A stretch of DNA of 64,000 bases, taken from contig CAWIKA010000005.1 of the NCBI GenBank assembly GCA_963836565.1, forward strand, positions 557,685 through 621,684, read 5' to 3'. The DNA is from an uncultured Acidobacteriaceae bacterium (lineage in GTDB: Bacteria; Acidobacteriota; Terriglobia; Terriglobales; Acidobacteriaceae). The notes beneath the pieces were generated by a model, which saw nothing but the letters and a program-made list of their open reading frames with translations, searched no databases and had not been told where the DNA came from. This document shows, one piece after another, positions 1 to 64,000 of this stretch. The number at the start of each line of letters is the position of its first letter. Within the stretch, counting starts at the first letter, position 1. A program made the position numbers and the translations under genes.

Positions 1-775
1 CGATTTTCTGGGGGCTGGCGACGTCAACGCTCATGGCGAGACGGACGCCCCAGGGTCGAAAGGCGGCGGCGATTCTTGCCAGGCCATGGAGCCAATCCGA
101 AGTTAAAAAGGGCGAAGCCCCATTCACGTTGTTGATGTTGCAGCCGTTGATGCCGACGGATGCGAGCAGGCGGGCGTACGCGGATACGGGAGCAAGGTCC
201 TTCCGGACTTCCCCTCCCTGGAAGAATATCGACGGACCTGCGTAGCCGCGCTCGACGGAGCCGTCGGGGTTGTCCCAGTCGTCGACCCAGCGGATGGGCA
301 TCGCAGGGTGTCCGCTCAGTTCGACCTCTTGGAGATCGGTACCCTGTGCCAGGTTGCGAAGCAAGGCAAAGGCGCCATAGAGCACACCACGCGGGCTGCC
401 GCCAACAATGTACATTTCTCGCGGAGCGCCGGGGACTCGATTCCAGTAGATTTTGAAGTCTTCGGGTCCAAGGGATGCCGGGACTGGAATCTGTTGATTC
501 TTGAGAGATTGCAGCTCCCTTACCGTGGCCAGCACAATTACATTTTGCCCAACCGCTGAATCGTAGATGCCAAAGAGGCCGGAAATGCCCTGCTTCAATT
601 CGGAACTGGCGGTCTGCTCGAGCAGGCTTGACCCGAGACTTCTGATTCGCACGGGCACACTGCGCGGTGTTCGCACCCACCGGTAACCAAGCCAAGCCAG
701 ATCGGATGCCTGAGCATGGGCAAGGTGCCCGCCCGCAAGCATGATTGCCACTAAAAAGGCGCTGCAAGCCTGCAT
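1..775 (-). CDS. aguA: Alpha-glucuronidase (GH67), N-terminal part; runs off the left window edge
   Basis: Manual translation of a frame missing from the ORF track (no stop inside the window). Signal peptide MQACSAFLVAIMLAGGHLAHA is followed by LAWLGY, RWVDDWDNPDGSVERGYAGPSIF, YARLLASVGINGCNINNVN and FRPWGVRLAMSV, matching GH67 motifs. Start position is uncertain. Confidence 0.85.
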   Translation of the reverse strand, partial: MQACSAFLVAIMLAGGHLAHAQASDLAWLGYRWVRTPRSVPVRIRSLGSSLLEQTASSELKQGISGLFGIYDSAVGQNVIVLATVRELQSLKNQQIPVPASLGPEDFKIYWNRVPGAPREMYIVGGSPRGVLYGAFALLRNLAQGTDLQEVELSGHPAMPIRWVDDWDNPDGSVERGYAGPSIFFQGGEVRKDLAPVSAYARLLASVGINGCNINNVNGASPFLTSDWLHGLARIAAAFRPWGVRLAMSVDVASPQKI

Positions 776-1108
776 AAACCCAACTCTCAAAGCGAAAACC
801 GGATGAACCCGCCAACGCAGAGCGGCTGAAAGGAGGCCCAATGCGAATCGAAAACTGCGGCACGAACAGGGCGCGTCTGCCTGAATTGATTTTCTGATCC
901 GAATCTTGCTCTGCTCCACTTTCAACCCCCTATGTTGCCTCTGGTCCCGGCTCTCGGCTGCACAACCTTCTATTATCTGGATGCGGCTGTAGACCGGGAA
1001 GTTCGCCTGGTCCGGACAGGATCGTTCAAGTTATGTCAAAGAGTATGCAGGAGGTTGTGAAGGCGCAGGTTGCGCCGCGCCGGACGCTGCGCCGATTCAA
1101 AAACGGTT

Positions 1109-1645
1109 CTAATAGCGCTTGGTGAGCGCGGGCGGAGGTGGTCCGACTTTGCCGGCGCGGAGCCAATCGACGGGACCGCGCACATCAGCCTCTTTGGCTT
1201 CGCCCGTGATGCGGGCGACGATCTCCCCTTGATCGTCGAGCACGGCTGTACCGGGGACGATGGTTCCAAGGCCAAAGCGGTCGAGCATGTCGGTGTCCCC
1301 GCCGACCCAGCTTTCCAGGGTAACGTGGAGTCTGCTGAGTGTTGCAGGGATCTTGACGTAATTTTTCGGCGCGTCGATGGAGATGAACACGAAGCGGACG
1401 GACTTGGATGCGTAGGAGGCGGCCATCTCCGATAGCCGCGGCAGCTCTTCCTGGCACGGCCCACACCACGTAGCCCAGAAGTTCACCACGACAATTTGCC
1501 CATGGAGCGCCGAAAGCTTACGCGACTGGCCGTCGAGCGTTTTGAAGGCCGGGTCCGGCGCGCGCTTTGCCGGCAGAGGCACGGCGGCGGCCAAAAGTGC
1601 GAAGGCGAGCGTGATTCTGCTGATTCGAGGGGAAGGTTCGAGCAT
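1109..1645 (-). CDS. TlpA-family thiol-disulfide oxidoreductase (exported thioredoxin)
   Basis: Signal peptide; VVVNFWATWCGPCQEELP motif; cis-Pro-type IVPGT. Confidence 0.9.
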   Translation of the reverse strand: MLEPSPRISRITLAFALLAAAVPLPAKRAPDPAFKTLDGQSRKLSALHGQIVVVNFWATWCGPCQEELPRLSEMAASYASKSVRFVFISIDAPKNYVKIPATLSRLHVTLESWVGGDTDMLDRFGLGTIVPGTAVLDDQGEIVARITGEAKEADVRGPVDWLRAGKVGPPPPALTKRY

Positions 1646-1851
1646 TACCTTCCGACTCTACCCACCCGCGTGGAGCTTGGCCCCAATCGAAAGGTTGATG
1701 TCTACCTCATCCGCATGAGGGTCGATTTTCGCGTGCGCGGGCTGGTAGGTTCTGACACATTGCTCAACGCAGGCGTCTTCCCCGCCGTGCTGCACGACCC
1801 GCACCGGGATTTCGAGGTCAGATCACAACCGAACCACCGGAGAACAAGAAG

Positions 1852-2946
1852 ATGAAAAGCTTCCCTTCACCACGAGCGGCCATCTGCGCCGCGCTTGTCA
1901 CCGCAATCGTGTGGATGCATCCCACCGCTCACGCACAAGGCTGCGTGGCCGCCCACTCACCACAGCCTGTCATCTCAGGGCTCGACCCCACCTCAGAAGC
2001 CAGCGCGCATCAATATGCGAATACCAACCTGCTTCACGGGCTCACGATCACGACCGGCTATCGCGTTTACAACTCGTTCCGGCACTACATCGGCACGGTT
2101 TACCAGGTTCAGAGGCAGCTTCAACACACGGCGGTTGTTAACCATGTGGACCTGTTCGAACTTGATGTGAACTACCAGCTGACTCCGCGACTGAGCCTGG
2201 TTGCCACGGTGCCGGGGATGGAAGCGACGCGTCACGGACAGAGCAGTCCCCTGAATGTTTTTCGCTCGGGCGGCATTGGCGACGTGACGGTGGGTGTGCA
2301 GTCCTGGATTTTTCGGCCGCCGACAGAGAGCCACGGGAACGTGAACATCTCTGCCCAGTTGAAACTGCCCACGGGGATTAATGACGCCAAGGGGTACAAG
2401 ATCAACCCAGACGGGACCGAAACGCTTGAGCCCTTCGACGAATCGATTCAGCCGGGAGACGGCACCTGGGGTTTTAGCCTGGCCACAGAAGCCTACCACC
2501 CGGTAATTTGGAGGACGTCGGCATACTTTACCGGCTCATGGCTCTTCAGTCCGCAAGATACGACCGGAGTGGCAACTTTTCGACTCGCCCCCGGCGAGGG
2601 CGTGGTTTCTGCCACGGACCAGTATTTATGGCGCGGCGGATTTTCGCGGCCTGTGACGGGCGCGCGCCTGCTGCGCGGGCTCGCTTTGAGTGTCGGCGGC
2701 CGCATGGAAGGCGTGCCGGTGCGGGACGCATTCGGCAAGAGCGATGGCTTCCGGCGCCCCGGCTATGTCATCTCAATCGAGCCGGGCATGATGTACGAGC
2801 GCGGCCGGTACACGTTCTATGGCAGCGGACCTTGGGCCATGGAACGCAACCGCAAGATCAGCGTGACAGACCTGGAGAACGGCACGCACGGGGATGCGGC
2901 TTTTGCCGACTACACGGTAATTACAGGCTTGTCCCGGTCCTTCTAG
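1852..2946 (+). CDS. Exported outer-membrane beta-barrel/transporter-like protein (MetA-pathway/SphA-like)
   Basis: Signal peptide ending AHA-QGCVAAH; SGGIGDVTVG and LKLPTG motifs; QPGDGTWG; C-terminal ITGLSRSF ending in Phe. Confidence 0.6.
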   Translation: MKSFPSPRAAICAALVTAIVWMHPTAHAQGCVAAHSPQPVISGLDPTSEASAHQYANTNLLHGLTITTGYRVYNSFRHYIGTVYQVQRQLQHTAVVNHVDLFELDVNYQLTPRLSLVATVPGMEATRHGQSSPLNVFRSGGIGDVTVGVQSWIFRPPTESHGNVNISAQLKLPTGINDAKGYKINPDGTETLEPFDESIQPGDGTWGFSLATEAYHPVIWRTSAYFTGSWLFSPQDTTGVATFRLAPGEGVVSATDQYLWRGGFSRPVTGARLLRGLALSVGGRMEGVPVRDAFGKSDGFRRPGYVISIEPGMMYERGRYTFYGSGPWAMERNRKISVTDLENGTHGDAAFADYTVITGLSRSF

Positions 2947-3019
2947 ACGGGGAATTCCAACTGCCTTAGGCGTCTTTGTGTTGGCGGTGCTATGTCGGCG
3001 CATCGACGCCCTGGCCGTT

Positions 3020-4999
3020 TCAGCCTTCCCAATCGACGACGACGCGGCGCAGGCCGCGCACGGCGTTTGTGAGGTAAACGGCATCGGCAGATTTGAGGTC
3101 CTGGGGGTAGAGAATCCGCTGTTCTATACCGGGCACGGTCTCGAGCAAGTGTCGGCGGTAGACGCCGGCAAGCAGTCCGCACTCGACCGGCGGCGTGAGC
3201 CAGCGACCCTGCTTTTGAATAAATACATTGCTGATAGCGCCTTCGGTGACCTGCCCACATTGGTTGAGGAAGAGCACATCAATGAAACCTGCATCGCATG
3301 CCGCTTTGAAGGCGCTGGCGTAAAGCTCTCGGGGGGTCGTTTTGTGGAAGAGCTTGCGGTCAGTGGAGTCGGTGCGCTGCGGCGCAATACAAACGAGGCC
3401 GGGCAGTGCGTTCGCTGCGGTTTCAGCCGGCAAGATTTCATGCTCGATGTGCAGGCTGCCATCGGAATGATTGAGTAACCTGACCTTGCGAGCGGCCAGG
3501 TCATGGAACGCTACAGCCGACGCAATCAGCGCTGATTTGACGATGGCGCGATCGCAATCGAATCCGAAGTAATTTGCGGAGTCTTCAAGCCGGTCGAGAT
3601 GCAACTCGATGAGCGGAAAGCCGCCCTGCCATAGCAACGTTTCGACCAGGGAGAAGGATTCATCGCGCCCGGTGAGGAATTCCGCTTTCACCTGGCACTC
3701 GCGGAACTCCTCGGCGGCATTGGAGTCGATGACGATGCCGCTGCCCACGCCCATCTTCAGGTCCTTCGCGCCGAGTTCCCCACTCTCGCTTTGCAATTCC
3801 AGCGTCCGGATGGCCACGTTGAATACGGTGCGAGCACGCGAGAAGAAACCGATTGCCCCGGTGTAAATGCCTCGGGGCTCGGCTTCGATTTCGGCGAGCA
3901 ATTGCATGGCGCGCACCTTGGGCGCGCCGGTAATGGAACCACAGGGAAAGAGCGCCCGGAAGATTTCTTCGTAGCCAACCCCAGGACGCAGCTCACCGGT
4001 TACGGTTGAGGTCATTTGCCACAGCGACGGGTAGCGCTGCACCACGAAGAGGTTTTCAACATGGACACTGCCATAGGCGCACAACCGGCCCAGGTCGTTG
4101 CGAAGCAGATCGACGATCATGACGTTCTCGCTGCGGTTCTTCGCATCGTTTCGTAGCCACTCGGCAATCGTACGATCTTCAACAGTGGTGCGGCCACGAG
4201 GGGCGGTTCCCTTCATGGGCCGGGTGGTCATGCAACGGGTCGCGTGGTGTTGTTCGAGATCGAAGAACAGCTCCGGCGAGAAACTGAGAATGTGATAGCC
4301 GGACTGCCAATGGAGATAAGCGCCGTACTCCACCGGCTGGCGGGTGCGCAAGCGGTTGTAAAGCGCTGCAGGGCTGCCGGCCATGCGGTTACGGAGGGGG
4401 AAAGTGAAATTGAGCTGATAGACATCGCCGGCACGAATCCATTCGCGGATCGCTTCGATGCGTGCAACATATTCAAGCCCAGTCAGGCCGAAGTTGAGGA
4501 AGGGATGGTCGGGTTCCGAGGTGTCGTTTGATGTTTCGCCTGCATCTGCCGGGCAGGGGTAGGCCCGGCCAAGTTCCGGCGGATCGCCGTCAACGAAAAC
4601 TCCCGCTGCGTGATTGAAGAGATGGCACTGTGCGTAGATGCCGAACCAGGCCAGCGGCTGGCCGGGAATACGTGACTCCTGCTCCTGCGACGGGGCTCTG
4701 CCACCTGGTCTACCCAATTGACAGGTCTGAATTTTCGCTTTGGGCTCGAAGGCCTGGCCGCATTCGTATGTGAAGAAACCCGCAGCGAAAAGGCCTTCTG
4801 CGGTTGCGCTCTCAATTTGTGCGAAGAGGTCTGACAGATCTCCGGCTACACTGGCGACCAGCACGCGCAGCGGAGAAACGAAGAGCCGGCTGACGGGCTC
4901 AGCTGCCCTGGTGTTTGAGCACTCAAGGAGCACAGTCGCCGGCGTGTGCTCGACCAGCGCGCAGACCTCCGCAGGAAGGGGATGCCACGGCATTTTCAC
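3020..4999 (-). CDS. pabB: Aminodeoxychorismate synthase component I fused to class IV aminotransferase (ADC lyase, PabC-like)
   Basis: GDVYQLNFT, SFSPELF, RPMKGTAPRG, KNRSENVMIVDLLRNDLGR, FPCGSITGAPK; C-terminal LHLDRL, HKTT and EGAISNVF. Confidence 0.9.
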   Translation of the reverse strand: MKMPWHPLPAEVCALVEHTPATVLLECSNTRAAEPVSRLFVSPLRVLVASVAGDLSDLFAQIESATAEGLFAAGFFTYECGQAFEPKAKIQTCQLGRPGGRAPSQEQESRIPGQPLAWFGIYAQCHLFNHAAGVFVDGDPPELGRAYPCPADAGETSNDTSEPDHPFLNFGLTGLEYVARIEAIREWIRAGDVYQLNFTFPLRNRMAGSPAALYNRLRTRQPVEYGAYLHWQSGYHILSFSPELFFDLEQHHATRCMTTRPMKGTAPRGRTTVEDRTIAEWLRNDAKNRSENVMIVDLLRNDLGRLCAYGSVHVENLFVVQRYPSLWQMTSTVTGELRPGVGYEEIFRALFPCGSITGAPKVRAMQLLAEIEAEPRGIYTGAIGFFSRARTVFNVAIRTLELQSESGELGAKDLKMGVGSGIVIDSNAAEEFRECQVKAEFLTGRDESFSLVETLLWQGGFPLIELHLDRLEDSANYFGFDCDRAIVKSALIASAVAFHDLAARKVRLLNHSDGSLHIEHEILPAETAANALPGLVCIAPQRTDSTDRKLFHKTTPRELYASAFKAACDAGFIDVLFLNQCGQVTEGAISNVFIQKQGRWLTPPVECGLLAGVYRRHLLETVPGIEQRILYPQDLKSADAVYLTNAVRGLRRVVVDWEG

Positions 5000-5025
5000 G
5001 TCACACGTCCCTGACGAGGAGGCGC

Positions 5026-6009
5026 CTACTTGACCGTGAGCACGAAGGTGGTGGAGTGGGTAGTGGCGACGATGCCGTTGCTGGACTGCGCATTGATACT
5101 TACCGTGTACGTGCCGGTGGGGGTGGGCAGATTCTGAGGCGGGCCGTGATTCTTGTAGTAATAGAGGGGGTTGCAGGCCGTGGTGCCGAGCACGGAAACC
5201 AGACCTACCAAGGCCAGCAGCGAGAACCGGCTGAGCCAGCGACGGCGGCGGGTGCCGAAGGCCAATCCGGCGAGGCCGAGAACACCGGGCAACAGCACTG
5301 CCCAGGCAACGGGGCTGGAGCTTCGCGTAACCGGCGTCGTGGAGTGCGCCGAGGACCCCGCGGCAGTGGTGAGCACCATGGAGCTGGTGACGGCCGCGGT
5401 CGCGTTGGGTAGGATTTCGAGATTTTCCGGAGTAAAGGTGCAGGAAGACTGGTCGGGCAGGCCGGCGCAGGAGAGCGTAACAAACATCGGAGCCGTGAGC
5501 GACGCGGCGTTGATCGGAGTAATCGAAGCGATTACGGCGCCTGATTGGCCCGCGGCGAGCGAGAGCGTGGCCGGGGCAACGGCGATCCCGAAATCGGGCG
5601 TGCTGCTGGAGACGGCCCGCACCGTGGAGAGCTGCGAAACGGAGCCCTGATGCGCGAAATCTCCGGAGTAAACGGCGGTGAGGCGATGTTCTCCGGGGAG
5701 CAGTGAAACGACAACGGTGGCTTCACCCTGGGCATTGAGCGCCACACCAGCCAGCGGCTTGCCCGCATCCTGAATGACGACAGCGCCGGTGGCAGGTTGG
5801 GCTTCCTGACCGGTCACGGCGACCGAAAGGGTGGCGTATGTGCGGCCGCCTTGATCATGGTATTCCGCGGTCACCGTGGTTTCTGTGGCCAGGGCCCGCG
5901 AGTTCGACCCGGTCTCTGCGGTGGGCAATGCCAGCGCGGGCAATGCCAGAGCGATGCCGATTGTTGTAACCAACTCAAGCCGCAGAAAGCGGCCGATCAG
6001 ACTTCTCAC
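5026..6009 (-). CDS. Ig-like (Big_3-type) domain surface protein with C-terminal membrane anchor
   Basis: Signal peptide; LTAVYSGD Ig-repeat motif; PDFGIAVAP and TLSCAGLP; C-terminal TM-RRRR-TM. GTG start at 6009 chosen by SD. Confidence 0.75.
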   Translation of the reverse strand: MRSLIGRFLRLELVTTIGIALALPALALPTAETGSNSRALATETTVTAEYHDQGGRTYATLSVAVTGQEAQPATGAVVIQDAGKPLAGVALNAQGEATVVVSLLPGEHRLTAVYSGDFAHQGSVSQLSTVRAVSSSTPDFGIAVAPATLSLAAGQSGAVIASITPINAASLTAPMFVTLSCAGLPDQSSCTFTPENLEILPNATAAVTSSMVLTTAAGSSAHSTTPVTRSSSPVAWAVLLPGVLGLAGLAFGTRRRRWLSRFSLLALVGLVSVLGTTACNPLYYYKNHGPPQNLPTPTGTYTVSINAQSSNGIVATTHSTTFVLTVK

Positions 6010-6274
6010 GTGCGCCTGCTCCAAATCTCAAGAAAAAGTCGTTTATCGCCCGAATATGGCAGCGTGCATCCATTGTATCCGGCGGGAGCACAGACGAGCC
6101 AATCCCTGGCCCGCCGGTACGACCGGAGGGCCAGGGATTGCACGCCGTTCACTCCGATGAGGATTGGACGCAACGGGGTGCGAAAGGCTGTTTTGGGCCG
6201 GCCCCCGGCAGGACTAATCTTCGCGAAGGAGTTGCGCGGGGTTGGATACGCCGCGGATTGCCGGCCAAGGCCCC

Positions 6275-8911
6275 TTATTCTTCGCGCATAAGCTTTGAAG
6301 GATCGACGTGGAGCGCACGCTGCGCCGGCGCCCATGTCGCCACCAGGCCGAGTAGCAGCATGGCGAGGACTGTTCCGGCGAGCACGATCGGATCCCTCGG
6401 CGTAGCCTGGTACACGATGAACGAAAGCACGCGGGTGGCCGCCATGCCAAGAACCAGGCCGGCTACGGAACCCACCGCAAGCAGGCGGAATGCGCTCCCG
6501 AGCGCGGCGTGCAGCACCTGGCCGTGACTCGCACCCAATGCGATGCGGATTCCCATCTCTTTGAGGCGCTTGCCTACCGAATAGCTTGCCATGCCAAAGA
6601 TTCCCGTGACGGCCAGCATTGCACCCAGAATGCCCAGCGCGCCCAGCGATAGGGTGGCCATGCGCGCGGCGAATAAAGCGCTGTCCATCTGCTGCTGCCA
6701 GGTAACCACCGTGAACGGAAGCCCGCGATCAAGCTGATGCAAGGTGTCGTGGAGCGCAGTCGCCACTTGTTGAGGATCGCGCGTGGTGCGTACCACCTGC
6801 CACGTGGAAGTGGAAGGAGACTGCAGGAGCGGCTGAAAGAATACCGGCTCCGCATCTTCAGTCAGGGTCTTATACTTGCCATCTTCCACCACGCCGACCA
6901 CCTCGAGGCGCGCTTTTGTGGCGAGGGTGAAATGCCCGCCAATGGCTTGGGACACGGAGCCAAACACTTTGCGCGCAAATTTGCGGTTCACGACGGTCAC
7001 CTGCGGCGCTTTCATGTCGTCCTGCCACGTGAAAGGCCGGCCGGCCAGGAGCGCTGTTCCGGCAGCCTTAAAGTAGTCAGGAGAGATTTCGTAGGTGGTG
7101 GCTTCGGCAAGGGAATGCGACTGCCTGAAATCGGTGGAACCACTAGGAAAGACAAAGGTGGTGTTCCAGCCGAGGCCCAGCGGGATGTTATCGATAAGGC
7201 CAGTGGAGGCGACACCGGGAAGGGCCGTGACAGCGTCGAGCATGCGCCTCTGCATGGCGGGAACCTGGTCGGCCCGGTACCCGGCCATGTTGAGGTCGGT
7301 GTTGACCAGTACCGCATTTTGCGGAAGGAAGCCGAAATTGCTGTGCAGTGACCGCGCCAACCCGCGCACTGCCACCAGTGAGGACGTCATGAGAACGGCG
7401 CAGGCCGCGACCTGAATCACCAACAGCACATCGCGCGCGGAGAACCAGCGGCCTTCTGGCGTTGCCTTCACGCCGGTTTTGACCACGTGCCACGGAGATG
7501 TAGCGAAGATCTGCTTAACCGGCGCCAATCCGCAAAGAAGCCCGCTGGCCAGGGCCAGCAACAATGCAACGGCATAGGTGCGCAGGTCAGGGTTGACCGG
7601 CACATTGATGGGAATGTGCGGAAGCGGCTGCCAGACGCTAAGGGCGCGCAAAAGGGCCACGCCGCCTGCGATGCCCGCCACTCCACCGGCGAGCGAAACC
7701 AGAACGGCCTCGGTGAGAAGCTGGCGCAAAATGCGGCCGCGCGTGGAACCCAGCGCAACACGCAAGGCAATTTCGCGCGAGCGGTCCGTGGCGCGGGCGG
7801 CGAACAGGCTGCCCAGGTTGGCACAGGCTGCAAGCAGAATGAGCCCCGCCAGCAGCATCAACCCGGCCACGAACGCACGCACCGCCGGTCCGAGCATATT
7901 GCCGACCAGGCCTGGACGCGTAAGCATGAAACTCAACCCGTCGTCATCCTTGGGATAGGATTTCCTGAGATAGGTGGCAACCGCATCCAGGTCTGTCGCA
8001 GCAAGGGCCGGAGAAACGCCCGGCTTCATTCGCCCGATGACCCAGAGATTCCCCGCGCGGCGTTCCTCGAGATTGTTTGTTCCTTCGATCTGCGCCTGAT
8101 CGACGAGCGGCGTCCAGAACGCAGGGGAAAAGAACAGTTCCGTGCCGCGAAATTGCGGTTGCGCCACGCCAAGAATAGTGAAGGTATGCCGATTTATCTC
8201 AACTGCATGGCCAATGACTCCAGCGTCGGAGTGGAACTGGCTCCGCCAATATGCATAGCTCAAAACGATGTAGGGGACGCTATCGGGTCCGTGTTCGTCG
8301 GAGCTGTGGAAGAACCTGCCGAGGTAGGGACTTGCTCCCAGTACATCGAAGTAATTCCCGCTGGCTTCGAAGATCCAGACGGTCTCCGGGTTGCCGCCGG
8401 TATCCAGCCCCACGGTGGCGAAGTTGTAGGCAGCCACGCCATCGAAGATCCGGTTGCGATCGCGCAGATCGCGGTAATCGGGATAAGAATTCAGTGACTG
8501 GCCGTCCGCGATCACGTTGTAAAGTTTTTGCGCATCGGGCAGATTGAGCGGACGCAGGACGAGCGCATTGAGAACACTGAAGACGACGGCATTGGCGCCA
8601 ATAGCTACGGCCAAAGTGACGATGGCAGTGAGCGCAAAACCGGGCGAGCGGCGCAACTGGCGCACGGCATAGCGGATATCGCGGGCGAGGCCATCGAGGC
8701 TCAGGGTTGCGTCCGCGGCGGTAACACGTTCTTTGGTTGCAGCGGGATTGCCGAAACGGAGAAGCGCGTCTCGGCGGGCATCTGCGGACGACATGCCGCG
8801 CGCCAGATTATCGTCAATGCGCAGGCCGATGTGAGACTGCAACTCGGCGTCGATCTCGCGGTCTACGCGGGAGCGGCGAAAGAGGTTGGCGATGCGGCGC
8901 ATAACGGCCAT
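6275..8911 (-). CDS. ADOP-type MacB/FtsX-like ABC permease (no ATPase domain)
   Basis: N-terminal prefix EIDAELQSHI...ARRDALLRFG; RSPGFALTAIVTLAVAIGAN; LACANLGSL; EIALRVALGS; EMGIRIALGA; PAQRALHVDP. Confidence 0.92.
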   Translation of the reverse strand: MAVMRRIANLFRRSRVDREIDAELQSHIGLRIDDNLARGMSSADARRDALLRFGNPAATKERVTAADATLSLDGLARDIRYAVRQLRRSPGFALTAIVTLAVAIGANAVVFSVLNALVLRPLNLPDAQKLYNVIADGQSLNSYPDYRDLRDRNRIFDGVAAYNFATVGLDTGGNPETVWIFEASGNYFDVLGASPYLGRFFHSSDEHGPDSVPYIVLSYAYWRSQFHSDAGVIGHAVEINRHTFTILGVAQPQFRGTELFFSPAFWTPLVDQAQIEGTNNLEERRAGNLWVIGRMKPGVSPALAATDLDAVATYLRKSYPKDDDGLSFMLTRPGLVGNMLGPAVRAFVAGLMLLAGLILLAACANLGSLFAARATDRSREIALRVALGSTRGRILRQLLTEAVLVSLAGGVAGIAGGVALLRALSVWQPLPHIPINVPVNPDLRTYAVALLLALASGLLCGLAPVKQIFATSPWHVVKTGVKATPEGRWFSARDVLLVIQVAACAVLMTSSLVAVRGLARSLHSNFGFLPQNAVLVNTDLNMAGYRADQVPAMQRRMLDAVTALPGVASTGLIDNIPLGLGWNTTFVFPSGSTDFRQSHSLAEATTYEISPDYFKAAGTALLAGRPFTWQDDMKAPQVTVVNRKFARKVFGSVSQAIGGHFTLATKARLEVVGVVEDGKYKTLTEDAEPVFFQPLLQSPSTSTWQVVRTTRDPQQVATALHDTLHQLDRGLPFTVVTWQQQMDSALFAARMATLSLGALGILGAMLAVTGIFGMASYSVGKRLKEMGIRIALGASHGQVLHAALGSAFRLLAVGSVAGLVLGMAATRVLSFIVYQATPRDPIVLAGTVLAMLLLGLVATWAPAQRALHVDPSKLMREE

Positions 8912-8944
8912 GGCAATTCCCTCCCTCGGGCGTAACCCAGGACT

Positions 8945-9271
8945 CTAAGCAAAGCGCAAAACGGCGCGGACACCCTTGACGAGTTGGTCGAAGCTTTCCT
9001 GGGCGATATCGAGCTGGCGGCGACCCTGGGCGGTGAGCTTGTAATACTTGGCGCGGCGGTTGGTCTCGGTCATCGCCCATTCCGAGGCGATCCACCCGCT
9101 CTGCTCCATGCGATGGAGGGCCGGGTAAAGCGAGCCCTCTTCAACGCGCAGCATCTCGCCTGAAGCGTTCTGGATGTGGAGCACAATGCCGTATCCGTGC
9201 AATGCGCCGTTGTGGGCGAGGGTCTTGAGGACCAGCAGATCGAGGGTACCCTGGAGATCGTTCTTGGCCAT
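8945..9271 (-). CDS. PadR-family transcriptional regulator (acidobacterial type)
   Basis: LQGTLDLLVLKTL, HGYGI, EEGSLYPALHRME, NRRAKYYKLT; directly upstream of the permease. Confidence 0.95.
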   Translation of the reverse strand: MAKNDLQGTLDLLVLKTLAHNGALHGYGIVLHIQNASGEMLRVEEGSLYPALHRMEQSGWIASEWAMTETNRRAKYYKLTAQGRRQLDIAQESFDQLVKGVRAVLRFA

Positions 9272-9303
9272 GTTTTCTACCCCTAGCTAACTTTGTATAA
9301 AGA

Positions 9304-9333
9304 AGTCTAGGCATAGAGGGCTAGGGAAGTCAA
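9304..9333 (-). promoter_or_regulatory. Putative sigma70 promoter of padR-permease operon
   Basis: Minus strand TTGACT-N18-TAGACT, overlapping three CCTAG/CTAGG half-sites. Confidence 0.55.
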
Positions 9334-9346
9334 GAAGGCGGGGACT

Positions 9347-9422
9347 GGAGACCAGGGACCAGGGAACAGGAACAGGGACGAGGGACGAGGGAACAGGGAC
9401 GAGGGAATAGGGACGAGGGAAC
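9347..9422 (+). repeat. Tandem heptamer array AGGGA(C/A)(C/G/T), about 10 units
   Basis: agggacc agggaac aggaac agggacg agggacg agggaac agggacg agggaat agggacg agggaac read directly from 9354-9422. Confidence 0.95.
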
Positions 9423-9521
9423 CAACTTTGTGTCTTGGCGCCTGTCTTTGGTTAAGCTGATCCGCCGCAAGGATCGATTGGCGGAATTGACTGAAACATT
9501 CGCATTTGCTTTGCATTTACT

Positions 9522-9550
9522 CTTCCCTGCTCCCTGTTCCCTCGTCCCTG
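9522..9550 (-). repeat. Inverted copy of the heptamer array (4 units)
   Basis: Reverse complement reads agggacg agggaac agggagc agggaag. Confidence 0.85.
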
Positions 9551-9580
9551 CTTTATTCTTTTGGGTTGAGGAGAATTGCG

Positions 9581-10795
9581 ATGACGGAGACGGCTACGCG
9601 TACCCAGCTTGCTTACCTGACAGGGATACTCGATGAATTGCGGGCGAAAGGGACCCACTTCAAACTGCGCGTCCTTGATGACCAGCAGGCGCCGGTATGC
9701 CACTATGACGGGCGCGAAGTGATCAACCTGGCCAGCAACAACTACCTTGGCCTGGCCAACCATCCGAAGCTAATTGAGGCCGCGCTGGCGGCGACGCGGA
9801 CCTTCGGCGTGGGGTCGGGGGCGGTGCGGACGATCGCGGGGACGATGCGCATTCACATGGAGTTGGAAGAGAAGATTGCGCGATTCAAGAATGTGGAGGC
9901 GTGCGTGGTCTTCCAGAGCGGATTTGCTGCCAACGCGGGGACGGTGAGCGCAATTCTGGGCAAGGAGGATTTCATCCTCTCCGATGAATTGAACCACGCC
10001 AGCATCATCGACGGGGCGCGGCTCTCGCGGGCAAAGATCAAGGTTTTCAGGCACAAGGACACGGCCCATTGCGAGGAATTGCTGAAGGAGATTGCCAGCG
10101 AGCCGGGGCACAAGCTGGTGATTACGGATGGTGTTTTTTCGATGGACGGCGACATTGGGCCCGTGGACAAACTGGCCGCGCTGGCGGAAAAGTACCGCGC
10201 CATCATGATGGTGGACGACGCGCACGCTTCGGGGGTGCTGGGACGCAACGGGCGCGGGTCAATTGACCATTTTGGCATGCACGGGCGCGTAGATGTGCAG
10301 GTGGGCACGCTGTCAAAGGCCATCGGCGCCCTGGGTGGATATGTCTGCGGATCGCGGGATCTGATTGATTACCTCTACCACCGCGCGCGGCCATTTCTGT
10401 TCTCTACGTCCCATCCGCCGTCAGTAGCGGCAACGTGCATTGCGGCCTTCGACATTCTGGAGAACGAGCCGGAGCGCATTCAGCGGCTGTGGGATAACAC
10501 GCACTACTTCCAGGGAGAACTGCACCGCATGGGCTTTAACATCGGTGGGGTGACGACGCCTGCGACCCAGACGCCGATCACGCCGATTATTGTGGGTGAG
10601 GGGCGGGCAGCGATGGACTTCAGCCGTGCGCTGTTTGACGAGGGCGTGATGGGAACGGGGATTGCGTTTCCCACGGTGCCGGAAGGTAAGGCGCGCATTC
10701 GGCTCATCCTGACAAGCGAACACACCAAAGCGCAACTGGACCGGGCGCTGGAAACCTTGGAGCGCGTAGCGAAGCGGATGGGGATTCTACAATAG
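9581..10795 (+). CDS. kbl: Glycine C-acetyltransferase / 8-amino-7-oxononanoate synthase family PLP enzyme
   Basis: NLASNNYLGLA, ITDGVFSMDGD, MVDDAHASGVLG, GTLSKAIG. ATG 9581 follows GAGGAG SD. BioF-like activity is not excluded. Confidence 0.82.
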   Translation: MTETATRTQLAYLTGILDELRAKGTHFKLRVLDDQQAPVCHYDGREVINLASNNYLGLANHPKLIEAALAATRTFGVGSGAVRTIAGTMRIHMELEEKIARFKNVEACVVFQSGFAANAGTVSAILGKEDFILSDELNHASIIDGARLSRAKIKVFRHKDTAHCEELLKEIASEPGHKLVITDGVFSMDGDIGPVDKLAALAEKYRAIMMVDDAHASGVLGRNGRGSIDHFGMHGRVDVQVGTLSKAIGALGGYVCGSRDLIDYLYHRARPFLFSTSHPPSVAATCIAAFDILENEPERIQRLWDNTHYFQGELHRMGFNIGGVTTPATQTPITPIIVGEGRAAMDFSRALFDEGVMGTGIAFPTVPEGKARIRLILTSEHTKAQLDRALETLERVAKRMGILQ

Positions 10796-10801
10796 GACGC
10801 A

Positions 10802-11392
10802 ATGATCGCTCACCTGCGTGGCAAGCTGATTCACAAAGAACCTGGCCAGGCCATTGTTGAGGCCGCCGGGGTGGGATATGACGTCGTCATTTCGGTGCCG
10901 ACATTTACGGCGCTGCCGTCGTTGGGCGCGGAAGCTTCGCTGCACATTCACACCCAGGTGAGCGAGGATCAGATTGCGCTGTTCGGCTTTCTCGAGCGCG
11001 ACGAGAAGCGGCTCTTCGAGCGACTGATTACGGTGAGCGGGGTCGGTCCCAAGCTGGCCATCAAGATGCTGAGCGGGCTTTCATCGGAGCGCACCGTGCA
11101 GGCGATTCGCGGGCAGGACCACGCAATGCTGACGCGGATTCCCGGGGTGGGCAAGAAGTTGGCGGAGCGGCTTGTGGTGGAGTTGAAAGACAAACTGGAC
11201 GATTTTGCAGTCGCGCCAGCGCCCTCGTCCGTAGCGGGGCCAGCGGTGGAAGATGTGCTATCGGCGCTGGTGAATCTGGGTTACCAGCGCCTCGCAGCCG
11301 AGAAGGCGATTGCACAGGCTGTCGCCAAGGAAAAGGCGCTCGCAGGCGATTTTGACGGGCTATTTCGCGGCGCGCTGAAAGTTATCCGGTAA
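10802..11392 (+). CDS. ruvA: Holliday junction branch migration protein RuvA
   Basis: MIAHLRGKL, GVGYDV, LFGF, LITVSGVGPKLA, IPGVGKKLAERLVVELKDK, ALVNLGY. Confidence 0.97.
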   Translation: MIAHLRGKLIHKEPGQAIVEAAGVGYDVVISVPTFTALPSLGAEASLHIHTQVSEDQIALFGFLERDEKRLFERLITVSGVGPKLAIKMLSGLSSERTVQAIRGQDHAMLTRIPGVGKKLAERLVVELKDKLDDFAVAPAPSSVAGPAVEDVLSALVNLGYQRLAAEKAIAQAVAKEKALAGDFDGLFRGALKVIR

Positions 11393-11570
11393 ACTGGTAG
11401 AGCCCCTTCTAAAAAGATCGCGATTTTAGGGATTCCTTACCGCGGAATTAGTTGCACCTAATTCAATTTTTCAAGCCGGGTCGGTAACACTCTGTTCGCT
11501 TTGTCCGTTCTAACTGACAAGGGCGGCTGGACCTCAATTTCCGAGTGTCAGGTTCCCGGGCACCTCAAGG

Positions 11571-12515
11571 ATGGTTTGTTTGCGTTTTATCGTTGCTCTT
11601 CTGTGCCTGGGCCTGGCCGCCGGCAGTCACGCCCAGTCAGTACAACTTCCTGATTCACCGCAGCCCTCGGCCAGCCTCGCGGCGGCAAGCGCTTCGGCGC
11701 CTGATTCCGGCGAATCCTCTTCCGTGGCGGATTTCTCATGGCAAACTGACTCGACTTACGCTCCGGACTCCCGGCAGGCGGGCCAGCCTGTGCCGGAAAC
11801 CGATCCGGGTGGCGCGCGTCCCAAGCCTGGTTCCAATGTTCCGGTCGACGCTAACGGGAATGTGATACCCCTCGAACGCCAGCAGCCGCGACGCATCCTT
11901 GGCTTCATGCCCAACTTCCGCTCCGTTTCAGGCGGAGCCGCGCCGCCACCCCCAGGCTGGAAATACAACTTCATCGTTGCTACCCATCAGGCTACTGACT
12001 ATTCCACCTTCATATTTCTTGGGCTGACGTCCATCACCGCTGAAGGGATGAACATGCACCCTTCCCTCGGCAAGGGTGTTGACGGATTCTACGCCTACAC
12101 CTGGCGCGGTTTTCTGGATAAAACCGACGGCACGTATCTTTCGGCCTGGCTGTTGCCGAGTCTTCTGCACGAGGACACACGATTTTATGCCCTTGGCACA
12201 GGCCACAGCATCCTGGTCCGCTCTCTTTATGTGATAAGCCGCCAAGCCGTAGCCCGGACCTATGGGGGCAGGCAGACACCTAATTTCGCCGGACTTGGCG
12301 GCAAGGTGCTGACCCAGGTGGTCTCGCGGTACTATTACCCCCCGAGTGCGACAAGCTTTGGCGTCCTTGCCAGCAAGTTCGGCTATTCCGTCATGCGCGA
12401 CGTAATGTTTTCCTCCATTCGCGAGTTTTATCCCGATATCGCCGCGCACTATATTCGCAAGCATCGCGCAAAGGTGGCTCGGCTCGCCATACAGAATGCT
12501 GCTCCTGCTCGCTGA
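11571..12515 (+). CDS. Exported acidobacterial hypothetical protein
   Basis: Signal peptide, low-complexity linker, RILGFMPNF, LLHEDTRF, TPNFAGLGG; resembles the protein at 47938-48591. Confidence 0.75.
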   Translation: MVCLRFIVALLCLGLAAGSHAQSVQLPDSPQPSASLAAASASAPDSGESSSVADFSWQTDSTYAPDSRQAGQPVPETDPGGARPKPGSNVPVDANGNVIPLERQQPRRILGFMPNFRSVSGGAAPPPPGWKYNFIVATHQATDYSTFIFLGLTSITAEGMNMHPSLGKGVDGFYAYTWRGFLDKTDGTYLSAWLLPSLLHEDTRFYALGTGHSILVRSLYVISRQAVARTYGGRQTPNFAGLGGKVLTQVVSRYYYPPSATSFGVLASKFGYSVMRDVMFSSIREFYPDIAAHYIRKHRAKVARLAIQNAAPAR

Positions 12516-12554
12516 GGTACCCAGTTCAATTATTTTTGTTAACCTTACTGAGGT

Positions 12555-13313
12555 ATGCCACGCACTAAGAAATCCCCAACAATTCAAGCTGCTTCATCAA
12601 CGTCCGCCGCTTATTTTCGTCCCCAGGCAATTACCTTTCTGCGCAGCTTGGCGAAGCACAACGATCGCGAGTGGTTCACGCCCCGGAAAGCTGTCTTTGA
12701 AGCGGAGCTGAAGCAGCCGATGCTGGCCATCGTCCGCAAGGTGACGGATGCCATGGCGGAGTTTGCGCCAAATCACGTGCGGCCAGCGGAGAAAAGCCTG
12801 TTCAGGATTTATCGCGACACGCGCTTCAGCAACAACAAGCTGCCGTACAAAACGCACGTTGCGGCGTGGTGGTCGCACATGGGAATGGAGAAGACTTCGG
12901 GGGCGGGCTACTACTTCCAGGTGAGCCCTAAGGGCGTGGTGATTGCCGCTGGGTCTTATATGCCAGAGAAGGAGCAGTTAGCGGCGATTCGACATTGGCT
13001 GCTGGACAACCATGCGGCCTTCAGAAAACTGATTGACAAGCCGGCGGTGCGAAGGGCATTTACCGAATTTGAGGGAGAGGCGCTGACACGGCCGCCGAAG
13101 GGATTCCCCTGCGAGCACCCGGCGATGGACCTGATCAAGTGCAAGCAATGGGGATTGAGCACAACATTGCCGGTGGAGACTGCGCTTGAAGCAAACTTTG
13201 CGCAGACACTAATCCGGCATTTCAAGCTTCTGGCGCCAATGGTGGATGCCTTGAATACGCCCATTGCCGCGGCTCTCTCTCCAAAGAAAAAGGTACTTTT
13301 CGGGCTGCATTGA
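12555..13313 (+). CDS. DUF2461 (TIGR02453-like) protein
   Basis: FLRSLAKHNDREWF, FRIYRDTRFSNNKLPYKTH, LTRPPKGF. Confidence 0.9.
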   Translation: MPRTKKSPTIQAASSTSAAYFRPQAITFLRSLAKHNDREWFTPRKAVFEAELKQPMLAIVRKVTDAMAEFAPNHVRPAEKSLFRIYRDTRFSNNKLPYKTHVAAWWSHMGMEKTSGAGYYFQVSPKGVVIAAGSYMPEKEQLAAIRHWLLDNHAAFRKLIDKPAVRRAFTEFEGEALTRPPKGFPCEHPAMDLIKCKQWGLSTTLPVETALEANFAQTLIRHFKLLAPMVDALNTPIAAALSPKKKVLFGLH

Positions 13314-13638
13314 GACATTGCGGAGAGGGCGTATTTTGCGGGTTGCGAGGCTGGGCCGACCGACAAATTCCGCTGAATACGGGCAAATTCAGGCAAAAAT
13401 AGGTGATATATGCACAAAAACCCAAGAAAATTGTGGAAATCGGTCGTTTTCCCATTGACTTTGCCTGCCCTGAGGGGGCATGGTAACCAACGACGGGGTT
13501 CTGAAGAACCCGCATGAATACAGGGGTTTCGTGCAAACGTTGCCTCAGTCGCACCCCCTCCATGCGGTACGCAATTCAGCGACGGAAGCCCAGGCAACAA
13601 CGGCTGCCCCGAGGGCACGCCCAGAAGGAGAACATCAC

Positions 13639-13935
13639 ATGGCAACTGGAATGACCAAGACCGCATTGACGCGGCACATGGCCGAGAAGCTTCAACTGAC
13701 CAACAAGCAATCCGCTGCCTTCCTGGACATGCTGGCGGAGACCGCCATCAAGGAAACCAAGAAGAACGGCGTATTCGTAATCCCCGGCATCGGCCGCCTG
13801 GTAAAGGCGGAACGCAAGGCCCGCATCGGCCGTAACCCCCAAACCGGCGCGGCCATCAAGATCAAGGCCAAGACGGTGGTCAAGTTCCGCGTGGCCAAGG
13901 CCGCCAAGGACGTGATCGCTCCTGCGAAGAAGTAG
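13639..13935 (+). CDS. hup: HU family DNA-binding protein
   Basis: IPGIGRLVKAERKARIGRNPQTGAAIKIKAKTVVKFR; AGAAGGAG SD before ATG 13639. Confidence 0.95.
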   Translation: MATGMTKTALTRHMAEKLQLTNKQSAAFLDMLAETAIKETKKNGVFVIPGIGRLVKAERKARIGRNPQTGAAIKIKAKTVVKFRVAKAAKDVIAPAKK

Positions 13936-13954
13936 TTTTCCGGACTGCGGACCG

Positions 13955-13984
13955 AAGGGGAGAAGCTCTAGAGCTTCTCCCCTT
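13955..13984 (+). terminator. Perfect 30-bp palindrome, putative terminator after hup
   Basis: AAGGGGAGAAGCTC-TA-GAGCTTCTCCCCTT, 20 bp after the stop codon. Confidence 0.8.
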
Positions 13985-14043
13985 TACCGTTTGCGCCTAG
14001 GTTCTGCGATTTTGTTCTGTCGTCGTTTGTTGTCCCACATCCA

Positions 14044-14484
14044 ATGGGCATGGCAAAGACTTCTTCGACGAACTCCTCGACTGTGTCGAGGGCGGCTACT
14101 CCGGCTACTGTTGTCCTGCTTCTGCGCCTTGAGGGGCTGGCAGTTGCGGCCGTCTCCGCGAGTCTTTACGCGCGCACGGGAGCCAGCTGGTGGCTCTTTG
14201 TGGCGCTATGGCTTATACCTGACCTCTCGATGCTGGGGTATCTTGGCGGAGCGTGCCGGGGAGCGCGGATTTACAATGCAGTGCACGCGTATGTGGCGCC
14301 GTTGGTGCTGGCGTTGTGTGCGTTGTTGCTGCATGCGCACGGGCTGGTGCCCTTTGCGCTGATCTGGGTGAACCACATTGGGGTGGATCGGCTGCTGGGA
14401 TACGGGCTGAAGTATGCGAACGGATTCAAGTGGACGCATCTGAACAAACCTGGAATGCGCGAAGTTAGGTTTCTGACCGTTTAA
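14044..14484 (+). CDS. DUF4260-family membrane protein
   Basis: LLRLEG, PDLSMLGY, YNAVH, HIGVDRLLGYGLKY, HL. Confidence 0.88.
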   Translation: MGMAKTSSTNSSTVSRAATPATVVLLLRLEGLAVAAVSASLYARTGASWWLFVALWLIPDLSMLGYLGGACRGARIYNAVHAYVAPLVLALCALLLHAHGLVPFALIWVNHIGVDRLLGYGLKYANGFKWTHLNKPGMREVRFLTV

Positions 14485-14499
14485 TTTTGTATGAACCAT

Positions 14500-14531
14500 G
14501 GGTGCCCCAGGTTTCGATGTTGAAACCTGGG
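14500..14531. repeat. REP-like hairpin between convergent genes
   Basis: GGGTG-CCCAGGTTTC-GATGTT-GAAACCTGGG: 10-bp perfect stem preceded by a GGGTGCCCC motif. Confidence 0.65.
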
Positions 14532-14571
14532 AAAGCAATCACTCAAGGGACCAATTCATGCGGTCAGGGAC

Positions 14572-15327
14572 CTAGTCAGCTGGGTTAGCGCCAGGAAGCA
14601 CACCGGGTGTGAGCGCTCGCGCCACGAGCGACAGGCCCAGCGACACGATGATGGCTTTCACCATGAGGCGGTTGTCATAGCTCCACGACAGAAAGGCCAG
14701 CGCAACGAAGACGCCGATGGGCGTGATCTCCGTCAGCACACCGGGGAGCCATTGCGGCGCGGCGCCGGTACGCGGCAGAGTGCTATGCAGCCGGGGAATG
14801 AGGCGCGGAACGGCGCGCGTGTAGGCGTGGTAGGGCTCGCCGAGTTGAGCAGAGAGGAACGCTTCTTCACCGAGGATGAGCCTCATTAGAAAAAAAGTGA
14901 GGACTGTCATGGTGCAGAGAGCGCCCGTGGGAGGCATAAGGAAGGCCACGGCTGCCACCATGCACCACAAGCCGAGATAGAGCGGGTTGCGGACGTAGCG
15001 GTAGGGGCCGTCCGCCATGACCGCGCCGGCTTTCATTTTCAGATTGTGCACGGTGGCTGGGCCAAGATAGGACGAGCCCCAGACACGCAGAATCGCGCCC
15101 ACGCCGGCGATGATTGCAGCCGCGACAATGACTATGGGCGAACCAAGAGTGAAGCTCAGAACACGCGCCCGGCTCAATTCGAGCGGCAGCCACTCAAGCA
15201 GTGGGATGCGATGGGCAAATTGAGCACGAGGCCCCCAGGCCTCGATCCACGGTGCCCAAAAGCCCAGAATGATGATCGCCGTATTGATGGCCATCCGCAG
15301 ACGAAACTCCAATTTTGTCGCGCGCAT
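14572..15327 (-). CDS. Isoprenylcysteine carboxyl methyltransferase/PEMT-family membrane protein
   Basis: GPYRYVRNPLYLG, EEAFL...LGEPY, YTRAVPRLIP. Confidence 0.88.
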   Translation of the reverse strand: MRATKLEFRLRMAINTAIIILGFWAPWIEAWGPRAQFAHRIPLLEWLPLELSRARVLSFTLGSPIVIVAAAIIAGVGAILRVWGSSYLGPATVHNLKMKAGAVMADGPYRYVRNPLYLGLWCMVAAVAFLMPPTGALCTMTVLTFFLMRLILGEEAFLSAQLGEPYHAYTRAVPRLIPRLHSTLPRTGAAPQWLPGVLTEITPIGVFVALAFLSWSYDNRLMVKAIIVSLGLSLVARALTPGVLPGANPAD

Positions 15328-15381
15328 TTACGCTCCCGCAGGAGGGCGTTTAACACCCGAAGCACGGCGAATTGCGGACTG

Positions 15382-18030
15382 CTATTCGCAGCGCAGCGCG
15401 GCCATGGGGTCGGTCTTCATGGCGGAGCGGGCGGGAATGAGCGTGGCCGCGAGAGCCACCAGGGCCAGCAGCAATGTGACGGCAGCGAAGCTCGCTGGGT
15501 CGTGAGGGCCGACGCCAAAAAGGAGGCTCTTGAGCACGCGCGAAAGGGCAAGCGCGCACACTAGCCCAATAGCGCCGCCGAGCGCAACGAGGCGCAAGCC
15601 TTCGCGGAGAATGAGCCGCATGATGTCGAGCCGGCTCGCGCCAAGGGCCATGCGCACACCGATCTCCTGAGTGCGCTGGACGGCCATGAACGCGATAACG
15701 CCATAGAGGCCGATGATAGCCACGACGAGGCCCGTGAAGGCGAAGAAGCCGAGCAGAGCCGTTTCAAAGCGGGGACGGTCGGCGAGCGAATTGACTTGTT
15801 GCTTCAGAGTCTCAATCTCTACAGGAACGGTAGGATCGAGCTGGGCGATCTGCGACCGTACCCAAGGCGCAACTGCTCTCGGCGAAAGAAACGAATCGAT
15901 GATCACGATTGGCGCCCGACCTTCCCAGTCGCTCGCGCTGTTCCTTCTGAGGAAATAAATCTCTGGCTGGTCCGGCTCAATGAGTCCACCATTCTTTACG
16001 TTTTCAGCCACGCCTATCACCGTAGACCAAGGCCCGTTCTTTTCCGTCTGCAAACGCTTGCCGACCGGGTCCTCGCCCGGAAAAAGGCGAGCGGCCAGAA
16101 GTCTGCTGATGACCACCATCGGTATGTTGGAATGCCGGTCTTGTTCAGTAAAGTTGCGGCCGCGCACAATGGGGATATTCAGGGCGGGAAAGTAATCGGG
16201 CGTGACCTTGCGATCGGCCACCATCTCGCCCGTTCCCTGCGCCGGATGGGGTTTCCCTTCAGCTGCCATCTCCGACCAGCGCATACCGTTCTGCCAGCCC
16301 CCAGGGGGCACCGAATCGCTGATTGCCACAGCACGCATTCCAGGCAAACGACGAAGCGCCGCCTCTGCCTGAAGATAGAACTCCATCTGTTTCTGGCCTG
16401 TGTCGTAGCGGAATCGGGGAAGAGCAATCTGCACCGTAGAGACTCCGCCGGTCTGCATGCCGAGGCTCTGATCTTGCATATTCTGAAAGCTCTTGAGCAG
16501 CAGTGCTGCGCCGGAGAGCAGGACCACACTGATCGCAATTTGTCCCGCAACCAGGCTTCGACGAAGCGCAGAGCGTTTTCGGAATTTCGCGGCGCGAGCG
16601 GCCAGCGCGATCGCGCGTGGCGTTTGCAAAGCGGGCAGCAGACCGAACAGCACGCCACATAACAGAGATAGCAGCACGGTGAACAAAGCGATGCGGAGAT
16701 CCAGCCCGTCTCTGGCGAGGAATGGGATGCCTGTGGGAGCAAGGCTCTTGAAGACTCGCAAGAGGCCCTCTGCCAGCGCCATTCCCATCGCGGCTCCGGC
16801 AAACGAGAGCAGGACGGCCTCAACGAGCGTTTGCCGAATAAGCCGGCCACGGGAGGCGCCCAACATCGAGCGCACCGCCAACTCGCGCTCACGAGCCTCG
16901 CCGCGCGCCATCATGAGGCTGGCCACGTTCGCGCAGGCAATCAACAGCACAGCGAGTACCGACCCCAAAAGGATCCAGGCGGTTAACTGCACATCCTGGG
17001 TCTCGCGGTCGCGCAGCGAACGAATGATGAGATGAATGTCCTTGCGAACATCCGACGGAATGAATGTGTTGCGGGTATGGAGGAACAAGGGCTCCATCTC
17101 TGCTCTTGCCTGCTCAATGCTTACTCCCGGCTTGAGGCGGGCAAAAGTGCGCATGGGATTGCCGTAGCCTCCGTTCGCAGTTTTCTGGTCCGCGCGATTC
17201 AGTGCCATCGGGAAAATCACGTCTGCTGACTGCAGCGTGGGAAACTGAAAATCCCTGGGCAGCACGCCAACGACGCGCGCGGGGCTGCCGTCCACATTAA
17301 TCAGCCGGTTCAGGATACCGGGATCCCGGTTGTAATGGCCCTGCCACAATCCGTAGGAGATAAGGACCACGCGCGGTCCATTGGGCCGGTCTTCCTCCGG
17401 CAGGAAGTTGCGGCCCAGCGCGGGCGAGACTCCGAACAGAGGTAGAAACCCGGCGCCGAAGGTGAGGCAGTCGAGCTGTGCCGGATTGTTCTCTACCAAA
17501 TCGCAGGGATGCGTCCCCGTACCCTGAATTGCCATGGCCTCAAACGGCTTCTGATTGTCACGCCAATCAAAGTAGAAACCGCCCATCATAAATTCCCGCC
17601 GCTCCAGCGAATGCACCATTCCGATGGAGACGATCTGGTCGGCGTGAGCGTACGGAAGGCTGCGAAAGAGGATGCGGTCTACGACGCTGAAGACACCGGT
17701 GGTGGCGCCGATGCCCAGCGCAAGCGTCGCGATCACTGTGACCGTGAATACCGGATTGCGACGAAAGCCGCGCAGGGCATAGCGCACATCGCGCAGCAAG
17801 CTCTCAAGCCATGGGAGCGTGGTGCGCTCGCGGTAGGCCTGCCGGGCTTGCTCCGCGCCGCCAAGACGGATAAGGGCCTGGCGGCGTGCTTCTTCCTCGC
17901 AAAGGCCTTCGCGGATGCCGGCTTCGACGTGCAGATCGATGTGGGAGGAAAGCTCGGCGTCGAAATCGCTGTCGTTCCGCAGATGCAGAAAACTCGACAG
18001 TCGACGGATCAGCGCTCTGAGTTTGGGCAT
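15382..18030 (-). CDS. ADOP-type MacB/FtsX-like permease (array member 4)
   Basis: Prefix domain; LIACANVASL; ELAVRSMLGA; EIGVRMALGA; DPMAALRCE. Confidence 0.92.
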   Translation of the reverse strand: MPKLRALIRRLSSFLHLRNDSDFDAELSSHIDLHVEAGIREGLCEEEARRQALIRLGGAEQARQAYRERTTLPWLESLLRDVRYALRGFRRNPVFTVTVIATLALGIGATTGVFSVVDRILFRSLPYAHADQIVSIGMVHSLERREFMMGGFYFDWRDNQKPFEAMAIQGTGTHPCDLVENNPAQLDCLTFGAGFLPLFGVSPALGRNFLPEEDRPNGPRVVLISYGLWQGHYNRDPGILNRLINVDGSPARVVGVLPRDFQFPTLQSADVIFPMALNRADQKTANGGYGNPMRTFARLKPGVSIEQARAEMEPLFLHTRNTFIPSDVRKDIHLIIRSLRDRETQDVQLTAWILLGSVLAVLLIACANVASLMMARGEARERELAVRSMLGASRGRLIRQTLVEAVLLSFAGAAMGMALAEGLLRVFKSLAPTGIPFLARDGLDLRIALFTVLLSLLCGVLFGLLPALQTPRAIALAARAAKFRKRSALRRSLVAGQIAISVVLLSGAALLLKSFQNMQDQSLGMQTGGVSTVQIALPRFRYDTGQKQMEFYLQAEAALRRLPGMRAVAISDSVPPGGWQNGMRWSEMAAEGKPHPAQGTGEMVADRKVTPDYFPALNIPIVRGRNFTEQDRHSNIPMVVISRLLAARLFPGEDPVGKRLQTEKNGPWSTVIGVAENVKNGGLIEPDQPEIYFLRRNSASDWEGRAPIVIIDSFLSPRAVAPWVRSQIAQLDPTVPVEIETLKQQVNSLADRPRFETALLGFFAFTGLVVAIIGLYGVIAFMAVQRTQEIGVRMALGASRLDIMRLILREGLRLVALGGAIGLVCALALSRVLKSLLFGVGPHDPASFAAVTLLLALVALAATLIPARSAMKTDPMAALRCE

Positions 18031-18039
18031 CTATTGCTC

Positions 18040-20707
18040 CTAATCCGCGCGCAGAGCCTGCATGGGATCGATAGCGGCAGCGCGGCGCGCGGGAATCCAT
18101 GACGCGGCGAGTGCGACGACGAGTATCAGCAGCGCCACCCCGCAATAGGTAATGGGGTCAAGCGAGCTGACCTCGAACAGGAAACTGCGCAACAAACGGC
18201 TGAGAGCGAGTGCGCCCAGAAGGCCGGCGGCACAGCCCCCCGCCGCGAGTAGGAGGCTCTGGCGCACGACAGCAGACACAATTTGCCAGCGCTGCGCTCC
18301 GAGCGCGAGTCGAAGGCCGATCTCGCGTGTCCGCCAACTGACAATGTAGGCAATGAGGCTGTAGACGCCGATCGCTCCGATGACGACGGCCAGTCGTACC
18401 GAATCCAAGCAGTAGCATGGCGAGCGAGCGCGCGGCGCGGCTGACGGACGTGGCGACAACTTGATTGAGCGTGCGGACGCGCGTGACCGGAACCAGCGAG
18501 TCAATGCCGGCGACGGCGCGGCGGAACCCGGCCGCTGTTTCAGCTGGAGGGATGCGGGTCCGGAGCAGGACATACATTACAGGCTGCTCGCGCGAGGCAG
18601 TCATGGGTAAGTAGACTTCATCGTTAAATCCGCCTTCAAGGCTGCCTTCGCGCGCATTGCGCACTATGCCGACGATGATGGAAGCGCGCGCCGGATCCCA
18701 CACGGCAGGTGCGGGAGCGTCGTTGACATCGAGAAGACGCTTGCCAATCGGATCCTGGTTGGGCCAGAGCCTCGCGGCCATACGCTGGTTCACAACCACG
18801 GCGTGGCTGGCGCCGCTGGCGTCTTGCGAGTTGAGCAGCCGGCCGCGGACCAGTTGCAGGCCCAGCACATCGAAGTAGCCGGGCGAGACAGTTCTCCCTG
18901 TGGCCAGCAGCGCTCCCTGGCGTGGAGAACGCGGATGACCTTCAGCGTCGTAAACATAGTTGTTGTTGCGCCCGCTGAGCGGGAGGGAATCAGTCAGGGC
19001 CAGGCTTTCGACGTCCGCAGAACCCTGCGCACGGTCGAGCAGGGTCTCAAAGAAGGACTGGCAACGGCCTTTGTCTCTGCAGGCCGCCGCGTCCAGCGCG
19101 ACTTCTGCAGTCACAGTGTGGTCAGTGCGAAAGCCAGGATCGACGCGGGAAAGTTTGTAGAGGCTGTGCAGCATGAGTCCGGCCGTGGTAATCACCATGA
19201 CGGAAAGGCCGATCTGCGCCATAACCAGGGCCATCGAAAGACCGAAGCGCGATCCTCGGCCGGCGAGGCCGCGACTGCCGACACGCAGCGTTGCGAGCAG
19301 ACCGATGGAGGCCATTTTGAACGAAGGGATGAGTCCGAAGAGGATTCCGGCAAGCACCGATGCGCCGAGCGTGAAGAGAATGTCTCCCGCGTGCAGCGAG
19401 ACATTGTGAATGCGCGGTGTATCGGCGGGCAGAAGACGTACGAAAACACGCAAGCTGGCAGCGGCAGTTGCCAGGCCGACCGCGCCGGCAGCCAGGCCCA
19501 GCACCACGCTTTCAGAAAGCAATTGTTGAATGAGGCGCCGGCCTGAAGCACCCAACGCGCCGCGAATGGCCAGTTCGCGTTCGCGCGCAGTTGCCCGGGC
19601 GAGCATGAGGTTCGCGACGTTGGCGCAGGCGATGAGCAGGATAAGACCGACGGCGCCGAAGAGCAATAAGAGCCGCGGACGCATGGCGCCAGTTTCGGAT
19701 TCCAGCAGCGGAACAACCGTCGTGTCGGAAGCCCAGATGTCGGGCATTCGCCAGGGAAAGAGCGGCAAGAGGATGCCGTGCAGGCGGCGCAGATCGGCCT
19801 GTGCCTGAGCCGCTGTAACGCCATCAGCAAGGCGGCCAAAGACATGCAGGTCGAATACATTCCACGGATCGAGCGGATTGTCGAGGTGGTACGAAACCGG
19901 AATCACGAACTGCGTGTCGGCGTAGGGAAAGTGCACGCCGGCAGGCATGACGCCGATGATGCGGCGCGAGACTCCGTCGACGCGGAGCGATCGACCGAGA
20001 GCAGCGGGTTGGCCTGCGAAGTGCTCATGCCAGTAGCCATAGCTCAGCACGACGTCGTGATCCCGGCCAGCGATAGCATCATCGGGAGTGAAAAAATCGC
20101 CGATTTCAGGCTGAATGCCCAAGGTATCGAATGCATTGACGGTAACGGCTGCACCGAAGACGCGATCTGGAGTGTCGGAGTCGGAGAGATTCGACTCGAT
20201 GTCGTCACCGAAGCCGGCGATGGACGCGAAGGCCCTGGAGTGCTCGCCCAATGCACGTATCCATCCCTTGGGGAAGGCCGGCGAGGTGGTGCCGGAAATG
20301 AGCATGAGGCGGTCCTGGCGCGCATAGGGCAGGGGACGAAGCAGGATGGAATCGACCAATGTATAAATGATCGTATTGGCGCCGATGCCGAGCGCCAAAG
20401 TGAGCACTGCGGTGAGCGTGAAGCCAGGCGCTTTGCGCATTTGCCGCAGAGCGAAGCGGATATCCTGTGCCGCGCTCTCAACAAGTGGCACCGTGGAACG
20501 CTCGCGGTAGGCCTGCCGTGTCTGCTCGGCGCCCCCGACGCGAAGGAGGGCCTGACGGCGAGCCTCCTCGGGTGCGAGACCAGCCCGCAAGCCCGTTTCC
20601 GTGTCCATGTCCACGTGGCTTTCCAACTCGGCGGAAAATTCTTCTTCCGCGCGAGCGCGGCCGAAGAGACCAAGCATTCTCATCCACAGCGCTCTCATCT
20701 TCCGCAT
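18040..20707 (-). pseudogene. ADOP-type permease (array member 3) with a +1 frameshift near 18394
   Basis: ORF 18158-20707 loses homology after LLLGFGT. The missing C-terminus LAVVIGAIGVYSLIAY...DPMQALRAD is in the frame ending at 18040. Extra A in GGT ACG A CTG GCC. Could be a sequencing error. Confidence 0.85.
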
Positions 20708-20716
20708 TTCAACCTC

Positions 20717-23377
20717 CTATTCTGTGCGCAATGCCTGCATGGGATCGATGGAAGCCGCACGGCGCGCGGGGACAAGCGCCGCAATGAGACCGCACACAAT
20801 GAGCAATGCGCAAACTATGACAACCGTGACGGGATCATGCTCGCTGACTCCGAAAAGAAATGATTTGAGGGTCCGCGTTGCAGCCCATGTACATGCGAGG
20901 CCGATAGCGAGACCCGTGCCGACAAGAACGGCGGCATTCCTCAGGATGAGCAACAGGACATCGACGCGTTGCGCTCCGAGAGCCATGCGAATGCCTACTT
21001 CGCGCGTACGGCGATTGACGGAGTAGGCCATGAGCCCGTAAAGACCAACGAGCGCGAGCAGCAGGGCGATCGCTGCAAAGGCAGTGAGAAGCGAGGTTTG
21101 GAACCTGCGGCGGGCGCTGGCGATGGAAACCAGGTCACCCATGGTGTGAATGTCGGTGACTGCGATATCCGGATCGATGGACTTCAATGTGACGCGAATT
21201 TCATTAGCGACGGTCGCGGGCGGAAGCGATGAACGAACGGCGATGAAAGCGCCGCCGAAATCGTAACTCGGAGAGTACATCTGCGGTTGCGGTTCCTCTT
21301 CAAGACTGGTATGCCGCACATCGGCAACGACGCCGACGATGGTGTGCCACTGCGTGTGCTTGTCGTCCGCGTTGATCCGTCCTCCGATGGGATTGCGATT
21401 TGCTAAATAAGTTTTCGCGAATTTCTGGTTCACAATCACAGGCCCCGTCGCGCCGCCGGAAGCATCGTCATCGGTGAAGTTGCGGCCTGCGATGAGTGGA
21501 ATATTCATCGCGGCAAAATACTCAGGCGTAATCGTGCGAGCTTCGGTTGTCTGATACTGCTGATTTGCGAATCCATCGATCCAGATTGTGGAGAGGCTTT
21601 CAGTTTGGCTGAGAGGCAGATCGCTGACTGCTCCAACCGTGTTGACACCGGGGAGTGCGCTGATTTTGCCGATGAGATTTTTGAAGTATGCTGCGGTACC
21701 GGCTTGTGGCTGGCGATAGCGGTCGCCGAGGGAGACGTTCATGCTCAACGTAGACTGCGAGAATCCAGTGTCGACGGTCACAACATTGATGTAGCTGCGG
21801 ATCAGCAGTCCCGCGCCTGCCAATAACACCACGACCATAGCTGTTTGCGCGACGATGAGGATGCCATGCAATCGGCTATGCGCTGCGCCTCTTCCGGAGA
21901 CGTCATGGGTCCTTAGAAAGTCGGTGAGGTGCATGCGCGACACCGCGACTGCCGGAAGCACTCCGCTGAATACGCTCGTGAGTATGGATACTGTCAAAGC
22001 GACGAACAGCACGCGCACATCGAGCGTCGATTCGTTGAGCCGCGGAATATTACCTGGATCGAGGTGTGGCAAAATCCGCAGGAAAAGGAAGGTCAGGACG
22101 AGGCCCACGGCTCCCCCCGCGAAGGCAATCAGCAAACACTCGGTAAGCAGCTGGCGGATCATGCGACCGCGGCCTGCGCCTAAGGCTGCACGCACGCCCA
22201 GTTCCCGGGCGCGCCCAGTGGCACGCGCGAGCAGCAGGTTTGCTGCATTGCCAGACGCGATGAGAAGAACGAGCAGGACCGTGGCAATCAGCAGTTCCAT
22301 CAGCGGCCGTACCGGACCAATCGAGATGCCGGTGAAGCTCTCAACGAGCGCGCCCCATTCGCCCATTTCGCTGGGATAGAGGCGGTCAAAGCGAGCCATC
22401 ATGGTGCTCATTTCCGCCTGCGCTTGAGGGATGGAGACGCCAGGGCGCAAGCGCGCCACGGCTACATTGTTTGCAATGTCTCGATTCGCCTTTTGCTTAG
22501 GAGTGAGAGCGAGCGGAACCCAAATGTTTGTGGACTGAATGTGTGAATCGCCATAAGGAAGATCGGTTTTGAACGGGTATTCGAATTCGGGCGGCATCAC
22601 GCCGACGATTTGATAGTCGACGCCGTCGAGTTGGAGAGCATGTTTGAGGACATCGGTGTTTCCGCCGAACATCGATACCCATAGGGAATGGCTGATGACG
22701 GCGACTTTGGGGTGGGCGGGCTGATTGTCTTCGGGGTCGAGTGCGCGGCCGAGTTCCGGCGTGGATTGCAGGGTCGAGAAGAAATCCTCGTCGACGCGGG
22801 CGCCGCCGATTCGCTGCACGGAACCTTGCGCCGACAGGCTGAATCTTGCCTGCTCGTAGGCAGTGACGTCGGCAAACGATTTGCTATCGCGCTTCATGTC
22901 ATAGAGATCGGCGTAACCGGGGCAGACCACTTCGTCGGGAATCTTGAGGTTGAGGTTAGGTGTGAAGAGATAGACGAGACGCTGAGGATCTCCATAGGGC
23001 AATGAGCGAATGAGGACGGCGTTGACCAGGCTGAAGATGGCTGTGCAGGCACCGATGCCGAGGGCGAGCGTCAGCACGGCGGTGATGGTGAAACCGGGGC
23101 TTCTGCGCAGCGTACGCAGGCCATAGCGCACGTCCTGCAGAAGGCTTTCGAGCCAGGGAAATGTGCGCGTCTCGCGATGGGCCTGGCGGGCTTGCTCAAC
23201 TCCGCCGAGACGAATCAGGGCTTGGCGGCGGGCTTCTCGGGGCGTGAGACCTGCCCGAATGCCTTCCTCAGTGTGCAGAGCGACGTGGGATTCAAGTTCA
23301 GCCTCGAAGTCACGGTCAACGAGGCGCGCGTGGAAGAGTCCGCGAAGCCGCATCATCATCGCTCTCAGATTTCGCAC
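20717..23377 (-). CDS. ADOP-type permease (array member 2)
   Basis: Prefix domain, two MacB_PCD/FtsX halves, DPMQALRTE; GTG start. Confidence 0.92.
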
Positions 23378-23386
23378 TCTGACCTC

Positions 23387-26068
23387 CTACTCCGTTCTTA
23401 GTGCTTGCATGGGATCAACCTTGGCCGCGCGGCGGGCGGGGATCCAGCATGCAGCCAATGCGATGGCAACAAGGAATGGCGGCACGGCCGCAAAGGTAAG
23501 CATGTCGTGCGGCTGAATGCCATAGAGAAAGCTCGCTGCAAATTTCGATAACATCCATGCTGCAGGCCAGCCCAACGCGACGGCAATCACGGTCAGCACC
23601 ATGCCCTGGCGTAGGACAAGACGTTCGACTGCGCCGGGCTGTGCGCCCATCGCCACGCGGATGCCGATTTCGCGCGTACGCCGGCTGACCGCGTAACTCA
23701 TGACTCCATAGAGACCGACGGCAGCGAGCACAAGGCCGACGCAACCGAAAATTCCGAAGAGCGTGGCGGCCAGGCGCGGCAGGAAGAAGGCATCGCGAAG
23801 ATGTTGCTGCATCGTTTCCTCGTTGAAGATGGCCATCGAAGGATCGAGAAGATGGATTTGCCCGCGTACAGCTTGACCCAAGCTCGATGGATTGCCAGCG
23901 GTGTGAACCACCAGCGTGTAGCCCAGAAACAAGGATGGATCCGCAGCGACGGCTTGTATGAACGACCGAAACAGGACCGGCCTGAAGTCCTCGCCCAGGG
24001 ATCGTGCCTTGATGTTACCGACAACGCCAATGATCTTATAGGTCGCTCCGCCCCCCGTCACTTGCTGGCCGATGGGATTCTCGCCATCAAAGAAACGCTG
24101 AACAAAAGCGCGGTTGACGACGGCAGTCATTGGACTGTCCGGGGTCTCTCCGCCGAAGTCGCGTCCTGCCAGCAGCGGGATTCCCATGGTTTCAAAGTAT
24201 CCGGGCGTTGCCATGTAGAGTTCTGTCTGAGAATCAGCTGTGCTGTTATCCTTCCGGCCGACAACGCTGAAGCCGTCGCTGCGGTCGCCTCCCGAGAGAG
24301 GTGCCACGTCCGTAACGACCACGGATTCGACTCCGGGCAGAGTTGCCACCTGCTGCCGCAGCTGAGTGAAGAAGTCAATTGTGCGCTGCGGGGTATAGCC
24401 GTGAACTCTGGGATCAACTGACATCATCAGCAGATTCTGCGAACGAAAGCCGATGTTGATGCTGGATGCGCTTTGCAGGCTGCGTAGGAAAAGCCCTGTG
24501 ATGCAAAGCAGAATCACAGACATCGAAATCTGCGAGACGACGAGAAGGTTGCGCAGACTGAAGCGACGTCCGCGGCGAGCGAGGGCATCTTCGCCCTTGA
24601 GCGCGTTGGCAAGCATGGGACGCGAGGCCGCCCATGCCGGTGCCGATCCAAGCAGCAGGCCGCTGACAACGCTGATGACAAATAAAAAGAATTGCACCCG
24701 CCAGTCGACTGCGATCTGCACATCGAGCGGAACAGGGGTAGGAAGTTGGAAGGTCGAGAGTCCCTTGGTGGCCCACGAAGACAAAAGGAGCCCCAGTGCA
24801 CCGCCGCCAAGTCCCAGCAGCGTGCTTTCCATCAGCAACTGACGCTGCAAACGAAAGCGCGTGGCCCCAAGGGCGAGGCGCACTGCCATATCCCTTTGGC
24901 GGGTAACCGCCTGCGCAAACAGCAGGTTGGCAACATTCGCGCCCGCAATGGCCAACACCAGCAAGGCGACCACTGAGAGCGCCGCGAGGAAGATCAGGAC
25001 GCTGTCGCGTTCTGATGGCGGCAGGGAGCCCGCCCGCTCGAATACGAAGCCGCTACCCTTGTCGGTTTTCGGATAGGCGAGGGCAAAGCGCTTTGAGAGC
25101 GTGTTCAACTCAGCGGCAACCTGCGCGCGGGAAACGCCAGGCTCGAGGCGCGCGACGACAGCGAGCCAATGAGAGGTACGCGACCCGACATCATTCGAAA
25201 GGCCGGGGAGAACCAACTGATCGACAGTGCCGAGCGGCACCCAGAACTGTGAGTAGAGAATCTGTTCAACTCCATGAAATGCCGGCGGGGCAATCCCGAC
25301 AACAGTAAATGCGTGGCCAGAGAGGGTTACAGACTTACCGACGATCGCCGGATCACTATTGAATCCGCGTTGCCATAGACTTGCGCCCAGCACGACTTCC
25401 GGAGCGTTCTTTTCACCGGCAAGGAATCCACGGCCGAGAATCATGTGAAGCTGCGTTACGTCAAAAAAGTTCGTGGTGACGGCCTGGCCCCAGGCGCGCT
25501 CCGGCTCCCCGATTCCGCCGATCGAGGCGGGGAGCAGCTCGTCGTATGCGGCAATCGCGGAGAAGGATCTGGCCTGTTCGCGTACGTCGTTGTAGACCGG
25601 CAATGAGAAGTTGTTGCAGCACCGGTCGCCATCTTCAGTCATATGCAAGGCCAGCAGGGTCGAGGGATCTCCGACTGGCGCGGGGCGCAGCACGAACCGG
25701 CTGACCATGGAAAAGATCGTGGCGTTGGCGCCAATGCCGAGCCCGATGGAAAGCATGGCGATGGCCGTGACGGCGGGACGCTTTGCCAAAGTGCGCGTGC
25801 TATAGGCAAGATCGCGGATCAGCATTTCAAGTGACGGAACTGTGCGCCGTTCGCGGTGTCGCTGGCGGGTCTGCTCTGCGCCGCCGAGACGGATAAGGGC
25901 TTGACGCCGGGCTTCTCGGGGCGTGAGGCCGGCGCGGATGCCTTCATCCGTGTGCAAGGCGACGTGGAATTCAAGTTCGGCGCGAAAATCTTCGTCGGCG
26001 CGGCTGGGGCGTAAGAGGCCGATGATGCGCATACCCAACGCACGAAGTCTGGCTCGCAGCGAGTCCAT
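23387..26068 (-). CDS. ADOP-type permease (array member 1)
   Basis: Prefix domain, [38 protein letters not shown]. Confidence 0.92.
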   Translation of the reverse strand: MDSLRARLRALGMRIIGLLRPSRADEDFRAELEFHVALHTDEGIRAGLTPREARRQALIRLGGAEQTRQRHRERRTVPSLEMLIRDLAYSTRTLAKRPAVTAIAMLSIGLGIGANATIFSMVSRFVLRPAPVGDPSTLLALHMTEDGDRCCNNFSLPVYNDVREQARSFSAIAAYDELLPASIGGIGEPERAWGQAVTTNFFDVTQLHMILGRGFLAGEKNAPEVVLGASLWQRGFNSDPAIVGKSVTLSGHAFTVVGIAPPAFHGVEQILYSQFWVPLGTVDQLVLPGLSNDVGSRTSHWLAVVARLEPGVSRAQVAAELNTLSKRFALAYPKTDKGSGFVFERAGSLPPSERDSVLIFLAALSVVALLVLAIAGANVANLLFAQAVTRQRDMAVRLALGATRFRLQRQLLMESTLLGLGGGALGLLLSSWATKGLSTFQLPTPVPLDVQIAVDWRVQFFLFVISVVSGLLLGSAPAWAASRPMLANALKGEDALARRGRRFSLRNLLVVSQISMSVILLCITGLFLRSLQSASSINIGFRSQNLLMMSVDPRVHGYTPQRTIDFFTQLRQQVATLPGVESVVVTDVAPLSGGDRSDGFSVVGRKDNSTADSQTELYMATPGYFETMGIPLLAGRDFGGETPDSPMTAVVNRAFVQRFFDGENPIGQQVTGGGATYKIIGVVGNIKARSLGEDFRPVLFRSFIQAVAADPSLFLGYTLVVHTAGNPSSLGQAVRGQIHLLDPSMAIFNEETMQQHLRDAFFLPRLAATLFGIFGCVGLVLAAVGLYGVMSYAVSRRTREIGIRVAMGAQPGAVERLVLRQGMVLTVIAVALGWPAAWMLSKFAASFLYGIQPHDMLTFAAVPPFLVAIALAACWIPARRAAKVDPMQALRTE

Positions 26069-26069
26069 C

Positions 26070-26411
26070 TCAGGCCTCCTCTGCGGGGGTGAGGAAGCGC
26101 GCCAGGATCTCGGTGGTCTGCTCCCACTCCGCGGCGGCCTTGCGCACCTGGCGTTGGCCTGCTTTGGTTAACTCATAAAACTTGGCCCGCCGATTGTTTT
26201 CAGACGTGCCCCAGCGCGAACGAATGTAGCCTTCCTGTTCGAGCCGCAACAGCGCGGGATAGAGCGTGCCGTAGTTTAATTCAAGAAGATCGCCGCTCGT
26301 CTGCTCGATGCGCCGTGCCAGGCCGTAGCCGTGCTGCGGGCCCATGGTTTCAAGCGTGCGCAGAACCATGAGAGCCAGCGTTCCCTGCCATACGTCGGTC
26401 TTTTCGCCCAT
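26070..26411 (-). CDS. PadR-family transcriptional regulator heading the four-permease array
   Basis: WQGTLALMVLRTL, HGYGLARRIEQ, YGTLYPALLRLEQ, NRRAKFYELT; ATG 26411 after GAGGAG. Confidence 0.95.
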   Translation of the reverse strand: MGEKTDVWQGTLALMVLRTLETMGPQHGYGLARRIEQTSGDLLELNYGTLYPALLRLEQEGYIRSRWGTSENNRRAKFYELTKAGQRQVRKAAAEWEQTTEILARFLTPAEEA

Positions 26412-26440
26412 TGCCTCTCCTCTTGCCAACCAATAGAAGC

Positions 26441-26469
26441 AGCATACACATGTCCCTATGGGAATGCAA
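26441..26469 (-). promoter_or_regulatory. Putative sigma70 promoter of padR-permease array
   Basis: Minus strand TTGCAT-N17-TATGCT, overlapped by the inverted repeat CCTAT-N9-ATAGG (26455-26473). Confidence 0.6.
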
Positions 26470-26519
26470 TAGGTCGATTCGAGGACCGGCCGTCAACTGG
26501 TGTTCCGTTGAATCGCGGG

Positions 26520-27872
26520 TTATTTGGAGGGGTCGACAAGTGCTCCGTAAACCGCAGCACGACTCTCAAATTCGAGATTGGGGCTCGCCGGACCGAGCAT
26601 GCGCTGGATCATGCCGACGAAGACAACGTCGTTGGTGGGATCGACCCAAAACCACGTGCCCGCCGCACCATCCCAGTAGAAAGTGCCTTTGCCGTCGGAG
26701 AGATTGGCCTCAGGCGGATCGAATTCAACGGCACAGTTGTAGCCGTAGCCGAGGCCGGGCCGCATGACTTGGAGGCCGATGCCGAACTGGCCGGTGAGGA
26801 GTTCGGAAGGCACATGATTCGAGGTCATCAGCCTGACGGTCGACGGAGCAATAATGCGCTTGCCGTTAAGCTCGCCACCGTCATCAAGCATCTGCGCGAA
26901 GCGGTAATAATCTTCGGCCGTGGAGACCAGGCCGCCTCCGCCGGAGGGCATGGCGGGCTCGGTGGCGTAGTCGCGCGGCACGTTGCCACCGGTGGTGTCG
27001 GACATCAGCTCACCGTTGGGGCCTGTGCGATAGAGCGTTACGAAACGGCTGCGCTTGTCGGCGGCCACGTAGAAGCCTGCGTCCCGCATGCCTAGCGGCC
27101 TGAAGATGTGGTCGCGCGTGAAGTCGGGCAACGATTGTCCAGAAAGCCTTTCGACAATGTAGCCTTCGATGTCCATGGACACGCTGTATGTCCAACCCTT
27201 GCCGGGTTGATAGAGCAGCGGAATCTTGGCCAGCGCGTCGATGAAGTCCTGAAGGTTCTTCGATTCGAGCAGGTGCGCGTCGCGGTACATCCGGTCGACA
27301 GGCGTGTTACCGAAGAAGCCGTAGGTGAAGCCGGCGGTATGCGACATGAGCTCGCGCATGGTAGGTGGATGGTCGGGATCGACGAGAACCATCTTGCCGT
27401 CGACATCCAAGCCTTTGTAGACCTTGAGATGAGCGAACTCGGGAATGTATTGGGCGATGGGGTCAGAGGGCAGCCACTTGCCTTCTTCGTAGAGAATCAT
27501 CATGGCCACGCCGGTGACCGGCTTGGTCATCGAGAAGTCTCGGAAGATGGCGTCCTTCCTGATGGGCTCACCGGTGGCCAAGTCGGAGACGCCATAAGTG
27601 CGATAGTCCACAACCTTGCCGTGCCGCGCAAGGATAGTGACGATGCCCGCGATCTGCTTCTGATCCACAGCCTTCTGCATGCTTGCGTGCAGGTGTTCAA
27701 GCCGCTCGGAGGAGAAGCCGACTGTTTCCGGCTTGACCACGGTGAGGTCGAGTGTGTGGTGTGCCGGTTGTGCTGCGCGCGACTGTTGCGCATTGGAGGG
27801 AATTGCTGCCAAGCCAAGCACGGCGGCTGCGAAGGCCGCGCGCGCAACCATCGCGAATCCATTGAACCTCAT
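26520..27872 (-). CDS. Serine hydrolase (class C beta-lactamase-like family), exported
   Basis: Signal peptide; SxxK (FSMTKP), YxS (WTYSVS), LMSHTAG, PSGGGGLVST, WDGAAGTWFWVDP. Confidence 0.9.
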   Translation of the reverse strand: MRFNGFAMVARAAFAAAVLGLAAIPSNAQQSRAAQPAHHTLDLTVVKPETVGFSSERLEHLHASMQKAVDQKQIAGIVTILARHGKVVDYRTYGVSDLATGEPIRKDAIFRDFSMTKPVTGVAMMILYEEGKWLPSDPIAQYIPEFAHLKVYKGLDVDGKMVLVDPDHPPTMRELMSHTAGFTYGFFGNTPVDRMYRDAHLLESKNLQDFIDALAKIPLLYQPGKGWTYSVSMDIEGYIVERLSGQSLPDFTRDHIFRPLGMRDAGFYVAADKRSRFVTLYRTGPNGELMSDTTGGNVPRDYATEPAMPSGGGGLVSTAEDYYRFAQMLDDGGELNGKRIIAPSTVRLMTSNHVPSELLTGQFGIGLQVMRPGLGYGYNCAVEFDPPEANLSDGKGTFYWDGAAGTWFWVDPTNDVVFVGMIQRMLGPASPNLEFESRAAVYGALVDPSK

Positions 27873-28029
27873 GAATGTCTCCCAAGGGCCCACGGCGCTG
27901 CCGCGGACATCACCGCCGGGAAATGCGGAGGTTTGCGGCGCACAGAAAACGGGCCGGAATGCCGCACCCTTTATAGCAGAAGCAGGATGCGGCGGCAGGC
28001 GAGCCGGAAGCAAACATGCTAGGCCGCGA

Positions 28030-31000
28030 TCAGTAGATCAGCTTCAGCGAAAACTGAATCTGGCGCGAGTTGCCGGCGGTTTTGCTTATTTCGCCAAAGC
28101 CGGAACCGTTGAGGATATTGGCTGGCAGGCCCATGGTGACGATATTGAAGAGGTTGAAGAACTCCGAGCGAAATTGCAGGTCAACGCGTTCGGCCCCGCT
28201 TTTACGGTGGCCGAAAGGCGTGTCTTTAATGAGGGCGAAGTCAAAGTTGTAGAAGGCAGGCCCGCGGAAAGAGTTGCGGCCAAGTGTGCCGAAGCGCCCT
28301 TGGTTCGGCCCTGTACCACCAGGAAGATGAATGGGGATCGAGAAAAAATCTGTGGCGTTGTTTGCACCCTCGCCAAAATAATCCTGGCGGTTTTTGCGGG
28401 CCGTGGAGAGATTCGGCTTGGCGATCTGGTCGGGACGGTCCACGCCGTTGGAACCGTACCCGGTCTGCTGAATGCCGGAGAAGACGGTGAACGGTGAACC
28501 TGAGCTGATGCTGGAGATACTCAGCAACTCCCATCCGTCTGTAACCCTTCTGCTGACGGGATGCAGAAAGTCTGCACTCTCCAGATGCAAATCCTGGGCC
28601 AGGCTCAGGCCGAAGCCATGAGTCACATCAAACGCTGACGGGCCTTTCTCGGGATGCGTGTCATATGGGTTCTGCGAAAAGCCGGACGCCACGGCTCCGG
28701 TGGAACCCGTGCCACCGAGCACATAACTGGTATCGTCGATCGACTTGCTCCAGGTGTAACTTGCCTGGATGCCGGGACCGCCGTGACCTACAGTTCCAGA
28801 AAGCGAAGTCTGCAATGCATGATAAGTGGAGTGAGCATCTGCGTAGATGACGTTTTCAACGCCGAACCCGCCAATGACGTTGCCCGCACTATCAAATTGC
28901 GTGTGGGGCGCGAAGCCTGGATAGGCGCCGGGATAAGCGTTCGGAAAGCCGTAGCGGGGCAGCCTTTCGGCGGCAGTGCCCACATAGCTTGCGTCGGCTG
29001 TAAGGTTTCCTAATTTGCGCTCCAGCCCCGCGGTCCACGTAAACAGAGTGGCATTGCCGAAGGAGCGGTCGATGCCGGCGAGATTGAGCGCGCTGACAAC
29101 GTTGCCTGGAGTGAGAGCCGCCACGTCTTTCTCATATCGATCCACATCCATCACGGTGTTGGGCGCGACGGTGGTGGTTTTTCCTGAGGCGAAGATGTTG
29201 ACGCCAGCCGGCGTATAGGCATTGGGAAGCTGCGCAGGCGTGATCTTGAATCCGTATTGGATGGGTGCATTGGAAGCCGAAAGCAGGCGTGGATACACCG
29301 CAAAAGGAGCTTGACCGGTGAGAAAGTTATCCTGCCAGATATTCGGTGGAATGACGGTGATGCCGCCGCCGGCATGCGCCGTTATCTTGCTTGAAACTTG
29401 CCACGAGGCTTGTACGCGCGGACCAAAGCCGTTCTTATTCGTCTCGTAGCCGGGTTGGGGGTTGACTACATATTCCTGCGTGCCGTTCACAGTCAGGAAC
29501 CCGCCGGTACGTCGTGCCCGCTCGGTGATGGGCGTATAAAGTTCCCAGCGCAAGCCATAGTCGAGGGTAAAGCGTGGCGTCACCTTCCACGTGTCCTGCG
29601 CCCAGACGTCAAAGTTGTTGCGATTGATGGCCGCGGGACCGATGTGCTCGCCATTGGAGAAGTAAGGGGGTGCGATGGCCACAGTGTAGGCAAACGGACT
29701 GCCGGAGAGGAAGCCGGAAAAGGTGTCGGGCAGCGGGTCGCCGATAGCGATGTTGTGAGTGCCACTCTGCGATGCAATGGTTTCAGTGGAATAGGCAGTG
29801 CCGCCGCCAAAGTCGTATTCGCCATTGGGGCTGATGCCGAAATAAGTTGTGTCGCGGTTGAGGCGCGCCTCGAACCCGGCTTTGAAAGCATGGCGGCCGG
29901 TTGTAAACGCCACGGTTTGCCGGCCCTGGAAAAGGTTTCCATACGCCTGCATTACCGATCCGGCCGCTCCGTTGAAAGCTTCGAAAAGACCATCGTTGAA
30001 CTTGACGGCGGGGTCGGTGTAGTTGGTGGTGGGGAAACCCGGCGTGGAACGCGTAATGCTGATCAGCGATTCCAGAATGAGCCGCGGCGACACGGTGCGT
30101 GTGTAGATCCCTACCACGTTACGTTGCCGGTCGATGTACTGAACGCCAAACGAGGGATCGACGGCCGTCTGGTCGGGATTGGTCGTGGGCCCCGTCAGGT
30201 TGTCCATGGTGAAACGCGCAAAGAACCGGTCTTTCGGAGAAAAATCGTGGTCGATGCGCAGTGAAAACTGATCAGCATTCGTGACCACCTTCGACGCGGT
30301 GGCGTAAGTGTTGGCACCGTACGAGCCGGTGGGAAGATTGGGCATCGGATACCGGGCCAGCACTGCCGCAATTCCAGGATCGACAGGGACTGCGAGAGTA
30401 TCGACGGACTTATCAGGATAAGCAACCGTATCGTTGACGAGAGAGCTACCGCCCGTTGGGCGCTGGTCGGCAGTGGGCACGGGCATCACCTGAGTGGTTC
30501 CCAGCACCTGACGAAAGCCTTGATACTCCGTGAAGTAGAACGTGCGTTTGCGGCCATCGTACAGGTGGGGAATGTAGACGGGGCCGCCGTTGGTGAATCC
30601 GAACTCGTTGCGGCGGAAGGGTGGAATCCGGCCCGGATAAGCGAGCGTGGCGTGGTCGAAGTAGTTGCGGGCATCGAAGGCCGAGTTGCGCACAAACTCA
30701 AAAACCGATCCGTGAAAGCCGCTGGCGCCGGAGCGGGTAATGATGTTGGTGAACCCCGAAGCGCCGCGACCGATCTCGGCAGGCATCCAGCCGGAACTCG
30801 AATCGATCGATTCGACAGCGTCGACGTTGAAGTTGGAGAAAGTGGAGCCACCCATCTCCGGATCGCTGATGTCGGCGCCGTCCATGGCGAAGGTAGCCTC
30901 AACGCCGCGCTGCCCATTGATGGCGAACTGGGCGGTGAAGTTGGTTGCGCCGTTGGCATCGGTCATGGTGCCGGCAGCCAGCAAAAGCAGCGAACTGAAG

Positions 31001-31482
31001 TCGCGCTTATTCAGCGGCAGTTCGCTCACGGCCTGGCTTGAAAGCTCTTCGCCGCCGGTCGCAGACTGCTCCTTTTCCTGGAGAGCGGACACGGTGATTT
31101 CTCCGCGACTCGACAAGGTCAAAACCACCGCGGAAGCGGAGGACGATAGCACGATAGATTCCGGCAATTCGAATTTGCGGGTATTGGCTTCCACGGTGAG
31201 GTGGTATTGTCCAACAGGCAACGCAGTTAAAAGGAAGTGGCCATCTGCGCTGGTGACGGCCTTGGCCGCAGCACTCCCGGCTCCCAAGACAATCGTGGCC
31301 CCAGCAATGGGAGCGCCCGCGACATTCCGCAGCACACCTTGCCAGTGCACCCGGGTCGCAGGTTGTGCACCTGACACGACGCAAGAGAGCGATGTTATCA
31401 ACACCAGAGCACAGAATCCACGCCGAATCGTGCCCGATAATCCGCAACCTGTCCCGCATCCATTTCGGAAGTTAGTATTCAC
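28030..31482 (-). CDS. Oar-like TonB-dependent receptor with carboxypeptidase-regulatory-like N-domain
   Basis: LPLNKRDF, SGFHGSVFEFVRNSAFDARNYF, RRNEFG, LDYGLRWE, QFRSEFFNLFN, RQIQFSLKLIY. Confidence 0.92.
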   Translation of the reverse strand: MNTNFRNGCGTGCGLSGTIRRGFCALVLITSLSCVVSGAQPATRVHWQGVLRNVAGAPIAGATIVLGAGSAAAKAVTSADGHFLLTALPVGQYHLTVEANTRKFELPESIVLSSSASAVVLTLSSRGEITVSALQEKEQSATGGEELSSQAVSELPLNKRDFSSLLLLAAGTMTDANGATNFTAQFAINGQRGVEATFAMDGADISDPEMGGSTFSNFNVDAVESIDSSSGWMPAEIGRGASGFTNIITRSGASGFHGSVFEFVRNSAFDARNYFDHATLAYPGRIPPFRRNEFGFTNGGPVYIPHLYDGRKRTFYFTEYQGFRQVLGTTQVMPVPTADQRPTGGSSLVNDTVAYPDKSVDTLAVPVDPGIAAVLARYPMPNLPTGSYGANTYATASKVVTNADQFSLRIDHDFSPKDRFFARFTMDNLTGPTTNPDQTAVDPSFGVQYIDRQRNVVGIYTRTVSPRLILESLISITRSTPGFPTTNYTDPAVKFNDGLFEAFNGAAGSVMQAYGNLFQGRQTVAFTTGRHAFKAGFEARLNRDTTYFGISPNGEYDFGGGTAYSTETIASQSGTHNIAIGDPLPDTFSGFLSGSPFAYTVAIAPPYFSNGEHIGPAAINRNNFDVWAQDTWKVTPRFTLDYGLRWELYTPITERARRTGGFLTVNGTQEYVVNPQPGYETNKNGFGPRVQASWQVSSKITAHAGGGITVIPPNIWQDNFLTGQAPFAVYPRLLSASNAPIQYGFKITPAQLPNAYTPAGVNIFASGKTTTVAPNTVMDVDRYEKDVAALTPGNVVSALNLAGIDRSFGNATLFTWTAGLERKLGNLTADASYVGTAAERLPRYGFPNAYPGAYPGFAPHTQFDSAGNVIGGFGVENVIYADAHSTYHALQTSLSGTVGHGGPGIQASYTWSKSIDDTSYVLGGTGSTGAVASGFSQNPYDTHPEKGPSAFDVTHGFGLSLAQDLHLESADFLHPVSRRVTDGWELLSISSISSGSPFTVFSGIQQTGYGSNGVDRPDQIAKPNLSTARKNRQDYFGEGANNATDFFSIPIHLPGGTGPNQGRFGTLGRNSFRGPAFYNFDFALIKDTPFGHRKSGAERVDLQFRSEFFNLFNIVTMGLPANILNGSGFGEISKTAGNSRQIQFSLKLIY

Positions 31483-31666
31483 TTAAATGAGGCCTTCATC
31501 CTGTACTGTACGCGACGCCGCCAAGATAGTTCCGGCGGAAGCAAATTGGCATCACATTGTTAAAGGGAATTATACCTTTAAACCATTTACTAAAAGCTTT
31601 TTGTAGATCGAATCCACAAACTTGTCGCAGCGCAATTCTTGCGCAACCTCTACACTGTTCCAAGCC

Positions 31667-33055
31667 ATGACGGAATCCTCGATAGCCACGGATACTATTG
31701 CTGCCATCTCCACACCTCCGGGTCGCGGCGGGATCGGCATCGTGCGACTGAGCGGCCCTGAGGCCGGATCGATCGCGGCGCAGTTGGTAAGCCTGCGCCA
31801 GTCGATGGAACATGCGCGAGCAAGATTGGCCGATGTACTGGATGCACCGGAATCGGGCGGTAGGCACATCGACGAAGCGGTCGTTACATGGTTTGGCGCG
31901 CCGAACTCCTACACCGCGGAAGATGTGGTGGAAATTGCGGCGCATGGGTCGCCCGTGGTGTTGGAACTACTGCTGCGCAGGGCCATGGACCTGGGCGCGC
32001 GGCTGGCCGAACCGGGCGAGTTTACGCAGCGAGCGTTTCTGGCCGGCAAGCTGGATCTTACGCAAGCTGAGGCAGTGCGCGATTTAATCGATGCGCAAAC
32101 GTTGACACAGGCGCGGCAGGCCGCGAGCCAGATGGGAGGCGCGCTGAGCCGGCGGGTACAGCCCCTGAAGCAATCGCTGGTGGAGTTGATCGCGCTGCTT
32201 GAGGCCGGGATTGATTTTGCCGAGGACGATGTGGACGTGACTCCGCAATCCGAGATCGCGCGCCGCATCGGTGAACTGGCGCTGTCGCTCGCCTCGTTGG
32301 AGGCTTCGTTTGCGCGCGGCCGTATCGTTCATGACGGGTTGACGCTTGCCATAGTGGGCCGCCCGAACGCGGGCAAGAGCTCGCTGTTCAATCGCCTGGT
32401 AGAGCGTGACCGGGCGATTGTCACCGCGACTCCCGGAACCACGCGCGACCTGGTGACGGAACGGATTTCACTGGATGGCATTCCTCTGGAGCTGGTGGAT
32501 ACGGCCGGCCTTCGCGAGTCCTTCGAGGAAGTCGAGCAACTGGGTATTGCCCGCAGCCGCGAAGCACTGGCCGATGCCGCGCTGGTGCTGGTGGTGCTGG
32601 ATTCGACTCAGCCGCTCAATGAAGAGGAACGGAATTTGCTGGCCGCGCTTGAGGGCCGTTCTGCAATCGTCGCGATCAACAAGAGCGATCTGGCGGGGAA
32701 CGCTGGAGTAGGGGCAGATTTTTCCGCAGCCGAATCCGCTGGGATAGCCGCGCTGGCTACATCGGCGCTCACCGGCGAGGGGATTGGCGCGTTGCGCGAC
32801 CGCATTCTTGCCCTGGCTACTGGCGGCGCGGCTGCAGAGCCCGGCCTGCTGACCAGCTTGCGCCATCAGCAGGCAATCGCCAACGCGCAGTCGGCGCTTG
32901 CGGATGCCGCGGGGGCCAATCAGAACAAGATTCCCCACGAGATGATCCTGATTGACCTCTACCGCGGCCTTTGGGCTCTCGACTCACTCACTGGCCAGAC
33001 CACTCCCGACGACATTCTTAATTTGATCTTTTCAACCTTCTGCATCGGAAAATAG
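31667..33055 (+). CDS. mnmE: tRNA modification GTPase MnmE
   Basis: GRGGIGIVRLSG, GRPNAGKSSLFN, PGTTRD, DTAGLR, NKSD, C-terminal FSTFCIGK. Confidence 0.98.
   Translation: MTESSIATDTIAAISTPPGRGGIGIVRLSGPEAGSIAAQLVSLRQSMEHARARLADVLDAPESGGRHIDEAVVTWFGAPNSYTAEDVVEIAAHGSPVVLELLLRRAMDLGARLAEPGEFTQRAFLAGKLDLTQAEAVRDLIDAQTLTQARQAASQMGGALSRRVQPLKQSLVELIALLEAGIDFAEDDVDVTPQSEIARRIGELALSLASLEASFARGRIVHDGLTLAIVGRPNAGKSSLFNRLVERDRAIVTATPGTTRDLVTERISLDGIPLELVDTAGLRESFEEVEQLGIARSREALADAALVLVVLDSTQPLNEEERNLLAALEGRSAIVAINKSDLAGNAGVGADFSAAESAGIAALATSALTGEGIGALRDRILALATGGAAAEPGLLTSLRHQQAIANAQSALADAAGANQNKIPHEMILIDLYRGLWALDSLTGQTTPDDILNLIFSTFCIGK
33034..33055 (+). repeat. attL of mnmE-integrated island
   Basis: AACCTTCTGCATCGGAAAATA(G); 20/21 identical to 61256-61276. 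Confidence 0.92.
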
Positions 33056-33174
33056 GTATAAGTTGTTTTTTATAAACAACTTGCATAACACTTAACAGAT
33101 CCAAATTTCTGCAGAAGTGAGCCAACCGCCACTCGTTCATCTGTCCGGAAAGCCAACTATACGTCCATATGGTT

Positions 33175-33355
33175 CTTGACCTCTGCCGTGACAGCACAAG
33201 TAAACGATTGAAAACAAATGATTTCATGGGCGTTGATGGCTAAGTTCAGCACCCTTGAGCATTCAAAAACACCGGGAAAATCGCCAATTTCAGTTTTCAA
33301 CACCCTCTCCAGCACCCTCGACTTTTCACGGCTCAGAAACCCCTTGACCTCTGCC
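33175..33355 (+). repeat. Cluster of short direct repeats near attL (arm-type binding-site candidates)
   Basis: CTTGACCTCTGCC at 33175 and 33343; CARCACCCT at 33247, 33298 and 33310. Nearby inverted repeat AAGTTGTTT-N5-AAACAACTT at 33060-33082. Confidence 0.6.
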
Positions 33356-33493
33356 TATGTTCAACACAGGTCGGGCGCAGGCCGTTTTGATCTCTGGCGC
33401 AAACGACCAGAGATCAATAATTGGTCACGGCCTCCTGCGAACCAGTTTCGATTCCTATCGACGCGTCCATGAGTGCCTAGGCGGAGATAACCG
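33345..33493 (+). repeat. Left-end repeat copy L1 (146-bp direct repeat of 41413-41558)
   Basis: Gapless alignment with 41413-41558, about 13 mismatches over the last 129 bp by hand count; ends GGCGGAG-ATAACCG. Confidence 0.92.
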
Positions 33494-33515
33494 CTCGTAG
33501 AAAATCGAATTGAAT

Positions 33516-34232
33516 TCAATCTTTCAGCGGCGGAGCTGGCGTCCCATCGGACCACTCTCCGGCCCAGATAAGAAAGATAGTAACCCGTTCTTCAGGGTCA
33601 TTTGCCGCCATCCCCGGCGAGCCCGGGAGGTTGGCTCCCCAGCTTTTCGCCGCGTCGCCCGCAACAAAAAACATCAGGTGCGGATGCCAGTTCATGTCGT
33701 GGTCGCTTAGGTACTGTTTCTTTGACATCATGTAGCACATCGCGCCCGGTTCCAAAGCAGGCAGTTCTTTGTTATCGAATGACGACTCGGTCGCCGCGAC
33801 GATCTCAGACTTTGATTTGCCCTCCAGCACCAGTTTGGTTTTCATCAGGTAGATGGGCAAAAAGATCTTTGCGGCCGCCGGATTGAAGCATATGGCGGCG
33901 CGGACATTGGGATTCCAGAATTCCGGGTGATCGGTGGCAGCCCCCCAGGATCGTTCCACGATACAGACAAAGCCATTCTTGCCTTTCACTGCGGTCGTGT
34001 ATCCCTTCCGCCCCAGCACCAACACTTCGGCTCCGTCCGAAACGGATGCTGGCGCAGCATTGCGCGCCAATGCGATCTCTGAGTTCTCATCGGGCATCAG
34101 GTACTCATTTAAAGCAGCCATGGCCGGATACGGAGTCTTCTCCGCCAGCGCAGGTGTCTGACATGTTGAGCTGGCCAAGACAAACTGGATAATGAATGCC
34201 AGCACAGCGATCCTGATTGTCTTATCGTGCAT
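33516..34232 (-). CDS. Exported conserved hypothetical protein
   Basis: Signal peptide; EIALARNAAP, GKNGFVCIVERSW, CFNPAA, YMMSKKQYL, WHPHLMF. Confidence 0.75.
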   Translation of the reverse strand: MHDKTIRIAVLAFIIQFVLASSTCQTPALAEKTPYPAMAALNEYLMPDENSEIALARNAAPASVSDGAEVLVLGRKGYTTAVKGKNGFVCIVERSWGAATDHPEFWNPNVRAAICFNPAAAKIFLPIYLMKTKLVLEGKSKSEIVAATESSFDNKELPALEPGAMCYMMSKKQYLSDHDMNWHPHLMFFVAGDAAKSWGANLPGSPGMAANDPEERVTIFLIWAGEWSDGTPAPPLKD

Positions 34233-34282
34233 GTGGCCCTCCGGAATGCGCACTCGGCTCGAGGTTTGGGTTTACAGGTTCT

Positions 34283-35056
34283 TCACTGACCAGAGACATA
34301 CTTGAGACCTCCATATTGCGGGTTCTTCCACAGTTCACCTTTGTATTCCATGTAGTCAGCGGTGGCCTGCGCGATTTCGCTTCCGTAATACCGTTCGACC
34401 ACATGCAACGCGAGATCGATTCCGGAACTCAGGCCGCCCGCGGTAGCAACTTTGTCATTGTCGACGTAGCGCAGTCCGGTGACGAATTGCACCGCAGGAT
34501 ATTTCTTTTGCATATCATCCATGAACATGTGATGGGTGGTTGCTCTTTGATGGTCCAGCAGACCATAAGCAGCGAGCATAGAAGCGCCCGTGCATACCGA
34601 CATGGTTATGTCCGCAGTCCTGGCGTTTTCCAGCAACCATCTCTTCTGCGCCTCACTTCGCCCGCCTTGCGCAGGGACGACGATCACCTGGGGTCTAGGG
34701 GCATTATCGAAGGTGAAGTTGGGAACGATTTGAAGACCGGCGACCGAGATCGATTTCTGCGAGTCGGAGACGGTGTACAGGTTGAACGGCATGATCATGT
34801 CGTCACCACCGCGCCAAGGCCCACCATGGGGAGCGAGCATAGTATCGCCAAATACTTCCCAGGGCCCCGCGAGATCGACCAGGGCGGTCTGGTCGGAAAC
34901 GATGAACGCGACATTGATGACCCCGTTTGCGGGCGGCTTGAGGATGCGCAACTGGGCGGAGCCAGATTGCGCATTTGCTTGGTGGAGGTGGCTAGCCGCG
35001 GCGAGCGCGCCGCACAGCGCGATGAGACCGAAAACTGTGTAGATTCCTTTGGTCAT
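34283..35056 (-). CDS. DJ-1/PfpI-family protein, exported
   Basis: DLAGPWEVF, SVCTGASMLA (nucleophile Cys), ATTHH, TAGGLSSGIDLALHVV. Confidence 0.88.
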   Translation of the reverse strand: MTKGIYTVFGLIALCGALAAASHLHQANAQSGSAQLRILKPPANGVINVAFIVSDQTALVDLAGPWEVFGDTMLAPHGGPWRGGDDMIMPFNLYTVSDSQKSISVAGLQIVPNFTFDNAPRPQVIVVPAQGGRSEAQKRWLLENARTADITMSVCTGASMLAAYGLLDHQRATTHHMFMDDMQKKYPAVQFVTGLRYVDNDKVATAGGLSSGIDLALHVVERYYGSEIAQATADYMEYKGELWKNPQYGGLKYVSGQ

Positions 35057-35201
35057 TGGTTGACCTCCTGCATGAAGAATTTGCGAACAGCACCAGCTTA
35101 CGGCTACACTGAAATGTCTCAAATGACAATTATCCGGCTTTTCGAGACATTTCTAGGATGAGGTACAACCGGGCGATTTACCGCTTCGTCCTGGCACACA
35201 A

Positions 35202-36176
35202 ATGAAACCAAGACACATCGTGATCCTGGGATATGACGGAATTATGGGCCTCGACCTCGTTGGGCCGATGGAGGCGTTTGCGTGCGCGCACGCGAAATCG
35301 TCAAAGGCGGGCACGGAAGTATGTTATCGAATCACCGTAGCAGCGCTGGAGGAAAAGACATTTCGCTCCGAATTCGGGCTTGCTATCACGGCGGATTGTA
35401 GCCTCTCCGGCATTCGCGATGTGGACACATTTCTCATCCCCGGCGGCCGAGGCCTGCGCGAGTCCGATGGCCAACTGAAGCTTACAGAGTGGTTGCAGAA
35501 GAACGCTGGCTCGATACGGCGGATCGCATCGGTTTGCACGGGGATCTATGGCCTTGCACCTTCGGGATTGTTGAACGGCCGAAAGGTCGCGACGCACTGG
35601 AGGTTCATTGCAGATTTGGCGAAGCGTTATCCGGCGCTAAAGGTTAATTCCGGCTCGCTTTACATTAGGGACGGGAAATTCTGGACCGCTGCAGGAGTGA
35701 CCGCGGGGATCGATCTCTCGCTGGCCCTAATCGAAGACGATTTCGGCTCGGAGGTAGCGCTTTCGGTCGCGCGCGAACTGGTCGTATACATGAAGAGATC
35801 TGGAGGGCAGGAGCAGTACTCAGAGCCGCTCCAGTTTCAAGTACAATCGCGCAGTCGCTTTGCGGATCTTTTGGCGTGGATGCCGGCGCACCTGGAACAG
35901 GATCTTTCGGTCGAGGCACTTGCAGATCGAGTTTCGTTGTGTCCACGGCAGTTTTCGCGGCGCTTTACCCAAGAGTTTGGTAGCAGCCCGGCTTCATTTG
36001 TGCGTCGACTGCGTCTGGACGAAGCGCGGCTGCGTCTCTCCGCGCCAGAGTGTACGGTGGAGGGCGTCGCGCGCTCGGTGGGATTCAGCGACAGCGATAA
36101 TTTCCGGCGAGCCTTCGAACGGTCCTTCGGGATTGCACCGAGTAGCTATCGAGGACGGTTTGCGGCGAGGCAATGA
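35202..36176 (+). CDS. GlxA-type AraC regulator (DJ-1 sensor domain plus HTH)
   Basis: SVCTGIYGLA, TAAGVTAGIDLSL, KRSGGQEQYS, AraC HTH GFSDSDNFRRAF; divergent from the DJ-1 gene. Confidence 0.92.
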   Translation: MKPRHIVILGYDGIMGLDLVGPMEAFACAHAKSSKAGTEVCYRITVAALEEKTFRSEFGLAITADCSLSGIRDVDTFLIPGGRGLRESDGQLKLTEWLQKNAGSIRRIASVCTGIYGLAPSGLLNGRKVATHWRFIADLAKRYPALKVNSGSLYIRDGKFWTAAGVTAGIDLSLALIEDDFGSEVALSVARELVVYMKRSGGQEQYSEPLQFQVQSRSRFADLLAWMPAHLEQDLSVEALADRVSLCPRQFSRRFTQEFGSSPASFVRRLRLDEARLRLSAPECTVEGVARSVGFSDSDNFRRAFERSFGIAPSSYRGRFAARQ

Positions 36177-36274
36177 TGACAGCGCCGAAAGTATCGGAAG
36201 AAACATTCAAAAATCGAGTCTTCTGGAACTGATGAGGGTAGGCGAACCCTCTGACTGCTTCTTGTACGCGGCCT

Positions 36275-38236
36275 TTAAATTGCGATTGGCGCCTCGTCCC
36301 GGTTCGAAATATGTTGCGATTCTCTGGGCGGAAGCAGGCGGGTCGAATTGAGGATGAACGTCAACTCGGACGCGACGTGGATGAACGCGGCCAGCAGCGG
36401 ATTGAGATAGCCAGCCGCGGCCAAGCCTATTCCGATGGTATCGACGATCAGAGTGCCATAGAAATTCTGTAGGATGATGGCGCGGCAACTTTTTGCAACG
36501 CGAACGGTTTCGACGAATTTCATGAGGTCGTTTCCGATCAGCACTACATCCGCACTTTCGCGGGCGACATCGGTTCCAGCACCCATGGCAACACCGACGG
36601 TGGCTTCGCTCAGCGCGGGTGCGTCGTTGATGCCGTCGCCGAGCATGGCCACGACTCGCCCTTCCCACACCTGTTCTGCGATTTGATGCGTTTTCTGCTC
36701 AGGAAGAAGTTCCGCGTGAACATTGCGGATGCCAAGATGGCCAGCTAGCGCTTGCGCGGTTTGCCTGGTATCTCCTGTCAGCAAGACAACATCGATTTTC
36801 ATCTCCCGGAGGGCCTTGACGGCTGACGCGGAGCCGGGCCGCAACTGATCCGCAACGACCACCGATCCAACGTACTTTCCGTTGTGTGCAACAAAGATCT
36901 CCGTGCCCTCAGCGGCGGGGCGCTCGGGCAGCTTCAGTCCCAATTCAGTGAAGAGCGGCCGATTGCCGGCAACAGTTTCTTCGCCCTCCGCTTCAGCCCG
37001 CACTCCCCGTCCAATCCGGTATTCGAAATGAGTTGGTTGGGAGACAGGAATGCTTCGCTGCTCCGCGAGACGAACGATCGCGCGACCCAGCGGATGCTCC
37101 GAATTGCTTTCAGCACTGGCAGCCACTTCAATGAGCGAACTCTCGGTAACGCCCGGCGCAGGGTTGACTTCTGTGACTGACGGAGTGCCGAAGGTGAGAG
37201 TTCCCGTCTTGTCGAGGAAGACGGTATTGAGTTGCCCAAGCGCCTCAAGGTAGATTCCGCCCTTGATGATGGAGCCGTGCCGTGCCGCGCGTCCGATGGC
37301 GCCAAGGATGGCCAGCGGAGTACCGGCGGCGATGCCGCAGGCTCCGGCGACAATGATGACCGAGATCGTGGAGCGGATATTGTGCGTGATAAGAAACGTG
37401 AGGATTGCGGCGCCTAGCGCGAAGTAGACCAGGTAGCCGGCCAGGCGGTCGGCCATCTTCTGAATAGGCGCCCGCGAATGCTCCGCCTTTTCCACGGCTT
37501 CTATGATCTTGCCGAATGTGGTCTCTTTTCCGAGCCGGTCAGCGCGCACCTGAAGGCTGCCTGCCTGGTTGATCGTGCCTGCATACACTTCCTTGCCCGC
37601 GGCCTTTTCGCTCGGCATCGGTTCGCCGGTAATTGCAGCCTCTTCAACAAACGAGTGGCCACTTACAACCTGGCCATCGACGGGAATTCGGCTGCCAGGA
37701 CGAATGACAACGATTTCGCCGGGAAGGATTGTCTGCGTGCGCACCTCGACAATCTGGCCGTTCCGCAGCACACTTGCCACTTGAGGGAGGAAGTCCAGCA
37801 TGTCCTGGATGGCTCGCCGGCCCCGGCCGACGGTCAATCCCTCCAGAATCTCGGCCGCCAGAACAAATGCGGTTATGACCAAAGCTGTGAAGAACTCGCC
37901 GATGGCCAGAGCGGAGACGAGCGCTATCATCATCGACAGCTCCATTGTCATGCGGCGCTCGACGATGTTCTCAACCGCCTCCTTGAAAATTGGATAGCCG
38001 CCGATCAGAGTGGCCGCCAGTCCGATCACGCTAACGCGATGGAATGGCTCCCACAGATGAAACCAGACTGCTGCCGCCGCCAATGCCACGAATAGAACAC
38101 GGAGCACCTCGACGAGTTCGAATGGGTGCTCATGATCGTGTTCAGCACCGTGGCCTTGCTCGTGATGCGGATGGGAATGGTTCGAATGCAGTTCGTCCTC
38201 GTCGAGGTGAGTTACGGTTTCGTGGGTGGCGGCCAT
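36275..38236 (-). CDS. Heavy-metal P1B-type ATPase with His-rich N-terminus
   Basis: TGEP, DKTGTLT, SEHPL, GDGINDAP; N-terminal HSNHSHPHHEQGHGAEHDHEH; metal-helix motif VAGACGIAAGTP. Confidence 0.93.
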   Translation of the reverse strand: MAATHETVTHLDEDELHSNHSHPHHEQGHGAEHDHEHPFELVEVLRVLFVALAAAAVWFHLWEPFHRVSVIGLAATLIGGYPIFKEAVENIVERRMTMELSMMIALVSALAIGEFFTALVITAFVLAAEILEGLTVGRGRRAIQDMLDFLPQVASVLRNGQIVEVRTQTILPGEIVVIRPGSRIPVDGQVVSGHSFVEEAAITGEPMPSEKAAGKEVYAGTINQAGSLQVRADRLGKETTFGKIIEAVEKAEHSRAPIQKMADRLAGYLVYFALGAAILTFLITHNIRSTISVIIVAGACGIAAGTPLAILGAIGRAARHGSIIKGGIYLEALGQLNTVFLDKTGTLTFGTPSVTEVNPAPGVTESSLIEVAASAESNSEHPLGRAIVRLAEQRSIPVSQPTHFEYRIGRGVRAEAEGEETVAGNRPLFTELGLKLPERPAAEGTEIFVAHNGKYVGSVVVADQLRPGSASAVKALREMKIDVVLLTGDTRQTAQALAGHLGIRNVHAELLPEQKTHQIAEQVWEGRVVAMLGDGINDAPALSEATVGVAMGAGTDVARESADVVLIGNDLMKFVETVRVAKSCRAIILQNFYGTLIVDTIGIGLAAAGYLNPLLAAFIHVASELTFILNSTRLLPPRESQHISNRDEAPIAI

Positions 38237-38252
38237 GAGATCTCCTGACTTT

Positions 38253-38531
38253 TCAGTTGAAATAGCGCTTCACGACAGCGATGAGGTCGTCCGCCGCCGA
38301 TTGCTGCGCCGGGCGTGTTTTCTGCTCGGGGTCGAGCACATGGAAACGCAGGTGGCCTTCGATCAGCTCCGCCATCAATCCGTTAAGAGCGCCGCGGCAG
38401 GAAGCAACCAGTTGCAGAATCTCCTCGCATTCACCTTCCCCTTCAAGAGCCCGTTCGATGGCCTCCACCTGGCCCTTGATACGCCGGACGCGTGTTAGAG
38501 TCTTCGTCTTGTTCTTCGAAATATGTGACAA
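38253..38531 (-). CDS. CsoR/RcnR/FrmR-family metal-sensing repressor
   Basis: RVRRIKGQVEAIER, ECEEILQLVASCRGA, LIEGHLRFH. Confidence 0.92.
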   Translation of the reverse strand: MSHISKNKTKTLTRVRRIKGQVEAIERALEGEGECEEILQLVASCRGALNGLMAELIEGHLRFHVLDPEQKTRPAQQSAADDLIAVVKRYFN

Positions 38532-38552
38532 TTCGTTCTCCCTCTTTGCTAG

Positions 38553-38574
38553 TAATATACTCCCCTATACTATA
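38553..38574. promoter_or_regulatory. Candidate RcnR/FrmR-type operator
   Basis: TAATATACTCCCCTATACTATA: AT-rich arms around a C-tract, between divergent genes. Confidence 0.55.
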
Positions 38575-38603
38575 AGAGGAAATGGGTAGCAAGGAGCGAA
38601 ACC

Positions 38604-38957
38604 ATGCTGGAGACCAAACGCCTCGTGATTGGCCAAATGATTGTCTGCCACGGCTGCTGCTGCGGGGCGACCCAGAAAGACCGCCCCGAGGTACCGGTCA
38701 AGTGGCTGAAGGATGAGTGGCGAAAGCGTGGCCTCTTAAAGCGGTTTCAACTCACCGTGAGCGGCTGTGTCGGCCCCTGCGACGTTCCAAATGTCGTGGT
38801 GGTGAATTCGGAGGCCGGTTCGCAATGGCTGGGTAATATCACCCATTTCAACCAATATCGCTCGCTGATTGAGTGGGCGGTGCGATCCGTTGATGCTGGA
38901 CATCTGCTGGAGTTGCCGCGCGAATTCAAGGACCATCGGATCGAACCCTGGCGCTAA
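38604..38957 (+). CDS. Cys-rich thioredoxin-like (2Fe-2S ferredoxin-type) small protein
   Basis: VCHGCCCG and SGCVGPCD motifs. Confidence 0.7.
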   Translation: MLETKRLVIGQMIVCHGCCCGATQKDRPEVPVKWLKDEWRKRGLLKRFQLTVSGCVGPCDVPNVVVVNSEAGSQWLGNITHFNQYRSLIEWAVRSVDAGHLLELPREFKDHRIEPWR

Positions 38958-39006
38958 GTTTCAATGCTCGCTCTTGATGGTTGAAACCGATGGTGTGGAC
39001 GCCGCG

Positions 39007-39399
39007 TTACGACTTGGCGGGGATACACGCCGCACATGTGCCGTAAACGTAAAAGTCGTGCCCGGATGCGCGAAAACCCTTGGGCAATTTCGGCCTGCTC
39101 TGGGCAACACACCCTTGCAGGTCGTACAGCTTCCCGCAGTCGTTGCATTGAAAGTGGTGATGATGTTCTTTGCCCGCCACTTCGTACCGCTTGGAATCTC
39201 CAGGTACTTCGACCGGCTGCAGCCATCCTTCCTCAACCAGCGTCTGGATGTTTCGGTACACCGTGGCAATCCCAACACCCGGATGGTGCTGCTGTGCCGA
39301 TTGGAGAACTTCTTCAGGAGACAGCGGCCGGTTGGCTCCTGCAAAAGCCTCTCGAATGGCAGTCTTTTGTCTGGTGTTTCGAATCTCTCTGGTGCTCAA
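39007..39399 (-). CDS. Fur-family regulator (Zur/Nur-like)
   Basis: TRQKTAI, GIATVYRNI, HHHHFQCNDCG, YVYGTCAAC. Confidence 0.92.
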   Translation of the reverse strand: MSTREIRNTRQKTAIREAFAGANRPLSPEEVLQSAQQHHPGVGIATVYRNIQTLVEEGWLQPVEVPGDSKRYEVAGKEHHHHFQCNDCGKLYDLQGCVAQSRPKLPKGFRASGHDFYVYGTCAACIPAKS

Positions 39400-39505
39400 T
39401 CGAACCTCCTCTGTGCAAGATTAACGACTCCTCTTGATCCGGAATCCGGCGTTAAACCCCGACTCGAAATGAAGCGTCATCGGAATGCGCCGATCGCGCA
39501 ATCGT

Positions 39506-39530
39506 GATAATGATATACCATTACCATTAT
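39506..39530 (+). promoter_or_regulatory. Fur-box-like sequence abutting the lgt start
   Basis: GATAATGATATACCATTACCATTAT, compared with the Fur consensus GATAATGATAATCATTATC. Confidence 0.55.
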
Positions 39531-40398
39531 GGCTACCGCCGTTACTTTCCTGATTCCGGCACACCACTACTGGGTCGATCGGCTCAATCCGTGGCTAGTC
39601 CATTTCGGCAGCGGATTTGGAGTTCGCTGGTACGGGCTCGCGTACCTGGCAGGATTCCTGCTCGCCGGATGGATTCTTGCACGTTGGGCTCGCAGAGGGA
39701 AACTGCCGATTCCGGAGAAGGAAGTAGCCAGCTTCATCCTCTATGCTGCGCTGGGCGTGATGATTGGCGGCCGACTCGGCTACTGCCTCCTGTACAACCT
39801 ACACGAGGTCGTACATCGCCCTCTTGAGATTCTGAAGGTCTGGCATGGCGGCATGGCAAGCCACGGCGGAATGGCTGGCCTGATCGTCGCCATCTGGTTT
39901 TTCGCGCGCCGCCGGGGTCTGAATACTCTCTCGCTGCTGGATGCAGCAGCGGCAACCGGGCCGCTCGGCATCGCTCTGGGCCGCATCGCGAACTTTGTGA
40001 ATGGAGAACTGTGGGGCAGACCGGCCCTTGTCCCCTGGGCGGTCATTTTCCCTGATGCGCCTCTGGTGGGCGGCCATCAGGTGCCGCGTCATCCCAGCCA
40101 GCTTTACGCTGCCGGAATCGAAGGGTTCCTGGTCTTCTTCGTGGGTCTCACGGTGTACGGCAAATCCTCCCGGCCCGGACTCACCACGGCTACTGTGCTG
40201 ACGGTCTACGGCGTAGGACGATTCATCGACGAGTTTTGGAGGCAGCCGGATATGGGTCAACCCGTCTATTGGGGATGGATGAGCAAGGGGCAGCTCTTGA
40301 CGATCCCGGTGATTGTTGCCGGGCTCTCGTGGCTTCTGTGGTACAGAGTGCACTCGGTTGGGGTGGGAAAAACAACGAGCGCCGCCGGATGCGACTAA
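39529..40398 (+). CDS. lgt: Prolipoprotein diacylglyceryl transferase
   Basis: VRWYGLAY, GGRLGYCL, WHGGMASHGG, GRIANFVNGELWGR, RHPSQLY, RFIDEFWRQPD, MSKGQLL. Confidence 0.96.
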   Translation: MATAVTFLIPAHHYWVDRLNPWLVHFGSGFGVRWYGLAYLAGFLLAGWILARWARRGKLPIPEKEVASFILYAALGVMIGGRLGYCLLYNLHEVVHRPLEILKVWHGGMASHGGMAGLIVAIWFFARRRGLNTLSLLDAAAATGPLGIALGRIANFVNGELWGRPALVPWAVIFPDAPLVGGHQVPRHPSQLYAAGIEGFLVFFVGLTVYGKSSRPGLTTATVLTVYGVGRFIDEFWRQPDMGQPVYWGWMSKGQLLTIPVIVAGLSWLLWYRVHSVGVGKTTSAAGCD

Positions 40399-40467
40399 AC
40401 CTTATTGCCCTATGCAGCGACAACAACAGGTCACGAATGACCTTTGGAAGAATCATGGAGTCACACA

Positions 40468-41193
40468 ATGAACCCTCTGCTTCTCACCTCGATGGCGGCC
40501 GTTTCAACTTCTGTGGGCGGCTATTGTGCCGTCCTGCTGCAGCGGAGAGTCCATCTGCTCATGTCCTTCGGCACCGGAGTGCTCGTTGGCGCTGCCCTGC
40601 TGGATTTGCTCCCCTCCGCATTGTCGGCCGCGGAAAGCTCAGGTTCATCGAAGGCACTGGTTTTTCCCATCGCTGCCTTCGGCGGCCTGCTTATCTTCTG
40701 CATCGGGGAAGTAGCGAGCCGTTATCGAGCAAACAGGGTCGGTAATCGATCGGCCGGAAGGGTCAGTGCCTCTTTCCTCATTGTGCACAGCACTCTCGAC
40801 GGAACGGCTATCTTCGCTGCGTCCACCATATCGCTGCAGTTGGGGCTGATTGTGGGACTCGGAGTCGTAGCGCACGATATATGCGACGGATTGAACACGA
40901 TCCTGCTGGCCACCGGCGCAGAAAAACCTGGATGGACCGATTACGGGTTTCTGGCGCTCGATGCCCTGGCGCCCATCGCCGGCGGCCTGATCGCAGCCCA
41001 TCTCTTCCGGGTCTCCGATGCGCTGGTCATGGTCTTTCTTAGCCTTGCGGCAGGATCCTTTCTCTTTACCGCATTCTTCGGTCTGCTTCCCGATACTTGG
41101 CGACGCGCAAGCCGCAGTCTGGTGCTCTCCCTTGGACTCGTCGGCTTTTTGCTGATCCTGTGCCTCACAAAGCTGGTCGGCGCGCTTGGGTAG
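40468..41193 (+). CDS. ZIP-family metal transporter
   Basis: FGTGVLVGAALLDLLP, VHSTLDG, VAHDICDG, AAGSFLF...LLP. Confidence 0.85.
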   Translation: MNPLLLTSMAAVSTSVGGYCAVLLQRRVHLLMSFGTGVLVGAALLDLLPSALSAAESSGSSKALVFPIAAFGGLLIFCIGEVASRYRANRVGNRSAGRVSASFLIVHSTLDGTAIFAASTISLQLGLIVGLGVVAHDICDGLNTILLATGAEKPGWTDYGFLALDALAPIAGGLIAAHLFRVSDALVMVFLSLAAGSFLFTAFFGLLPDTWRRASRSLVLSLGLVGFLLILCLTKLVGALG

Positions 41194-41412
41194 AAGGAGT
41201 GGCCCCGCGGCACCGGCGAGATCAACCGAAAGTTTGGTGGAGACACTCCGCTGATTCGTACAGGCAAACGCGCTCATTGACGAGGGCGCACGTGACTGGA
41301 ATCAGCTTCTGGACGGCAATCGCTGCGCTTCTGCACCCGACCGGCGCCCTCGTCGTTTCATCTATCTCCGCAGGTCACTGGAGCTTTGAGATTTACGCGC
41401 GCGGCTATGCGA

Positions 41413-41567
41413 TGACCACTGCTCAGGCACAACATAGGTCAGGCGCACGCCGGTTTGACCTCTGGTGCAAACGACCAGAGATCAATAATCGGTCACGGCC
41501 TCCTGCGAACCAGTTTCGATTCCTATCGACTCGTCCGAGAGTGAGTTGGCGGAGATAAGCGGCCAAT
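41413..41567 (+). repeat. Left-end repeat copy L2, including the terminal inverted repeat ATAAGCGGCCAAT (41555-41567)
   Basis: Direct repeat of L1; TGGCGGA core at 41547-41553. Confidence 0.92.
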
Positions 41568-41619
41568 AAGCTGGGCCACGTGATCGTGGGTTGCAGTAAG
41601 AAGTTATATTTTCTTTCAG

Positions 41620-42237
41620 TTGGATTTTCTTCAGGAGGCGGAGCCCCGCTTCCTGCCAAGCATCTTGGCGGATCGCAGCGGGAAGCGGGACCCGTGTGAG
41701 GTAACGATCCTCTTTGTCCCAGTGTCGGTCCCGCTGGAGCGGCTTGCTGCCGGCTGGGCCGAAGACTCGGACGAGAGTATTTTACGCCGATGCCCGGTTT
41801 GCGAACAGGATTCGATTGTTGGCCATGGGCGACGGCGCAAGCAGGCGCACGACGAGCATCACGATTGGATCGGGATTCGCCGGGGCCGCTGTATCCGATG
41901 CGGAAAGACATTCACGTTTCTGCCGGTGTTCTCTCTGCCCTATACGCATTACAGCCTGCTGGCGCGCTGCCAGGCATTGCTGCGTCGCTTTGTGGAGCAC
42001 TGTTCGTGGGAGAAGGCAGCGCCGAAGTTGAAGGATCCTGACCGCGTACCCGATTCTTCCACTGTGCGCCGCTGGTCGCAAGGTGTGGACGAGTCACAGC
42101 CGGCCCTGTCTTTTCTGCGCAAGGTGGCTGCGCGAGCGGCTAAGTGGCTGGAATCTGCTTACTCGGATCAGGACGAGGCAGCGTTCTTATCCTGGCTGAC
42201 TCCGGTTCTCGAAGTCATCTGCCCTATGCGCCGCTGA
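41620..42237 (+). CDS. Zn-ribbon protein (DUF6431-like) with C-terminal HTH-like segment
   Basis: CPVC...GHGRRRK...IRRGRCIRCGKTFTFLP...Y; VPDSSTVRRW. Start uncertain. Confidence 0.72.
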   Translation: MDFLQEAEPRFLPSILADRSGKRDPCEVTILFVPVSVPLERLAAGWAEDSDESILRRCPVCEQDSIVGHGRRRKQAHDEHHDWIGIRRGRCIRCGKTFTFLPVFSLPYTHYSLLARCQALLRRFVEHCSWEKAAPKLKDPDRVPDSSTVRRWSQGVDESQPALSFLRKVAARAAKWLESAYSDQDEAAFLSWLTPVLEVICPMRR

Positions 42238-42320
42238 GAAAAAATCCTTTTCCCCACCATCCTTGCCTGGGAACTCCAGCATGGTTCTCCTACGCTGGGC
42301 TCCGGAGGCGAAAAGGCGCT

Positions 42321-43310
42321 GTGGGTGAAGACGTCGAAAGACTAAAGCGGCGAACGCCGCTGCTGGAGTACCTGCGACAGCACGACTGGGCAGGGCGGCC
42401 CGCAGGCCGATTCGAGTATGTCGGACTCTGTCCACTACACAAGGAGAGTCAGCCGTCGTTCTATGTGAACGCGCGCAAAGATGTCTTCTACTGTCACGGC
42501 TGCGGACAGGGCGGCGATCTCATCCGCTTCGTCCAGTTATCGCGCGGCTTATCCTTCCGCCAGAGCGTGGCCAGCCTCGATCCGGAGATCGCTCCGCAAG
42601 CTGATTCCAACGCTGTGCTTGAGGATGCCGCGGCGTTCTATCAGCAGCAACTGGATCGCTGCTCCGAGGCGCTCGACTATCTCCACCGGCGCGGAGTGCA
42701 TGATCCGGCACTGTTCCGGGAACTCGGCATCGGCTACGCACCAGGTGGAACCCTGCGCCGATATCTGACCGCGCAAGGCTATTCGTTCGATGTGTTGCAA
42801 AGGCTCGGCCTCATCGACGCTCGTGGCGCGGATGCTCTCTATCAGCGCATCGTGTTTCCGTTGCAGCAGAGCGAGCACATCGTCAACCTCTACGGCCGCA
42901 GCATCGGTTCTGCGTTCGCCCATCGCTTCCTGCCCGGGAGCAAGGGCGGCCTGTATGCATGGGAGAAGGTTCGCAACTGCTCCGAGGTGGTTCTGGTCGA
43001 AGGGCTGTTCGACTATGCCGCCCTGCGGCAGGCTGGGTTCCATAACGTGACCTGCTCGCTGGGTACACAGCTCAACCAAGACCAGTTCCGCCAGTTGTGC
43101 GAAGGCCAACGCACCGTCTATCTCACCTTCGATGTCGATCGGAACCAGAGCGGCCAGCAAGCTGCAGAGCAACTGGCTCAGCGTCTTGTCATGCAAGGTA
43201 TCTCGGCACGTCGCGTTCTCCTGCCTGATGGTCATGATCCTAACTCCTTCTTCGTTGAAGGAGGAGACGCACCTCAGTTCCAGTCTCTGCTGGAGGCTGC
43301 GCAGCCATGA
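42321..43310 (+). CDS. DnaG-like primase (CHC2 Zn finger + Toprim, no helicase-binding domain)
   Basis: GLCPLHKESQPSFYV, FYCHGCGQGGDLIRFV, RIVFP, LYGR, VVLVEGLFD, YLTFDVD; GTG 42321 after GGAGG. Confidence 0.92.
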   Translation: MGEDVERLKRRTPLLEYLRQHDWAGRPAGRFEYVGLCPLHKESQPSFYVNARKDVFYCHGCGQGGDLIRFVQLSRGLSFRQSVASLDPEIAPQADSNAVLEDAAAFYQQQLDRCSEALDYLHRRGVHDPALFRELGIGYAPGGTLRRYLTAQGYSFDVLQRLGLIDARGADALYQRIVFPLQQSEHIVNLYGRSIGSAFAHRFLPGSKGGLYAWEKVRNCSEVVLVEGLFDYAALRQAGFHNVTCSLGTQLNQDQFRQLCEGQRTVYLTFDVDRNQSGQQAAEQLAQRLVMQGISARRVLLPDGHDPNSFFVEGGDAPQFQSLLEAAQP

Positions 43311-44350
43311 AGTTCCACGTGATCTCGAAAAAGACCTCTACGGGCGCGCATAGTCCGATTCAGGTGGTGCAGCAATCCACCGGCAAGGGCGTTGCGTGGA
43401 TTAATCGGTACCTCGACCGCGAGTACGTCCGCCGCCTCGCAGACAAGTCCCTCTACAGCTACGCGCACAGCCTGTTGCACTTCGTACGCTGGTGGGAGAG
43501 TGTCCATCACACTGGTGAAATCTCTGCTGCTGACCTTACCGAGTCGACTCTGTTCGATTACGTACGCTTCCAATCGAGCCTCCGACCTCCGCCTTCTGCC
43601 TCCACCATCAACGACCGCACCGCCACTGCCGATCGCGCTATCCGTAATCAGTTCCCCGATGCTCCATGTCAGGTCGCGCACGGCTTCCATCAGCCCTTCC
43701 TGCACCGCAGGCCGATGGGCCTGGGACGGCCCAGGTTCGAGCTGAGCAGACTCAGAGTGCGGGAACCCAGGCTCAACGTCGTTCCTCTCTCGGTCGATGA
43801 AGTGGCGCGCTTCTGGTCCAGTTTTCGAAACGCTCGCGACCTGGCCATCGTCGGCCTGATGCTGATGCAGGGGCTCCGCTCCGCCGAAGTGATGGCCTTG
43901 AACCGTGACGATGTGCTGCTCTCCGAAGGGCAGCTTCGGGTGCGCGGCAAGGGGAACAAGCTACGCTTGCTGCCCCTGGCGCCGGAAACCACGCAACTGC
44001 TCGATCACTATCTCCGCGTCGAGCGCCCCGATCCCTGTTCGGCGGCACTGTTCGTGGTCTTGAAAGGGTCCGCTCGCGGCCAACGCATGACACCGGCGGG
44101 ATTACGCTCCCTGTTCCGTCATCATCGCCGCACCTCCGGCGTTCAACTAGCCAATCCCCACCGGTTCAGACATACCTTCGCCTCGGACATGGTGCGCGCC
44201 GGCATCAGCCTGCCCGCGCTGATGCAGTTGATGGGTCATGCCGACATCGAGACCACCATGCACTACGTGAAGGTCTCACCGCAGGATGTCTATCTCCAGT
44301 ACGCCCGCGCGGCGGCGCAATGTATCCATCCGCAACCGAGGATCTCCTGA
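43307..44350 (+). CDS. Tyrosine recombinase 1
   Basis: GLRSAE, VRGKGNK, PHRFRHTFA, LMGHADIETTMHY; ATGA overlap with the primase stop. Confidence 0.96.
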   Translation: MKFHVISKKTSTGAHSPIQVVQQSTGKGVAWINRYLDREYVRRLADKSLYSYAHSLLHFVRWWESVHHTGEISAADLTESTLFDYVRFQSSLRPPPSASTINDRTATADRAIRNQFPDAPCQVAHGFHQPFLHRRPMGLGRPRFELSRLRVREPRLNVVPLSVDEVARFWSSFRNARDLAIVGLMLMQGLRSAEVMALNRDDVLLSEGQLRVRGKGNKLRLLPLAPETTQLLDHYLRVERPDPCSAALFVVLKGSARGQRMTPAGLRSLFRHHRRTSGVQLANPHRFRHTFASDMVRAGISLPALMQLMGHADIETTMHYVKVSPQDVYLQYARAAAQCIHPQPRIS

Positions 44351-45486
44351 TGCGCTGGCGCCGTCCTCCACTTCAGCATCCCCTGGCACTGGCCTTCGCG
44401 CACGCGGTCGAGTCTCTGTGCACCGCACTCACTCCTTCCAGCAAACGCAATTACGACATCGCGGTGCGCAGCTTCCTCGTTTATCTGGGCGCAGAATATC
44501 CGAAGATTACTCGTCTCGAACAACTGCGCCGCGATCCTCATATCCTCGGATGGATGGCGCACCTGCGCGCCCAGAATCCGCCTCTGGCCACGGCAACCTG
44601 CATCGGACGGCTCTTCGCGCTGCGCACTATCTTCCATGAGCTCGCTCGCACCAGCCATCTCGCTGAACTGGCCCACTTGCTGCTGCGCGAGGATATCCCG
44701 CGCTCGCCCCATACTCTGCCACGACCGCTTACCCCCGAGCAGGATCAAATCCTCCAGCAGGAGTTCATGCGCCGCAACGATCTCGGCGGAAATGTCTTCC
44801 TCCTGCTCCGCTCGACCGGCATGCGTATCGGCGAGTGCGTCGATCTCTCCTACGACTGTCTGCGCTCCACGGGGCCGAACCAATGGGCCATCCATGTTCC
44901 CCTCGGCAAACTCAAGACCGAGCGCATGGTCCCGGTCGATATCTTCGGCCGCGATCTCGTGCACCGCCTGCGCTTCTTCCGCTCTCTCGACCCTCTGCCT
45001 GCGGATGGTCGCCTACTGGCGCGGCCCGGAAGCAAAATAGCTATCCTGGTTCAGCTCCGCGATTACCTGCATCAGGTCTGCCACTCCCTCGGACTCTCTA
45101 CTCGCATCGTCCCCCATCAGTTCAGACACACTTACGCCACGGAGATGCTTCGCTCCGGGGTCAGCTTCCCCGTCCTGATGAAATTACTCGGCCACGTCGA
45201 TCCGGCCATGACCATGCGTTACGTCGATGTCGCCCTCACCGATCTCGAACGCGAGTTCCAGTTGGCTCGTTCCAAACCCAGGCATCTGGCTCCACAACCC
45301 AAAACTTCGACCGCACCCGCAAGGGCAGGCCTCGACGGCCTCATCGATGCCTTAGTCGCCGCTCAACACCTTATGGAGATGTTCCGTCGATCGCTCACAA
45401 ACGGCAGCGCTCGCAATCGGCTCCTCCGGCTCTCCAAACGCCTCATCAAAATCCTGACCGAGATAAGAAAACTCCACACCACCTGA
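44350..45486 (+). CDS. Tyrosine recombinase 2 with C-terminal helical extension
   Basis: TGMRIGE, LGKLKTER, PHQFRHTYA, LLGHVDPAMTMRY; TGATG overlap with recombinase 1. Confidence 0.96.
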   Translation: MRWRRPPLQHPLALAFAHAVESLCTALTPSSKRNYDIAVRSFLVYLGAEYPKITRLEQLRRDPHILGWMAHLRAQNPPLATATCIGRLFALRTIFHELARTSHLAELAHLLLREDIPRSPHTLPRPLTPEQDQILQQEFMRRNDLGGNVFLLLRSTGMRIGECVDLSYDCLRSTGPNQWAIHVPLGKLKTERMVPVDIFGRDLVHRLRFFRSLDPLPADGRLLARPGSKIAILVQLRDYLHQVCHSLGLSTRIVPHQFRHTYATEMLRSGVSFPVLMKLLGHVDPAMTMRYVDVALTDLEREFQLARSKPRHLAPQPKTSTAPARAGLDGLIDALVAAQHLMEMFRRSLTNGSARNRLLRLSKRLIKILTEIRKLHTT

Positions 45487-45521
45487 ATGAAAATGGGCAC
45501 CGATTGGCCGGTTATGGCGGA
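45473..45521 (+). repeat. Right-end copy R1
   Basis: tccacaccacctgaatgaaaatgggcaccg-ATTGGCCGGTTAT-ggcgga. Confidence 0.88.
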
Positions 45522-45652
45522 TTTGTCATCCGTCGAGCGAAATCTCATCAAAGCGAAACACACTTCTTAGTAGCGAGACGCACGGGGCGGATCTGCAACC
45601 TTTCTGGAAAACCGCCTTGTCAGGAAGCTTCGGACAACTCAGTCTGTGGAGA

Positions 45653-46048
45653 TCATTTGGAGTCGTACCTGACCTGCGACTTCCTAACCCGCTCCCAATT
45701 TGCCTTGGCCCAATCGACCAATCCTTGGGTGGGGCGAATCAGGCTCTTTCCAAGATCAGTAATTTCGTACTCCACGCGTGGCGGCACTTCGGGAAAGAGT
45801 TCGCGTATTACCAACCCGTCACGTTCGAGATTCTTGAGCGTCACCGATAGCATCCGCTGTGAGATTCCTGGAATCGCACGGTCGAGCTCGGAGAATCGCG
45901 CCCGTCCGCCGAGGAGATCGAGCGAAAGAATCAAGAATATACTCCACTTGTCGCCAATTTTCGTCAGCAGCTCCCTGACCGCCATCGGGTCTGAGCTTTT
46001 GCAAACTGCTGCGGGATCCAGGGGTTCAGTCCTGCGTTGCTTCTTCAT
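45653..46048 (-). CDS. HxlR-family winged-helix regulator
   Basis: KIGDKWSIFL, RFSELDRAIPGISQRMLSVTLKNLERDGLV, PPRVEYEIT. Confidence 0.94.
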   Translation of the reverse strand: MKKQRRTEPLDPAAVCKSSDPMAVRELLTKIGDKWSIFLILSLDLLGGRARFSELDRAIPGISQRMLSVTLKNLERDGLVIRELFPEVPPRVEYEITDLGKSLIRPTQGLVDWAKANWERVRKSQVRYDSK

Positions 46049-46157
46049 GGCTTACCTTGGTGTTAGCTACTACTCTCGAAGTGCCTTCTTGTTCGATAGT
46101 AGCTTACTATTTTATAGTCACTTCGTTGAACGCCATAAAGCGAGTGGAGAATTCAGA

Positions 46158-46583
46158 ATGCCTGCTTCGAAATATGCTGCCTATAAAGCCGCCGACCCTT
46201 ACTTCAATGTGGTTCGACAGGCGCTGGGTGACCGTGTCGATGGCGAACACTTCTTTGACATCGTTACCGACGACACCATTTACGAGGTTCTCTATGATCT
46301 GGGCTGGCCTCGCATCATTCGGGGACGAACCGACCTGATGAATGCGTTCAGGGGGTATGTCGACATCATCAAGCTGCGCTCCGCAGATAACCTGGTGGTC
46401 CACACAACGGACGCTGGTCATGTCATCGTCATTGAGTATGAGGTCCATGGGACTGTCCTCGCGACAGGCGGGAAATACGACAACCGATTTTGCTCCATCA
46501 TTCAGCTTGAGAATCGGAAAATCTCGCATTGGAGAGACTATATGGACTCTCACGCGGCCTGGAATGCATTGTCGCGGCACTGA
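46158..46583 (+). CDS. SnoaL/NTF2-family protein
   Basis: IRGRTDL, VIVIEYEVHG, KYDNRFCSII, KISHWRDYMD; divergent from HxlR. Confidence 0.88.
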   Translation: MPASKYAAYKAADPYFNVVRQALGDRVDGEHFFDIVTDDTIYEVLYDLGWPRIIRGRTDLMNAFRGYVDIIKLRSADNLVVHTTDAGHVIVIEYEVHGTVLATGGKYDNRFCSIIQLENRKISHWRDYMDSHAAWNALSRH

Positions 46584-46621
46584 TAACCACTCACGCCGCA
46601 TAATCACCGCAAGAATTCTGG

Positions 46622-46669
46622 TCCGCACCACCCGAATGGAAAACGGGTACCGATTGGGCGGCTATGACG
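46622..46669 (+). repeat. Diverged right-end copy R2
   Basis: tccgcaccacccgaatggaaaacgggtaccg-ATTGGGCGGCTAT-gacg aligns with R1. Confidence 0.8.
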
Positions 46670-46760
46670 ATTTGGCGTCAAGCAACAGTTTCTGACAGAA
46701 AGAGGCTAAAGGATTGAGCGGGAGCATGCCCTCCTGACGGATCACCCGTTTAGAAATATA

Positions 46761-46788
46761 GTTCATATTGAACGATTCACAATGAATC
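46761..46788. promoter_or_regulatory. Two adjacent TTCA-N3-TGAA palindromes, candidate MarR operator
   Basis: GTTCATATTGAAC and GATTCACAATGAATC immediately before ATG 46789. Confidence 0.65.
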
Positions 46789-47358
46789 ATGCGAAACGAT
46801 CATCTTAAAACTGCAAAGGCTGCCGAGACCATCGCTATGGCGGATCAGATAAGAGCTCTCTGCTCCGTCATCACAAAGTTCGCCCGTGCAGATCTCGAGT
46901 CGCACCTGAAGGTCCATGATTCCGGCATCAGTTCGATCGAGCATGGTGTCCTTCGTCACCTGTCTCACGGGATTACCTCGATGGCCGAGATCAGCCGACT
47001 GATGGGAGTCGCGCCTTCGACCCTGGTGTACGTGGTGGACGGTCTGACAAAGAAGAAGCTCGTGAAGCGCGGCAAGGACCCTAAGGATCGGCGCCGCGGG
47101 CCCCTGCAGCTCGAAAAGAAGGGGGCCGATTTGTTCGCCCGGTTCTCGAAGATGGATGCCGGCAGTTCGCTCGTGAGAAGCCTGGAGCGCATGCGGGAAC
47201 CCAGGCGAAGCGAATTGCTGGCTCTGCTGAATGAATTACTGAACGGTCTCAACGATTCAGAACGGCTTTACCTCCGTGCTGGATCTGAAGAGGTTGAAGG
47301 GCCAAAAGCAACTTCAGCGAATGGACAAGACGCATTAACGCGGAAGACGAGGAGATAA
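46789..47358 (+). CDS. MarR-family regulator
   Basis: SMAEISRLMGVAPSTLVYVVDGLTKKKLVKR..DPKDRR. Confidence 0.88.
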   Translation: MRNDHLKTAKAAETIAMADQIRALCSVITKFARADLESHLKVHDSGISSIEHGVLRHLSHGITSMAEISRLMGVAPSTLVYVVDGLTKKKLVKRGKDPKDRRRGPLQLEKKGADLFARFSKMDAGSSLVRSLERMREPRRSELLALLNELLNGLNDSERLYLRAGSEEVEGPKATSANGQDALTRKTRR

Positions 47359-47362
47359 AGCA

Positions 47363-47839
47363 ATGAACCGCGCTCAATGGGTGCTGATCACGACGTTCGC
47401 AGCCACCTTCTACGGTGTCGGCAACATCTGGATGACGCAGTTTGGCTGGTGGCTGTGGCCGTATGTCGCGCCCGCCGACTTTGGCGCATACCACAACGCC
47501 TGGTGGGCCATGATCAAGCCCGTCGTCTTCCCGGTCGCGGGCGTCGCTTTCTTCGGAGCTTTTGCTTTGATCTGGTGGCGACCGGCAGGAGTGACCTCTA
47601 TTCCTGTCTGGCTGAACGCGGGAATCCAGGTTCTGATCTACGCTCTCACGGCAGCTTTCTGGGGCCGCTGGCAAGCGCAAACCCATTTCGCTCGACTGCC
47701 GGACGGGGCACTCGACCCGATGTATCTACGCTCGATGAGCACCCACTGGATTCGCGCAACCCTGATTACCCTCAGCGGGTTCGTCGTGTTCTGGATGGTT
47801 GTTCAGGACCTGTCGAACAACCTGAAAAGAGTGCCGTAA
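47363..47839 (+). CDS. DUF1772/anthrone oxygenase-like membrane protein
   Basis: Four hydrophobic segments; FGAYHNAW, HWIR. Confidence 0.6.
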   Translation: MNRAQWVLITTFAATFYGVGNIWMTQFGWWLWPYVAPADFGAYHNAWWAMIKPVVFPVAGVAFFGAFALIWWRPAGVTSIPVWLNAGIQVLIYALTAAFWGRWQAQTHFARLPDGALDPMYLRSMSTHWIRATLITLSGFVVFWMVVQDLSNNLKRVP

Positions 47840-47937
47840 AAAGTTGTCGGGCGAAGTGAGCGCAATTGCGCCTGCGATCTTGAACATTGCGCAGCCCTTT
47901 CAGTTACGCTTCTTTTCGGCATTGTGGAGATCCGCTC

Positions 47938-48591
47938 ATGAGGAAGGCCTTGCTCGCGGTAACGATCGCGGTGTACCTGTCTGCGGCGGGCGCATCGGCG
48001 CAGACCCCGGGCCCGTCGGCAGTGTCTCCACTGCCTTTGCGCGACAAGTTTCAACTCTACTTTCGACAGACCTATTCCGTGCCCAGCGCGCTGGTTCCAG
48101 CCGCATTTGCCGCACTCGATCAAGCGGCAGACTCGCCGAAAGAGTGGGGTCAAAGCGGACAAGGCTACCTCAATCGCCTGGGAACACAACGTGGGCAGTT
48201 TCAAGTCGGCGCCTTTTGCACTTTCGCAATCGGCTCCGCGCTCCACGAAGATCCGCGCTTTCCCCCCTCTGGGAAACACGGACTGTGGCGTCGCACCGAG
48301 TATGTCGTGATGCACACCGTGGCTGCCCGCACCGACCGGGGAGGACGGGAGCCTGCATTCGGAAACTTCGCCGGGGCGCTGGGAGCCGGATTTTTCCCTG
48401 CCACGTGGTTGCCGCCGAGTGCAAACACCACGGCGGACTCGCTGAAACGCTCTGCCGCCATGCTTGGCATGGATATCGGAATCAATATGGGCATCGAATT
48501 CGGTCCCGATGATCGCCGATTCTTCCGTGAAAAGGTCCTGCCCTGGTTTCACCGGCGTCGACAGGGACCGGGCGCGGAGCAACTCCCATGA
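47938..48591 (+). CDS. Exported acidobacterial hypothetical protein
   Basis: Signal peptide; DSPKEWGQ, LHEDPRF, EPAFGNFAG; same family as 11571-12515. Confidence 0.75.
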   Translation: MRKALLAVTIAVYLSAAGASAQTPGPSAVSPLPLRDKFQLYFRQTYSVPSALVPAAFAALDQAADSPKEWGQSGQGYLNRLGTQRGQFQVGAFCTFAIGSALHEDPRFPPSGKHGLWRRTEYVVMHTVAARTDRGGREPAFGNFAGALGAGFFPATWLPPSANTTADSLKRSAAMLGMDIGINMGIEFGPDDRRFFREKVLPWFHRRRQGPGAEQLP

Positions 48592-49150
48592 AAGGAGCAT
48601 AGCCATCCTCCACTCGAACACACGCGCCATCGGCGCACTGGTTTTGGTGATGTTCTGTCTGGCGTCCGCTCGCGGCGAACCGGTTCAGCCACCTTTCAAG
48701 CCTGGCGACACTTTGCCGCCGCTTACCGGCAATACGGTCACTGGCAACCAGCTCAATCTCCCCTCGGCGGCTAACGACACCCAGGCTGTCCTTATCTTCT
48801 CCTTCAGCCGCGCCGGTGGACGCGATGCGCAGAACTGGGCCCAACGCCTATCGAAGGATGACCCGCATCTGCCCTTATACACGGCGATTTTTCTCGAGTC
48901 GGTTCCTCGCCTCTTTCGCTCAATGGCGATTTCCGGAATCCGAAGCGGAATGCCCCAGGCCATGCAGGACCGCACGCTGCTCCTTTATCAGCAACAGAGC
49001 TTCTGGGAGCAGAGATTGCACGTCACGGACGAAAGATACGCCTGCGTGATTGTGCTTGGTCCTGGCGGCCATATCCAATGGATCACGTCGGGGCCATTCG
49101 CTGACTCGCTCTATCTGGAACTCAGAAAGCAGATTCGAGCTTCAAATTGA
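48588..49150 (+). pseudogene. Thioredoxin-fold ATP10/YtfJ-like exported protein, apparent -1 frameshift just after the start
   Basis: ATGA overlap at 48588 reads ATG AAA GGA GCA TAG. Adding one A restores MKRSIAILH...GDTLPPLTG...LIFSFSR...SGIRSG. Confidence 0.6.
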
Positions 49151-49279
49151 TCGCCAACAGGCCTAGCGCTGGTCGAGACGAAGGGTATCCGAATGAGCGT
49201 TCGATTCGATACCCGGCAATTTGGCATCAACTGCGAGCTCCGCGCGATTTCAAGCGGGGCGCGGTTCCTGCCCAATGCG

Positions 49280-49948
49280 GCGACCGAAGCGCAGCGGCGC
49301 GTGTGGTTCGTAATCGACGAGCTGGCGAGTTTGCAGAAATTCCCGCAGCTTCACACTGCGATCGTGGAAGCGCGCAAGAGCCGGAACCCTGTCGTGCTGG
49401 GCTTCCAGGGCAAAGCCCAGCTTGAGTACCTGTATGAGCATCTGGCCGAGGTGATGCTGTCGCAGCCAGCAACAAGCGTCTGGCTCACGACCAAGGAGCC
49501 GAAGGCCGGCCAATGGGTCAGCGAGTTCATCGGCAAAGTCGAAGTGGAACGGCTGCGCGAGACGCATTTCGATGGCACGCGCTCAGGTAGAAATTTCGCT
49601 CTGGACAGGCAGGTTGAGCCGCTGGTGCTGGAGTCCGAAATCTCCGGCTTGGCCGATCTCCACGCGTACATGAAATTCCAGAATTTCGTGACTCGCTTTT
49701 CGTTCCCGTACTTCGATATGCAGGTCGTCGCCAATGGCTTTGAGCTGCGCGAGCGGCCCGACGACAAACTGCCGTATGATCCGAAACGGATGCGGGCTGC
49801 GGAGGCATCCCCTGCGGAACTGCGGCAGGCGCCGGAGCCCTCCGCCTCCGCACAGTCCGTTGGGATTGCGACGGTCGAACAAATCGAGCCCGCACCAGCC
49901 ATCGCTCCCGATGCCGACGACACACAGAATCTCATTTTGCGGGGGTAA
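49280..49948 (+). pseudogene. C-terminal fragment of type IV coupling protein (TrwB/VirD4-like)
   Basis: VWFVIDELASLQK (Walker B), VVLGFQGKAQL, EVERLRET, SEISGLADL; Walker A half missing. Left boundary approximate. Confidence 0.85.
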
Positions 49949-49957
49949 TGGAGTGCC

Positions 49958-51714
49958 ATGCTGACGATCTCAAAACCGCTCTCTGCAACCCAGGCACAGA
50001 CCTATCATGCCAAGGAGTTTACTGCCGCCGAGCAAAATTATTGGAAGGAGCACGATACCATTCAAGGGGAATGGCGCGGCAGGCTGGCCGAAAAGTTCGG
50101 CCTTGCCGGTGCGGTGGGAGCCGAGGAGTTCACTCGTCTTTCCGAAGGCCGGCATCCGCAGACCGGCGAGCAGTTGGTACGCCATCGCGCCGTGCATCAA
50201 TATCAGACCGAAGACGGCCGGACCGTAGCTCCGGTTGAGCATCGCGCCGGCTGGGACGCAACGTTCAGCGCACCCAAGTCTGTCTCGCTGACGGCGCTTG
50301 TCGGCGGCGATGACCGTGTGCGCGAGGCCCACCGGGAGGCTGTCGCTGTCGCCTTGAATGAATTGGAGCGGTACACACAGGCCCGCATCGGCGGTAATCA
50401 TGCTGCCGAAACCACCGGGCAGTTTATCGCCGCCACCTTCGAGCATGACACCGCTCGTCCGGTGGACGGCTACGCCGCGCCACAGTTCCACACGCACGCG
50501 GTTGTTTTCAATATGACGGAGCGCGAGAACGGAACCATGCGCGCATCGCAACCGAAAAGCCTCTTTGAGAGCCAGCAGTTTGCTACGGCCGTCTATCAGT
50601 CCCATCTCACATACAAACTGCGCTCTCTCGGCTATGAGATCGAGTCCGGCAAAAGCGGAGCGCCGGAGATCAAGGGCTACTCGCAGGAGTATCTTGATGC
50701 GTCCAGCCCGCGCCGTCAGCAGATCGTGGAGGCCGTCGCGCGAAGCGGATTCAGCGGGCCGGATGCCGCGCAGATTGCGGCGCACAACACCCGCGATGGC
50801 AAGCAAATTCTGTCTCCCGCCGAGGTCATGGAGGCGCACCGCTAGATTGCCGCCGAGTTCGGCAATCAGGCCGATACTGTCGTGGCCGCAGCGCATGAAC
50901 GCCGGCAGAGCCAGACGCATGAGACACCGGCAGCGGAGCGGACCCAGAAGGCACATTCCGCCGTGACCTTTGCCCGCGACCGCAGCTTTGAGCGCGAGGC
51001 CGTCATGGATGAGCGTGCTATCTTCGTCGATGCCATGCGCCGCGGGATGGGAGAAACGACATACCCGGAGGTGCGGGCCAGCTTCGAGGCACGTATCGCC
51101 TCCAGCGAGTTCCGCATCGTTGCCAGTGAAAAACACGGTACGGGCCGCCAGTTCACCACGGCGGAGACAATTCGAGCGGAGCGTGAAGTCGTAAAGACGA
51201 TGCAGGATGGCCGGGGCCGCACTCCCCAACTCGTATCCATTCAACAGGCCATACCGCTTACCGAGGCACGCCCGCTGCTCAACCAGGCACAGCGCAGGGC
51301 CATCGAACAGGTGCTTACATCACGCGACCGGATACAGGGATTACAGGGTGTCGCCGGCGCCGGGAAGACGACAACGCTGGTCAGCATCCGCCAGGGCGCG
51401 GAGCAGAGCGGCTATGTGGTCGAGGGCTTCGCTCCGACCAGCCGCGCCGCCCGCCGGCTCCGCGACGCGGGCATTGCCGCCGACACCTTGCAGGGCTTTC
51501 TTGCCCGGACCGGAAAGACGGACCCGGCAGTGAAACATCTCTACATGGTCGATGAATCCTCGCTGGCATCGACGCAACAAATGCGGGAGTTTCTTCGGCG
51601 GATCGGCCCCCAGGAAAAGGTGCTGCTTATCGGGGATTCCCGTCAGCACCAGGGCGTCGATTCCGGGAAGCCCTTCGAGCAGTTGCAGCAGGCCGGGATG
51701 CAGGCGGCGCAGCT
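49958..51714 (+). pseudogene. MOBF (TrwC-type) relaxase-helicase with internal stop and 3' truncation
   Basis: MLTISK, NYW, GWDATFSAPKSVS, FEHDTAR..PQFHTH. TAG at 50843-50845 is followed by an in-frame continuation with GVAGAGKTT and VDESSL; homology ends at GMQAAQL. Confidence 0.92.
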
Positions 51715-52416
51715 CTGCCCCGCAACAAGTACACCGCGATCCGCGACGAACAGCCGAAATCGAAAGACGAGGCCAAGCGTCCCGAATTCAAGGTGTGCAA
51801 GTACGCCGCCGACGCCATCATCACCGAGGGGAGCGATGTGGGCACGGTCCACAAAGTCTGCGCGAATCCCGCCTGCCCCATTCACCACACGAAGAAGCAG
51901 ACCCGTGCGGGTGAAAACGACGCGCAGATCAAGGCCGACGAGGAGAAGCGGCGCAGGGAGGAAGCCATCGCCAATTCGACCGGCCTTCGCGTTCTCACGG
52001 CGATTGGCGCTGCGGTTCCGGTGCGGCTCATGAAACGTGACCTCTTGTTTGTGGCGGAACATCTGGCGAACATGCTGGACGACAACCGTCTCGCCATTCT
52101 TGCAAAGCAGCACGGCATCCGGCAAAAACGGGATGATGGCGGAGTTGCCAAGACCCTTGCGGCCTTTCTTCGCCGCGCCGACGAAAGCACCCTCGGACGT
52201 GCCGTGGTTCAGTCGATCGTTCTTCTCACCGCCTCGCGTGGCAACGCCTCGCAGGCTTTGCGCGATGCGGCCGCGGCTTACAAGGTGGACACCGACGCCA
52301 TCGCCGCAACTGTCAAGCAGGAGTTCGCCGCGAAAGAAAAAGCCGCGAAGAAGGCCACGGCGAAGCCCCCCGTCAAAGCGCAGACGAAGCCAGCCACAAA
52401 GTCGGCAGCGGCATAA
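51715..52416 (+). pseudogene. C-terminal fragment of an ICE ParB/Spo0J-like protein
   Basis: Frame LPRNKY...KVCANPACPIHH...RREEAIAN...KVDTDAIAATVKQEF begins abruptly at the relaxase truncation. Family call is from recollection of acidobacterial ICE proteins. Confidence 0.6.
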
Positions 52417-52507
52417 TTATCCACCCGACCAGAACACTGTGCGGAGCCTGCAAGATAGGCTCCGTATTTTTTATGTTCGCCTGCCCGTTTGCCCTCCCTC
52501 ATGCGTG

Positions 52508-52529
52508 GCTCCTGCCATCTGGCAGGAGC
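52508..52529. terminator. GC-rich hairpin downstream of the ParB-like fragment
   Basis: GCTCCTGCC-ATCT-GGCAGGAGC; no clear U-tract. Confidence 0.45.
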
Positions 52530-52541
52530 AGCATTCTCAAG

Positions 52542-54393
52542 GTGAGTAGGCCTGAGGACTTTCACCCCAAGCCCCTCGCAGAACCGTGCGTAAATCTCTC
52601 GATTTACACGGCTCCCATTATCCAACCGAATATCTGGTAACGTTCCAGTAGAAAAACATCTGAGGGAAGCAGTTCTTCATCTTGATGAGCCATTGCACAC
52701 TGGCCTGCTCTCGCCGCTCCAGTGTCTGGTATTTGCGTCTGGCCCATTGCATCAGCTTGCCATCGAAATACATGGCGAAGCTGTGCATCGCCGATGGGTA
52801 GAACTCCCCGAAGTAATTCCACCAGCCACGTAGTACCGGATTGTATTGCTTCGCCAGTTCAGCAAGTGTCGTTGCTGTCCGGCGATGGATGCGCCAGCCC
52901 CGCACCTCCTTCCGCATTCGCTTCAGAGCATCAACACTCACGCCCGGCGTAAAGCTTGTGAATCTCCGGCCTTGTCTGTTGACAGCACGCCTTGGACGAA
53001 ATGTAAATCCAAGGAATGTGAACTGAACATGCGGATAAGAGGCATTGCGGCCACTGCTCTTGCAGTACACAATTCGCGATTTCTCCGGGTGCATCGTCAA
53101 CCCGCATTCCGTCAGTCGCAATGCGATGGACCGCATTACTTGTTCTGCCTGTTTCCGATTTCGGCAGTGAACCACAGCGTCATCGGCGTAACGGGCAAAC
53201 GGACATGATGGATTGGTGCGTTGCATCCAGACATCGAACGCGTAGTGCATGAACAGGTTCATCAAAATCGGACTGACGACTCCGCCTTGCGGTGTGCCTC
53301 GTTGCCGCGACACCCGTTCGCCGTCTGTGGTCTCGAACGGAGCGGTTAGCCACCGTTCGATATACAGCAGTATCCAGTCCTCCTTGATGTGGCTGCGGAC
53401 CGCTTTCAACAAGAGGCCATGATCGATTTGATCGAAGGCTGACTTGATGTCAAACTCCACCACCCATGCGTATTGCCAGCACCGTTTTCTGGTGACTGCC
53501 ACCGCCTGTTTCGCCGACTTACCAGGCCGATACCCATAGGAATCCTGATGGAATAACGGGTCCAATGTCGGTTCGATGATGCGCTTGACCACGGTCTGCG
53601 CAATGCGATCAGATACAGTCGGAATACCGAGCTTTCTCGTGCCGCCCTTTGCCTTCGGAATTTCAACCTGTTTCACCGGAGGCGGGAAGTACGACCCCGA
53701 CGACATCCGGTTCCACAGTTTGTACAAATTCCTCGACAGGTTCTGCTCGAACATCGCAAGGGTTTCCCCATCGATGCCGGCAGCGCCCCGATTGGCCTTG
53801 ACCTGCTGGTATGCCTCCCATACTGCGCGCTTCGCAATAACATACGGTTTCGTTGATGTCATATCACTCATCCCCATGAAACAGGTTGGCGATACTCGTC
53901 AACTGGATAACGCTGCCCCTTCGCTCCACCCTCATTACAAGAGCTTCATGGCTACTACGAGCAGCTCCGTCCCTTGCTCTGGCATCGGTATTCTTCCTCA
54001 TGGTGTTTGCCATTTGTCATTTCCCTTCTCATCCAGAGCAAAGTTCTCACGTTCCGTACCAAAGCCTGTGTTGAGTTCATGCCGCCTTTACACCGACTGC
54101 CACCGGGACCGTAAGCAGGTTCCTTCCCGGCTAATCATGGAGCAGGTGGGCTCCCCACTTTTGGCAGTTCCTTAACCCGTAACGATGCGTCATCGGCCGG
54201 TTTGCTTTCGCTCATCTCCTCAACACGTACCTGACCTCCTGATCGGAAGTCTTTTCCCCAGTTGTTCACTACCGCGCCTTTTGAACGCAGCAGCACTGGG
54301 CGGTTTGAAGCCTGCTCCTGCAAGCCGACTTCGGGAGGCCTACTCCCATCTTTGGTACAGCACCGCGAGCTTGCGCTCGCGTTCGTGACACAC
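52542..54393 (-). mobile_element. Group II intron, RmInt1-like (bacterial class D), 1,852 nt
   Basis: 5' end GTGTGTCACG at 54393; domain V GGGAGCCGTGTAAATCGAGAGATTTACGCACGGTTCT; domain VI ending CTACTCAC at 52542. Confidence 0.92.
52618..53862 (-). CDS. ltrA: Group II intron reverse transcriptase/maturase (no endonuclease domain)
   Basis: KANRGAAGIDG, LGIPTVSDR, GTPQGGVVSP, RYADD, FTFLGF, maturase X domain NPVLRGWWNYF. Confidence 0.96.
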   Translation of the reverse strand: MTSTKPYVIAKRAVWEAYQQVKANRGAAGIDGETLAMFEQNLSRNLYKLWNRMSSGSYFPPPVKQVEIPKAKGGTRKLGIPTVSDRIAQTVVKRIIEPTLDPLFHQDSYGYRPGKSAKQAVAVTRKRCWQYAWVVEFDIKSAFDQIDHGLLLKAVRSHIKEDWILLYIERWLTAPFETTDGERVSRQRGTPQGGVVSPILMNLFMHYAFDVWMQRTNPSCPFARYADDAVVHCRNRKQAEQVMRSIALRLTECGLTMHPEKSRIVYCKSSGRNASYPHVQFTFLGFTFRPRRAVNRQGRRFTSFTPGVSVDALKRMRKEVRGWRIHRRTATTLAELAKQYNPVLRGWWNYFGEFYPSAMHSFAMYFDGKLMQWARRKYQTLERREQASVQWLIKMKNCFPQMFFYWNVTRYSVG

Positions 54394-54570
54394 CCCACCC
54401 AACGGGCACCGCCGCCGGCAAACGGCGCCGGGGAGCCTTTCGCACCAGGTTGCGGATGCATTTGAGCAGTGGCCGCTAAGAGCTGCTGCCACTGCAAAGT
54501 GTGTAGGGCAGCTTATATCTTCTTTCGGGGAATTGACCCGATAAGCATTTGTTCATCTCTGGGTTTCAGC

Positions 54571-55052
54571 ATGCGTATCCGCGCTGGAAAGTGTCTGCCT
54601 ATGACCTGCACCGAGGTCTTTGCCAGGTTTCGAAAGCCTCCATCCGCCTTCAGAGCGGGTGCGTTGGCTCAGAATCATCTGCGGTTCCGGATCAGTCCTG
54701 AGATGACAATCGCCTTGGGCACAACTGTTATGGCTGCCGGCGACTTCCTGCAAGGCGAGCACGTTGAGATCGAGGCCTGCGTCATCCCTGCCCAAACGAA
54801 ATGGATGCATACGAGCGGGTCCTGGGCGACGCCATGGCGGGAGACTCCACGCTGTTTGCACGACAGGATTACGTAGAGGAGGCCTGGCGAATCGTGGATC
54901 CGGCTCTGAAGGCCGAAACGCCTGTTTACAAATACGAGCCAGGAACCTGGGGTCCGAGTGAGGTAGATCAGATAGTTTCACCCGATGGAGGATGGCATAG
55001 CCCGATGATGGCGGAAGAGGATAATCCAAGGTTTATTGGGAAATCCTGTTAA
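54571..55052 (+). pseudogene. zwf: C-terminal fragment of glucose-6-phosphate dehydrogenase with frameshift near 54780
   Basis: IRAGKCLP..., then MDAYERVLGDAMAGDSTLFARQDYVEEAWRIVDP...YEPGTWGP. Confidence 0.85.
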
Positions 55053-55258
55053 CGAACTGATTCTTTTCATAGAGCACCTTCGGAACGGGCATTCGGACCG
55101 TTCCCTTTTGGAGAAGACACACAAAGCTCGAAATATTTGACCAAGCCGATCTTGCGGCGCGAGCCGGCGCGACGATGATTGTGGGGGACACCAGCACAGC
55201 GATCGCCGCGCTCCTTTGGCCAGCGTCCGAGGATTTTGCGCTGGGTCAACCGTTAATT

Positions 55259-56191
55259 GTTGTGTACTGGCAGCTAGCTGAGATGGGTATTCCGTGCGAG
55301 GTTGTGGCGCCCACGCTGGTACCGATCAAGGCGGGCGATCGGGTGAAGACAGATCGGCGGGATGCGGAGAAGTTGGCGCGTTGCTACCGATCCGGCGATT
55401 TGACGGCAGTATGGGTTCCTGATGAAGGTTCCGAGGCTCTACGAGATCTGGTGCGTGCTCGTGAGGCCGCCAAGCAGGATCAGATGCGAGCGCGGCATCG
55501 GTTGAGCAAGTTCCTTTTGCGCTCAGGCCAGCGTCCACCAACCGGTGTGAGGCCGTGGACCCGGCCTTATCTAATCTGGGTTGCACAGCTACGGTTCACA
55601 CAGTCAGCTCAGGAGTCCACGCGGCAGGATTATCTACACGAGGTCGAGCACATGCGGGCACGAGTGGCACGTCTGGAGCAAGCCATCATGGAAGCAGTGA
55701 AGCTGGCCTCTCCCGCGTTACAACAAGTCATCAACGATCTGCAGGCACTTCGGGGTATCGCTGATATCTCGGCTGTGACCATTGCGGCCGAGCTGGGCCA
55801 GGTGTCCCGCTTTGGCAGTGCTCGGGAGTTGATGGGCTATTGCGGCGCGGTGCCGAGCGAAGACTCAAGCGGCAAGCGAATCAGGCGTGGGGGCATCACT
55901 AAAACTGGGAATGCGCATCTTCGACGAATTGTTGGCGAAGCAGCATGGAGCTATCGCCGGCCACCGTGCATCTGGTATGGCTTGCGGAGGTGGCAAGAGA
56001 GCATTTCGGAAGAGGCCAAAGAAATCGCGTGGAAAGCCCAACACCGCTTGCACAAACGGTACATGAAGCTGGGTGCAGCCGGAAAGCCACAAGGCAAGAT
56101 CATTACCGCGGTTGCTCGTGAGTTGCTGGGATTCATCTGGGCCATCGGAATCAGAGCAGAGACGATCGCCAACCAGCCAGCCGCAGCATGA
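55259..56191 (+). pseudogene. IS110 transposase lacking the N-terminal RuvC-like segment
   Basis: DRVKTDRRDAEKLAR, GAVPSEDSSG, GITKTGNAHLRR, AVARELLGFIW present; GLDVH and YEAG motifs absent. The ORF start at 55175 is unrelated sequence. Confidence 0.85.
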
Positions 56192-56283
56192 CAAGATCTA
56201 CCGAAAGACAAAAACTTTTCTAAGAAGGAAAAAGCAAAGACAGTTCATCGATGAATCGCGCCACACAACTCGAACACAGAGCC

Positions 56284-56454
56284 AGCAGCAGGCTGGGCAA
56301 GCACGAAGGAGAACCCTCGCTTGGCCTATGCGACAGGCTCGACCGGACTCGCGATAACAGTCAGAGGCAGCTCCCGACGGATCATGATTATGCGGTTCCG
56401 ACCCGCGAATATCAGACTGATCAATCGTCGCTAAAACCTGCCCAGGCTGCTGCT
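56284..56454 (+). ncRNA. Candidate IS110 bridge/seek RNA region
   Basis: Closing stem 56284-56299 with 56439-56454 (15/16 complementary); internal GGAGAACCCTCG, TATGCG, CCCGACGGA, CCCGCGAATATCAG. Boundaries inferred. Confidence 0.6.
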
Positions 56455-56716
56455 CGCTTTGTGCTCGGAGAACGGCAAAGGCAACTACAAAAACAACCCC
56501 ACCGATCCAGTGGAATTGACACGGTCACTCCATATCAGGCCAAAGGGCTCATTGAGCCATTCAAGTCGATCGGTGTTCTCGGCAAGTGGCCGTAAAACCG
56601 GCTACGGAGAGAAGTGACTTCCGATGTTGAGTAAGCATTGGAAACCATGTGGACGAGCAGCCGACGCACCGGGATCTAACGTACCCGCGTCTTCTCCACG
56701 ATAGTCTCTGTCGCTT

Positions 56717-57991
56717 TTAGCGGCTGCGGATGAGGACGGCTGTTGCATCGTCAGCTAGTTCCGCTCCAGCCCCGAAACGCCGGACTGCGGCGATAAGGCC
56801 GTCCACGCCGGCTGTGGGCTGCAGAAAGTGGTCGATGAGGCGAGCCGGCCCATATTCTTCCTCAGTGCTATCCGTGGCTTCTGTGATGCCGTCGGTATAC
56901 AGCAGCAATTGAGTGCCGGGGGTGAGCGTGATGGTGCACTGTGGATACAAGGACACTCCCAGGCCAAGCGGCAGGCCGGTGTCTAATTCCAGAAACGAAG
57001 AATGATGATTGATGAGCAGGGGAGGAAGGTGTCCGGCGCTGGCTAGGGTGAGCGTGCGAGAGCCGGCATCGAGCACACCGTAGACCATGGTGACGAACTT
57101 TCCAGTTGGAAGATCTTCCATGAGTACTCGGTTCAGATGTTCAAGGGTCTGCGCGGGCGAGGAATAGAGGGGAGCCAGCGAGCGCAGGATGGCCCGGGTA
57201 GCCGACATCAGGAGCGCGGCCGACATGCCCTTTCCGGAAACATCGGCCAGGGCTATGCCGTAGCGCTGGTCACCAAGATCGATGAAATCGAACCAGTCGC
57301 CTGCGACGGATCCCGCGGGATGCCAGGCCGTTTCAAAGGCGAAGCCCGGGATGAGCGGCACCGGCTTCAGAAAAAGCGCTTGCTGGATAGCGCGGGCCTC
57401 AGCGGACTCCCGCTGCATTCGTTCGCGCTCAGAGCGCTCGAGCCGGAAGAGGCGGGCGTTCTCAATGGCGATAGCGATGTGTCCGGCTAGCGCCTGAAGC
57501 ACCTTCAGTTGATCATCCGAGAAGGCGTCCGTCTGGTGATGGTCAATCAAAAGAACGCCGATGACCTGACCGTGGGTTTTGAGGGGGATGCTGACTTCAG
57601 AGCGAGTGGCTGGTTCGCAGACAATATAGTAGGGGTCTTGGCGGACGTCGCGGGCGTAGCGCATCTTGCCCGTAGCTGCCACATGGCCGACCATGCCTTG
57701 TCGGCCAATTTGCAGCCGGTCTCCCTTGCGGTACTGTGCGCAGCCACGCACTCCGTGTAGGACCATCTCGCCTGTATCGCTCGCGCGGAGCCATACCGCA
57801 ACCTCCACATTTCCAACAGAGTCGGCGATGTCATTGACAACGCGATCGAGCAGGGCGTCGAGATCGAGGGTGGAGGCGATCAGATTCGTGGCCCGTTGCA
57901 GCTTCATGAGAACTTGAACGAATTCGCCCGAGGAATGGATGCGCGGTGAGACGGCACGGCGATCCTGAGCGACGGCCGGGAAGGCGGCCAT
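56717..57991 (-). CDS. GAF + SpoIIE (PP2C, RsbU-like) phosphatase
   Basis: GAF with GRQGMVG and SEVSIPL; AGDWFDF, ADVSGKG, SAGHLPP, LYTDGITEA, DDATAV. Confidence 0.93.
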   Translation of the reverse strand: MAAFPAVAQDRRAVSPRIHSSGEFVQVLMKLQRATNLIASTLDLDALLDRVVNDIADSVGNVEVAVWLRASDTGEMVLHGVRGCAQYRKGDRLQIGRQGMVGHVAATGKMRYARDVRQDPYYIVCEPATRSEVSIPLKTHGQVIGVLLIDHHQTDAFSDDQLKVLQALAGHIAIAIENARLFRLERSERERMQRESAEARAIQQALFLKPVPLIPGFAFETAWHPAGSVAGDWFDFIDLGDQRYGIALADVSGKGMSAALLMSATRAILRSLAPLYSSPAQTLEHLNRVLMEDLPTGKFVTMVYGVLDAGSRTLTLASAGHLPPLLINHHSSFLELDTGLPLGLGVSLYPQCTITLTPGTQLLLYTDGITEATDSTEEEYGPARLIDHFLQPTAGVDGLIAAVRRFGAGAELADDATAVLIRSR

Positions 57992-58108
57992 AGGTCCCTC
58001 CTTTGAACCCACTGTATGGGTTACTCAGTAGATGGTTGAGCAGGGGTTGCGATGCAATCTCTTGAGTACTGAGCAGTCTCCCAGGACAGCTCGGAGCCAG
58101 TTCATCCT

Positions 58109-58207
58109 CTGACTTTCAAGTGCGAGCGTGGCGAGTGCCGACTTGATCCGGTTGGTAAAGCCCGTGGCGCTGTAGTGCTCGCGTACTTTGGTGTTCGTGT
58201 CGGTCAT
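58109..58207 (-). pseudogene. Short N-terminal remnant of a SAM methyltransferase-like gene
   Basis: MTDTNTKVREHYSATGFTNRIKSALATLALESQ, then unrelated sequence; family call from recollection. Confidence 0.4.
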
Positions 58208-58253
58208 GACGGTTGTCCTGGAAGAGTCGTTGATTGGGGGTGGCTGATCCCAA

Positions 58254-58778
58254 CTAAGACGCAACTGCGTTGCGGGTGAGGCCATGGGCTACTTTGGATT
58301 GGGGACGCACCAGCCAATAGAAAGCGACGAAGTGCGTGATCATCAGCAAAGGCACGTAGATGATCGGGATGACGTATGCGGCGCCCAACTGCCCTGCGAC
58401 ATAGGGAAGACCCGACCGGATCGCGTTGTAGTAGTCGACGAAAATGTCGGTCGCACCCACAACGTTGAAGGCGACGACGAATGACCAGAACAGTGGACGT
58501 ATCCTCGTCGTGAGAAGTGCAAGTATAGCCAGGACACCGGTTGCGAAGTCGCCGTAAGCGGAGAACGTGGCGAAACCAGCCGGCAGGTGAGGACCGACGA
58601 CGCCAGGAAGAAGAAAGACGAGCCCGAAGAAGCGAAAACTGTGCAGGGTCGCGATTGCGCGTTGTGCGCTGAAGCGATCCATCGACCGAAGCCTGGGCAT
58701 GATGTACGTGCCGAAGAGAAGCAGGGCTGCGACATAGCCGAGTACGAGTTGCGTTGGGAAGATTAATTGCGTGGACAT
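58254..58778 (-). CDS. Conserved membrane protein
   Basis: LHSFRFFGLVFL, AYGDFATG, FNVVGATD, IPIIYVPLL; GGAGG SD. Confidence 0.78.
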   Translation of the reverse strand: MSTQLIFPTQLVLGYVAALLLFGTYIMPRLRSMDRFSAQRAIATLHSFRFFGLVFLLPGVVGPHLPAGFATFSAYGDFATGVLAILALLTTRIRPLFWSFVVAFNVVGATDIFVDYYNAIRSGLPYVAGQLGAAYVIPIIYVPLLMITHFVAFYWLVRPQSKVAHGLTRNAVAS

Positions 58779-58821
58779 AGAACCTCCTTGTAGATCGGGA
58801 TTACAAGATTCCCGGATGAAC

Positions 58822-59763
58822 TCAAATGGACTCCGAACCGGCCACACTGGCAACGAAGGATCCGGCATTCGCGCGGAAGAACTGCTCCAGCGTTTGCGGA
58901 TTCCGGCCGGTAACTGCACGGACCGTATCGGTTGTCTGGCGCTCTTCCTTGCTATTCCGGAAGGATTGCCAGAGATGGCTGAGATGATCGAGCGCGTGCG
59001 GATTCATGCGCTCCTTCACTGCGTCAGCCCACTGCTGGTCGGTGATGGGCGTATAACGAATCGGCCGACCGACCGCCCTGCCCAGAGTTTCAACGATCTC
59101 CCGCACCGTTAGAGTTTCGCTGACCAGAGGGTATATGGTTTGCGGGGGCAAGCCAGGGTTGGCCAAAAGAGTTGCGGCTACGCGGGCCACGTCTTCGGCG
59201 CCGGTGAGAGGGATCACGGCACTGCCATCGCCCCACGGCAGAAAGACGGTGCTTTGGTCGGCCACGCTGCGGCTGGCAAGAGCGCGTACATTTTCGTAAT
59301 AGGGGGGCGCCTGAAGATGAACGGCCCCCACTTGCGCCCAGTCGAAGATACGATCCGCCAGGCGATGCTGCAGATTGCGAAAAGAAGGAGCGGTCTGGAG
59401 GTCGCCGAAGCCGGGAGCCCCTGGCTTGCCCTGATACTGCGAGTTGTTTACCACCACTTCCAACTGTGCATCGCGGGCTGCTGCAGCAAAGATGGTGGCT
59501 GCCTCCAGCAGCCCATCGGCCACTGGATAGGTAAAGTAAGCACGTTTCACTTCTCTCATCGCCGCCGCGAGAGAGGCTGCGTTGAGAAGATCGCCCTCAA
59601 TGAGTTCCGCACCTTGCCGGCGGAGTTCATCAGATCGGTCATCGAGCTTACGGACGAAGGCGCGAACGGGAATGCCTCGTTCTAGAAGAAGCTTTGCGAT
59701 GATGCGGCCCGTGGATCCCTGTGTACCGCCGGCGGCGCCTGTGACCAGAATCGGGTGAGGCAT
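58822..59763 (-). CDS. NmrA-like NAD(P)H-binding protein
   Basis: ILVTGAAGGTQGSTG, EGDLL, EDVARVAA, TVREIVE. Confidence 0.88.
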   Translation of the reverse strand: MPHPILVTGAAGGTQGSTGRIIAKLLLERGIPVRAFVRKLDDRSDELRRQGAELIEGDLLNAASLAAAMREVKRAYFTYPVADGLLEAATIFAAAARDAQLEVVVNNSQYQGKPGAPGFGDLQTAPSFRNLQHRLADRIFDWAQVGAVHLQAPPYYENVRALASRSVADQSTVFLPWGDGSAVIPLTGAEDVARVAATLLANPGLPPQTIYPLVSETLTVREIVETLGRAVGRPIRYTPITDQQWADAVKERMNPHALDHLSHLWQSFRNSKEERQTTDTVRAVTGRNPQTLEQFFRANAGSFVASVAGSESI

Positions 59764-59789
59764 GGGAGATTCTCCTTTTATGGCTATAG

Positions 59790-59866
59790 GATGATTCATA
59801 TCATCTAACGGATTCGCTTTTCTTCTGACGCCCTGCCGACTGCATTGTGGGATGATCTCGAGCATC
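59790..59866. promoter_or_regulatory. Two candidate TetR operators
   Basis: GATGAT-tcat-ATCATC (59790-59805) and GATGAT-ctcg-AGCATC (59851-59866) in the divergent intergenic region. Confidence 0.6.
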
Positions 59867-59878
59867 CTACAATCAGGC

Positions 59879-60454
59879 ATGCGATATCGACCCGAACATA
59901 AAGCTGAAGTCCACCGAAGGATTGTGAAGGACGCGTCGCGACGCGTACGCGCCGAGGGCTTGAATGGCGCGGCGGTTGCAGCAGTTATGCGCGACACCGG
60001 GCTGACCCACGGTGGCTTTTACAAACACTTCAAGAACAAGGATGAACTGCTCCTGGAGTCGCTGAGCGACGCTTTCCGCGACATCGGCGACACCCTGGTC
60101 CGCGCGGCTGAGCGGTCGCACCCCGAGTCCGCGTGGAAGGCCATTGTGAAGACCTATCTAAGTCTCGAATTCTGCGATCACCCCGAACGCGGTTGCCCGC
60201 TGCCGGCGCTTGCTCCCGAATTGTCGCGGATAGACCAGAAGATGAGGAAGCGGATTCTTCCCCAACTCGTGAACTATAAAGATCGAATGCTTCCCTTTAT
60301 GCCGGGCACGCGAATTGCGGACAAAGAGCGCGCTTTCTTCGTGATCTTTGCGACCATGGCCGGGACCATAGAAATCGCCCGCATGCTGCCGGAGCCGGCG
60401 TTACGGGAGAAGGTCCTGTCCGCCTCCAGAGATTTCCTTTTGTCCAGCTTTTGA
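59879..60454 (+). CDS. TetR-family regulator
   Basis: VAAVMRDTGLTHGGFYKHFKNKDELL; GCPLPAL. Confidence 0.95.
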   Translation: MRYRPEHKAEVHRRIVKDASRRVRAEGLNGAAVAAVMRDTGLTHGGFYKHFKNKDELLLESLSDAFRDIGDTLVRAAERSHPESAWKAIVKTYLSLEFCDHPERGCPLPALAPELSRIDQKMRKRILPQLVNYKDRMLPFMPGTRIADKERAFFVIFATMAGTIEIARMLPEPALREKVLSASRDFLLSSF

Positions 60455-60551
60455 ACTCCGAAGTCGAAACGGCATCAGGCCAATGCTCATGCGCTCACTT
60501 CATAGACGCGTAAATCCGCAAATGTTGCTGTCAGCTGTTTGCGTACAGGCC

Positions 60552-60904
60552 ATAAGCGGCCAATCAGTTCCCATTTTGAGGTGTGGAAAATATTGCACGT
60601 TGCGAGGCCGATCAGGCTATATCTTCACCAGCCGATACTCCGCGATAGAACGAGAATGCCAACTCTCATTTGCTCCTCTGCAACGCACTGCATGGATTCC
60701 AGGTATCAGAGGCCGTCATGAGCGCAACTCGTGCCGCTACGCGGCACTCAAGTCTCAGCAACGACCGACCCGTGCTCAAACAAGAAGTGAAAACACCCTG
60801 TTTGAAAGTAAGAAATCCGGCTGAAAAATAATACAGCGTCTGTCCCAGCCGCGCCATACCTGGCGTTGCTCAGATAATGCTGGTCTAAAAGATTGGCCGC
60901 TTAT
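60552..60904 (-). mobile_element. 353-bp non-autonomous derivative of the recombinase-primase element (inverted)
   Basis: Perfect terminal inverted repeats ATAAGCGGCCAAT (60552-60564) and ATTGGCCGCTTAT (60892-60904). The 60552 end matches R1; the 60904 end and outer flank match L2. Confidence 0.85.
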
Positions 60905-61255
60905 CTCCGCCAAGTCACTCATTGACCCGGTCGGATCGGCTATGCCTCTGGCAAGTTGCGGTATAACCGGCTGCTCGGACAAGTGATCACTGCCCAGCAT
61001 TTGCTGCGATTCTCTCGCGAGCGGTGAACAGCCATTGAACTCATCTAGTCTAGGGATCGATACTGCAAACTCGGTGTGTCGCCCGAAAAATGCAAGGCGG
61101 ATCGGAGAAATCGTGTGGGACGGTCCGCGTGGATGCCCTTGTCCCGGAGCGGCAGTTATAGTCTCCAGTAAGTCTCCAGGAAGTCCGCGCGGCTTCAGAC
61201 GATACGCTCGAACCCGCATAACCATTGCCGTTCATGCCGTATCCGGACGCATTCT

Positions 61256-61277
61256 AACCTCCTGCATCGGAAAATAA
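61256..61277 (+). repeat. attR of mnmE-integrated island
   Basis: AACCTCCTGCATCGGAAAATAA, a duplication of the mnmE 3' end. Confidence 0.92.
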
Positions 61278-61341
61278 TTCGACATCCAAGGACATCTCGG
61301 CATATCCGCCAAATCTCAACGCCGTTTTGAAAATGAATAAT

Positions 61342-63336
61342 TTATTGCCCGGAGGCATTCGAAGATGTCCGAGGAGAGCTGAGTGCCGCGACCTTCGCAG
61401 GAGCAGCAAGAGCCGCGAGCGTATCGATGTCGAAATATCGGTAAAGATCGAGGCAAAAAAGCTCAGGTGCGGAGCGAAACGGAACTGGCGTATCGATCAG
61501 GTAGCTCAGGCTCTTCATGCCATTCCGGCTCACCACGGTAGAGAAGTCTTCTGGCGCGATCGCCGCGGCAGTCAAGGCAATTACCTGGTTGCGAATACCG
61601 TCTGTTTCCACCTGCACAGGCTGACCGGTGGTGGAATGGAGCCAGCTTGCAATAGCTACCAATTGCGCGGTTTCCAAGCCCAACGGACGAGCGCCGCTGC
61701 TGTCTGCCAGCAGTTCCCACGGTACGCGATCTGGCAAGAGGTCGCCATTGAAGAATAGATCCAGTGCCAACACCTGTTTCCCGCGGTCCAGGTTCTGGGT
61801 CACCATGTCTGTGGCGGCTTTGTAGCCTTCGTCATCAAGCACGATGGTCGCCGGCGCGTTCTCAGGAGCAGCTTCTTCGCGGAACAATATCGCATTGGCG
61901 CTGAGTTCGTTAGAAAAATCGAAACGATAAGACACGGTGCGAAAATCAAAGGCTCTGCCGTTATCCACACGCAAGGCCTGTGCCATCGATACCGGCGCAT
62001 AGCGGACCACGGATTCCAACTTTTCTCGCTCTTTCTTTGCCCACACCTGGCGCCCTTTGCCGTCGGCCGGTGCCGATTCATGATGGATCTGCTGCGCCAG
62101 TTTTCTCGCCAGGGTAACGAAAGTTAAGTTATCGGCTGGCAGACCGATGGAAAGCTCTTGCAGGGTCCGGACCTCATTGTCGCTGTAAATCTCGCCATCC
62201 AACACAGGCAATTTGAAGTGCTCACTGAAGAAGCGATAGGCTTGGTCGCGATTATCCAACTGATAATTGTGTGTTCCAGGATAGAGATTCTCGCTCCAGG
62301 CCAGGCTAGCTGAGGCTCCGTAGAGCTGAAAAAATGGTTTTACCCGGTCATATATGTAGGGCCTCACCAAGGGAGCCCTAAAACAACAGTTATCCGTGCC
62401 ATTATGGATCTCCATCGTGGGACGAGGCGCCCGTACAGCAATCAATTCAGGATAGTCTTCACTCTGCATCAAATCAGGCGCGTCCTCTTCAATTTCGTCG
62501 GTATCCACCGGATGAGTGAGGTTCGACTCGCGCGAGCCAATCCCGGCCACCTCAACCGCGACCGCGACGCGTGGATCAAGGGCGCTCAGCATTACCGTCT
62601 GCCATCCACCTCCGGAGAGTCCGGTGACGCCGATCCGAGTTGTGTCAACCTCCTGCAATCCACTCAGGTAATCCAGCCCTCGACGCATGGAAAGATAAAA
62701 GATTCCCAGCGCATTTGAACCGACCAGGTTCAACTGGGAAGCGAAATCGTGTGCGTTTTCAGGATTCGCGAGCTCTCCGAAACCAATAAACTCCAGGTCA
62801 AGGGCGACGATCCCGCGCTTGGCGAAGTTAATGCAACGCTTCTGTTCGTATTCCACCCCGATCCCATCCGGCTCATGTCCCAGCAAGTTAAGAATTGCGG
62901 GCATACGCCCGGTGATATTTACCGGATCATAGAGAAGCGCGGTCGAATAGAAGCCCGGCACAACTTCAAGGCGCAATTTGTGAATCCGGTACCCGTGGCC
63001 GCTTTCAATGATCCCCACATCCTCGAACTTCGGGGCAGCATCAATCCATTCGCGCGGCCAGCCGTGATAAGCAACATCGTCGAGAACATGCTTGCGAACC
63101 CGCTCTTCCTCCGCACTCCACGATGCGGCCGTCGTAGGAGTGGGCAACGGAGGAATACGCTTCAGCAAGAATTCCTGCAGTTGATACTCCCGCGATGGAA
63201 CATCCCGCGAAGGCTGCGCCAGCGCCTCCTGCACGTAAGGCTTGCTGACCTGGGCATACCCGTACACTGCCCCCACCACCAGCAGGCAGGGCAATAATCC
63301 GGCAATCTGCAGACTGTGCCGGCATTTCTCCCGCAT
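61342..63336 (-). CDS. Exported alpha/beta hydrolase (acetylxylan-esterase-like)
   Basis: LNLLGHE, RIGVTGLSGGGWQT (GxSxG), APRP, DNCCF, GTHNY. Start uncertain. Confidence 0.78.
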   Translation of the reverse strand: MREKCRHSLQIAGLLPCLLVVGAVYGYAQVSKPYVQEALAQPSRDVPSREYQLQEFLLKRIPPLPTPTTAASWSAEEERVRKHVLDDVAYHGWPREWIDAAPKFEDVGIIESGHGYRIHKLRLEVVPGFYSTALLYDPVNITGRMPAILNLLGHEPDGIGVEYEQKRCINFAKRGIVALDLEFIGFGELANPENAHDFASQLNLVGSNALGIFYLSMRRGLDYLSGLQEVDTTRIGVTGLSGGGWQTVMLSALDPRVAVAVEVAGIGSRESNLTHPVDTDEIEEDAPDLMQSEDYPELIAVRAPRPTMEIHNGTDNCCFRAPLVRPYIYDRVKPFFQLYGASASLAWSENLYPGTHNYQLDNRDQAYRFFSEHFKLPVLDGEIYSDNEVRTLQELSIGLPADNLTFVTLARKLAQQIHHESAPADGKGRQVWAKKEREKLESVVRYAPVSMAQALRVDNGRAFDFRTVSYRFDFSNELSANAILFREEAAPENAPATIVLDDEGYKAATDMVTQNLDRGKQVLALDLFFNGDLLPDRVPWELLADSSGARPLGLETAQLVAIASWLHSTTGQPVQVETDGIRNQVIALTAAAIAPEDFSTVVSRNGMKSLSYLIDTPVPFRSAPELFCLDLYRYFDIDTLAALAAPAKVAALSSPRTSSNASGQ

Positions 63337-63485
63337 CTTAGGCTTGCTTCTCGCTCCTATGCAGTCCATTCATCTCCTGATTGAACGTCGCTATAGTCTT
63401 CAAGCAATCAGGGTGCCAGGAGATATTCAAGTGGCGTCGCCGCCAACTTACCTATCTCCTGGCACCCCGTTTGACCAAAGCCTTC

Positions 63486-64000
63486 TCAGAATTTGATTTT
63501 CAGCGCCATCTGGAGGATTCGAGGATCACCGGCAGAGCTGATTTGCCCAAAATTGCTGTCTTGAAGTCCGGCATCAGGGTCGCCAAAGTTGACATTGTTG
63601 AATGCGTTATAGAATTCCGCACGGAACTCATAGGTAGCGCGTTCTACTACTTTTCCAGTTTTCAAGAGAGCCAAATCCGTAGTGAAGAGCCTCGGACCGC
63701 GAAGAGAGTTCTTGCCGATGTTACCGTAAGTGCCGATGGCATTTGGAACAAAATCGGAAGTGTTGAACCACTCATTGATCAGCGCGGAATGGGAACGGCT
63801 TGTACTCAGCTGCGTATCCTTTATGTTTGCCACAGTGATGTCCGGACGGTCATTCCCCATCGCAGAGAAGGAATTATCGTCTTCGGCGAATGACGTAAAC
63901 GGAAAGCCCGTTTGCCAGTTTGAGATAGAACTGAGGTTCCATCCGTTGATCGCCTTATCTGCGACCCCTTTAATCGGAATCCGGGGAAAGGCATAGTTTC
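63486..64000 (-). CDS. Oar-like TonB-dependent receptor, C-terminal part (continues beyond the window)
   Basis: INGWNLSSISNWQTGFPFT, YGNIGKNSLRGP, EFRAEFYNAFN, PRILQMALKIKF. Confidence 0.92.
   Translation of the reverse strand, partial: NYAFPRIPIKGVADKAINGWNLSSISNWQTGFPFTSFAEDDNSFSAMGNDRPDITVANIKDTQLSTSRSHSALINEWFNTSDFVPNAIGTYGNIGKNSLRGPRLFTTDLALLKTGKVVERATYEFRAEFYNAFNNVNFGDPDAGLQDSNFGQISSAGDPRILQMALKIKF

Follow-up and report, generated by a model that had tools for sequence, protein, structure and literature searches.

XerC and XerD are host-encoded recombinases that act at dif, a site with 11-6-11 spacing, and dif is exploited by IMEX and by the pdif modules of Acinetobacter plasmids. RIT elements have three adjacent tyrosine recombinase genes and terminal inverted repeats (IRs), and Tn554 has no IRs and a single att554 site. 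IS1397 and ISKpn1 rely on DDE transposases and have REP units, which are abundant, as their target. The strand-biased circularising integrative elements of Vibrio, SE-6945 and SE-6283, share the core intA-CDS2-intB-CDS4, imperfect 19-bp C/C′ repeats, a 6-bp crossover region and a strand-biased circle; their two non-recombinase core genes have no Pfam domains, their attB is without dyad symmetry and their hosts are gammaproteobacteria (PMC9345347). SGI1 integrates using the last 18 bp of thdF (PMC2297512). Here we analysed a window of 64,000 nt, the whole stretch of acidobacterial DNA under study, in which two direct repeats, L1 and L2, flank an 8-kb block that includes metal-homeostasis genes, and found that each repeat is probably a copy of the same left half-site unit, which belongs to the site where a small transposon inserts by tyrosine recombination.

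Direct repeats within a 28.2-kb genomic island

L1 (33345-33490) and L2 (41413-41558) aligned without gaps at 127 of 146 positions (87.0%), and at 116 of 129 (89.9%) over the last 129 bp. A repeat search of the window returned 33345-33493 with 41413-41561 (149 nt, 87%, gap-free). The longest exact runs were 40 and 23 nt, a 20-mer and a 29-mer inside the repeat each occurred exactly twice in the window (expected in shuffles, 0), and identity dropped to 22-40% just outside it. Both copies contained GGCGGAGATAA, followed by CCG at L1 and by GCGGCCAAT at L2. These results bear out the first-pass annotation as to a 146-bp direct repeat, its roughly 90% ungapped identity over the last 129 bp and, on reading the sequence, the GGCGGAG-ATAA at the end of both copies, which L1 continues with CCG.

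The 8-kb block between the repeats (33516..41193, Pfam) encodes a 245-aa protein of no assigned family (33516-34253, - strand), DJ-1/PfpI (34283-35122, -), a DJ-1+AraC regulator (35202-36176, +), a P-type ATPase (36275-38236, -), a CsoR/RcnR-type repressor (38253-38531, -), a 117-aa ORF (38604-38957, +), a Fur family protein (39007-39399, -), Lgt (39529-40398, +) and a ZIP transporter (40444-41193, +); Pfam revealed no recombinase gene in it. Positions 36271-41281 were 90.6% identical to 12269-17281 of comparison locus L004, and a cluster similar to the block is chromosomal in Terracidiphilus.

Both repeats, the block, the transposon and a miniature copy described below lie in a genomic island (33055..61261). 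A 15-bp duplication, CTGCATCGGAAAATA, occurs exactly twice in the window, on the + strand in the last codons of mnmE (33040..33054) and at the island's right junction (61262..61276). The island was absent from L001 (GCA_049280555.1), whose contig was 99.98% identical up to 33054 and resumed at 61252, and L002 likewise went straight from 33054 to 61252. This precise absence from a close relative, together with a short direct repeat in a conserved gene end, identifies the island as att-flanked. It was the sole structural variant found: strains lacking exactly 33491-41558, for which the first-pass annotation had suggested looking, did not occur among the genomes and metagenome contigs compared. 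The island resembles SGI1 in occupying the final codons of mnmE (= trmE/thdF), in having a short direct repeat and in carrying mobilisation-gene remnants. It differs in its host phylum and in its fragmented conjugation genes, which a group II intron interrupts, and we found in it neither an integrase nor a backbone of the SGI1 type.

A 3,967-bp tyrosine-recombinase transposon begins at L2

Pfam and NCBIfam matches, shared ends and depth delimited an intact transposon at 41552..45518 (+ strand), with perfect 13-bp IRs, ATAAGCGGCCAAT on the left (41555-41567) and ATTGGCCGGTTAT on the right (45503-45515). Four genes lie between them: a DUF6431 gene for a zinc-ribbon-like protein (41620-42237), a DnaG-like primase gene (within 42144-43310) and two Xer-like recombinase genes (43307-44350 and 44320-45486). 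Both recombinases have a Phage_integrase domain (E = 3e-30 and 8e-21), their best NCBIfam matches were XerA and XerC, and their PDB matches were XerC, XerD and XerA; they could be aligned with each other only over the C-terminal ~66 residues (47% identity).

We found 352 relatives of the element in species-representative genomes, all from Acidobacteriaceae/Terriglobales, with up to 8 loci in one metagenome-assembled genome (MAG). About 50 complete copies of 3,950-3,980 bp had both ends as in the window and occupied different loci, GGCG preceding GAGATAA in 46 of 50, and the DNA common to ~75 loci was limited to about 41.53-45.5 kb (200-bp bins). Metagenome depth was 15-80x within the element and 0-7x outside. 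Four metagenomes independently confirmed the boundaries by a 5-10x depth step and heterogeneous adjoining sequences; at L2 (41538-41554) depth jumped and heterogeneous loose ends appeared. These data establish both boundaries and copy number, and the element starting at L2 ends at 45518, not after the ~19 kb that an IR-bounded reading had assumed. A circular back-joint (45518 to 41552) was not seen among the contigs of four low-coverage metagenomes.

As in the Vibrio SEs, four core genes including two tyrosine recombinases are clustered, a comparison of architecture alone (PMC9345347). The element also shares with SEs short terminal IRs as core-type sites, a small crossover region, sequence-preferring insertion and an increase in copy number. 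Unlike SEs, it has DUF6431 and DnaG-like primase genes as the other two, in a different gene order, as well as 13-mer IRs, a clearly palindromic target and an acidobacterial host; no Vibrio plasmid was among the tblastn matches at E ≤ 1e-20. Like RIT elements and Tn554, the element has a transposition module of tandem overlapping tyrosine recombinase genes, and unlike RIT it has two of them, not three. The ORFs downstream of 45486 contained no third integrase domain, only SnoaL-like and HxlR ones, and assignment to RIT was rejected on the number of recombinases. We know of no primase or DUF6431 gene in the RIT or Tn554 families, and they were likewise missing beside a homologous recombinase pair (37% and 28% identity) carried by Rhodococcus plasmids. 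The Tn3 family, prompted by a ~38-nt IR, was rejected as well: no gene for a ~1000-aa DDE transposase or for a resolvase lies between the IRs, and the apparent 37-nt IR consists of target arm plus the 13-nt element IR.

Target sites, vacant sites and a miniature copy

The target consensus was an imperfect palindrome, TCGATGAGYGC-N12-GCRCTCATCGA, and the flank consensus over complete copies was TCGaTGAGTGCnTtGGCG on the left and GATTttGCgctnAtcGAga on the right, with GGCG in attL, attR and attB alike. At L2 the left target arm and core GGCG (41548-41551) occupy 41527..41551 (+) and form attL of the intact element; a profile of the empty site, derived from 45 other insertions, matched there and stopped exactly at the junction. 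At L1 the corresponding arm and core (33459..33483, +; GGCG at 33480-33483) fitted the profile, which crossed the junction with low posterior probability only. They are followed by a trace of element tip, GAGATAACCG (33484..33493, +), identical to the left tip in most other copies, and then directly by unrelated DNA; the 10 nt are either an element remnant or a footprint. In both repeat copies the left arm and core of the target make up the final ~25 nt, and the repeat end is target arm joined to element tip; it is not a piece of some IS end that has no relation to the ATAA arm.

The profile gave >20 further matches that crossed the junction. The right half of the palindrome at L2, GGATTTGTCATCCGTCGAGCGAAATC (45519..45545, +), was vacant in L085, where homology began at 45515. 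The vacant site in L031 was preceded by a flank unit found at other places ahead of inserted elements, and those in L082, L083 and L084 by the sequence that precedes the target arm in the window itself. These comparisons document the target consensus and its vacant sites. Having its own recombinases, shared ends in multiple copies and vacant sites with a shared short core, the element can be classed as a tyrosine-recombinase transposon. In contigs of the low-coverage metagenomes we saw neither an excised, empty L2 site nor a joint of L1 with L2, the latter a weak negative as regards the suggestion of the first-pass annotation that homologous recombination could delete or amplify the 8-kb block.

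A gene-less miniature copy of 359 bp lies at 60549..60907 (- strand), with a right-type end at 60549-60564 and a left-type end at 60892-60907. Further copies were found in L030 and L042 (359 bp each; 84% over 376 nt) and in L070 (248 bp); with both ends, no coding capacity and several loci the miniature is MITE-like and presumably non-autonomous. The adjoining inverted arm, R (60908..60994, -), comprises core, left arm and left-flank unit of its insertion site and was 95-96% identical to vacant sites L004 17264-17349 and L006 16280-16365, which represent the empty site of the miniature. L2 matched this region in inverse orientation (41539-41567 with 60892-60920, 29 nt, 97%), and so did L1 (33462-33493, 84%). 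The supposed far end of the element at 60.9 kb is thus the left junction of a separate miniature in the opposite orientation. The IR, which the first-pass annotation had starting at ATAA and leaving the conserved 140 bp wholly outside, begins inside the repeat; since L2 and L1 both pair with R, the IR takes in the final 20-30 nt of the direct repeat.

A degenerate, inverted target-like site, CGTACAG followed by GCaAAcgCgCTCATTGAC (41264..41294, -), lies at the right-hand end of the metal block, and the same junction is present in L004 (17257-17290). It has 1 mismatch to RTGAGYGNNTYGGC and was missed by the empty-site profile.

Homology between related sites always stopped at the crossover. Left and right site halves were re-assorted at the core in nine same-subtype pairs, in L085, and among L004, L006 and the R flank of the window, many comparison loci being MAG contigs in which occupied sites may include chimeric joins across the 4-kb repeat. 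That homology invariably ends at the core is left unexplained by simple transposition. Judged by eye, the halves of the site in L041 are also re-assorted at the core.

The two repeat copies as probable half-sites

We propose that the element circularises, its ends being joined as a 13-7-13 site, ATTGGCCGSTTAT-GGCGGAG-ATAASCGGCCAAT, and that this site would recombine with the imperfect chromosomal palindrome at the shared GGCG, with crossover within or next to these four bases. Because the arms of the element site differ from those of the target, two recombinases would be needed, possibly with a division of labour as in XerC/XerD; the primase and the DUF6431 protein may also have roles. Each 146-bp copy would then consist of ~115 nt of target-side DNA, which we call X, followed by the left arm and core of the target and the first bases of the element. 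L1, with only 10 nt of element tip, would be a junction that has decayed, or else a site that has been vacated or is variant, and the inverted arm at 60.9 kb would be the same kind of junction for a miniature inserted in reverse.

It seems unlikely that the 8-kb block (about 33484-41550) instead has L1 and L2 as its own attL and attR. The block would then be a recombinase-less module, mobilised in trans by the transposon recombinases, that integrated as a circle through site-specific recombination of an X-bearing site on the circle with one in the island; the 146-bp repeat would reflect similarity of attP and attB, and the 4-kb element would have entered the module's right junction later. The direct repeats do flank the block, their homology on the right reaches precisely to the core, the right side of L1 opens with 10 nt of element-type tip, many comparisons show re-assortment of site halves at the core, and the metal genes end at the inverted site both in the window and in L004. 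However, neither an empty site nor a circle of the block was found, a right-type element end is absent from it, and its shared part starts at 36271, not at a core. Furthermore, other ZIP-gene contexts stop ~50 nt short of the site, the repeat copies are just 87% identical, and the same data are accounted for by two insertions that took place independently at related sites.

Unit X belongs to the target side

The X parts of L1 (33345..33458, +) and L2 (41413..41526, +) were 88.6% identical, and the right ~64 nt of the latter were 94% identical to the vacant sites L083 and L084. On another, quite improbable reading, X would be accessory DNA of the left element end, or a flank sometimes carried along via an upstream alternative site, and identical X units would mark descent from one donor locus. 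Discrete flank units of 60-170 nt do recur beside elements in different genomes and stop at the junction, and Vibrio SEs take 6 bp with them from the left flank of the donor (PMC9345347). Against this, X was absent beside ~60 other element copies, where recurrence was limited to the final 30-37 nt of the repeat; within a single genome, copies whose interiors were identical carried differing, unrelated left flanks; the recurring units also sat at vacant sites with no element nearby; and no core-like sequence marked the left boundary of X. These comparisons identify X as target-side DNA. The suggestion that the repeat is the preferred target of the element was essentially right, and the alternative, that it is an accessory part of the element end, found no support as a general property.

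Scarcely credible is the reading of X as a gene for a small structured RNA, or a regulatory element, serving as integration target in the manner of tRNA and tmRNA genes, the duplication regenerating the gene end: a strong hairpin in L1 (GATCTCTGG-N9-CCAGAGATC at 33389-33415; fold z-score -4.4), a 40-nt stretch perfectly conserved between L1 and L2, and the right ~60 nt of X before vacant sites in three unrelated metagenome contigs (82-94% identity) speak for it, but ARAGORN found no tRNA or tmRNA overlapping the repeat, Rfam gave nothing relevant in X at the gathering threshold or at E ≤ 10, no promoter-like signal was found in X, the L2 fold (z-score -1.7) was no better than shuffles, its single hairpin change disrupts one pair on the + strand, and flank units at other insertions were unrelated in sequence.

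X had 0 matches in 185,579 species-representative genomes, occurred in 3 metagenome contigs only and was at single-copy depth in metagenomes. For this subtype the label 'dispersed target repeat' is weakly founded, because X is only low-copy.

Discussion

Like XerC/XerD-dif, the element combines two different simple (arm-domain-less) tyrosine recombinases with a two-armed, palindrome-like target with a short centre, and flanking DNA is re-assorted at the site, although module shuffling is only suggested here. Unlike XerC/XerD-dif, the recombinases are element-encoded, the spacing is 11-12-11 and the arms differ between element site and target site; we know of no FtsK dependence for the present element, again unlike XerC/XerD-dif. 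As with IS1397 and ISKpn1, the element homes into the centre of a short palindrome found at many genomic places; unlike them, it uses a tyrosine recombinase pair and its flanks are not enriched in palindromes, arms of ≥8 nt occurring in 10/67 flanks compared with 69/670 random segments and 33/335 shuffles, so that the flanks are not REP/BIME-like.

Collectively, one copy of the direct repeat, L2, holds an intact element and the other, L1, just a 10-base trace of one. Abundant in soil Acidobacteria, this 4-kb tyrosine-recombinase transposon is apparently undescribed.

The direct repeat overlaps the inverted repeat

A repeat search aligned 33345-33493 with 41413-41561 over 149 nt, without gaps and at 87% identity. 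On 146-bp coordinates the two copies (L1, 33345-33490; L2, 41413-41558) agreed at 127/146 positions and over the last 129 bp at 116/129 (89.9%), confirming the direct repeat reported in the first-pass annotation. The longest exact runs between the copies were 40 and 23 nt, identity directly outside the repeat was only 22-40%, and two words internal to it occurred exactly twice each in the 64-kb window, with 0 occurrences expected in shuffles. Both copies contain GGCGGAGATAA, followed by CCGCTCG at L1 and by GCGGCCAAT at L2. The first-pass annotation had further placed the start of the inverted repeat (IR) where the direct repeat ends. This was contradicted by a whole-window repeat search, in which L2 pairs inverted from inside the repeat (41539-41567 with 60892-60920, 29 nt, 97%) and L1 does so at 33462-33493 with 60898-60929 (84%). 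As both pairings reach into the repeat, its last 20-30 nt belong to the IR. Hence the repeat itself stood, and the position given for the start of the IR did not.

A 3,967-bp element begins at L2

In loci of other genomes and metagenomes (many of them MAG contigs) that were anchored on the left tip, the left junction reads ...RTGAGYGNNTTGGCG/GAGATAASCGGCCAAT, and nearly all loci carry a second, inverted end, ATTGGCCGSTTATGGC/GATTT..., about 3.96 kb downstream. Both ends were present in 50 copies and lay 3.95-3.98 kb apart in 49 of them. The right-type end in the window is at 45518, and BLAST in 200-bp bins limited the DNA common to the island described below and the relatives' loci to ~41.53-45.5 kb. 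The boundaries were supported independently by four soil metagenomes, in which word depth was 15-80x within 41.55-45.5 kb versus 0-7x outside, and many different sequences adjoined 41538-41554 and 45517-45519. An IR-bounded element of 19.4 kb (41.5-60.9 kb), running from L2 to the inverted partner R near 60.9 kb as the earlier reading of ~19 kb had it, was rejected because all other copies end ~3.96 kb downstream and the window has its own right end at 45518.

Downstream of L2, the element carries genes for a DUF6431 protein (41620-42237), a DnaG-type primase with a CHC2 zinc finger and Toprim (within 42144-43310) and two tyrosine recombinases (43307-44350 and 44320-45486). No third recombinase was found downstream of this pair, and the RIT class was rejected on that ground; a Tn3-like class was dismissed for want of a DDE transposase. 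Both recombinases are Xer-like 'simple' enzymes, with XerA and XerC as best NCBIfam matches. Recombinase 1 additionally matches XerD and XerA structures, and the two align over their C-terminal ~66 residues only (47% identity). A scan of species-representative genomes returned 352 relatives of recombinase 1, the best 80 of them at 85-97% identity. All were in Acidobacteriaceae/Terriglobales MAGs. Up to eight element loci occurred in one MAG, and many contigs of 4-6 kb break at the element.

Target site and recombination core

GGCG stood directly before the left tip in 46/50 two-ended copies, while the right flank started with GATTT in 21 of the 50 and with G in most. The flank consensus over the two-ended copies was TCGaTGAGTGCnTtGGCG / GATTttGCgctnAtcGAga. 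We found that the target is an imperfect palindrome of ~34 bp, TCGATGAGYGC-N12-GCRCTCATCGA, with the element at its centre. GGCG is shared by both junctions and by vacant sites, and the longer GGCGGAG is present at both junctions in a few copies (L028, L035). The joined ends, ATTGGCCGSTTAT-GGCGGAG-ATAASCGGCCAAT, have a 13-7-13 layout, which is typical for core sites of tyrosine recombinases. We infer a circle, the exact cleavage positions and an assignment of recombinases to arms: the circle junction would read ...ATTGGCCGGTTAT-GGCGGAG-ATAAGCGGCCAAT..., the vacated L2 site would join 41551 to 45519/45520, and one recombinase would act on the element arms (ATAASCGGCCAAT) and the other on the target arms (TCGATGAGYGC). 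The metagenome runs, represented by fragmentary contigs, showed no joint of a circle, of an empty site or of L1 with L2.

The upstream part of the repeat and its vacant sites

Upstream of the left arm and the core GGCG, each repeat copy contains ~115 nt that we call X (33345-33458 in L1). The first-pass annotation had raised the possibility that the repeat always precedes the element; beside other copies only its last 30-37 nt recur. Furthermore, copies in the same genome with identical interiors (L039-L046, L058-L063) differ in their flanks. Judged by these comparisons, X is target-side DNA and not part of the element, since it is not found beside other copies and the flanks vary. The proposal that the repeat marks a preferred target of the element was thus retained, and the geometry and element size that accompanied it were not.

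An exact-word scan of species-representative genomes with the core of X gave 0 matches, and the right 57-64 nt of X were found in 3 metagenome contigs at 82-94% identity. In L082, L083 and L084, whose contexts are unrelated, X is followed in each case by a vacant site (...CGTCCGTGAGTAAGTTGGC/AATTTGGCAG in L083/L084 and ...CCCATGCGTGAGTTGGCG/ATTTACCACTCGTTGC in L082). X of the window's subtype is low-copy. It contains a strong hairpin, GATCTCTGG-N9-CCAGAGATC; L1 folds better than shuffles (z = -4.4) and L2 does not (z = -1.7).

Other origins of the repeat fared poorly. The alternative of a coding-gene fragment, raised in the first-pass annotation, was not borne out, as the overlapping ORFs (33218-33472 and 41097-41558) look spurious and end differently in the two copies. 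A tRNA, tmRNA or other known RNA, to which a T-loop-like GTTTCGATTCC had misleadingly pointed, was rejected: ARAGORN found no tRNA or tmRNA in the window, Rfam at gathering thresholds gave only the group II intron at 52.5-54.3 kb in the window, and Rfam at E<=10 over L1 gave nothing relevant. X contains no sigma-70-like site that would make it a promoter driving the element, and a BIME-like mosaic of palindromes in the flanks showed no enrichment over controls. Separately, an X-preceded vacant site in L082 (~266-553, minus strand) lies ~110 nt after a tRNA 3' fragment (GGTTCGATCCCGACCAGGCCCACCA). ARAGORN gave no full gene there, so that an adjoining tRNA was discarded; the site may mark where a further integrated island ends, comparable to L1 close to the mnmE junction.

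From 45 reconstructed empty sites outside the window, a profile was made that detected >20 vacant sites in the comparison loci. L046, L070 and L032 share a 167-nt flank, and the same unit stands before vacant sites in L031 and L062; likewise, a vacant site in L006 and the flank of L021 are identical. The right half-site matching L2 lies at 45519-45545. In L085, which carries an identical SnoaL gene, this half is vacant and homology to the window starts at 45515.

At L1 the core is followed by GAGATAACCG, the element tip of most copies, and then by unrelated DNA running into a 245-aa gene. Whether L1 is a clean vacant site was assessed with the empty-site profile, which halts at the junction on L2 and R. 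On L1 it crosses (model positions 9-64, E = 0.025), with a posterior beyond the junction of only 0.4-0.6; a profile of the right arm only held too little information to discriminate. Given the tip remnant and the low posterior of this crossing, L1 is described as a left junction that keeps 10 nt of element tip. Three origins are conceivable for it: an insertion that has decayed, a site that was vacated and kept a footprint, or a module's left end.

Two further motifs were noted near target sites. By eye, TGTCCGGAAAGSCRACTATACG stands left of target sites, at a distance of 50-100 nt, in L037, L058, L082, L007 and L004, with a copy in the window at 33139-33172, ~85 nt inside the left edge of the island. 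The string (T)GCGTACAG/GCC occurs beyond inverted sites in four places (41264-41270, 60542-60548, L004 17257-17263 and L085 ~3636-3650) and is possibly a right-half subtype.

R is the left junction of a miniature copy

At R, the minus strand has a left-type junction (60892-60929), and the right-type end that partners it is at 60549 (plus strand). Together they delimit a gene-less miniature copy of 359 bp with both end types (60549-60907, minus strand). Miniature copies were also found in L030 (14748-15106, 359 bp), L042 (1741-2099, 359 bp) and L070 (7058-7305, 248 bp), those of L030 and L042 with 84% identity over 376 nt. L004 and L006 have the site flank of the window's miniature without the miniature (...CAG/GCC/AAGTCACTCATTCACCCGG...), which is its empty site. 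What looked like a 37-nt IR between L2 and R amounts to two facing left junctions, each made of the conserved target arm and the element tip.

The junctions lie in an island at the end of mnmE

An exact-protein look-up with MnmE identified two contigs with the 675-aa gene (61342-63369 in the window) 64 bp downstream. BLAST showed that L001 (GCA_049280555.1) matches 21667-33054 at 99.98% and resumes at 61252-64000. Because L001 skips from 33054 to 61252, the window has a 28.2-kb insertion at 33055-61261. It lies in the last codons of mnmE (F-C-I-G-K-stop), and a perfect 15-bp duplication, CTGCATCGGAAAATA, borders it on both sides (33040-33054 and 61262-61276), with exactly 2 copies present. SGI1 uses the same position, the last 18 bp of thdF/trmE (PMC2297512). 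L1, L2, R and the 8-kb block of DJ-1/AraC and metal-homeostasis genes between L1 and L2 (~33516-41193) are all within the island, and no integrase was found at its ends.

The island also holds a T4 coupling-protein fragment (49193-49948), a TrwC relaxase (49958-50845), an AAA_30 helicase (50882-52033), a group II intron (52541-54347, minus strand; RT/maturase at 52618-53877), an IS110-family transposase gene (DEDD_Tnp_IS110 + Transposase_20, 55175-56191) with an 81%-identical stretch in L051, and assorted regulators. The stretch 49193-54347 is a decayed conjugation/mobilisation module with the intron just downstream of its fragments. Elsewhere in the window, 17662-25916 consists of four tandem paralogous units of ~2.67 kb (60-70% identity), which are MacB_PCD/FtsX-type permeases by gene calls on the collinear L001, and 9342-9550 contains short G-rich GGGACGAGGGAAC-like repeats with an inverted copy ~105 nt off (36-nt arms, 83% complementary).

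Flanks appear to be re-assorted at the core

When sites sharing a left unit were compared, 9/9 comparisons showed 85-100% identity over the 60 nt that precede the core, and this identity was lost on the right of it. In L085, the window's right half is joined to an unrelated left side; the R-flank unit is followed on the right by a different partner in each of three places, the window, L004 and L006; and in L041, by eye, the 245-aa gene abuts the site core behind a different left unit. Left and right partners have thus been repeatedly re-assorted at the crossover. Such a pattern would result if circles bearing a site integrated or if sites recombined with each other. That homology repeatedly breaks exactly at the crossover suggests that the target sites also drive rearrangement of neighbouring genes.

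Re-assortment at the core keeps alive a second reading of the block, which we consider improbable. Here the palindromic sites would be exchange points for the Xer-like pair and the block a module lacking a recombinase, for which L1 and L2 would serve as attL and attR (left and right junctions), much as pdif modules and integron cassettes are DNA blocks re-assorted at recombination sites. This predicts an 8.07-kb block circle and a deletion joining X directly to GAGATAAGCGG. However, neither an empty site nor a circle was found for the block, the part common with L004 begins at 36271 and not at a core, and in other contexts of the ZIP gene the shared DNA stops ~50 nt short of the site, so that these contexts, used as a test of module borders, did not support them. 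If true, cargo would move between islands of Acidobacteria outside any transposon. A reading of the L004 metal block as cargo inside the element proved wrong, since that block is situated immediately beyond the element's right end. The CsoR-ATPase-Fur-ZIP cluster, in which a CsoR-type repressor and a Fur-family regulator accompany a P-type ATPase and a ZIP transporter, is ordinary chromosomal DNA in Terracidiphilus (L098-L100, ~2500-6700), and the island's metal block is an extra, rearranged copy with Lgt gained.

Discussion

Collectively, the structures that had seemed to terminate a large transposon for metal resistance are three junctions, all of a single small element family, within the mnmE island. 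The feature itself belongs to an ordinary class, the junctions of a site-specific mobile element, and the family, whose pair of sites is well defined and tractable, appears to be an undescribed variant; literature searches gave no match for DUF6431, Acidobacteria or two-recombinase/primase transposons, which is no proof of novelty. The nearest described architecture is that of the Vibrio SE elements (PMC9345347), which, compared from their description, likewise have two tyrosine recombinases and two other core genes, short IRs as core-type sites and a small crossover, but differ in their accessory genes, in an attB without dyad and in host phylum. In enzymology, the recombinases are nearest to Xer/dif. 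A homologous recombinase pair, unaccompanied by primase and DUF6431 genes, occurs on plasmids of Rhodococcus and Mycobacterium. On Rhodococcus pyridinivorans pRpMTN (L088, 4947-7954) the pair overlaps in the same order (37% and 28% identity) and adjoins an IS256/Mutator transposase.

The annotation of the metal-homeostasis block changes accordingly, from transposon cargo to island cargo beside transposon landing sites. Acidobacteria rank among the most abundant bacteria of soil, and descriptions of their mobile elements are, to our knowledge, poor. With hundreds of copies across MAGs as well as miniature derivatives, the present family is prolific, and its gene set is unusual, joining a primase of the DnaG type and a DUF6431 protein to two Xer-like recombinases. 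The short recombination sites deduced for it make the system experimentally tractable, and a tool for site-specific integration could be developed from it for this phylum, which is hard to manipulate genetically.

Follow-up and report, generated by a model that had tools for sequence, protein, structure and literature searches.

A 4-kb transposable element of soil and peat Acidobacteria with a Tn554-type recombinase pair and its own primase

A transposable element of Acidobacteriaceae, autonomous and recently active, has one of its copies at positions 41548–45515 of the 64,000-nucleotide stretch of DNA analyzed here (the window). This 4-kb element of soil and peat Acidobacteria, which inserts between genes, encodes in order a DUF6431 Zn-ribbon protein, a DnaG-type primase and two Tn554-type tyrosine recombinases (YR-A and YR-B; Table 1), with no cargo beyond these four genes. 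The four co-oriented ORFs of the initial annotation were all confirmed, as were the overlaps joining primase to YR-A (ATGA, 43307–43310) and YR-A to YR-B (TGATG, 44348–44352). Taken as a whole, the data are best explained by an active element with Tn554-homologous recombinases that targets palindromes by a two-arm, primase-primed mechanism, a reading to which we give a probability of about 0.7. We found no published description of two Tn554-type recombinases combined with a DnaG-like primase and palindrome targeting.

Table 1. Coordinates of the element, its target-derived flanks and related remnants in the window
Feature	Position	Strand	Remarks
Mobile element copy	41548–45515	+	3968 bp, four co-oriented genes
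Left outer arm	41534–41547	.	Target-derived, half of the palindromic site; consensus TCGATGAGTGCnTT
Element spacer GGCGGAG	41548–41554	+	Moves with the left end
Left inner arm (13-bp terminal inverted repeat)	41555–41567	+	ATAAGCGGCCAAT; nearly invariant across 60 insertions
Left subterminal region	41568–41664	+	Block ~41596–41650 (GTAAGAAGTTATATTTTCTTTCAGTTGGATTTTCTTCAGGAGG) conserved across subfamilies, partly retained in mini-elements
DUF6431 Zn-ribbon protein	41620–42237	+	PF20020, E 5.8e-11; start TTG 41620 or TTG 41665
DnaG-type primase	42321–43310	+	329 aa; Pfam Zn_ribbon_DnaG (CHC2), DNAG_N, Toprim
YR-A (TnpA-like)	43307–44350	+	347 aa; PF00589, E 3e-30
YR-B (TnpB-like but short)	44350–45486	+	378 aa (388 aa from ATG 44320); PF00589, E 7.5e-21
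Right subterminal conserved block	45473–45502	+	CACCTGAATGAAAATGGGCACCG; retained in mini-elements, recurs in the solo right end (46622)
Right inner arm (13-bp terminal inverted repeat)	45503–45515	+	ATTGGCCGGTTAT; nearly the inverse of the left arm
Target core and right outer arm	45516–45537	.	GGCGGAT and TTGTCATCCGTCGAG; target-derived
Decayed left junction	33345–33500	+	86.6% identical copy of the 149 bp that precede the element
Solo right-end remnant	46622–46687	+	44 nt of the right end, ATTGGGCGGCTAT included, then a target core and right arm of its own (GACGATTTGGCGTCAAG)
Mini-element (non-autonomous, MITE-like, non-coding)	60552–60911	-	353 bp (60552–60904) with perfect 13-bp repeats, plus spacer CTCCGCC

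The compact element with defined ends initially described turned out to be the same 3.95–3.97 kb unit in dozens of different flanks, with similarity ending within ~20 nt of the repeats. Its 13-bp ends lie where they had been placed and are 12/13 complementary. Chance does not account for them: the 64 kb contain just four exact matches to the 13-mer ATTGGCCGNTTAT, two at the ends of this element and two at those of a 353-bp mini-element, and a 21-nt probe for the end matched 3 times, whereas 100 shuffles yielded no match. TGGCGGA was likewise found at both junctions (41547–41553 and 45515–45521). It is not a duplication arising from insertion: the motif belongs to the element spacer on one side and to the core of a ~36-bp palindromic target on the other. 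The mobile unit measures 3968 bp because the seven nucleotides left of the left repeat are the element's own. This left spacer is constant within each genome (GGCGAAG in 10/10 CAVPKQ copies, GGCGGAG in 7/7 CAVZEH copies), while the right 7-mer varies within genomes where the left one is fixed, and collapsed-repeat contigs begin at (T)GGCGGAG. Three divergent subfamilies have other cores (GTCG, CAGG), and within every one of them the first 4 nt are common to both spacers, left and right. In a few cases (window, L006, L012, L052) the right spacer is GGCGGAT or GGCGGAG; part of the element spacer thus at times turns up on the right. Subterminal blocks were defined by aligning 13 elements and 3 mini-elements, and the left block may be a promoter or an accessory-protein site.

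Long-read Acidobacteriaceae MAGs contain up to 12 or more copies, 99.5–99.97% identical over ~3.97 kb and all in different flanks; between copies of one MAG, similarity stops within ~20 nt of the repeats. An identical DUF6431 protein (P0016) is found in the four-gene unit on contigs where the unit has different neighbours, and a copy 98.8% identical to that of the window is located at another site. Scanning species-representative genomes returned 356 matches, and the 80 that were kept are all from Acidobacteriota (80/80). An exact empty site is present in two unrelated soil metagenomes, whose contigs join 41546 to 45515 and skip 3968 bp, with 7 ambiguous nt; this site may be one that the element never entered and not one vacated by excision. 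In the two runs with the empty site, the depth of the element is 4–10x that of its flanks. The whole element is also covered by metatranscriptome contigs, from libraries of a kind that can include DNA.

The predicted circle junction ATTGGCCGGTTAT-GGCGGAG-ATAACCGGCCAAT occurs in independent metagenomes. This head-to-tail joint of right end, GGCGGAG and left end, that is, two inverted 13-bp arms flanking a 7-bp spacer, was found in L105, in L106 and in zero-mismatch contigs of three further runs. At least one such junction, in L105, is a chromosomal tandem. No circle-type joint was seen among the contigs aligned to the window, and element-length contigs showed no terminal overlap.

The window also contains shorter relatives of the element. 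The mini-element lies in inverted orientation with respect to the main copy, and its flanks, read on the minus strand as TCAATGAGTGACTT-GGCGGAG, match the target motif. Over 301 bp it shares 85% identity with L065:1404–1702 from another MAG, and a third copy occurs in L067; judged by its sequence, this family has the ends and flank type of the main element. The solo right end, which is 83% identical to 45473–45525, starts where synteny with contig L091 ends. The decayed left junction runs on into GGCGGAG+ATAACCG, and its 149-bp repeat has no Rfam, tRNA or tmRNA match.

According to our analysis of the flanks, which are non-random, the insertion target is an intergenic palindrome made of a left arm, a core and a right arm (TCGATGAGTGCATT-GGCGAT-TTTGCACTCATCGA), to which about 21 nt on either side of the element fit. 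Across 60 distinct insertions, information was present on the left at -21 to -8 (consensus TCGATGAGTGCnTT), with none past -22, and on the right at 0 to +21 (GGCGAT-TTnGCACTCATCGAGA), with none beyond. The left outer arm differs among near-identical copies of one genome. Searching the flanks for empty look-alike sites gave 97 matches against 8 in shuffled sequence; ~17 in 1.2 Mb score above 25 bits, and the sites share no similarity past ~36 bp. They are intergenic, the covering ORF having a median of 82–105 codons versus 378 at random positions. Insertion takes place in a single orientation relative to the palindrome and without target duplication. The joint is at T^GGCG, so placed that the spacer GGCGGAG is always beside the left end and the target core stays beside the right end.

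All four genes are under purifying selection (dN/dS 0.06–0.35). In both recombinases (dN/dS 0.06–0.16 for YR-A, 0.10–0.21 for YR-B) the R-K-HxxR-H-Y residues noted initially are all present: R191, K218, H285, R288, H311 and Y320 in YR-A, from alignment with XerD, and R159, K187/189, H256, R259, H282 and Y291 in YR-B. The top NCBIfam models for both are Xer, with scores below cut-offs. YR-A and YR-B can be aligned with each other across their last 66 residues only; such unalike N-terminal halves are expected if each reads different DNA. YR-A shares 37% identity with the TnpA-like member of a Tn554-like trio from Rhodococcus (E 9e-51). YR-B shares 35% identity with the large TnpB-like Rhodococcus integrase (E 1e-36) and also matches Tn558 TnpB (E 9e-21). 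The element had been taken as distinct from Tn554 and possibly as a new transposon class; however, the best matches of YR-A and YR-B are TnpA and TnpB of the Tn554 family, and vice versa, and the two pairs are homologous and in the same order. By sequence comparison the element is not a class of its own but of a Tn554-like kind that lacks TnpC and has DUF6431 and a primase instead.

The primase (dN/dS 0.15–0.25) starts at GTG 42321 and not at 42144, which gives the 329 aa seen in all homologues. It matches Aquifex DnaG (2au3) across residues 3–318 (E 2.4e-34), and C37, H40, C58, C61, E227, D271, D273, D303 and D306 are all intact. A zinc-binding domain is followed by an RNA-polymerase/Toprim domain, and the helicase-binding C-terminal domain is absent. 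The DUF6431 protein (dN/dS 0.21–0.35), which has >1140 homologues, carries CPVC at residue 58, CIRC at residue 91 and a STVRRW helix motif; C58, C61, C91, C94 and STxRRW are invariant among its homologues. It is probably a DNA-binding accessory factor. DUF6431 genes adjoin transposase genes in other phyla (PMC12323340).

We propose that a circular intermediate would use the head-to-tail junction as its donor site, with the palindrome as the partner site on the chromosome. Since donor and target site each have their own inverted arm pair, there would be one recombinase per site type and two of each per synapse, one recombinase binding the inner arms of the element and the other the outer arms of the target, with exchange at T^GGCG. 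The two spacers are identical in their first 4–5 nt only and the outcome is always asymmetric. This asymmetry would fit a reaction in which a single strand pair is exchanged at the left spacer border and replication completes the process, or alternatively a crossover limited to the short identical core. The DUF6431 protein would be an accessory or regulatory DNA-binding factor standing in for TnpC, and the primase would prime the complementary (second) strand of the copied-out intermediate. Such priming would make transposition replicative and account for the many identical copies. We infer the link between primase and transposition solely from conservation, operon coupling and selection. A self-replicating element is the weaker reading, because the primase is without a helicase-binding domain and neither an initiator nor a helicase is encoded in the element.

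A conservative route, as initially suggested, could also be envisaged, in which both strands are exchanged in the short identical core (T)GGCG(GA), excision of a double-stranded circle leaves an empty site, and the primase lets the circle replicate on its own before reintegration. An empty site does exist, the junctions in the window are identical over the full 7 nt, the head-to-tail junction is laid out like a classical core site, and elements that replicate after excision commonly pair an integrase with a primase (P4, phage satellites, AICEs). We nevertheless consider this route unlikely: in most insertions the spacers share just 4–5 nt, under the 6–8 bp overlap usual for tyrosine recombinases, 12 or more near-identical copies per genome require a net gain, and element-length contigs lack terminal overlap. 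Nor does the element have a recognisable origin, in addition to lacking an initiator, a helicase and, in its primase, the helicase-binding domain. The assignment of proteins to arms could differ too, the outer arms being read by DUF6431 as target selector and the recombinases sitting as a heterodimer on the inner arms, like XerC/XerD. Dedicated selectors are known in other transposons (Tn7 TnsD), and DUF6431, with its Zn ribbon and HTH-like motif, resembles a DNA-binding protein and lies beside transposase genes in other phyla (PMC12323340). This assignment seems doubtful, however, as outer and inner arms are equidistant from the crossover (13–14 nt around a 6–7 nt spacer), which is recombinase core-site geometry, and the two inner arms repeat a single sequence in inverted orientation, suggesting one specificity and not two.

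That the two recombinases transpose the element alone, primase and DUF6431 being passengers or serving regulation or host interaction, would agree with the mobility of mini-elements devoid of any coding capacity and with actinobacterial Tn554-like couples, some of which have no third gene (PMC3414803). Yet both genes are present in every full-length copy seen, in subfamilies down to 63% identity, and are under purifying selection; the primase is translationally coupled to YR-A through the ATGA, and no other cargo is carried, which makes a passenger role quite improbable. At first sight, the 149-bp repeat on the left and the second right end 1.1 kb to the right might suggest that the unit belongs to something larger, be it a prophage, an ICE or a genomic island. 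We rejected this as having a negligible chance of being correct: flanks are locus-specific, similarity ends at the 13-bp repeats ±21 nt, and the empty site lacks exactly 3968 bp. The element has no match in IMG/VR, and no phage or conjugation genes lie nearby in the window.

The two-arm, primase-primed element that we favour shares with the Tn554 family (Tn554, Tn558, actinobacterial couples) adjacent, co-oriented TnpA-like then TnpB-like recombinases. Members of that family likewise insert without target duplication, at a specific site and in one orientation, with a 6–7 nt junction sequence of importance, and are multicopy in some genomes (PMC3414803; PMC10214605). In contrast to them, the element has no TnpC/DUF6262 gene, its YR-B is short (378–388 aa versus 564–651 aa for TnpB), and it carries upstream DUF6431 and primase genes unreported in Tn554 relatives. 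It also has clear 13-bp terminal inverted repeats, mini-element derivatives and no cargo; its hosts are Acidobacteriota and its targets many dispersed palindromes, versus one att554 for Tn554. For strand-biased circularizing integrative elements (SE, e.g., SE-6283) and GInt, copy-out-like behaviour has been proposed from one-strand exchange (PMC10214605). By their described features these share target specificity, a spacer of asymmetric fate (6-bp in SE) and, bounded by short imperfect inverted repeats, two catalytic tyrosine recombinases with accessory proteins. SEs differ in having a third recombinase-fold protein (Tfp), Srap, 7–16 kb of cargo and 1–2 copies, and in being found in Gammaproteobacteria only. 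Their spacer changes at each hop (fingerprint/footprint), whereas the left spacer here is constant.

At dif, the related recombinases XerC and XerD have different arm specificities on a two-arm core site with a 6–8 bp spacer, and in CTX-type integration a single strand pair is exchanged and replication completes the process. Here, unlike in those systems, the recombinases are element-encoded, and the partner sites appear symmetric (inner/inner, outer/outer) whereas dif is mixed. Bacteroides NBU1, a tyrosine-recombinase element, reportedly needs the primase homologue PrmN1 for excision; NBU1 differs in being mobilizable through a mobilization region, targeting a tRNA gene and having one integrase. 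IS1397, ISKpn1 and some IS110 members are small multicopy insertion sequences that enter short intergenic REP-like palindromes and thus spare genes, but they do so with DDE or DEDD transposases, where the present element has tyrosine recombinases and a primase.

According to our in silico analysis, the 3968-bp element at 41548–45515 of the window is mobile and recently active. The initial annotation had described a minimal, possibly self-replicating transposon; what it observed was confirmed, while its interpretation is supported only in part. As it claimed, four co-oriented ORFs are present, ATGA and TGATG overlaps are found between genes, and both tyrosine recombinases (YR-A and YR-B) have a complete R-K-HxxR-H-Y set. 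The 13-bp ends are also there, as repeats at 41555–41567 and 45503–45515 (12/13 complementary), with TGGCGGA at both junctions.

Features of the element and its surroundings in the window
Feature	Position	Orientation	Remarks
ORF1, DUF6431 protein	41620–42237	+	PF20020, E 5.8e-11
ORF2, DnaG-type primase	start GTG 42321	+	CHC2 zinc ribbon, DNAG_N, Toprim
ORF3, YR-A	43307–44350	+	tyrosine recombinase
ORF4, YR-B	44350 (or 44320) to 45486	+	tyrosine recombinase
Solo right-end remnant, 44 nt (ATTGGGCGGCTAT), with own target core and right arm	46622–46687	same as element	
149-bp direct repeat, distant copy	33345–33493 (feature to 33500)		86.6% identical to next
149-bp direct repeat, adjacent copy	41413–41561		
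Mini-element, 353 bp	60552–60904	inverted relative to main copy	perfect 13-bp repeats at both ends
Group II intron	52541–54347	minus strand	D1–D4 RF01999, 106.7 bits; domain V/VI RF00029, 58.5 bits

In the DUF6431 protein, a conserved STxRRW motif accompanies two CxxC pairs; the AlphaFold2 model of the protein (mean pLDDT 43) was too poor for a fold search. DUF6431 gave no match in plasmids (tblastn) and none in PHROGs or IMG/VR. The start of the primase was placed at the GTG because all homologues are 329 aa long. Its closest solved structure is the Aquifex primase 2au3 (E 2.4e-34 over residues 3–318), and the zinc ligands C37, H40, C58 and C61 as well as the acidic residues E227, D271, D273, D303 and D306 are all intact. 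The zinc-binding and RNA-polymerase/Toprim domains are shared with the bacterial replicative DnaG, but the C-terminal helicase-binding (DnaB-binding) domain is found only in the latter, our protein stopping at residue 329; its score with the DnaG equivalog model TIGR01391 is 167 bits, far below the cut-off of 284. Only the last 66 residues of YR-A and YR-B can be aligned with each other. Between subfamilies, dN/dS is around 0.1 for the recombinases, 0.2 for the primase and 0.25 for DUF6431, and all four genes are under purifying selection. The genes diverge unevenly when copies at four other loci (L035, L046, L062 and L083) are compared with the window element, YR-A of L035 being 96% and its DUF6431 75% identical, which suggests recombination among element lineages.

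More than 1140 homologues of the DUF6431 protein were retrieved, nearly all in soil, peat and wetland assemblies and many on short contigs. A scan of one genome per species matched 356 coding stretches, the best 80 of which all belong to Acidobacteriota (Acidobacteriaceae, Terracidiphilus, Granulicella). One identical protein, P0016, occupies an equivalent four-gene unit on contigs with differing neighbours, and a copy 98.8% identical to that of the window occupies a different site elsewhere. Several long-read MAGs are multicopy, with at least 12 copies in CAVPKQ01 and at least 7 in CAVZEH01. Copies within a MAG are 99.5–99.97% identical across about 3.97 kb, and the similarity stops at most about 20 nt from the repeats. 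Decayed or interrupted copies also occur in multicopy MAGs: L060 is without the left repeat and similarity ends after 1.7 kb in L051. In L018 it ends short of the right end.

Assembled contigs from four soil metagenomes were aligned to the window, and the empty site that the initial annotation had proposed to search for was found in exact form, GAGAGTGAGT-TGGCGGA-TTTGTCATCC with a single TGGCGGA. It occurs on one contig in each of two runs from different studies, as a 41546 to 45515 joint that skips 3968 bp and is ambiguous by 7 letters. In both runs, the depth of the element is 4–10 times that of the flanks, and loose contig ends at both element borders carry other flanks. Metatranscriptome contigs from relatives span the whole unit, although such libraries can hold DNA. 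The data exclude that the unit is part of a larger prophage or ICE; nor does it qualify as a satellite, since it contains no structural, packaging or conjugation genes and has no match in IMG/VR. An attachment site in a tRNA, tmRNA or other known RNA gene was also rejected: ARAGORN detected no tRNA or tmRNA in the window, and Rfam matched only the group II intron, which lies elsewhere.

To define the target, a logo was built from 60 distinct insertions. Outside the repeats, information is confined to exactly 21 nt of the left flank and 22 nt of the right flank. The left flank has the consensus TCGATGAGTGCnTT followed by GGCGGAG, the right one GGCGAT followed by TTnGCACTCATCGAGA, and the two outer stretches are mutually reverse-complementary. 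These outer arms are target-derived, since near-identical copies in one genome differ there. Within any one genome the left 7-mer does not vary and thus belongs to the element, whereas the right one is variable (GGCGATT, GGCTATG, GGCCTGA and others) and thus belongs to the target. Collapsed contigs of element length begin with (T)GGCGGAG and finish with TTATGGC. The flanks are thus a specific palindromic target and not a duplication; at the window's own site seven bases are common to both junctions by chance, hence the earlier sighting of TGGCGGA.

We also observed unoccupied look-alike sites in the flanking DNA of the retrieved loci, with 97 matches compared to 8 in shuffled sequence and about 17 above 25 bits in 1.2 Mb. 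One example, at L090:5381, reads TCGTTGAGCGCATT joined to GGCGATTTGGCGTAAGGCGAGA. Nothing common extends beyond about 36 bp around these sites, and the window itself has no unoccupied target at 12 bits or more. Occupied and unoccupied sites are mostly intergenic, with a median covering ORF of 82–105 codons compared to 378 at random positions. The core differs in divergent subfamilies (GTCGGTT/GTCGCC and CAGGGAG/CAGGCC), and in each the first four bases are identical between left and right spacers. Besides the main left arm TCGATGAGTGCATT, at least two alternative types, TGGAAACGCGCATT and TCAGTTTACGCATT, recur at occupied and empty sites (flanks of L002, L004, L005, L008, L003, L046, L049 and others), which argues that the target palindromes form several families, like REP sequences. 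A candidate target variant, GAGATTTACGCGCGC-GGCTATG-CGATGACCACTGCTCAGG, lies at 41381–41420 of the window and may be compared with the TCAGTTTACGC-type left arms seen elsewhere; this weak likeness, noticed by eye at the start of the 149-bp repeat, is below the scan threshold.

The window also harbors a mini-element, in which CTCCGCC, the reverse complement of GGCGGAG, adjoins the left-end repeat. A mini-element of another MAG (L065) matches it at 85% identity over 301 bp, and L067 contains a third copy. From the left and right ends, mini-elements retain about 95 and about 60 nt, respectively. In L065 the mini-element has the spacer GGCGGAG while the full-length copies of the same genome have GGCGAAG, so the spacer is inherited with each element lineage.

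Metagenome contigs were then scanned for the right repeat followed by GGCGNAG and the left repeat, which retrieved two contigs. L106 carries, in this order, a flank, a full element, the junction and the beginning of a second left end. In L105, unrelated DNA is followed by a truncated 3′ remnant from another subfamily (78% identity), the junction and a new left end. Junction-spanning contigs with zero mismatches were present in three further peat and permafrost runs from different studies. The symmetric junction site that had been predicted from the window therefore exists. At least some of these junctions are tandem insertions adjoining a resident right end, as L105 shows, an outcome expected if a donor junction recombines with any site holding the core and the right arm. 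Circle-type joints going back across the ends were absent from the DNA and RNA contigs aligned to the window, and element-length contigs showed no terminal overlap as a sign of circularity.

The surroundings of the element contain further traces of its sites. The solo right end lies about 1.1–1.15 kb downstream of the intact one, the two being separated by 1.1 kb with an HxlR and a SnoaL-like gene; exact-protein look-ups gave no record for the HxlR neighbour or for the protein P0001. This interval (45515–46624) is 95% identical to positions 3694–4803 of the metagenome contig L091. The match begins precisely with the target core; at this point L091 carries an unoccupied site whose left flank is different. 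The match stops precisely at the start of the solo right end. Synteny breakpoints thus coincide with recombination sites, and boundaries of this type suggest flank shuffling or cargo capture. Both copies of the 149-bp repeat end in the left target arm and GGCGGAG, and the copy at 33 kb continues with ATAACCG, seven bases of the inner arm; it therefore looks like a decayed left junction, whose flank appears to have been duplicated together with the junction. The repeat matches no RNA family, tRNA or tmRNA, and it was rejected as a part of the element, being absent from all other loci. Taken together, the solo end, the L091 boundaries and the 149-bp copy suggest that element sites are also local rearrangement breakpoints. 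Upstream of the element, window 40404–40929 has 93% nucleotide identity to the MAG CAVTMQ01 (L017:16082–16607), which is thus a fairly close relative.

To place the recombinases, we compared them with proteins of annotated plasmids, where the closest relatives of both are in Rhodococcus and Mycobacterium. At one Rhodococcus locus, genes for a recombinase of 360 aa, an integrase of 564 aa and a DUF6262 protein follow one another, and a staphylococcal plasmid has the matching architecture adjoining fexA. We take the staphylococcal trio to be Tn558, a relative of Tn554, from its fexA cargo and gene sizes, the transposon being unnamed in the record. YR-A shares 37% identity with the TnpA-like protein from Rhodococcus (E 9e-51) and matches TnpA of Tn558 (E 2e-15) better than TnpB (2e-5). 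YR-B is 35% identical to the TnpB-like protein (E 1e-36; E 9e-21 with Tn558 TnpB) and likewise stands directly downstream of the TnpA-like gene, but has only 378–388 aa compared to 560–650 aa for the TnpB type. As it aligned only to residues 137–462 of the 564-aa protein, it is without the N- and C-terminal extensions of TnpB. Reciprocal best matches (YR-A with TnpA-like, YR-B with TnpB-like) and the identical gene order put the pair in the Tn554 lineage. The separate transposon class suggested by the initial annotation is thus not supported, the two recombinases being homologous to TnpA and TnpB in conserved order. TnpC (DUF6262) had no match in any of the four proteins, and two TnpC sequences gave no BLASTP match to DUF6431 or the primase.

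These site features can be assembled into a mechanism. The junction, as the putative donor site, has two inverted inner arms (the 13-bp repeats) flanking GGCGGAG, and the target has two inverted outer arms flanking GGCGAT; in length and spacing the arms agree with classical tyrosine recombinase core sites. On the simplest reading, one recombinase would act on the inner arms and the other on the outer arms, and each synapse (donor with target, or left junction with right junction) would hold two of each. The crossover would occur at T^GGCG. A single-stranded, attC-like folded target was rejected, as this crossover falls where arm and spacer meet in a double-stranded site of the core type and not at a stem base. 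The spacers match only over their first 4–5 nt, and in the products the left spacer is always that of the element and the right one that of the target. Either one strand pair would be exchanged, only at the left border, and replication would complete the product, as in Xer-dependent CTX integration and as proposed for the strand-biased circularizing elements (SE), or both exchanges would take place inside the short identical core. In CTX integration, one strand pair is exchanged and replication finishes the process. Because the primase has no helicase-binding domain and the element encodes no initiator or helicase, priming of a complementary strand suits this primase better than autonomous replication of a circle. 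Such priming would make transposition replicative, which would explain the many identical copies. The boldest reading, which we consider less likely than not (probability about 0.3), is a self-priming replicative transposon in which one recombinase serves the element arms and the other the palindromic target, one strand pair is exchanged at T^GGCG and the element's own primase primes the complementary strand, so that a copy leaves while the donor stays.

The individual roles of the Tn554-type recombinase pair are unresolved (PMC3414803; PMC10214605). Here, a four-arm layout and a fixed spacer asymmetry emerge when dozens of independent insertions are combined with unoccupied targets, mini-elements and subfamilies whose cores have changed, and the question of TnpA and TnpB roles is thereby reducible to straightforward binding assays and experiments with marked spacers. 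The site architecture is unusually informative. The constant presence of a constrained DnaG-type primase in a 4-kb transposon points to a DNA-synthesis step in tyrosine-recombinase transposition. If the self-priming reading were true, the element would represent a mechanistic type undescribed for any transposon and provide the first working model of TnpA versus TnpB roles across the Tn554 group. The element is represented by over 1000 protein clusters and by genomic matches in the hundreds; it is abundant and recently active in peat and soil Acidobacteria. Short-read assemblies break at the element, which also seems to mark breaks in synteny and is thus relevant to genome plasticity and MAG quality in an important but poorly tractable phylum. 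The compact recombinase pair, the target of about 34 bp and the defined donor site might become an integration tool for Acidobacteria.

Among known systems, the SE of Gammaproteobacteria are the closest mechanistic parallel, with two catalytic recombinases, an asymmetric fate of a 6-bp spacer and copy-out-like behaviour (PMC10214605). However, the SE spacer changes at every hop (PMC10214605), whereas the left spacer of our element is constant within and across genomes and is therefore not the footprint of an earlier site. Gene content also sets them apart, as the SE core genes are intA, tfp, intB and srap and our element is without a third recombinase-fold protein. The NCBIfam models GmtY and GmtZ (gamma-mobile-trio recombinase and integrase), presumably SE-related, gave only marginal matches far below the cut-offs. 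Membership in the RIT elements, which have three adjacent recombinases (ritA, ritB and ritC), was rejected since only two PF00589 proteins are encoded, beside DUF6431 and the primase. An IS with MITE derivatives fits the length of 3968 bp, the 13-bp repeats, the lack of cargo, the presence of at least 12 copies per MAG and the 353-bp derivatives; no IS family is known to have tyrosine recombinases as its enzyme type.

Like the Tn554 family, which has a TnpA-type recombinase (about 360 aa) matched by YR-A, the element makes no target duplication and has a preferred site and a 6–7-nt junction core, its flanks fitting one site model. According to Van Houdt et al. (PMC3414803), this lineage is widespread in Actinobacteria, where it can be multicopy, and some of the Tn554-like couples described have no TnpC. 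Unlike Tn554 relatives, our element has clear terminal repeats, mini-element derivatives and palindromic targets that are many and dispersed; it has no TnpC and no cargo, and its TnpB homologue is without the terminal extensions. It also carries DUF6431 and the primase upstream, which is unreported for any relative; DUF6431 is annotated elsewhere beside a DDE transposase (PMC12323340), which fits an accessory DNA-binding role in transposons. Our literature search found no paper describing the element, which does not prove that none exists. We conclude that it is an abundant, active and apparently undescribed variant of the Tn554-like two-recombinase transposons.

Follow-up and report, generated by a model that had tools for sequence, protein, structure and literature searches.

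Mobile element in the window and the question raised by its second right end

In the analysed 64-kb stretch of DNA (the window), a divergent pair of genes encoding an HxlR-family regulator and a SnoaL-fold protein lies between two sequences that resemble the right end of a mobile element: R1, which terminates the resident element E1, and the diverged R2. A preliminary description of this locus offered two explanations: that the pair is a captured cassette, or that R2 is the remnant of an older related element into which the present copy inserted. Did the element acquire the pair, or did the pair come to lie between two right ends by other means? Comparison with homologous contigs makes it highly probable that R2 is the fossil of an older copy, E0, and that two independent insertions and a deletion left HxlR-SnoaL between the two ends. 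Since two insertions and a deletion account for the apparent cassette, no new capture mechanism is needed. The features on which this reconstruction is built are listed in Table 1.

Table 1. Coordinates of the analysed features in the window
Feature	Position	Strand	Sequence, domains or basis
E1, complete 3,968-bp element	41547-45514	+	Pfam and NCBIfam matches; empty-allele contigs
Left junction of E1	41548-41554		GGCGGAG
Left arm of E1	41555-41567		ATAAGCGGCCAAT
DUF6431 ORF of E1	41620-42237		
DnaG-like primase of E1	about 42144-43310		CHC2 zinc finger, Toprim
Xer-like recombinase 1 of E1	43307-44350		
Recombinase 2 of E1	44320-45486		
R1, intact right end of resident E1	about 45473-45523	+	
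Arm of R1	45503-45515		ATTGGCCGGTTAT
Junction of R1	45516-45522		GGCGGAT
Chromosomal block with HxlR and SnoaL, apparently native	45515-46624	.	Left bound, E1 insertion junction; right bound, breakpoint with E0 relic
HxlR-family winged-helix regulator, 131 aa	45653-46048	-	PF01638, E=4.6e-26
SnoaL_2-fold protein, 141 aa, divergent from HxlR	46158-46583	+	PF12680, E=1.1e-7
R2, probable fossil right end of older copy E0	46622-46672	+	R-end profile; mutated arm; L165 orthologue
Element interior in R2, ~31 nt	46622-46652		
13-bp arm of R2	46653-46665		ATTGGGCGGCTAT
Junction heptamer of R2	46666-46672		GACGATT
Native E0 target half-site upstream of MarR gene	46666-46690	+	GACGATTTGGCGTCAAGCAACAG...; empty sites in L162/L163; consensus fit
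MarR-family regulator, native right-hand neighbour of E0 site	46789-47358	+	PF12802
353-bp mini element of the family, without genes; source of R3	60552-60904	-	
Arm of R3	60552-60564		
Arm of L3	60892-60904		

The resident element and its family

Both recombinases of E1 match PF00589 (E=3e-30 and E=8e-21), align to XerD (1a0p) over the catalytic domain, RHxxR and GH...Y motifs included, and carry the tyrosine recombinase signature R...K...HxxR...H/W...Y; the motifs conserved in both relative to XerD are GLRSAE/GMRIGE, HRFRHT/HQFRHT and GHxD...Y. Logan contigs from soil runs X2 and X3 join position 41546 exactly to 45515, with 7 bases shared. Thus, E1 is a recent, precise insertion, and its left flank is native to this lineage. 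This joint also ruled out a chimeric left flank, which had been suspected since contig L083 lacks window positions 41264-41547. The left flank holds 284 nt in place of a 37-nt hairpin seen in other lineages. ARAGORN and Rfam revealed no tRNA or tmRNA target, and no ncRNA in the 149-nt repeat left of E1.

The family to which E1 belongs is characterized by (i) the DUF6431 protein, (ii) the DnaG-like primase, (iii) two Xer-like recombinases, (iv) 13-bp arms, and (v) a GGCG crossover. About 70 complete copies were found in other genomes, none of them with cargo, a second R end or an R-cargo-R layout; their left and right ends are spaced 3.95 kb apart, and two longer copies hold nested IS5-like and IS21 elements. 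Acidobacteriaceae genomes can carry as many as 11 copies or more of the ~4-kb element, which is polymorphic for presence and absence in soil metagenomes. The target consensus of the family is TCGATGAGTGCnTT-GGCG-ATTTnGC....GA; a search of the window for the half-site patterns as an abundant REP-like repeat showed no enrichment over shuffles. The mini elements of the family are MITE-like derivatives. One equal in length to that of the window occurs at L026 11902-12254 and is conserved at its left end over ~110 nt and at its right end over ~50 nt.

A 22-nt match of contig L001 to the flank of R3 had suggested that the segment at 45.5-60.5 kb might be circularly permuted or inverted; the match proved to be a repeated half-site-plus-hairpin unit, also present at L085 1527-1590, with no longer homology around it. 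Literature searches on DUF6431 and on elements combining a primase with tyrosine recombinases returned nothing relevant and no description of this family. The parent family is a more interesting object than R2 itself. It would place DUF6431 in a context and provide a tractable two-recombinase transposition system.

R2 as a diverged right end

The proposed alignment of R2 with R1, including the end of recombinase 2 and the arm, was confirmed at 82.7% identity over 52 aligned nucleotides with one gap, and both arm sequences are as originally given (Table 1). A BLAST search of the window with E1 recovered R2 at E=5e-6. Comparison of an R-end profile with random sequence had been set beforehand as the test of R2. 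The nhmmer profile, for which 60 distinct right ends were taken from other genomes and the window copies left out, gave 83.6 bits for R1, 29.4 bits for R2 (E=3.4e-8) and 24.5 bits for R3; the top score among 100 dinucleotide-preserving shuffles of the window was 13.2 bits, below that of R2. Beyond this significant match lies a target-type half-site for which empty alleles exist.

The R2 sequence carries several marks of decay. The TGA stop codon of recombinase 2 (45484-45486) lies inside R1; R2 keeps the bases equivalent to the end of this gene, and the stop is gone (CCTGAAT changed to CCCGAAT). In the R2 arm, mutations affect positions 6 and 10, both of which are invariant in all 127 intact arms (71 R and 56 L). 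The motif ACGGGTACCG is present in R2 and in the MarR-locus contig L165 described below, and in only one (L034) of 72 other R ends, whereas R1 has ATGGGCACCG at this place; E0 and E1 appear to belong to different sublineages. No active end is more than 88% identical to R2.

Profile searches for R and L ends and BLAST searches detected no partner left end and no remnants of E0 genes for R2 anywhere in the 64-kb window. R2 is classified as a relic rather than an element because it has neither a left end ~3.95 kb upstream nor the four element genes in between. The length of right end that it keeps (~50 nt) about equals that kept by the mini elements, and therefore length alone is no proof of non-function. 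R2 is best described as real but apparently dead, an inert 52-nt remnant of an older, separate element copy. We consider it very improbable that the fossil might serve the E1 recombinases as an alternative right end, in which case the L1...R2 unit (41547-46672, ~5.1 kb) could move together with HxlR-SnoaL. Such a unit can be likened to surrogate-end read-through in some insertion sequences, and its mobility, if true, would be a first step of cargo capture in a family otherwise free of cargo.

Genomic contexts of the HxlR-SnoaL block

The Pfam matches agree with the description of a divergent HxlR/SnoaL pair between R1 and R2. JGI contig L001 encodes a protein identical to the window SnoaL; exact look-ups with the window HxlR and MarR proteins gave no recorded match. 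Three metagenome contigs contain the block as a whole with 94-95% identity (L001 3694-4803, L083 1088-2192 and L085 3359-4467), and they are mutually homologous past the block for ~50 nt more on the left and 140-330 nt more on the right. To the left, all three read ...GAGTT GGCGAT(T/G)TGTCATCTGTCGAGC, which is the unoccupied target; to the right, they run into a common sequence, ACGTTCGAGGCTGAT..., that is missing from the window. In L083, the 3' end of a ZIP-transporter gene (window 40766-41263, 88%) is found 46 nt from the block. Neither R-like nor L-like ends were detected beside the block in the three contigs. Scanning 80 loci of SnoaL relatives (353 kb) with the R profile yielded a single match, which lies in a truncated mini element at a distance of 1.5 kb from the pair.

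These contexts bear directly on the captured-cassette explanation, according to which HxlR-SnoaL is mobile between two R-type sites and is moved by R x R recombination, as in integrons or pdif modules. The layout in the window fits it well, as the regulator and enzyme genes form a self-contained unit with a directly oriented R-like site exactly at each side, and homology to the other contexts of the pair begins and ends at R1 and R2. However, none of the three other contexts has an R-like site at either boundary, and each continues into common native sequence; co-occurrence of the pair with R-like ends, anticipated in the preliminary description, was never observed in them, and the one profile match among the SnoaL loci does not adjoin the pair. 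The two sites are not both intact, given the two mutated invariant positions in the R2 arm, and the unit does not end at the crossover: the left boundary of R2, where the native block stops, is ~31 nt inside the element end, away from GGCG. In addition, R2 is orthologous to the relic of L165, which has no such pair beside it, and the family carries no cargo in about 70 copies. The capture of a cassette is thus very unlikely; the pair appears, from its synteny, to be resident chromosomal DNA with an independent insertion site on either side, the two being 1.1 kb apart.

A nested arrangement is hardly more attractive. It would place E1 inside an older element, with HxlR-SnoaL as the interior or cargo of that element and R2 as its true end, and it agrees with R2 being older and more diverged than R1. 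But the DNA between R1 and R2 appears to be native chromosome, syntenic with the ZIP-transporter gene in L083, and the empty allele of the E1 site joins native flank to native flank. The left end and genes of E0 are absent throughout the window, and no intact long L0...HxlR-SnoaL...R2 element was found among 252 relatives. We regard this arrangement as scarcely probable.

The MarR locus and an orthologous relic

The right-hand neighbourhood of R2 was compared with MarR homologues collected via homology search, which occur with the upstream site either empty or relic-bearing. Two contigs, L162 and L163, show homology (88%) to the window starting at position 46668 and read ...CGTGCCCAG GCGATTGGCGTCGAGG...; they carry the E0 site empty, since the native sequence there runs without an element. 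The R2 flank, GACGATTTGGCGTCAAGC, fits the right-flank consensus, and the flanks of R1 and R2 are alike because the element picks targets fitting one consensus. A third contig, L165, is 95% identical to the window over 46624-47443 and bears 110 nt of the R end. Its relic has the derived states of R2 (the recombinase-2 stop lost, arm C6 changed to G, and the junction GACGATT) and is preceded by an epimerase-like gene rather than by SnoaL or element genes. Of the arm positions conserved in 127/127 arms, one is mutated in L165 and two in the window; decay of the relic appears to be progressive. Upstream of the MarR homologues (P0002, P0003, P0004 and P0007), only empty sites or the L165 relic were found, and no intact E0. 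Over the 1-2.5 kb that could be compared, the native surroundings of the HxlR-SnoaL pair have no sequence in common with those of MarR.

The suggestion of an older related element therefore stands as far as the remnant is concerned, given the L165 relic and the empty sites of L162/L163. Its other part, the insertion of the present copy into that element, does not hold, as E1 occupies its own native target 1.1 kb away, for which empty alleles exist.

The same data address the possibility that R2 was copied from R1 in place, by aberrant transposition or slippage, and then diverged. Such a local duplication would account for two sequences 83% similar over 52 nt, in the same orientation and 1.1 kb apart, but it is extremely unlikely. 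The diagnostic bases of R2 are common to the L034 sublineage and the L165 relic and are not those of R1, and R2 lies on its own target site, with empty alleles elsewhere. Moreover, R2 probably occurs also in the absence of E1, because run X3 holds both the E1-free contig and the Logan contig L002 with R2, their linkage resting on adjacency and similar depth of the two contigs.

Equally improbable in the extreme is a mis-join of the metagenome-assembled contig at a repeated element end. The element is multi-copy (E1 has a depth of 30-60x vs ~4x in the flanks), and repeats of this kind are a frequent cause of broken or mis-joined assemblies. However, the independent contig L002 (run X3; 975 nt, 99% identity) spans SnoaL-R2-MarR, and this junction is covered at flank depth in runs X1, X2 and X4. 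With an identity of at most 88% to any active end, R2 is too diverged to collapse with such ends.

Proposed history of the locus

The reconstructed history would include four steps: (i) E0, an older ~4-kb tyrosine-recombinase element, would have integrated site-specifically upstream of the MarR gene, (ii) E0 would have decayed, so that its last ~52 nt alone survive in this lineage, (iii) an illegitimate deletion or rearrangement would have removed all other E0 sequence along with the native DNA that followed SnoaL, fusing the 3' flank of SnoaL to the relic, and (iv) much later, E1, from another sublineage, would have integrated precisely in a separate native target 135 nt past HxlR on its 3' side. 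The data show the two insertions with an empty allele of each, as well as the orthologous relics and the mutations that they carry. We infer the deletion joining SnoaL to the relic, at a breakpoint between block and relic with TCC microhomology (46622-46624), as well as the order of events to the left of R2. The intermediate state, either an intact E0 upstream of MarR or SnoaL with its native flank in this lineage, was not found among the contigs examined.

R2 is explained by ordinary mobile-element decay. The related genomes provide a clean, datable fossilisation series of tyrosine-recombinase element ends, which comprises an empty site, a 110-nt relic and a 52-nt relic.

Comparison with known systems

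R2 resembles the solo-end relics of insertion sequences and transposons in several features: it consists of a short piece of one terminus that lacks both a partner end and element genes, it lies on a recognisable insertion site, it is mutated at positions conserved in active copies, and it has orthologous relics of other length in related genomes. The difference is in the parent, which integrates site-specifically and encodes two Xer-like tyrosine recombinases, unlike an IS with its DDE transposase. The likeness to integron cassettes and Acinetobacter pdif modules is superficial. HxlR-SnoaL does lie between two direct tyrosine-recombinase-type sites, but it occurs elsewhere without them, R2 is decayed with its inner boundary off the crossover, and R1 and R2 derive from two independent insertions.

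RIT elements consist of three adjacent tyrosine recombinase genes (RitA, RitB and RitC). Tn554 encodes the tyrosine recombinases TnpA and TnpB together with TnpC, lacks terminal inverted repeats and has a single preferred att site. Like the E1 family, both are small mobile elements that encode several tyrosine recombinases in overlapping genes of the same direction. Three tandem ORFs of E1 had been considered as a RIT trio, and this reading was rejected, since the first ORF is a DnaG-like primase by Pfam and there are two recombinases only. The E1 family differs from RIT and Tn554 in having two recombinases, not three, along with a DnaG-type primase and a DUF6431 protein, as well as in its 13-bp terminal inverted arms, 4-base GGCG junction repeat and semi-palindromic target consensus. 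Set against the general description of Tn554 given above, the inverted arms and the many insertion sites per genome may be distinctive. RIT has been assigned to the simple Xer-like group (PMC8138268).

The XerC/XerD-dif system and IMEX elements are also comparable, as both E1 recombinases align best to XerD, XerC and XerA. The predicted circle junction, in which 7 nt separate the arm from an inverted arm, and the family target, with two half-sites around a short central region, may each be seen as resembling the dif-like core bound by a heterodimer. In contrast to these systems, the E1 family encodes its own recombinase pair and uses many sites per genome instead of a single chromosomal dif.

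Anatomy of E1 and its family

A complete mobile element, E1 (see the table below), has R2 and the HxlR-SnoaL pair at its right edge; its intact right end is R1 (45473-45523). Both E1 recombinases align with XerD over the catalytic domain, in which the RHxxR and GH...Y motifs are conserved. The 252 relatives revealed by the genome-collection scan with recombinase 2 all come from MAGs of Acidobacteriaceae or Terriglobales (Terracidiphilus, Granulicella), and one MAG has at least 11 element copies. The layout is uniform in 79 loci, with left and right ends 3.95 kb apart and an element length of 3.95-4.0 kb (E1; loci L003-L081); neither a second right end downstream nor cargo was found at any of the 79 loci surveyed. 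Two copies are over-long, one with a nested IS5-like transposase (L053) and one with a nested IS21 (L029). In L053 (9279-10578), the interruption is a DDE transposase that lies 89 nt short of the right end; in L029 (3266-6104), istA/istB separate DUF6431 from the primase.

Coordinates of features in the window and, in the last row, in related contigs
Feature	Coordinates	Remarks
E1, complete mobile element	41547-45514	
E1 left junction		GGCGGAG
E1 left arm	41555-41567	13 bp, ATAAGCGGCCAAT
DUF6431 ORF	41620-42237	E1
DnaG-like primase	~42144-43310	E1; CHC2 zinc finger and Toprim domain
Xer-like tyrosine recombinase 1	43307-44350	E1; overlaps recombinase 2
Xer-like tyrosine recombinase 2	44320-45486	E1; overlaps recombinase 1
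E1 right arm	45503-45515	ATTGGCCGGTTAT, then GGCGGAT
HxlR	45653-46048	minus strand; downstream of E1
SnoaL_2	46158-46583	plus strand; downstream of E1
R2, second right-end-like site	46622-46672	downstream of SnoaL_2
MarR gene	46789-47358	downstream of R2
T4 coupling-protein fragment	49193-49948	decayed conjugative module
TrwC relaxase, split	49958-50845 (relaxase part); 50882-52033 (helicase part)	decayed conjugative module
Group II intron	52541-52616; 54229-54347	minus strand; Rfam matches
RT/maturase ORF of the intron	52618-53877	
IS110-family transposase	55175-56191	
ZIP-HxlR interval, hairpin lineages	L001 3656-3693; L083 1042-1087; L085 3320-3358	

Within one genome, copies share identical sequence as far as the junction heptamers but have different flanks, so the element boundaries are placed at these heptamers. 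The flank consensus is TCGATGAGTGCnTT-GGCG-ATTTnGCgctaatnGA, and the repetition of GGCG at both junctions would be expected of integration via crossover in the short central region of a semi-palindromic target. Because this target consensus is shared, the sequence outside R1 resembles that outside R2. Every arm surveyed (71/71 right, 56/56 left) has C at position 6 and T at position 10.

The literature searchable here yielded no published description of the DUF6431, primase and two-recombinase architecture. The element can be likened to a two-recombinase system of the Xer/dif type on a mobile element. Its likeness to RIT elements and Tn554 is loose, the defining features of RIT elements, and apparently those of Tn554, being absent: in contrast to them, it has two recombinases, not three, plus a primase and DUF6431, inverted 13-bp arms and many target sites. 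Interpretation of E1 as a RIT trio was rejected, as its first large ORF encodes a primase.

Insertion of E1

Logan contigs from four soil-metagenome runs were mapped on window 41000-47200, giving a depth of 30-60x for E1 versus ~4x for its flanks. E1 is polymorphic for presence and absence in runs X2 and X3, where contigs join 41546 directly to 45515, omitting 3,968 nt; 7 bases (TGGCGGA) are shared at the joint. The joint is the empty allele of the E1 site and carries the left flank seen in the window, and E1 is a recent, precise insertion. Run X3 contains both the E1-free joint and a 975-nt contig (L002) that spans SnoaL-R2-MarR at 99% identity; therefore, R2 is probably present in a population with the E1-free allele. 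As independent support for the SnoaL/R2 junction, L002 also argues against mis-assembly at this point. In run X1, 327 nt from the 3' part of recombinase 2 (window 45168-45496) are missing from one contig of depth 7; thus, some copies in that community have an internal deletion beside the right end.

R2 is a homologue of the right end

The preliminary description reported a likeness between R1 and R2 that extends into the arms. The arms are as written there, and the two sites align over 52 nt with 82.7% identity. In a right-end profile built from 60 distinct right ends of other genomes only, with the window copies left out, R1 scores 83.6 bits, R2 29.4 bits (E=3.4e-8), and R3, the third right-end-like site, 24.5 bits (60549-60583, minus strand). 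The best score in 100 dinucleotide-preserving shuffles of the window is 13.2 bits; R2 thus exceeds random expectation and is a genuine homologue of the E1-type right end.

The HxlR-SnoaL pair is native DNA

The pair had been proposed to form a captured cassette, whose other copies might end in R-like sites. The SnoaL protein is identical to one encoded on a JGI contig (L001), and a metagenome scan identified 80 loci with SnoaL relatives; HxlR is a neighbour in only 14 of the 65 with enough upstream sequence. The block is present in L001, L083 and L085 at 94-95% identity, and their homology to the window is limited to 45515/45520-46624, from the last R1-arm base to the first R2 bases. None of the three has an arm-like site beside the block. 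Homology among the three extends ~50 nt beyond the block on the left, where the sequence is GAGTT GGCGAT(T/G)TGTCATCTGTCGAGC, an unoccupied target, and 140-330 nt beyond it on the right, where ACGTTCGAGGCTGAT follows, a sequence absent from the window. In L083, the 3' end of a ZIP transporter gene (window 40766-41263, 88%) lies 46 nt from the block, and therefore the pair shares a chromosomal neighbourhood with the genes left of E1. Across the 80 SnoaL loci (353 kb), the left-end profile has no match and the right-end profile a single one, a truncated mini element in L085, 1.5 kb from the pair. The pair is native DNA, and the cassette interpretation is contradicted by the same block occurring between shared native flanks that lack such ends.

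The ZIP-HxlR interval itself varies: the window lineage has 284 nt (41264-41547), versus a 37-nt hairpin, CACGTTTCC...GGAAACACG, in the three other lineages. The break at 41263/41264 falls within a sequence reading like a reverse-oriented target site, and a further copy of the hairpin unit lies at L085 1527-1590.

R2 belongs to the MarR locus

Several further contexts were reached via homologues of the MarR protein. Homology of contigs L162 and L163 to the window begins at 46668 (88%), and just upstream both carry CGTGCCCAG GCGATTGGCGTCGAGG, an empty site with both half-sites and no element; L166-L168 have unoccupied target-like sequence at the equivalent position. Contig L165, 95% identical to the window over 46624-47443, retains 110 nt of right end at the same place as R2 (profile, 65 bits), preceded by an epimerase-like gene and by neither SnoaL nor element genes. 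This longer relic shares with R2 the loss of the recombinase-2 stop codon (CCTGAAT to CCCGAAT), the change of arm C6 to G, and the junction GACGATT, and upholds the earlier suggestion that R2 is the remnant of an older related element (E0). R2 is thus an old part of the MarR locus. One invariant arm position is mutated in L165 and two in R2, the pattern of neutral decay. An interior motif of R2 and L165, ACGGGTACCG, is found in just 1 of 72 other right ends (L034); R1 has ATGGGCACCG instead. E0 and E1 therefore represent different sublineages that arrived independently.

Proposed history and function of R2

E0 integrated upstream of MarR and decayed there. The remainder of E0, together with the native DNA that followed SnoaL, may then have been lost by a deletion or other illegitimate rearrangement, which would have fused ...CTGGTCC to the relic at a three-base microhomology, TCC (46622-46624). 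Site-specific recombination is not the source of this joint, as its breakpoint falls ~31 nt within the element end and not at the GGCG crossover. Comparison of the native DNA to the right of the pair with that to the left of MarR showed no common sequence within the contigs compared, and no genome with the intermediate state was found among the MarR-homologue contexts examined. E1 integrated later, at a separate target of its own 135 nt past the HxlR stop, a location at odds with the suggestion that it had entered the older element.

Among known kinds, R2 comes closest to the solo terminal relic of a transposable element. With no partner end, no genes, an arm damaged at invariant positions, and a decay gradient across genomes, R2 is predicted to have no present function. 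Its surviving length, ~50 nt, is close to that of the right ends kept by mini elements, so length alone is no proof of inactivity; use of R2 as a surrogate end is nevertheless highly improbable.

Mini elements and other features of the window

R3 is supplied by a gene-less mini element of 353 bp with both family ends (60552-60904, minus strand). An equally long one in L026 (11902-12254) shares ~110 nt of left end and ~50 nt of right end with it, the middle being diverged (MITE-like), and the L085 copy (~1600-1822) is truncated on the left. Beside the left end of the window's mini element, an 80-nt stretch (60909-60988) is 97.5% identical to sequence in two other MAG loci (L053 13431-13510 and L031 14415-14494); it could represent a further small repeat or conserved intergenic DNA.

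No Rfam family matches a 149-nt direct repeat (33345-33493 and 41413-41561, 87% identity), each copy of which terminates in a good left half-site plus GGCGGA. The second copy is the native left flank of E1; the first lies immediately downstream of mnmE and resembles an unoccupied target, GGCGGAG ATAACCGCTCGTAGA.

In 49193-56191, a decayed conjugative module is succeeded by a group II intron and an IS110-family transposase. Four MacB_PCD/FtsX permeases (~880 aa; 15382-26068, minus strand), tandem paralogues, are spaced by 2,670-2,679 nt, with a fifth nearby (6275-8911, minus strand), an arrangement of duplicated orphan permeases that is typical of Acidobacteria. Short tandem GGGACGAGGGAAC-type repeats (9342-9415 and 9515-9550), with an inverted copy ~100 nt downstream (83-90% complementary), are placed upstream of an ORF at 9506-10795.

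Follow-up and report, generated by a model that had tools for sequence, protein, structure and literature searches.

A gene-less 353-bp unit in an Acidobacteriaceae genome, probably a non-autonomous member of a tyrosine-recombinase transposon family

DDE transposons are well known to have miniature, non-autonomous counterparts. The literature searched held no miniature partner of a bacterial tyrosine-recombinase transposon (Tn554, SE, RIT, GInt), the terms 'miniature' and 'non-autonomous' having 0 matches in the SE paper, and no description of an element that combines a primase with two recombinases, both being absences in the literature searched and not proof of novelty. For the SEs, a single-stranded circle intermediate has been proposed. 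Bacteroidetes mobilizable transposons, e.g., MTnPi, excise as circles (PMC4755523), and the CIMEs, which are decayed ICEs or IMEs moving in cis with a neighbour, occupy a single gene-end att site, at which tandem accretion occurs (PMC5704250).

The window analysed here, i.e., the whole stretch of 64,000 nucleotides from an uncultured Acidobacteriaceae bacterium, contains a short unit that is, with good confidence, a non-autonomous member of a family of small site-specific transposons of the Acidobacteriaceae, whose recombinase-encoding form measures ~3.96 kb. The initial annotation had proposed a miniature derivative mobilised by a tyrosine-recombinase element; the partnership is supported by copies at multiple sites, an empty site and the two recombinases of the larger element, and the unit is not a simple deletion derivative of it.

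Two convergent genes flank the unit with their 3' ends, and it is 15 kb from the 4-kb element (hereafter the parent), in the opposite orientation. It is bounded by a perfect 14-nt inverted repeat (ATAAGCGGCCAATC / GATTGGCCGCTTAT, at 60552–60565 / 60891–60904) with 325 nt between the arms; the repeats had been described as perfect from the start, with a length of 13 bp where the arms measure 14 nt. With up to 2 mismatches allowed, this 14-mer has 5 matches in the window against a shuffle mean of 0.52, and 0 of 100 shuffles reach 5. The matches are both arms of the unit, 41555 (plus strand), 45502–45515 (minus strand), and 12234, which has 2 mismatches and lacks any other end feature. The 60552 end is the recombinase-proximal or 'right' end and the 60904 end the primase-proximal or 'left' end, and the features of the unit and its surroundings are as follows.

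60552–60904, minus strand (left to right as the parent defines it): miniature element, 353 bp arm to arm, with a perfect inverted repeat and eight full or near-full homologues
60549–60908, no strand: 360-bp block present or absent, as seen in empty-site contigs of metagenome runs X1 and X3
60552–60577, plus strand: right-type end, formed by the 14-nt arm ATAAGCGGCCAATC and the block AGTTCCCATTTT specific to right ends, matching parent 45490–45516
60891–60904, minus strand: left-type 14-nt arm, from the inverted repeat and the match to the parent left end
60905–60911, minus strand: 7-nt spacer GGCGGAG (plus strand CTCCGCC), companion of the left arm, as in left-type flanks and the junctions of contigs L123 and L124
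60813–60826, minus strand: left subterminal motif TTTCAGCCGGATTT, shared with the parent and inside the interior block that is best conserved among the miniatures
60912–60933, minus strand: left target half-site, TCAATGAGTGACTT and then the spacer, fitting the flank consensus TCGAYGAGYGMNTY-GGCGGAG
60528–60551, plus strand: right target half-site, ...TTTGCGTACAGGCC, a weak fit to the consensus TGAYGCATAATCGCC
60731–60747, plus strand: small hairpin GTGCCGC-TAC-GCGGCAC, function unsupported
60963–60971, plus strand: ATAACCGGC 9-mer, chance or an unrecognisable relic by motif counts
59852–60454, plus strand: neighbouring TetR-family gene
61342–63369, minus strand: neighbouring gene of 675 aa, with only a sub-threshold AXE1 esterase match

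The boundary of the 360-bp block is ambiguous by 4 nt, GCCA at 60549–60552 being the same as GCCA at 60909–60912, and the ACAGGCC variant of the right half-site is also present at loci L008 and L125.

The parent comprises the following features, all on the plus strand.

41555–45515, plus strand: 3,961 bp from arm to arm, presumed to be the autonomous partner, from arm matches and full copies elsewhere
41547–41553, plus strand: TGGCGGA at the left junction, probable crossover region, repeated at 45515–45521 and found at the joint of an X1 contig
42144–43310, plus strand: DnaG-like primase gene with CHC2 zinc ribbon, DnaG N-terminal core and Toprim domains (Pfam)
43307–44350, plus strand: tyrosine recombinase A, 347 aa, Xer-like (PF00589, 3e-30)
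44320–45486, plus strand: tyrosine recombinase B, 388 aa, Xer-like (PF00589, 7.5e-21)

The three genes are tightly packed on the plus strand, the two recombinase genes overlapping at 44320–44350, and the parent arms agree with each other at 12/14 positions. The primase matches TIGR01391 at 4.5e-49, yet falls below the family cut-off, and both recombinases are nearest to Xer-type enzymes in NCBIfam, again below the family cut-offs. Compared with XerD (1a0p), the R, K, HxxR, H and Y residues are kept in A (GLRSAE / GKGNK / HRFRH / GHAD...HY) as well as in B (GMRIGE / GKLKTER / HQFRH / GHVD...RY). The closest annotated relatives, overlapping recombinase pairs of 351 + 651 aa, come from Rhodococcus and Mycobacterium plasmids and have no primase, with at most ~37% and 28% identity to the nearest annotated pair (Rhodococcus plasmids); no relatives from Staphylococcus or Enterococcus occur in the genus tally or among the best 40 of 602 records (E <= 1e-12). 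Full copies in other MAGs are 85–92% identical to the window parent. Directly to the left of the parent, 33487–41412 is a possible CIME-like cargo module.

The comparison of the two elements clearly shows that they share their ends. As initially claimed, 60551–60577 matches 45490–45516 (minus strand) over 27 nt with 3 mismatches. The match of the 60904 end and its outer flank to the parent left end is equally real, with 2 mismatches over 29 nt (60891–60919 against 41540–41568, minus strand) where one had been counted, the figure of 1 mismatch applying to 28 nt. The resemblance of an interior AT-rich tract to 41598–41630 is also real and can be stated more sharply, since the motif TTTCAGYYGGATTT pins it. 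This motif has exactly two copies in the window, at 41614–41627 (plus strand) and 60813–60826 (minus strand), both 60–78 nt inside a left-type arm and in identical relative orientation, and among the 124 fetched loci it is confined to the left ends of full or miniature copies. The arms of the miniature agree with each other at 14/14 positions and each with a parent arm at 13/14, and both elements carry the 26-nt right-end block ATAASCGGCCAATCNGTNCCCATTTT, whose conservation is at the level of DNA, since in the parent it comes after the final gene's stop codon. Outside the arms, parent and miniature have the same flank signature, GGCGGAG next to the left arm and GGC next to the right. In the miniature, sequence shared with the parent is limited to ~14 + 14 nt on the left and ~26 + 7 nt on the right, and on sequence comparison the likeness of the ends is far beyond chance.

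Beyond the ends, the ~300-bp interior has no significant similarity to the parent (blastn, end alignments), so the miniature is not a simple internal deletion of it, and that origin was rejected. The result also bears on the idea of an immobile relic, in which a deletion left a scar or a full copy at this site decayed to two solo ends. Such a relic would fit the lack of genes inside the miniature, and a copy at locus L015 (3,245 bp), in which 710 bp of the primase gene are missing, shows that internal deletions happen in the family, but the interior of the miniature is not parent sequence, and the distribution and polymorphism of the unit described below speak against a relic as well.

The initial annotation saw no recognisable gene in the interior, and indeed there are no Pfam or NCBIfam matches and the open frames are not conserved among the 8 copies of the unit. 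ORFs overlapping the unit have no family matches and look spurious, as do the ORFs running into the elements, for which there are no homologues in 1.3 Mb of related DNA. The hairpin at 60731–60747 is present as first reported; 4 of its pairs are kept across the 8 copies, with no compensatory change. Rfam gives 0 matches to the miniature at E <= 1, RNAalifold on the eight copies gives an unfavourable covariation term of +4.58 with few compensatory pairs, no terminator-like site was found in the unit, and the single sigma-70-like match (60802–60829) is at chance level (0.6 expected). An RNA gene, a terminator, a promoter or a small conserved protein in the interior is thus unsupported by Rfam, RNAalifold, site scans and ORF conservation. 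These results, together with the chance level of the sole promoter-like match, argue against a small functional module (regulatory RNA, promoter cassette or protein-binding locus) that is merely transported and whose interior is under selection, a reading that we regard as very unlikely even though conservation of the interior across species stands at 87%, some blocks, e.g., AATCCAGCTGAAAAATAATACA, are invariant, and the sigma-70-like match lies inside the most conserved block. Since this best-conserved block contains the left subterminal motif common to the parent, the conserved parts of the interior are most simply read as cis sites for transposition, and the 87% conservation could mean an unrecognised function instead of recent spread.

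A further ATAACCGGC had been noted at 60963. The 9-mer is there, at chance level: ATAASCGGC has 6 matches in the window, 4 of them true ends, and the 2 extra ones compare with 0.86 expected. Both this 9-mer and ATAAGCGGC at 12606 were rejected as ends, being without the CAAT continuation and without the flank signature, and the 60963 copy belongs to the flank, since it is also on the X1 empty-site contig.

The family is found well beyond the window. In a species-representative genome collection, the right-end pattern ATAASCGGCCAATCNGTNCCCATTTT occurs at 23 loci, all in Acidobacteriaceae MAGs (e.g., Terracidiphilus and Silvibacterium), which include full copies of 3,954–3,960 bp (L003, L006, L009, L012, L016, L022 and L011), the shortened copy at L015, a copy with a 1.3-kb insertion (L021), and ~350-bp units (L002, L007, L008 and L023); two scans with miniature interior motifs added L026, L027, L034, L036, L038 and L125. 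The ~350-bp homologues, 71–92% identical to the miniature, come from 11 further MAG species of the Acidobacteriaceae, where they sit at unrelated sites, and the miniature family amounts to 8 complete or near-complete copies and 2–3 fragments. The 8 copies align over their full length with a mean column identity of 87%, the window copy being 92% identical to L038 and 71% to L008. Their boundaries are identical and their flanks unrelated beyond ~22 nt, so that the copies are, judged by these flanks, independent insertions rather than orthologous loci, and the recurrence of the whole unit, interior included, at unrelated sites is hard to reconcile with a relic. There is one miniature in the window and one per carrying MAG (11 MAG species), and its depth in metagenomes is 1–2 times that of the flank. 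No DNA match for the unit or for 56000–64000 was found in the plasmid collection, and the right-end pattern was not found in viral contigs.

A search for empty sites, which the initial annotation had suggested, was successful in metagenome contigs. In two independent soil or sediment metagenome runs (X1 and X3), contigs join 60548 to 60909 (X1, 514 bp, depth 3.9; X3, 201 bp, depth 5.0), and the joint skips exactly 360 bp, i.e., the 353-bp element plus the 7-bp spacer, with a 4-nt overlap. The contigs are 31-mer unitigs, and a 4-nt overlap therefore cannot create the joint as an assembly artefact; the X1 contig also covers 60909–61230 with 0 differences. On the minus strand, the restored site reads TCAATGAGTGACT-TGGC-CTGTACGC, which has the form of a target. 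In the same runs, the miniature forms a unitig of its own whose ends coincide with the element boundaries (60551–60911 in X1), and the other flanks attached to it fit the target consensus (...GGCGCATCATA / GCCATAAG and CTCCGCCAA / TGTGCTCATCGAGC, slashes here and below marking element edges), these loose ends indicating that an identical miniature resides at other sites in those communities. Synteny gave no empty site: orthologues of the gene at 61342–63369 are 91% identical, synteny stops at 61379, and nothing that lies left of this position in the window is present at the loci of the 675-aa orthologues. The empty site of the miniature could be ancestral instead of an excision product. The unit is thus neither single-copy, with 11 MAG species carrying it, nor without an empty-site allele, which was found in two runs, and the precise 360-bp presence/absence polymorphism at this locus, together with other flanks on an identical unit in the same metagenomes, makes an immobile relic extremely improbable.

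The parent family looks active, on the strength of four identical copies, an empty site for the window copy, head-to-tail junctions and raised depth. One MAG holds 4 full copies, at different sites, that are 100.000% identical over 3,954 bp. For the window parent, an X1 contig joins 41546 to 45515, skipping 3,968 nt and sharing the 7 letters TGGCGGA, and in runs X1–X4 the depth of the parent is 3–10 times that of its flanks, with many alternative flanks attached at 41538–41546 and 45518–45520. A head-to-tail junction, ATTGGCCGGTTAT-GGCGGAG-ATAACCGGCCAAT (right arm, spacer, left arm), is present in two metagenome contigs of the full-length family, L123 and L124, the latter reading in order a chromosomal flank, a full element 77% identical to that of the window, the junction, and the first 116 nt of the left end. 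The junction in these contigs is either a circle junction or a tandem dimer, and either way it shows a 14-7-14 core. Parent and miniature are co-resident not only in the window but also in runs X1–X4.

Miniature and full copies share one flank signature, ...GAGYGMNTY-GGCGGAG / left arm and right arm / GGCG-ATNATGCG..., in which left junctions read ...TCGAYGAGYGMNTY-GGCGGAG / ATAAG and right junctions, read inward, ...TGAYGCATAAT-CGCC / ATAAG. GGCGGAG is present in 15/16 of the left-type flanks listed, L026 having ATGAGAG instead, and a match at L022:1195, a 13-mer with 1 mismatch and without the flank signature, is probably not an end. The four identical copies have in common GGCGGAG, the element and GGCG, and the bases just beyond differ, which indicates that the ~20-nt conserved flanks belong to the target and not to the element. 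Joining left and right flanks gives a degenerate palindromic target, GAGTGCAT-TGGCGATT-ATGCGTCA. The reconstructed targets have no common reading frame, so that the conserved flank marks a recognition motif in the DNA, not a target gene. Two other identities for the target were considered and rejected: a tRNA or conserved gene, the window being without tRNA or tmRNA and the empty sites without a common long frame, and an abundant genomic repeat, there being 4 near-matches in 1.3 Mb against ~1 in shuffles. The repeat at the junctions is the shared TGGC(G)(GA), 4–7 nt long and sequence-specific, and the bases beyond the right arm are those of the target; this pattern, with the spacer kept by the left arm and target bases beside the right, is what an exchange limited to the shared TGGC(G) would produce.

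A mechanism can be proposed from these observations. The 14-nt terminal arms would be bound by the recombinases, with NGTNCCCATTTT adjoining the arm as the putative identity element of the right end and TTTCAGYYGGATTT, ~60–80 nt inside, as that of the left end. Recombination between the left and right junctions would release the element as a circle or form a head-to-tail joint in which the arms face each other across the 7-nt GGCGGAG, a lox- or dif-like 14-7-14 core; for the miniature, the predicted joint reads ...AAAAGATTGGCCGCTTAT-CTCCGCC-ATAAGCGGCCAATCAGTTCCC... on the plus strand. This core would then recombine with a palindromic target close to the degenerate form above (candidate target TCAATGAGTGACTTGGCCTGTACGCAAACAG), strand exchange presumably taking place inside the shared TGGC(G) (candidate cleavage region TGGCGGAG), the expected outcome being a left arm that keeps the spacer and a right arm bordered by the spacer bases of the target. 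We infer the arm-by-arm assignment of the proteins, the exact cleavage positions and the role of the primase. Since the miniature has all the cis features and no genes, a full copy would have to supply its recombinases in trans, and we infer that the parent's enzymes move it.

A more far-reaching version, which is doubtful at present, would make the family a new class of tyrosine-recombinase transposon that moves by one strand exchange placed at the spacer's left edge, which would explain why GGCGGAG stays with the left arm, followed by primase-primed replication or a single-stranded circle; the miniature would then be its dedicated non-autonomous parasite and the first partner of MITE type to be described for such a transposon in prokaryotes, and the att-like palindromes would be hot spots that shuffle segments and accrete cargo.

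The main rival to mobilisation by the parent is mobility by way of other enzymes, either host XerC/XerD (cf. IMEX and the pdif modules carried by Acinetobacter plasmids) or a relative that has diverged from the recombinase pair, the scar and functional-module readings being poorly supported. Several observations are in keeping with it. By the exact right-end pattern, a strict one applied to incomplete MAGs, no full copy is found in the 10–11 miniature-carrying MAGs; the parent recombinases are Xer-like; and in run X3 the end of a different family member (GATAACCGGCCAAC...) is found at the miniature's site. With their GCAT(A/T)/TTATGC ends, the target half-sites are loosely reminiscent of the inner arms of dif (compared with the E. 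coli and Frankia sequences; PMC3025954), which is taken only as a resemblance. However, the arms of the miniature differ from each parent arm at 1/14 positions, the element family alone has the 26-nt right block and the subterminal motif of the left end, insertions lie at many loci and not at one chromosomal dif, and an intact partner is in the same window, which together leave other enzymes an unlikely source of the mobility. Mobilisation by the parent in trans accordingly remains the preferred reading.

The system is compact and apparently active in abundant soil Acidobacteria, with a 4-kb three-gene element and a 360-bp substrate made up of cis sites alone. Its 7-nt spacer is defined, its target motif can be read, and empty sites and head-to-tail junctions occur naturally, which together would offer a minimal substrate for the study of arm binding, cut sites and the role of the primase. 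For annotation, the family may explain why Acidobacteriaceae genomes contain conserved 'orphan' repeats and local hot spots of rearrangement.

Among described systems, Tn554 and the SEs resemble the parent in having two adjacent tyrosine-recombinase genes, which overlap in the parent, and preferred targets (PMC10214605, PMC8138268). The terminal inverted repeats are 13–19 bp in SEs and 14 bp in the parent family, the spacer between joined arms is 6 bp in SEs and 7 bp in the parent, and in both the spacer is split asymmetrically between the junctions after insertion. In contrast, the parent has no TnpC, Srap or Tfp homologue and carries a DnaG-like primase in that place, its spacer is an invariant GGCGGAG kept with one end, whereas that of SEs is replaced at each move, and empty sites exist for parent and miniature, while SEs leave none. 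RIT and GInt elements are likewise compact, with multiple tyrosine recombinases as their only conserved genes and inverted repeats at their ends (PMC8138268, PMC10214605), but they have three recombinase-fold genes against the two plus primase of the parent, and RIT inverted repeats are ~34 bp long as opposed to 14 nt here. The Bacteroidetes mobilizable transposons (e.g., MTnPi of Prevotella; PMC4755523) also encode a primase-family protein along with tyrosine integrases, in some cases a tandem pair; compared by description only, elements of this type have a relaxase and are several-fold larger, while in the parent no relaxase or oriT was recognised. IMEX and other Xer-dependent elements use a chromosomal dif and host XerCD, in contrast to the many loci, the family's own recombinases and the loose likeness to dif seen here.

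For the miniature itself, the CIMEs offer a parallel in keeping attL and attR, having no integrase of their own and needing the recombinase of a related element (PMC5704250); the miniature differs from them in being independent, dispersed and 353 bp long, with terminal repeats that are inverted and not direct, and in having an interior that bears no relation to the parent. The label MITE-like, which the initial annotation gave it, holds in part: like a MITE, for which the usual size is under ~600 bp, the miniature is small, gene-less, intergenic and present at several sites, with perfect terminal inverted repeats that match those of a larger, presumably autonomous coding element of the same genome. 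It departs from classical MITEs in being present at about one copy per genome, and MITEs have a DDE transposase as partner and a target-site duplication made by staggered cuts, whereas the partner of the miniature is a pair of tyrosine recombinases and its TGGC repeat is a crossover overlap with a sequence requirement.

A head-to-tail junction of the form right arm-GGCGGAG-left arm, in which the 7-nt spacer separates the two ends, is found in two metagenome contigs (L123:81-111 and L124:4377-4407); it belongs to a relative 77% identical to the 4-kb element of the window, and represents a circle junction or else a dimer in tandem. The left flank of the element at position 5182 of locus L016 is 100% identical over 55 nt to L021:162-216, a locus from a different MAG. 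This identity reaches up to ...GCATTGGCG, beyond which lies the element in one MAG and unrelated sequence in the other, the latter having no match to the right flank of L016. An identical flank with differing continuations suggests an exchange of neighbouring DNA by att-like sites.

The left flank of the miniature unit's site (60446-60550) has two other joins in contigs from soil/sediment metagenome runs: it runs into the end of a different family member, GGGATAACCGGCCAACGTCCG..., in X3, and into another left-type target half-site, TGAAGCACTCATCGAAC..., in X4. The site may be a recurrent recombination hot spot. On its other side, synteny with the closest MAGs stops at 61379, at a 675-aa gene with 91% amino acid identity. 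As none of the window sequence left of this position is present in the loci of these MAGs, everything on that side may belong to a region that is variable or has been rearranged.

Among the Acidobacteriaceae loci, one full copy (L021:1096-6350) carries a 1.3-kb insertion near its right end with a 5-bp duplication; apart from this insertion, its identity to three sister copies is 100%. The copy at L015:212-3456 is missing 710 bp of the primase gene and keeps both recombinase genes. Right-type ends at L014:1203 and L018:4609 continue into sequence that resembles neither the full element nor the miniature unit, and no partner end was found within either locus; these may represent additional variants of the family that carry different content.

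The window holds other repeats and a further mobile element, a group II intron placed to the right of the 4-kb element and to the left of the miniature unit:

9381-9410 / 9520-9549: inverted repeat AGGGACGAGGGAACAGGGACGAGGGAATAG, 30 nt and rich in G, its arms 90% complementary with 109 nt between them
17771-25918: four repeats at ~2.67-kb spacing (125-nt and 84-nt blocks, 69-76% identical), probably tandem paralogous genes
52541-52616 and 54229-54347, minus strand: RNA domains of a group II intron, above the gathering scores of Rfam RF00029 and RF01999

Directly adjoining the 4-kb element on its left, and downstream of mnmE, is a cargo segment:

33487-41412: ~7.9 kb, genes without a recombinase (two DJ-1/PfpI, AraC regulator, P-type ATPase, Lgt, ZIP transporter)

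It is associated with a 149-nt direct repeat (33345-33493 and 41413-41561, copies 87% identical), both copies of which terminate in a target-like flank with GGCGGAG and ATAA after it, in that order; a different end, ATAACCGCTCGTAG, comes after the first copy. The segment probably corresponds to 'L1' in the initial annotation, and appears to be a CIME-like module that accreted at the same site as the 4-kb element.
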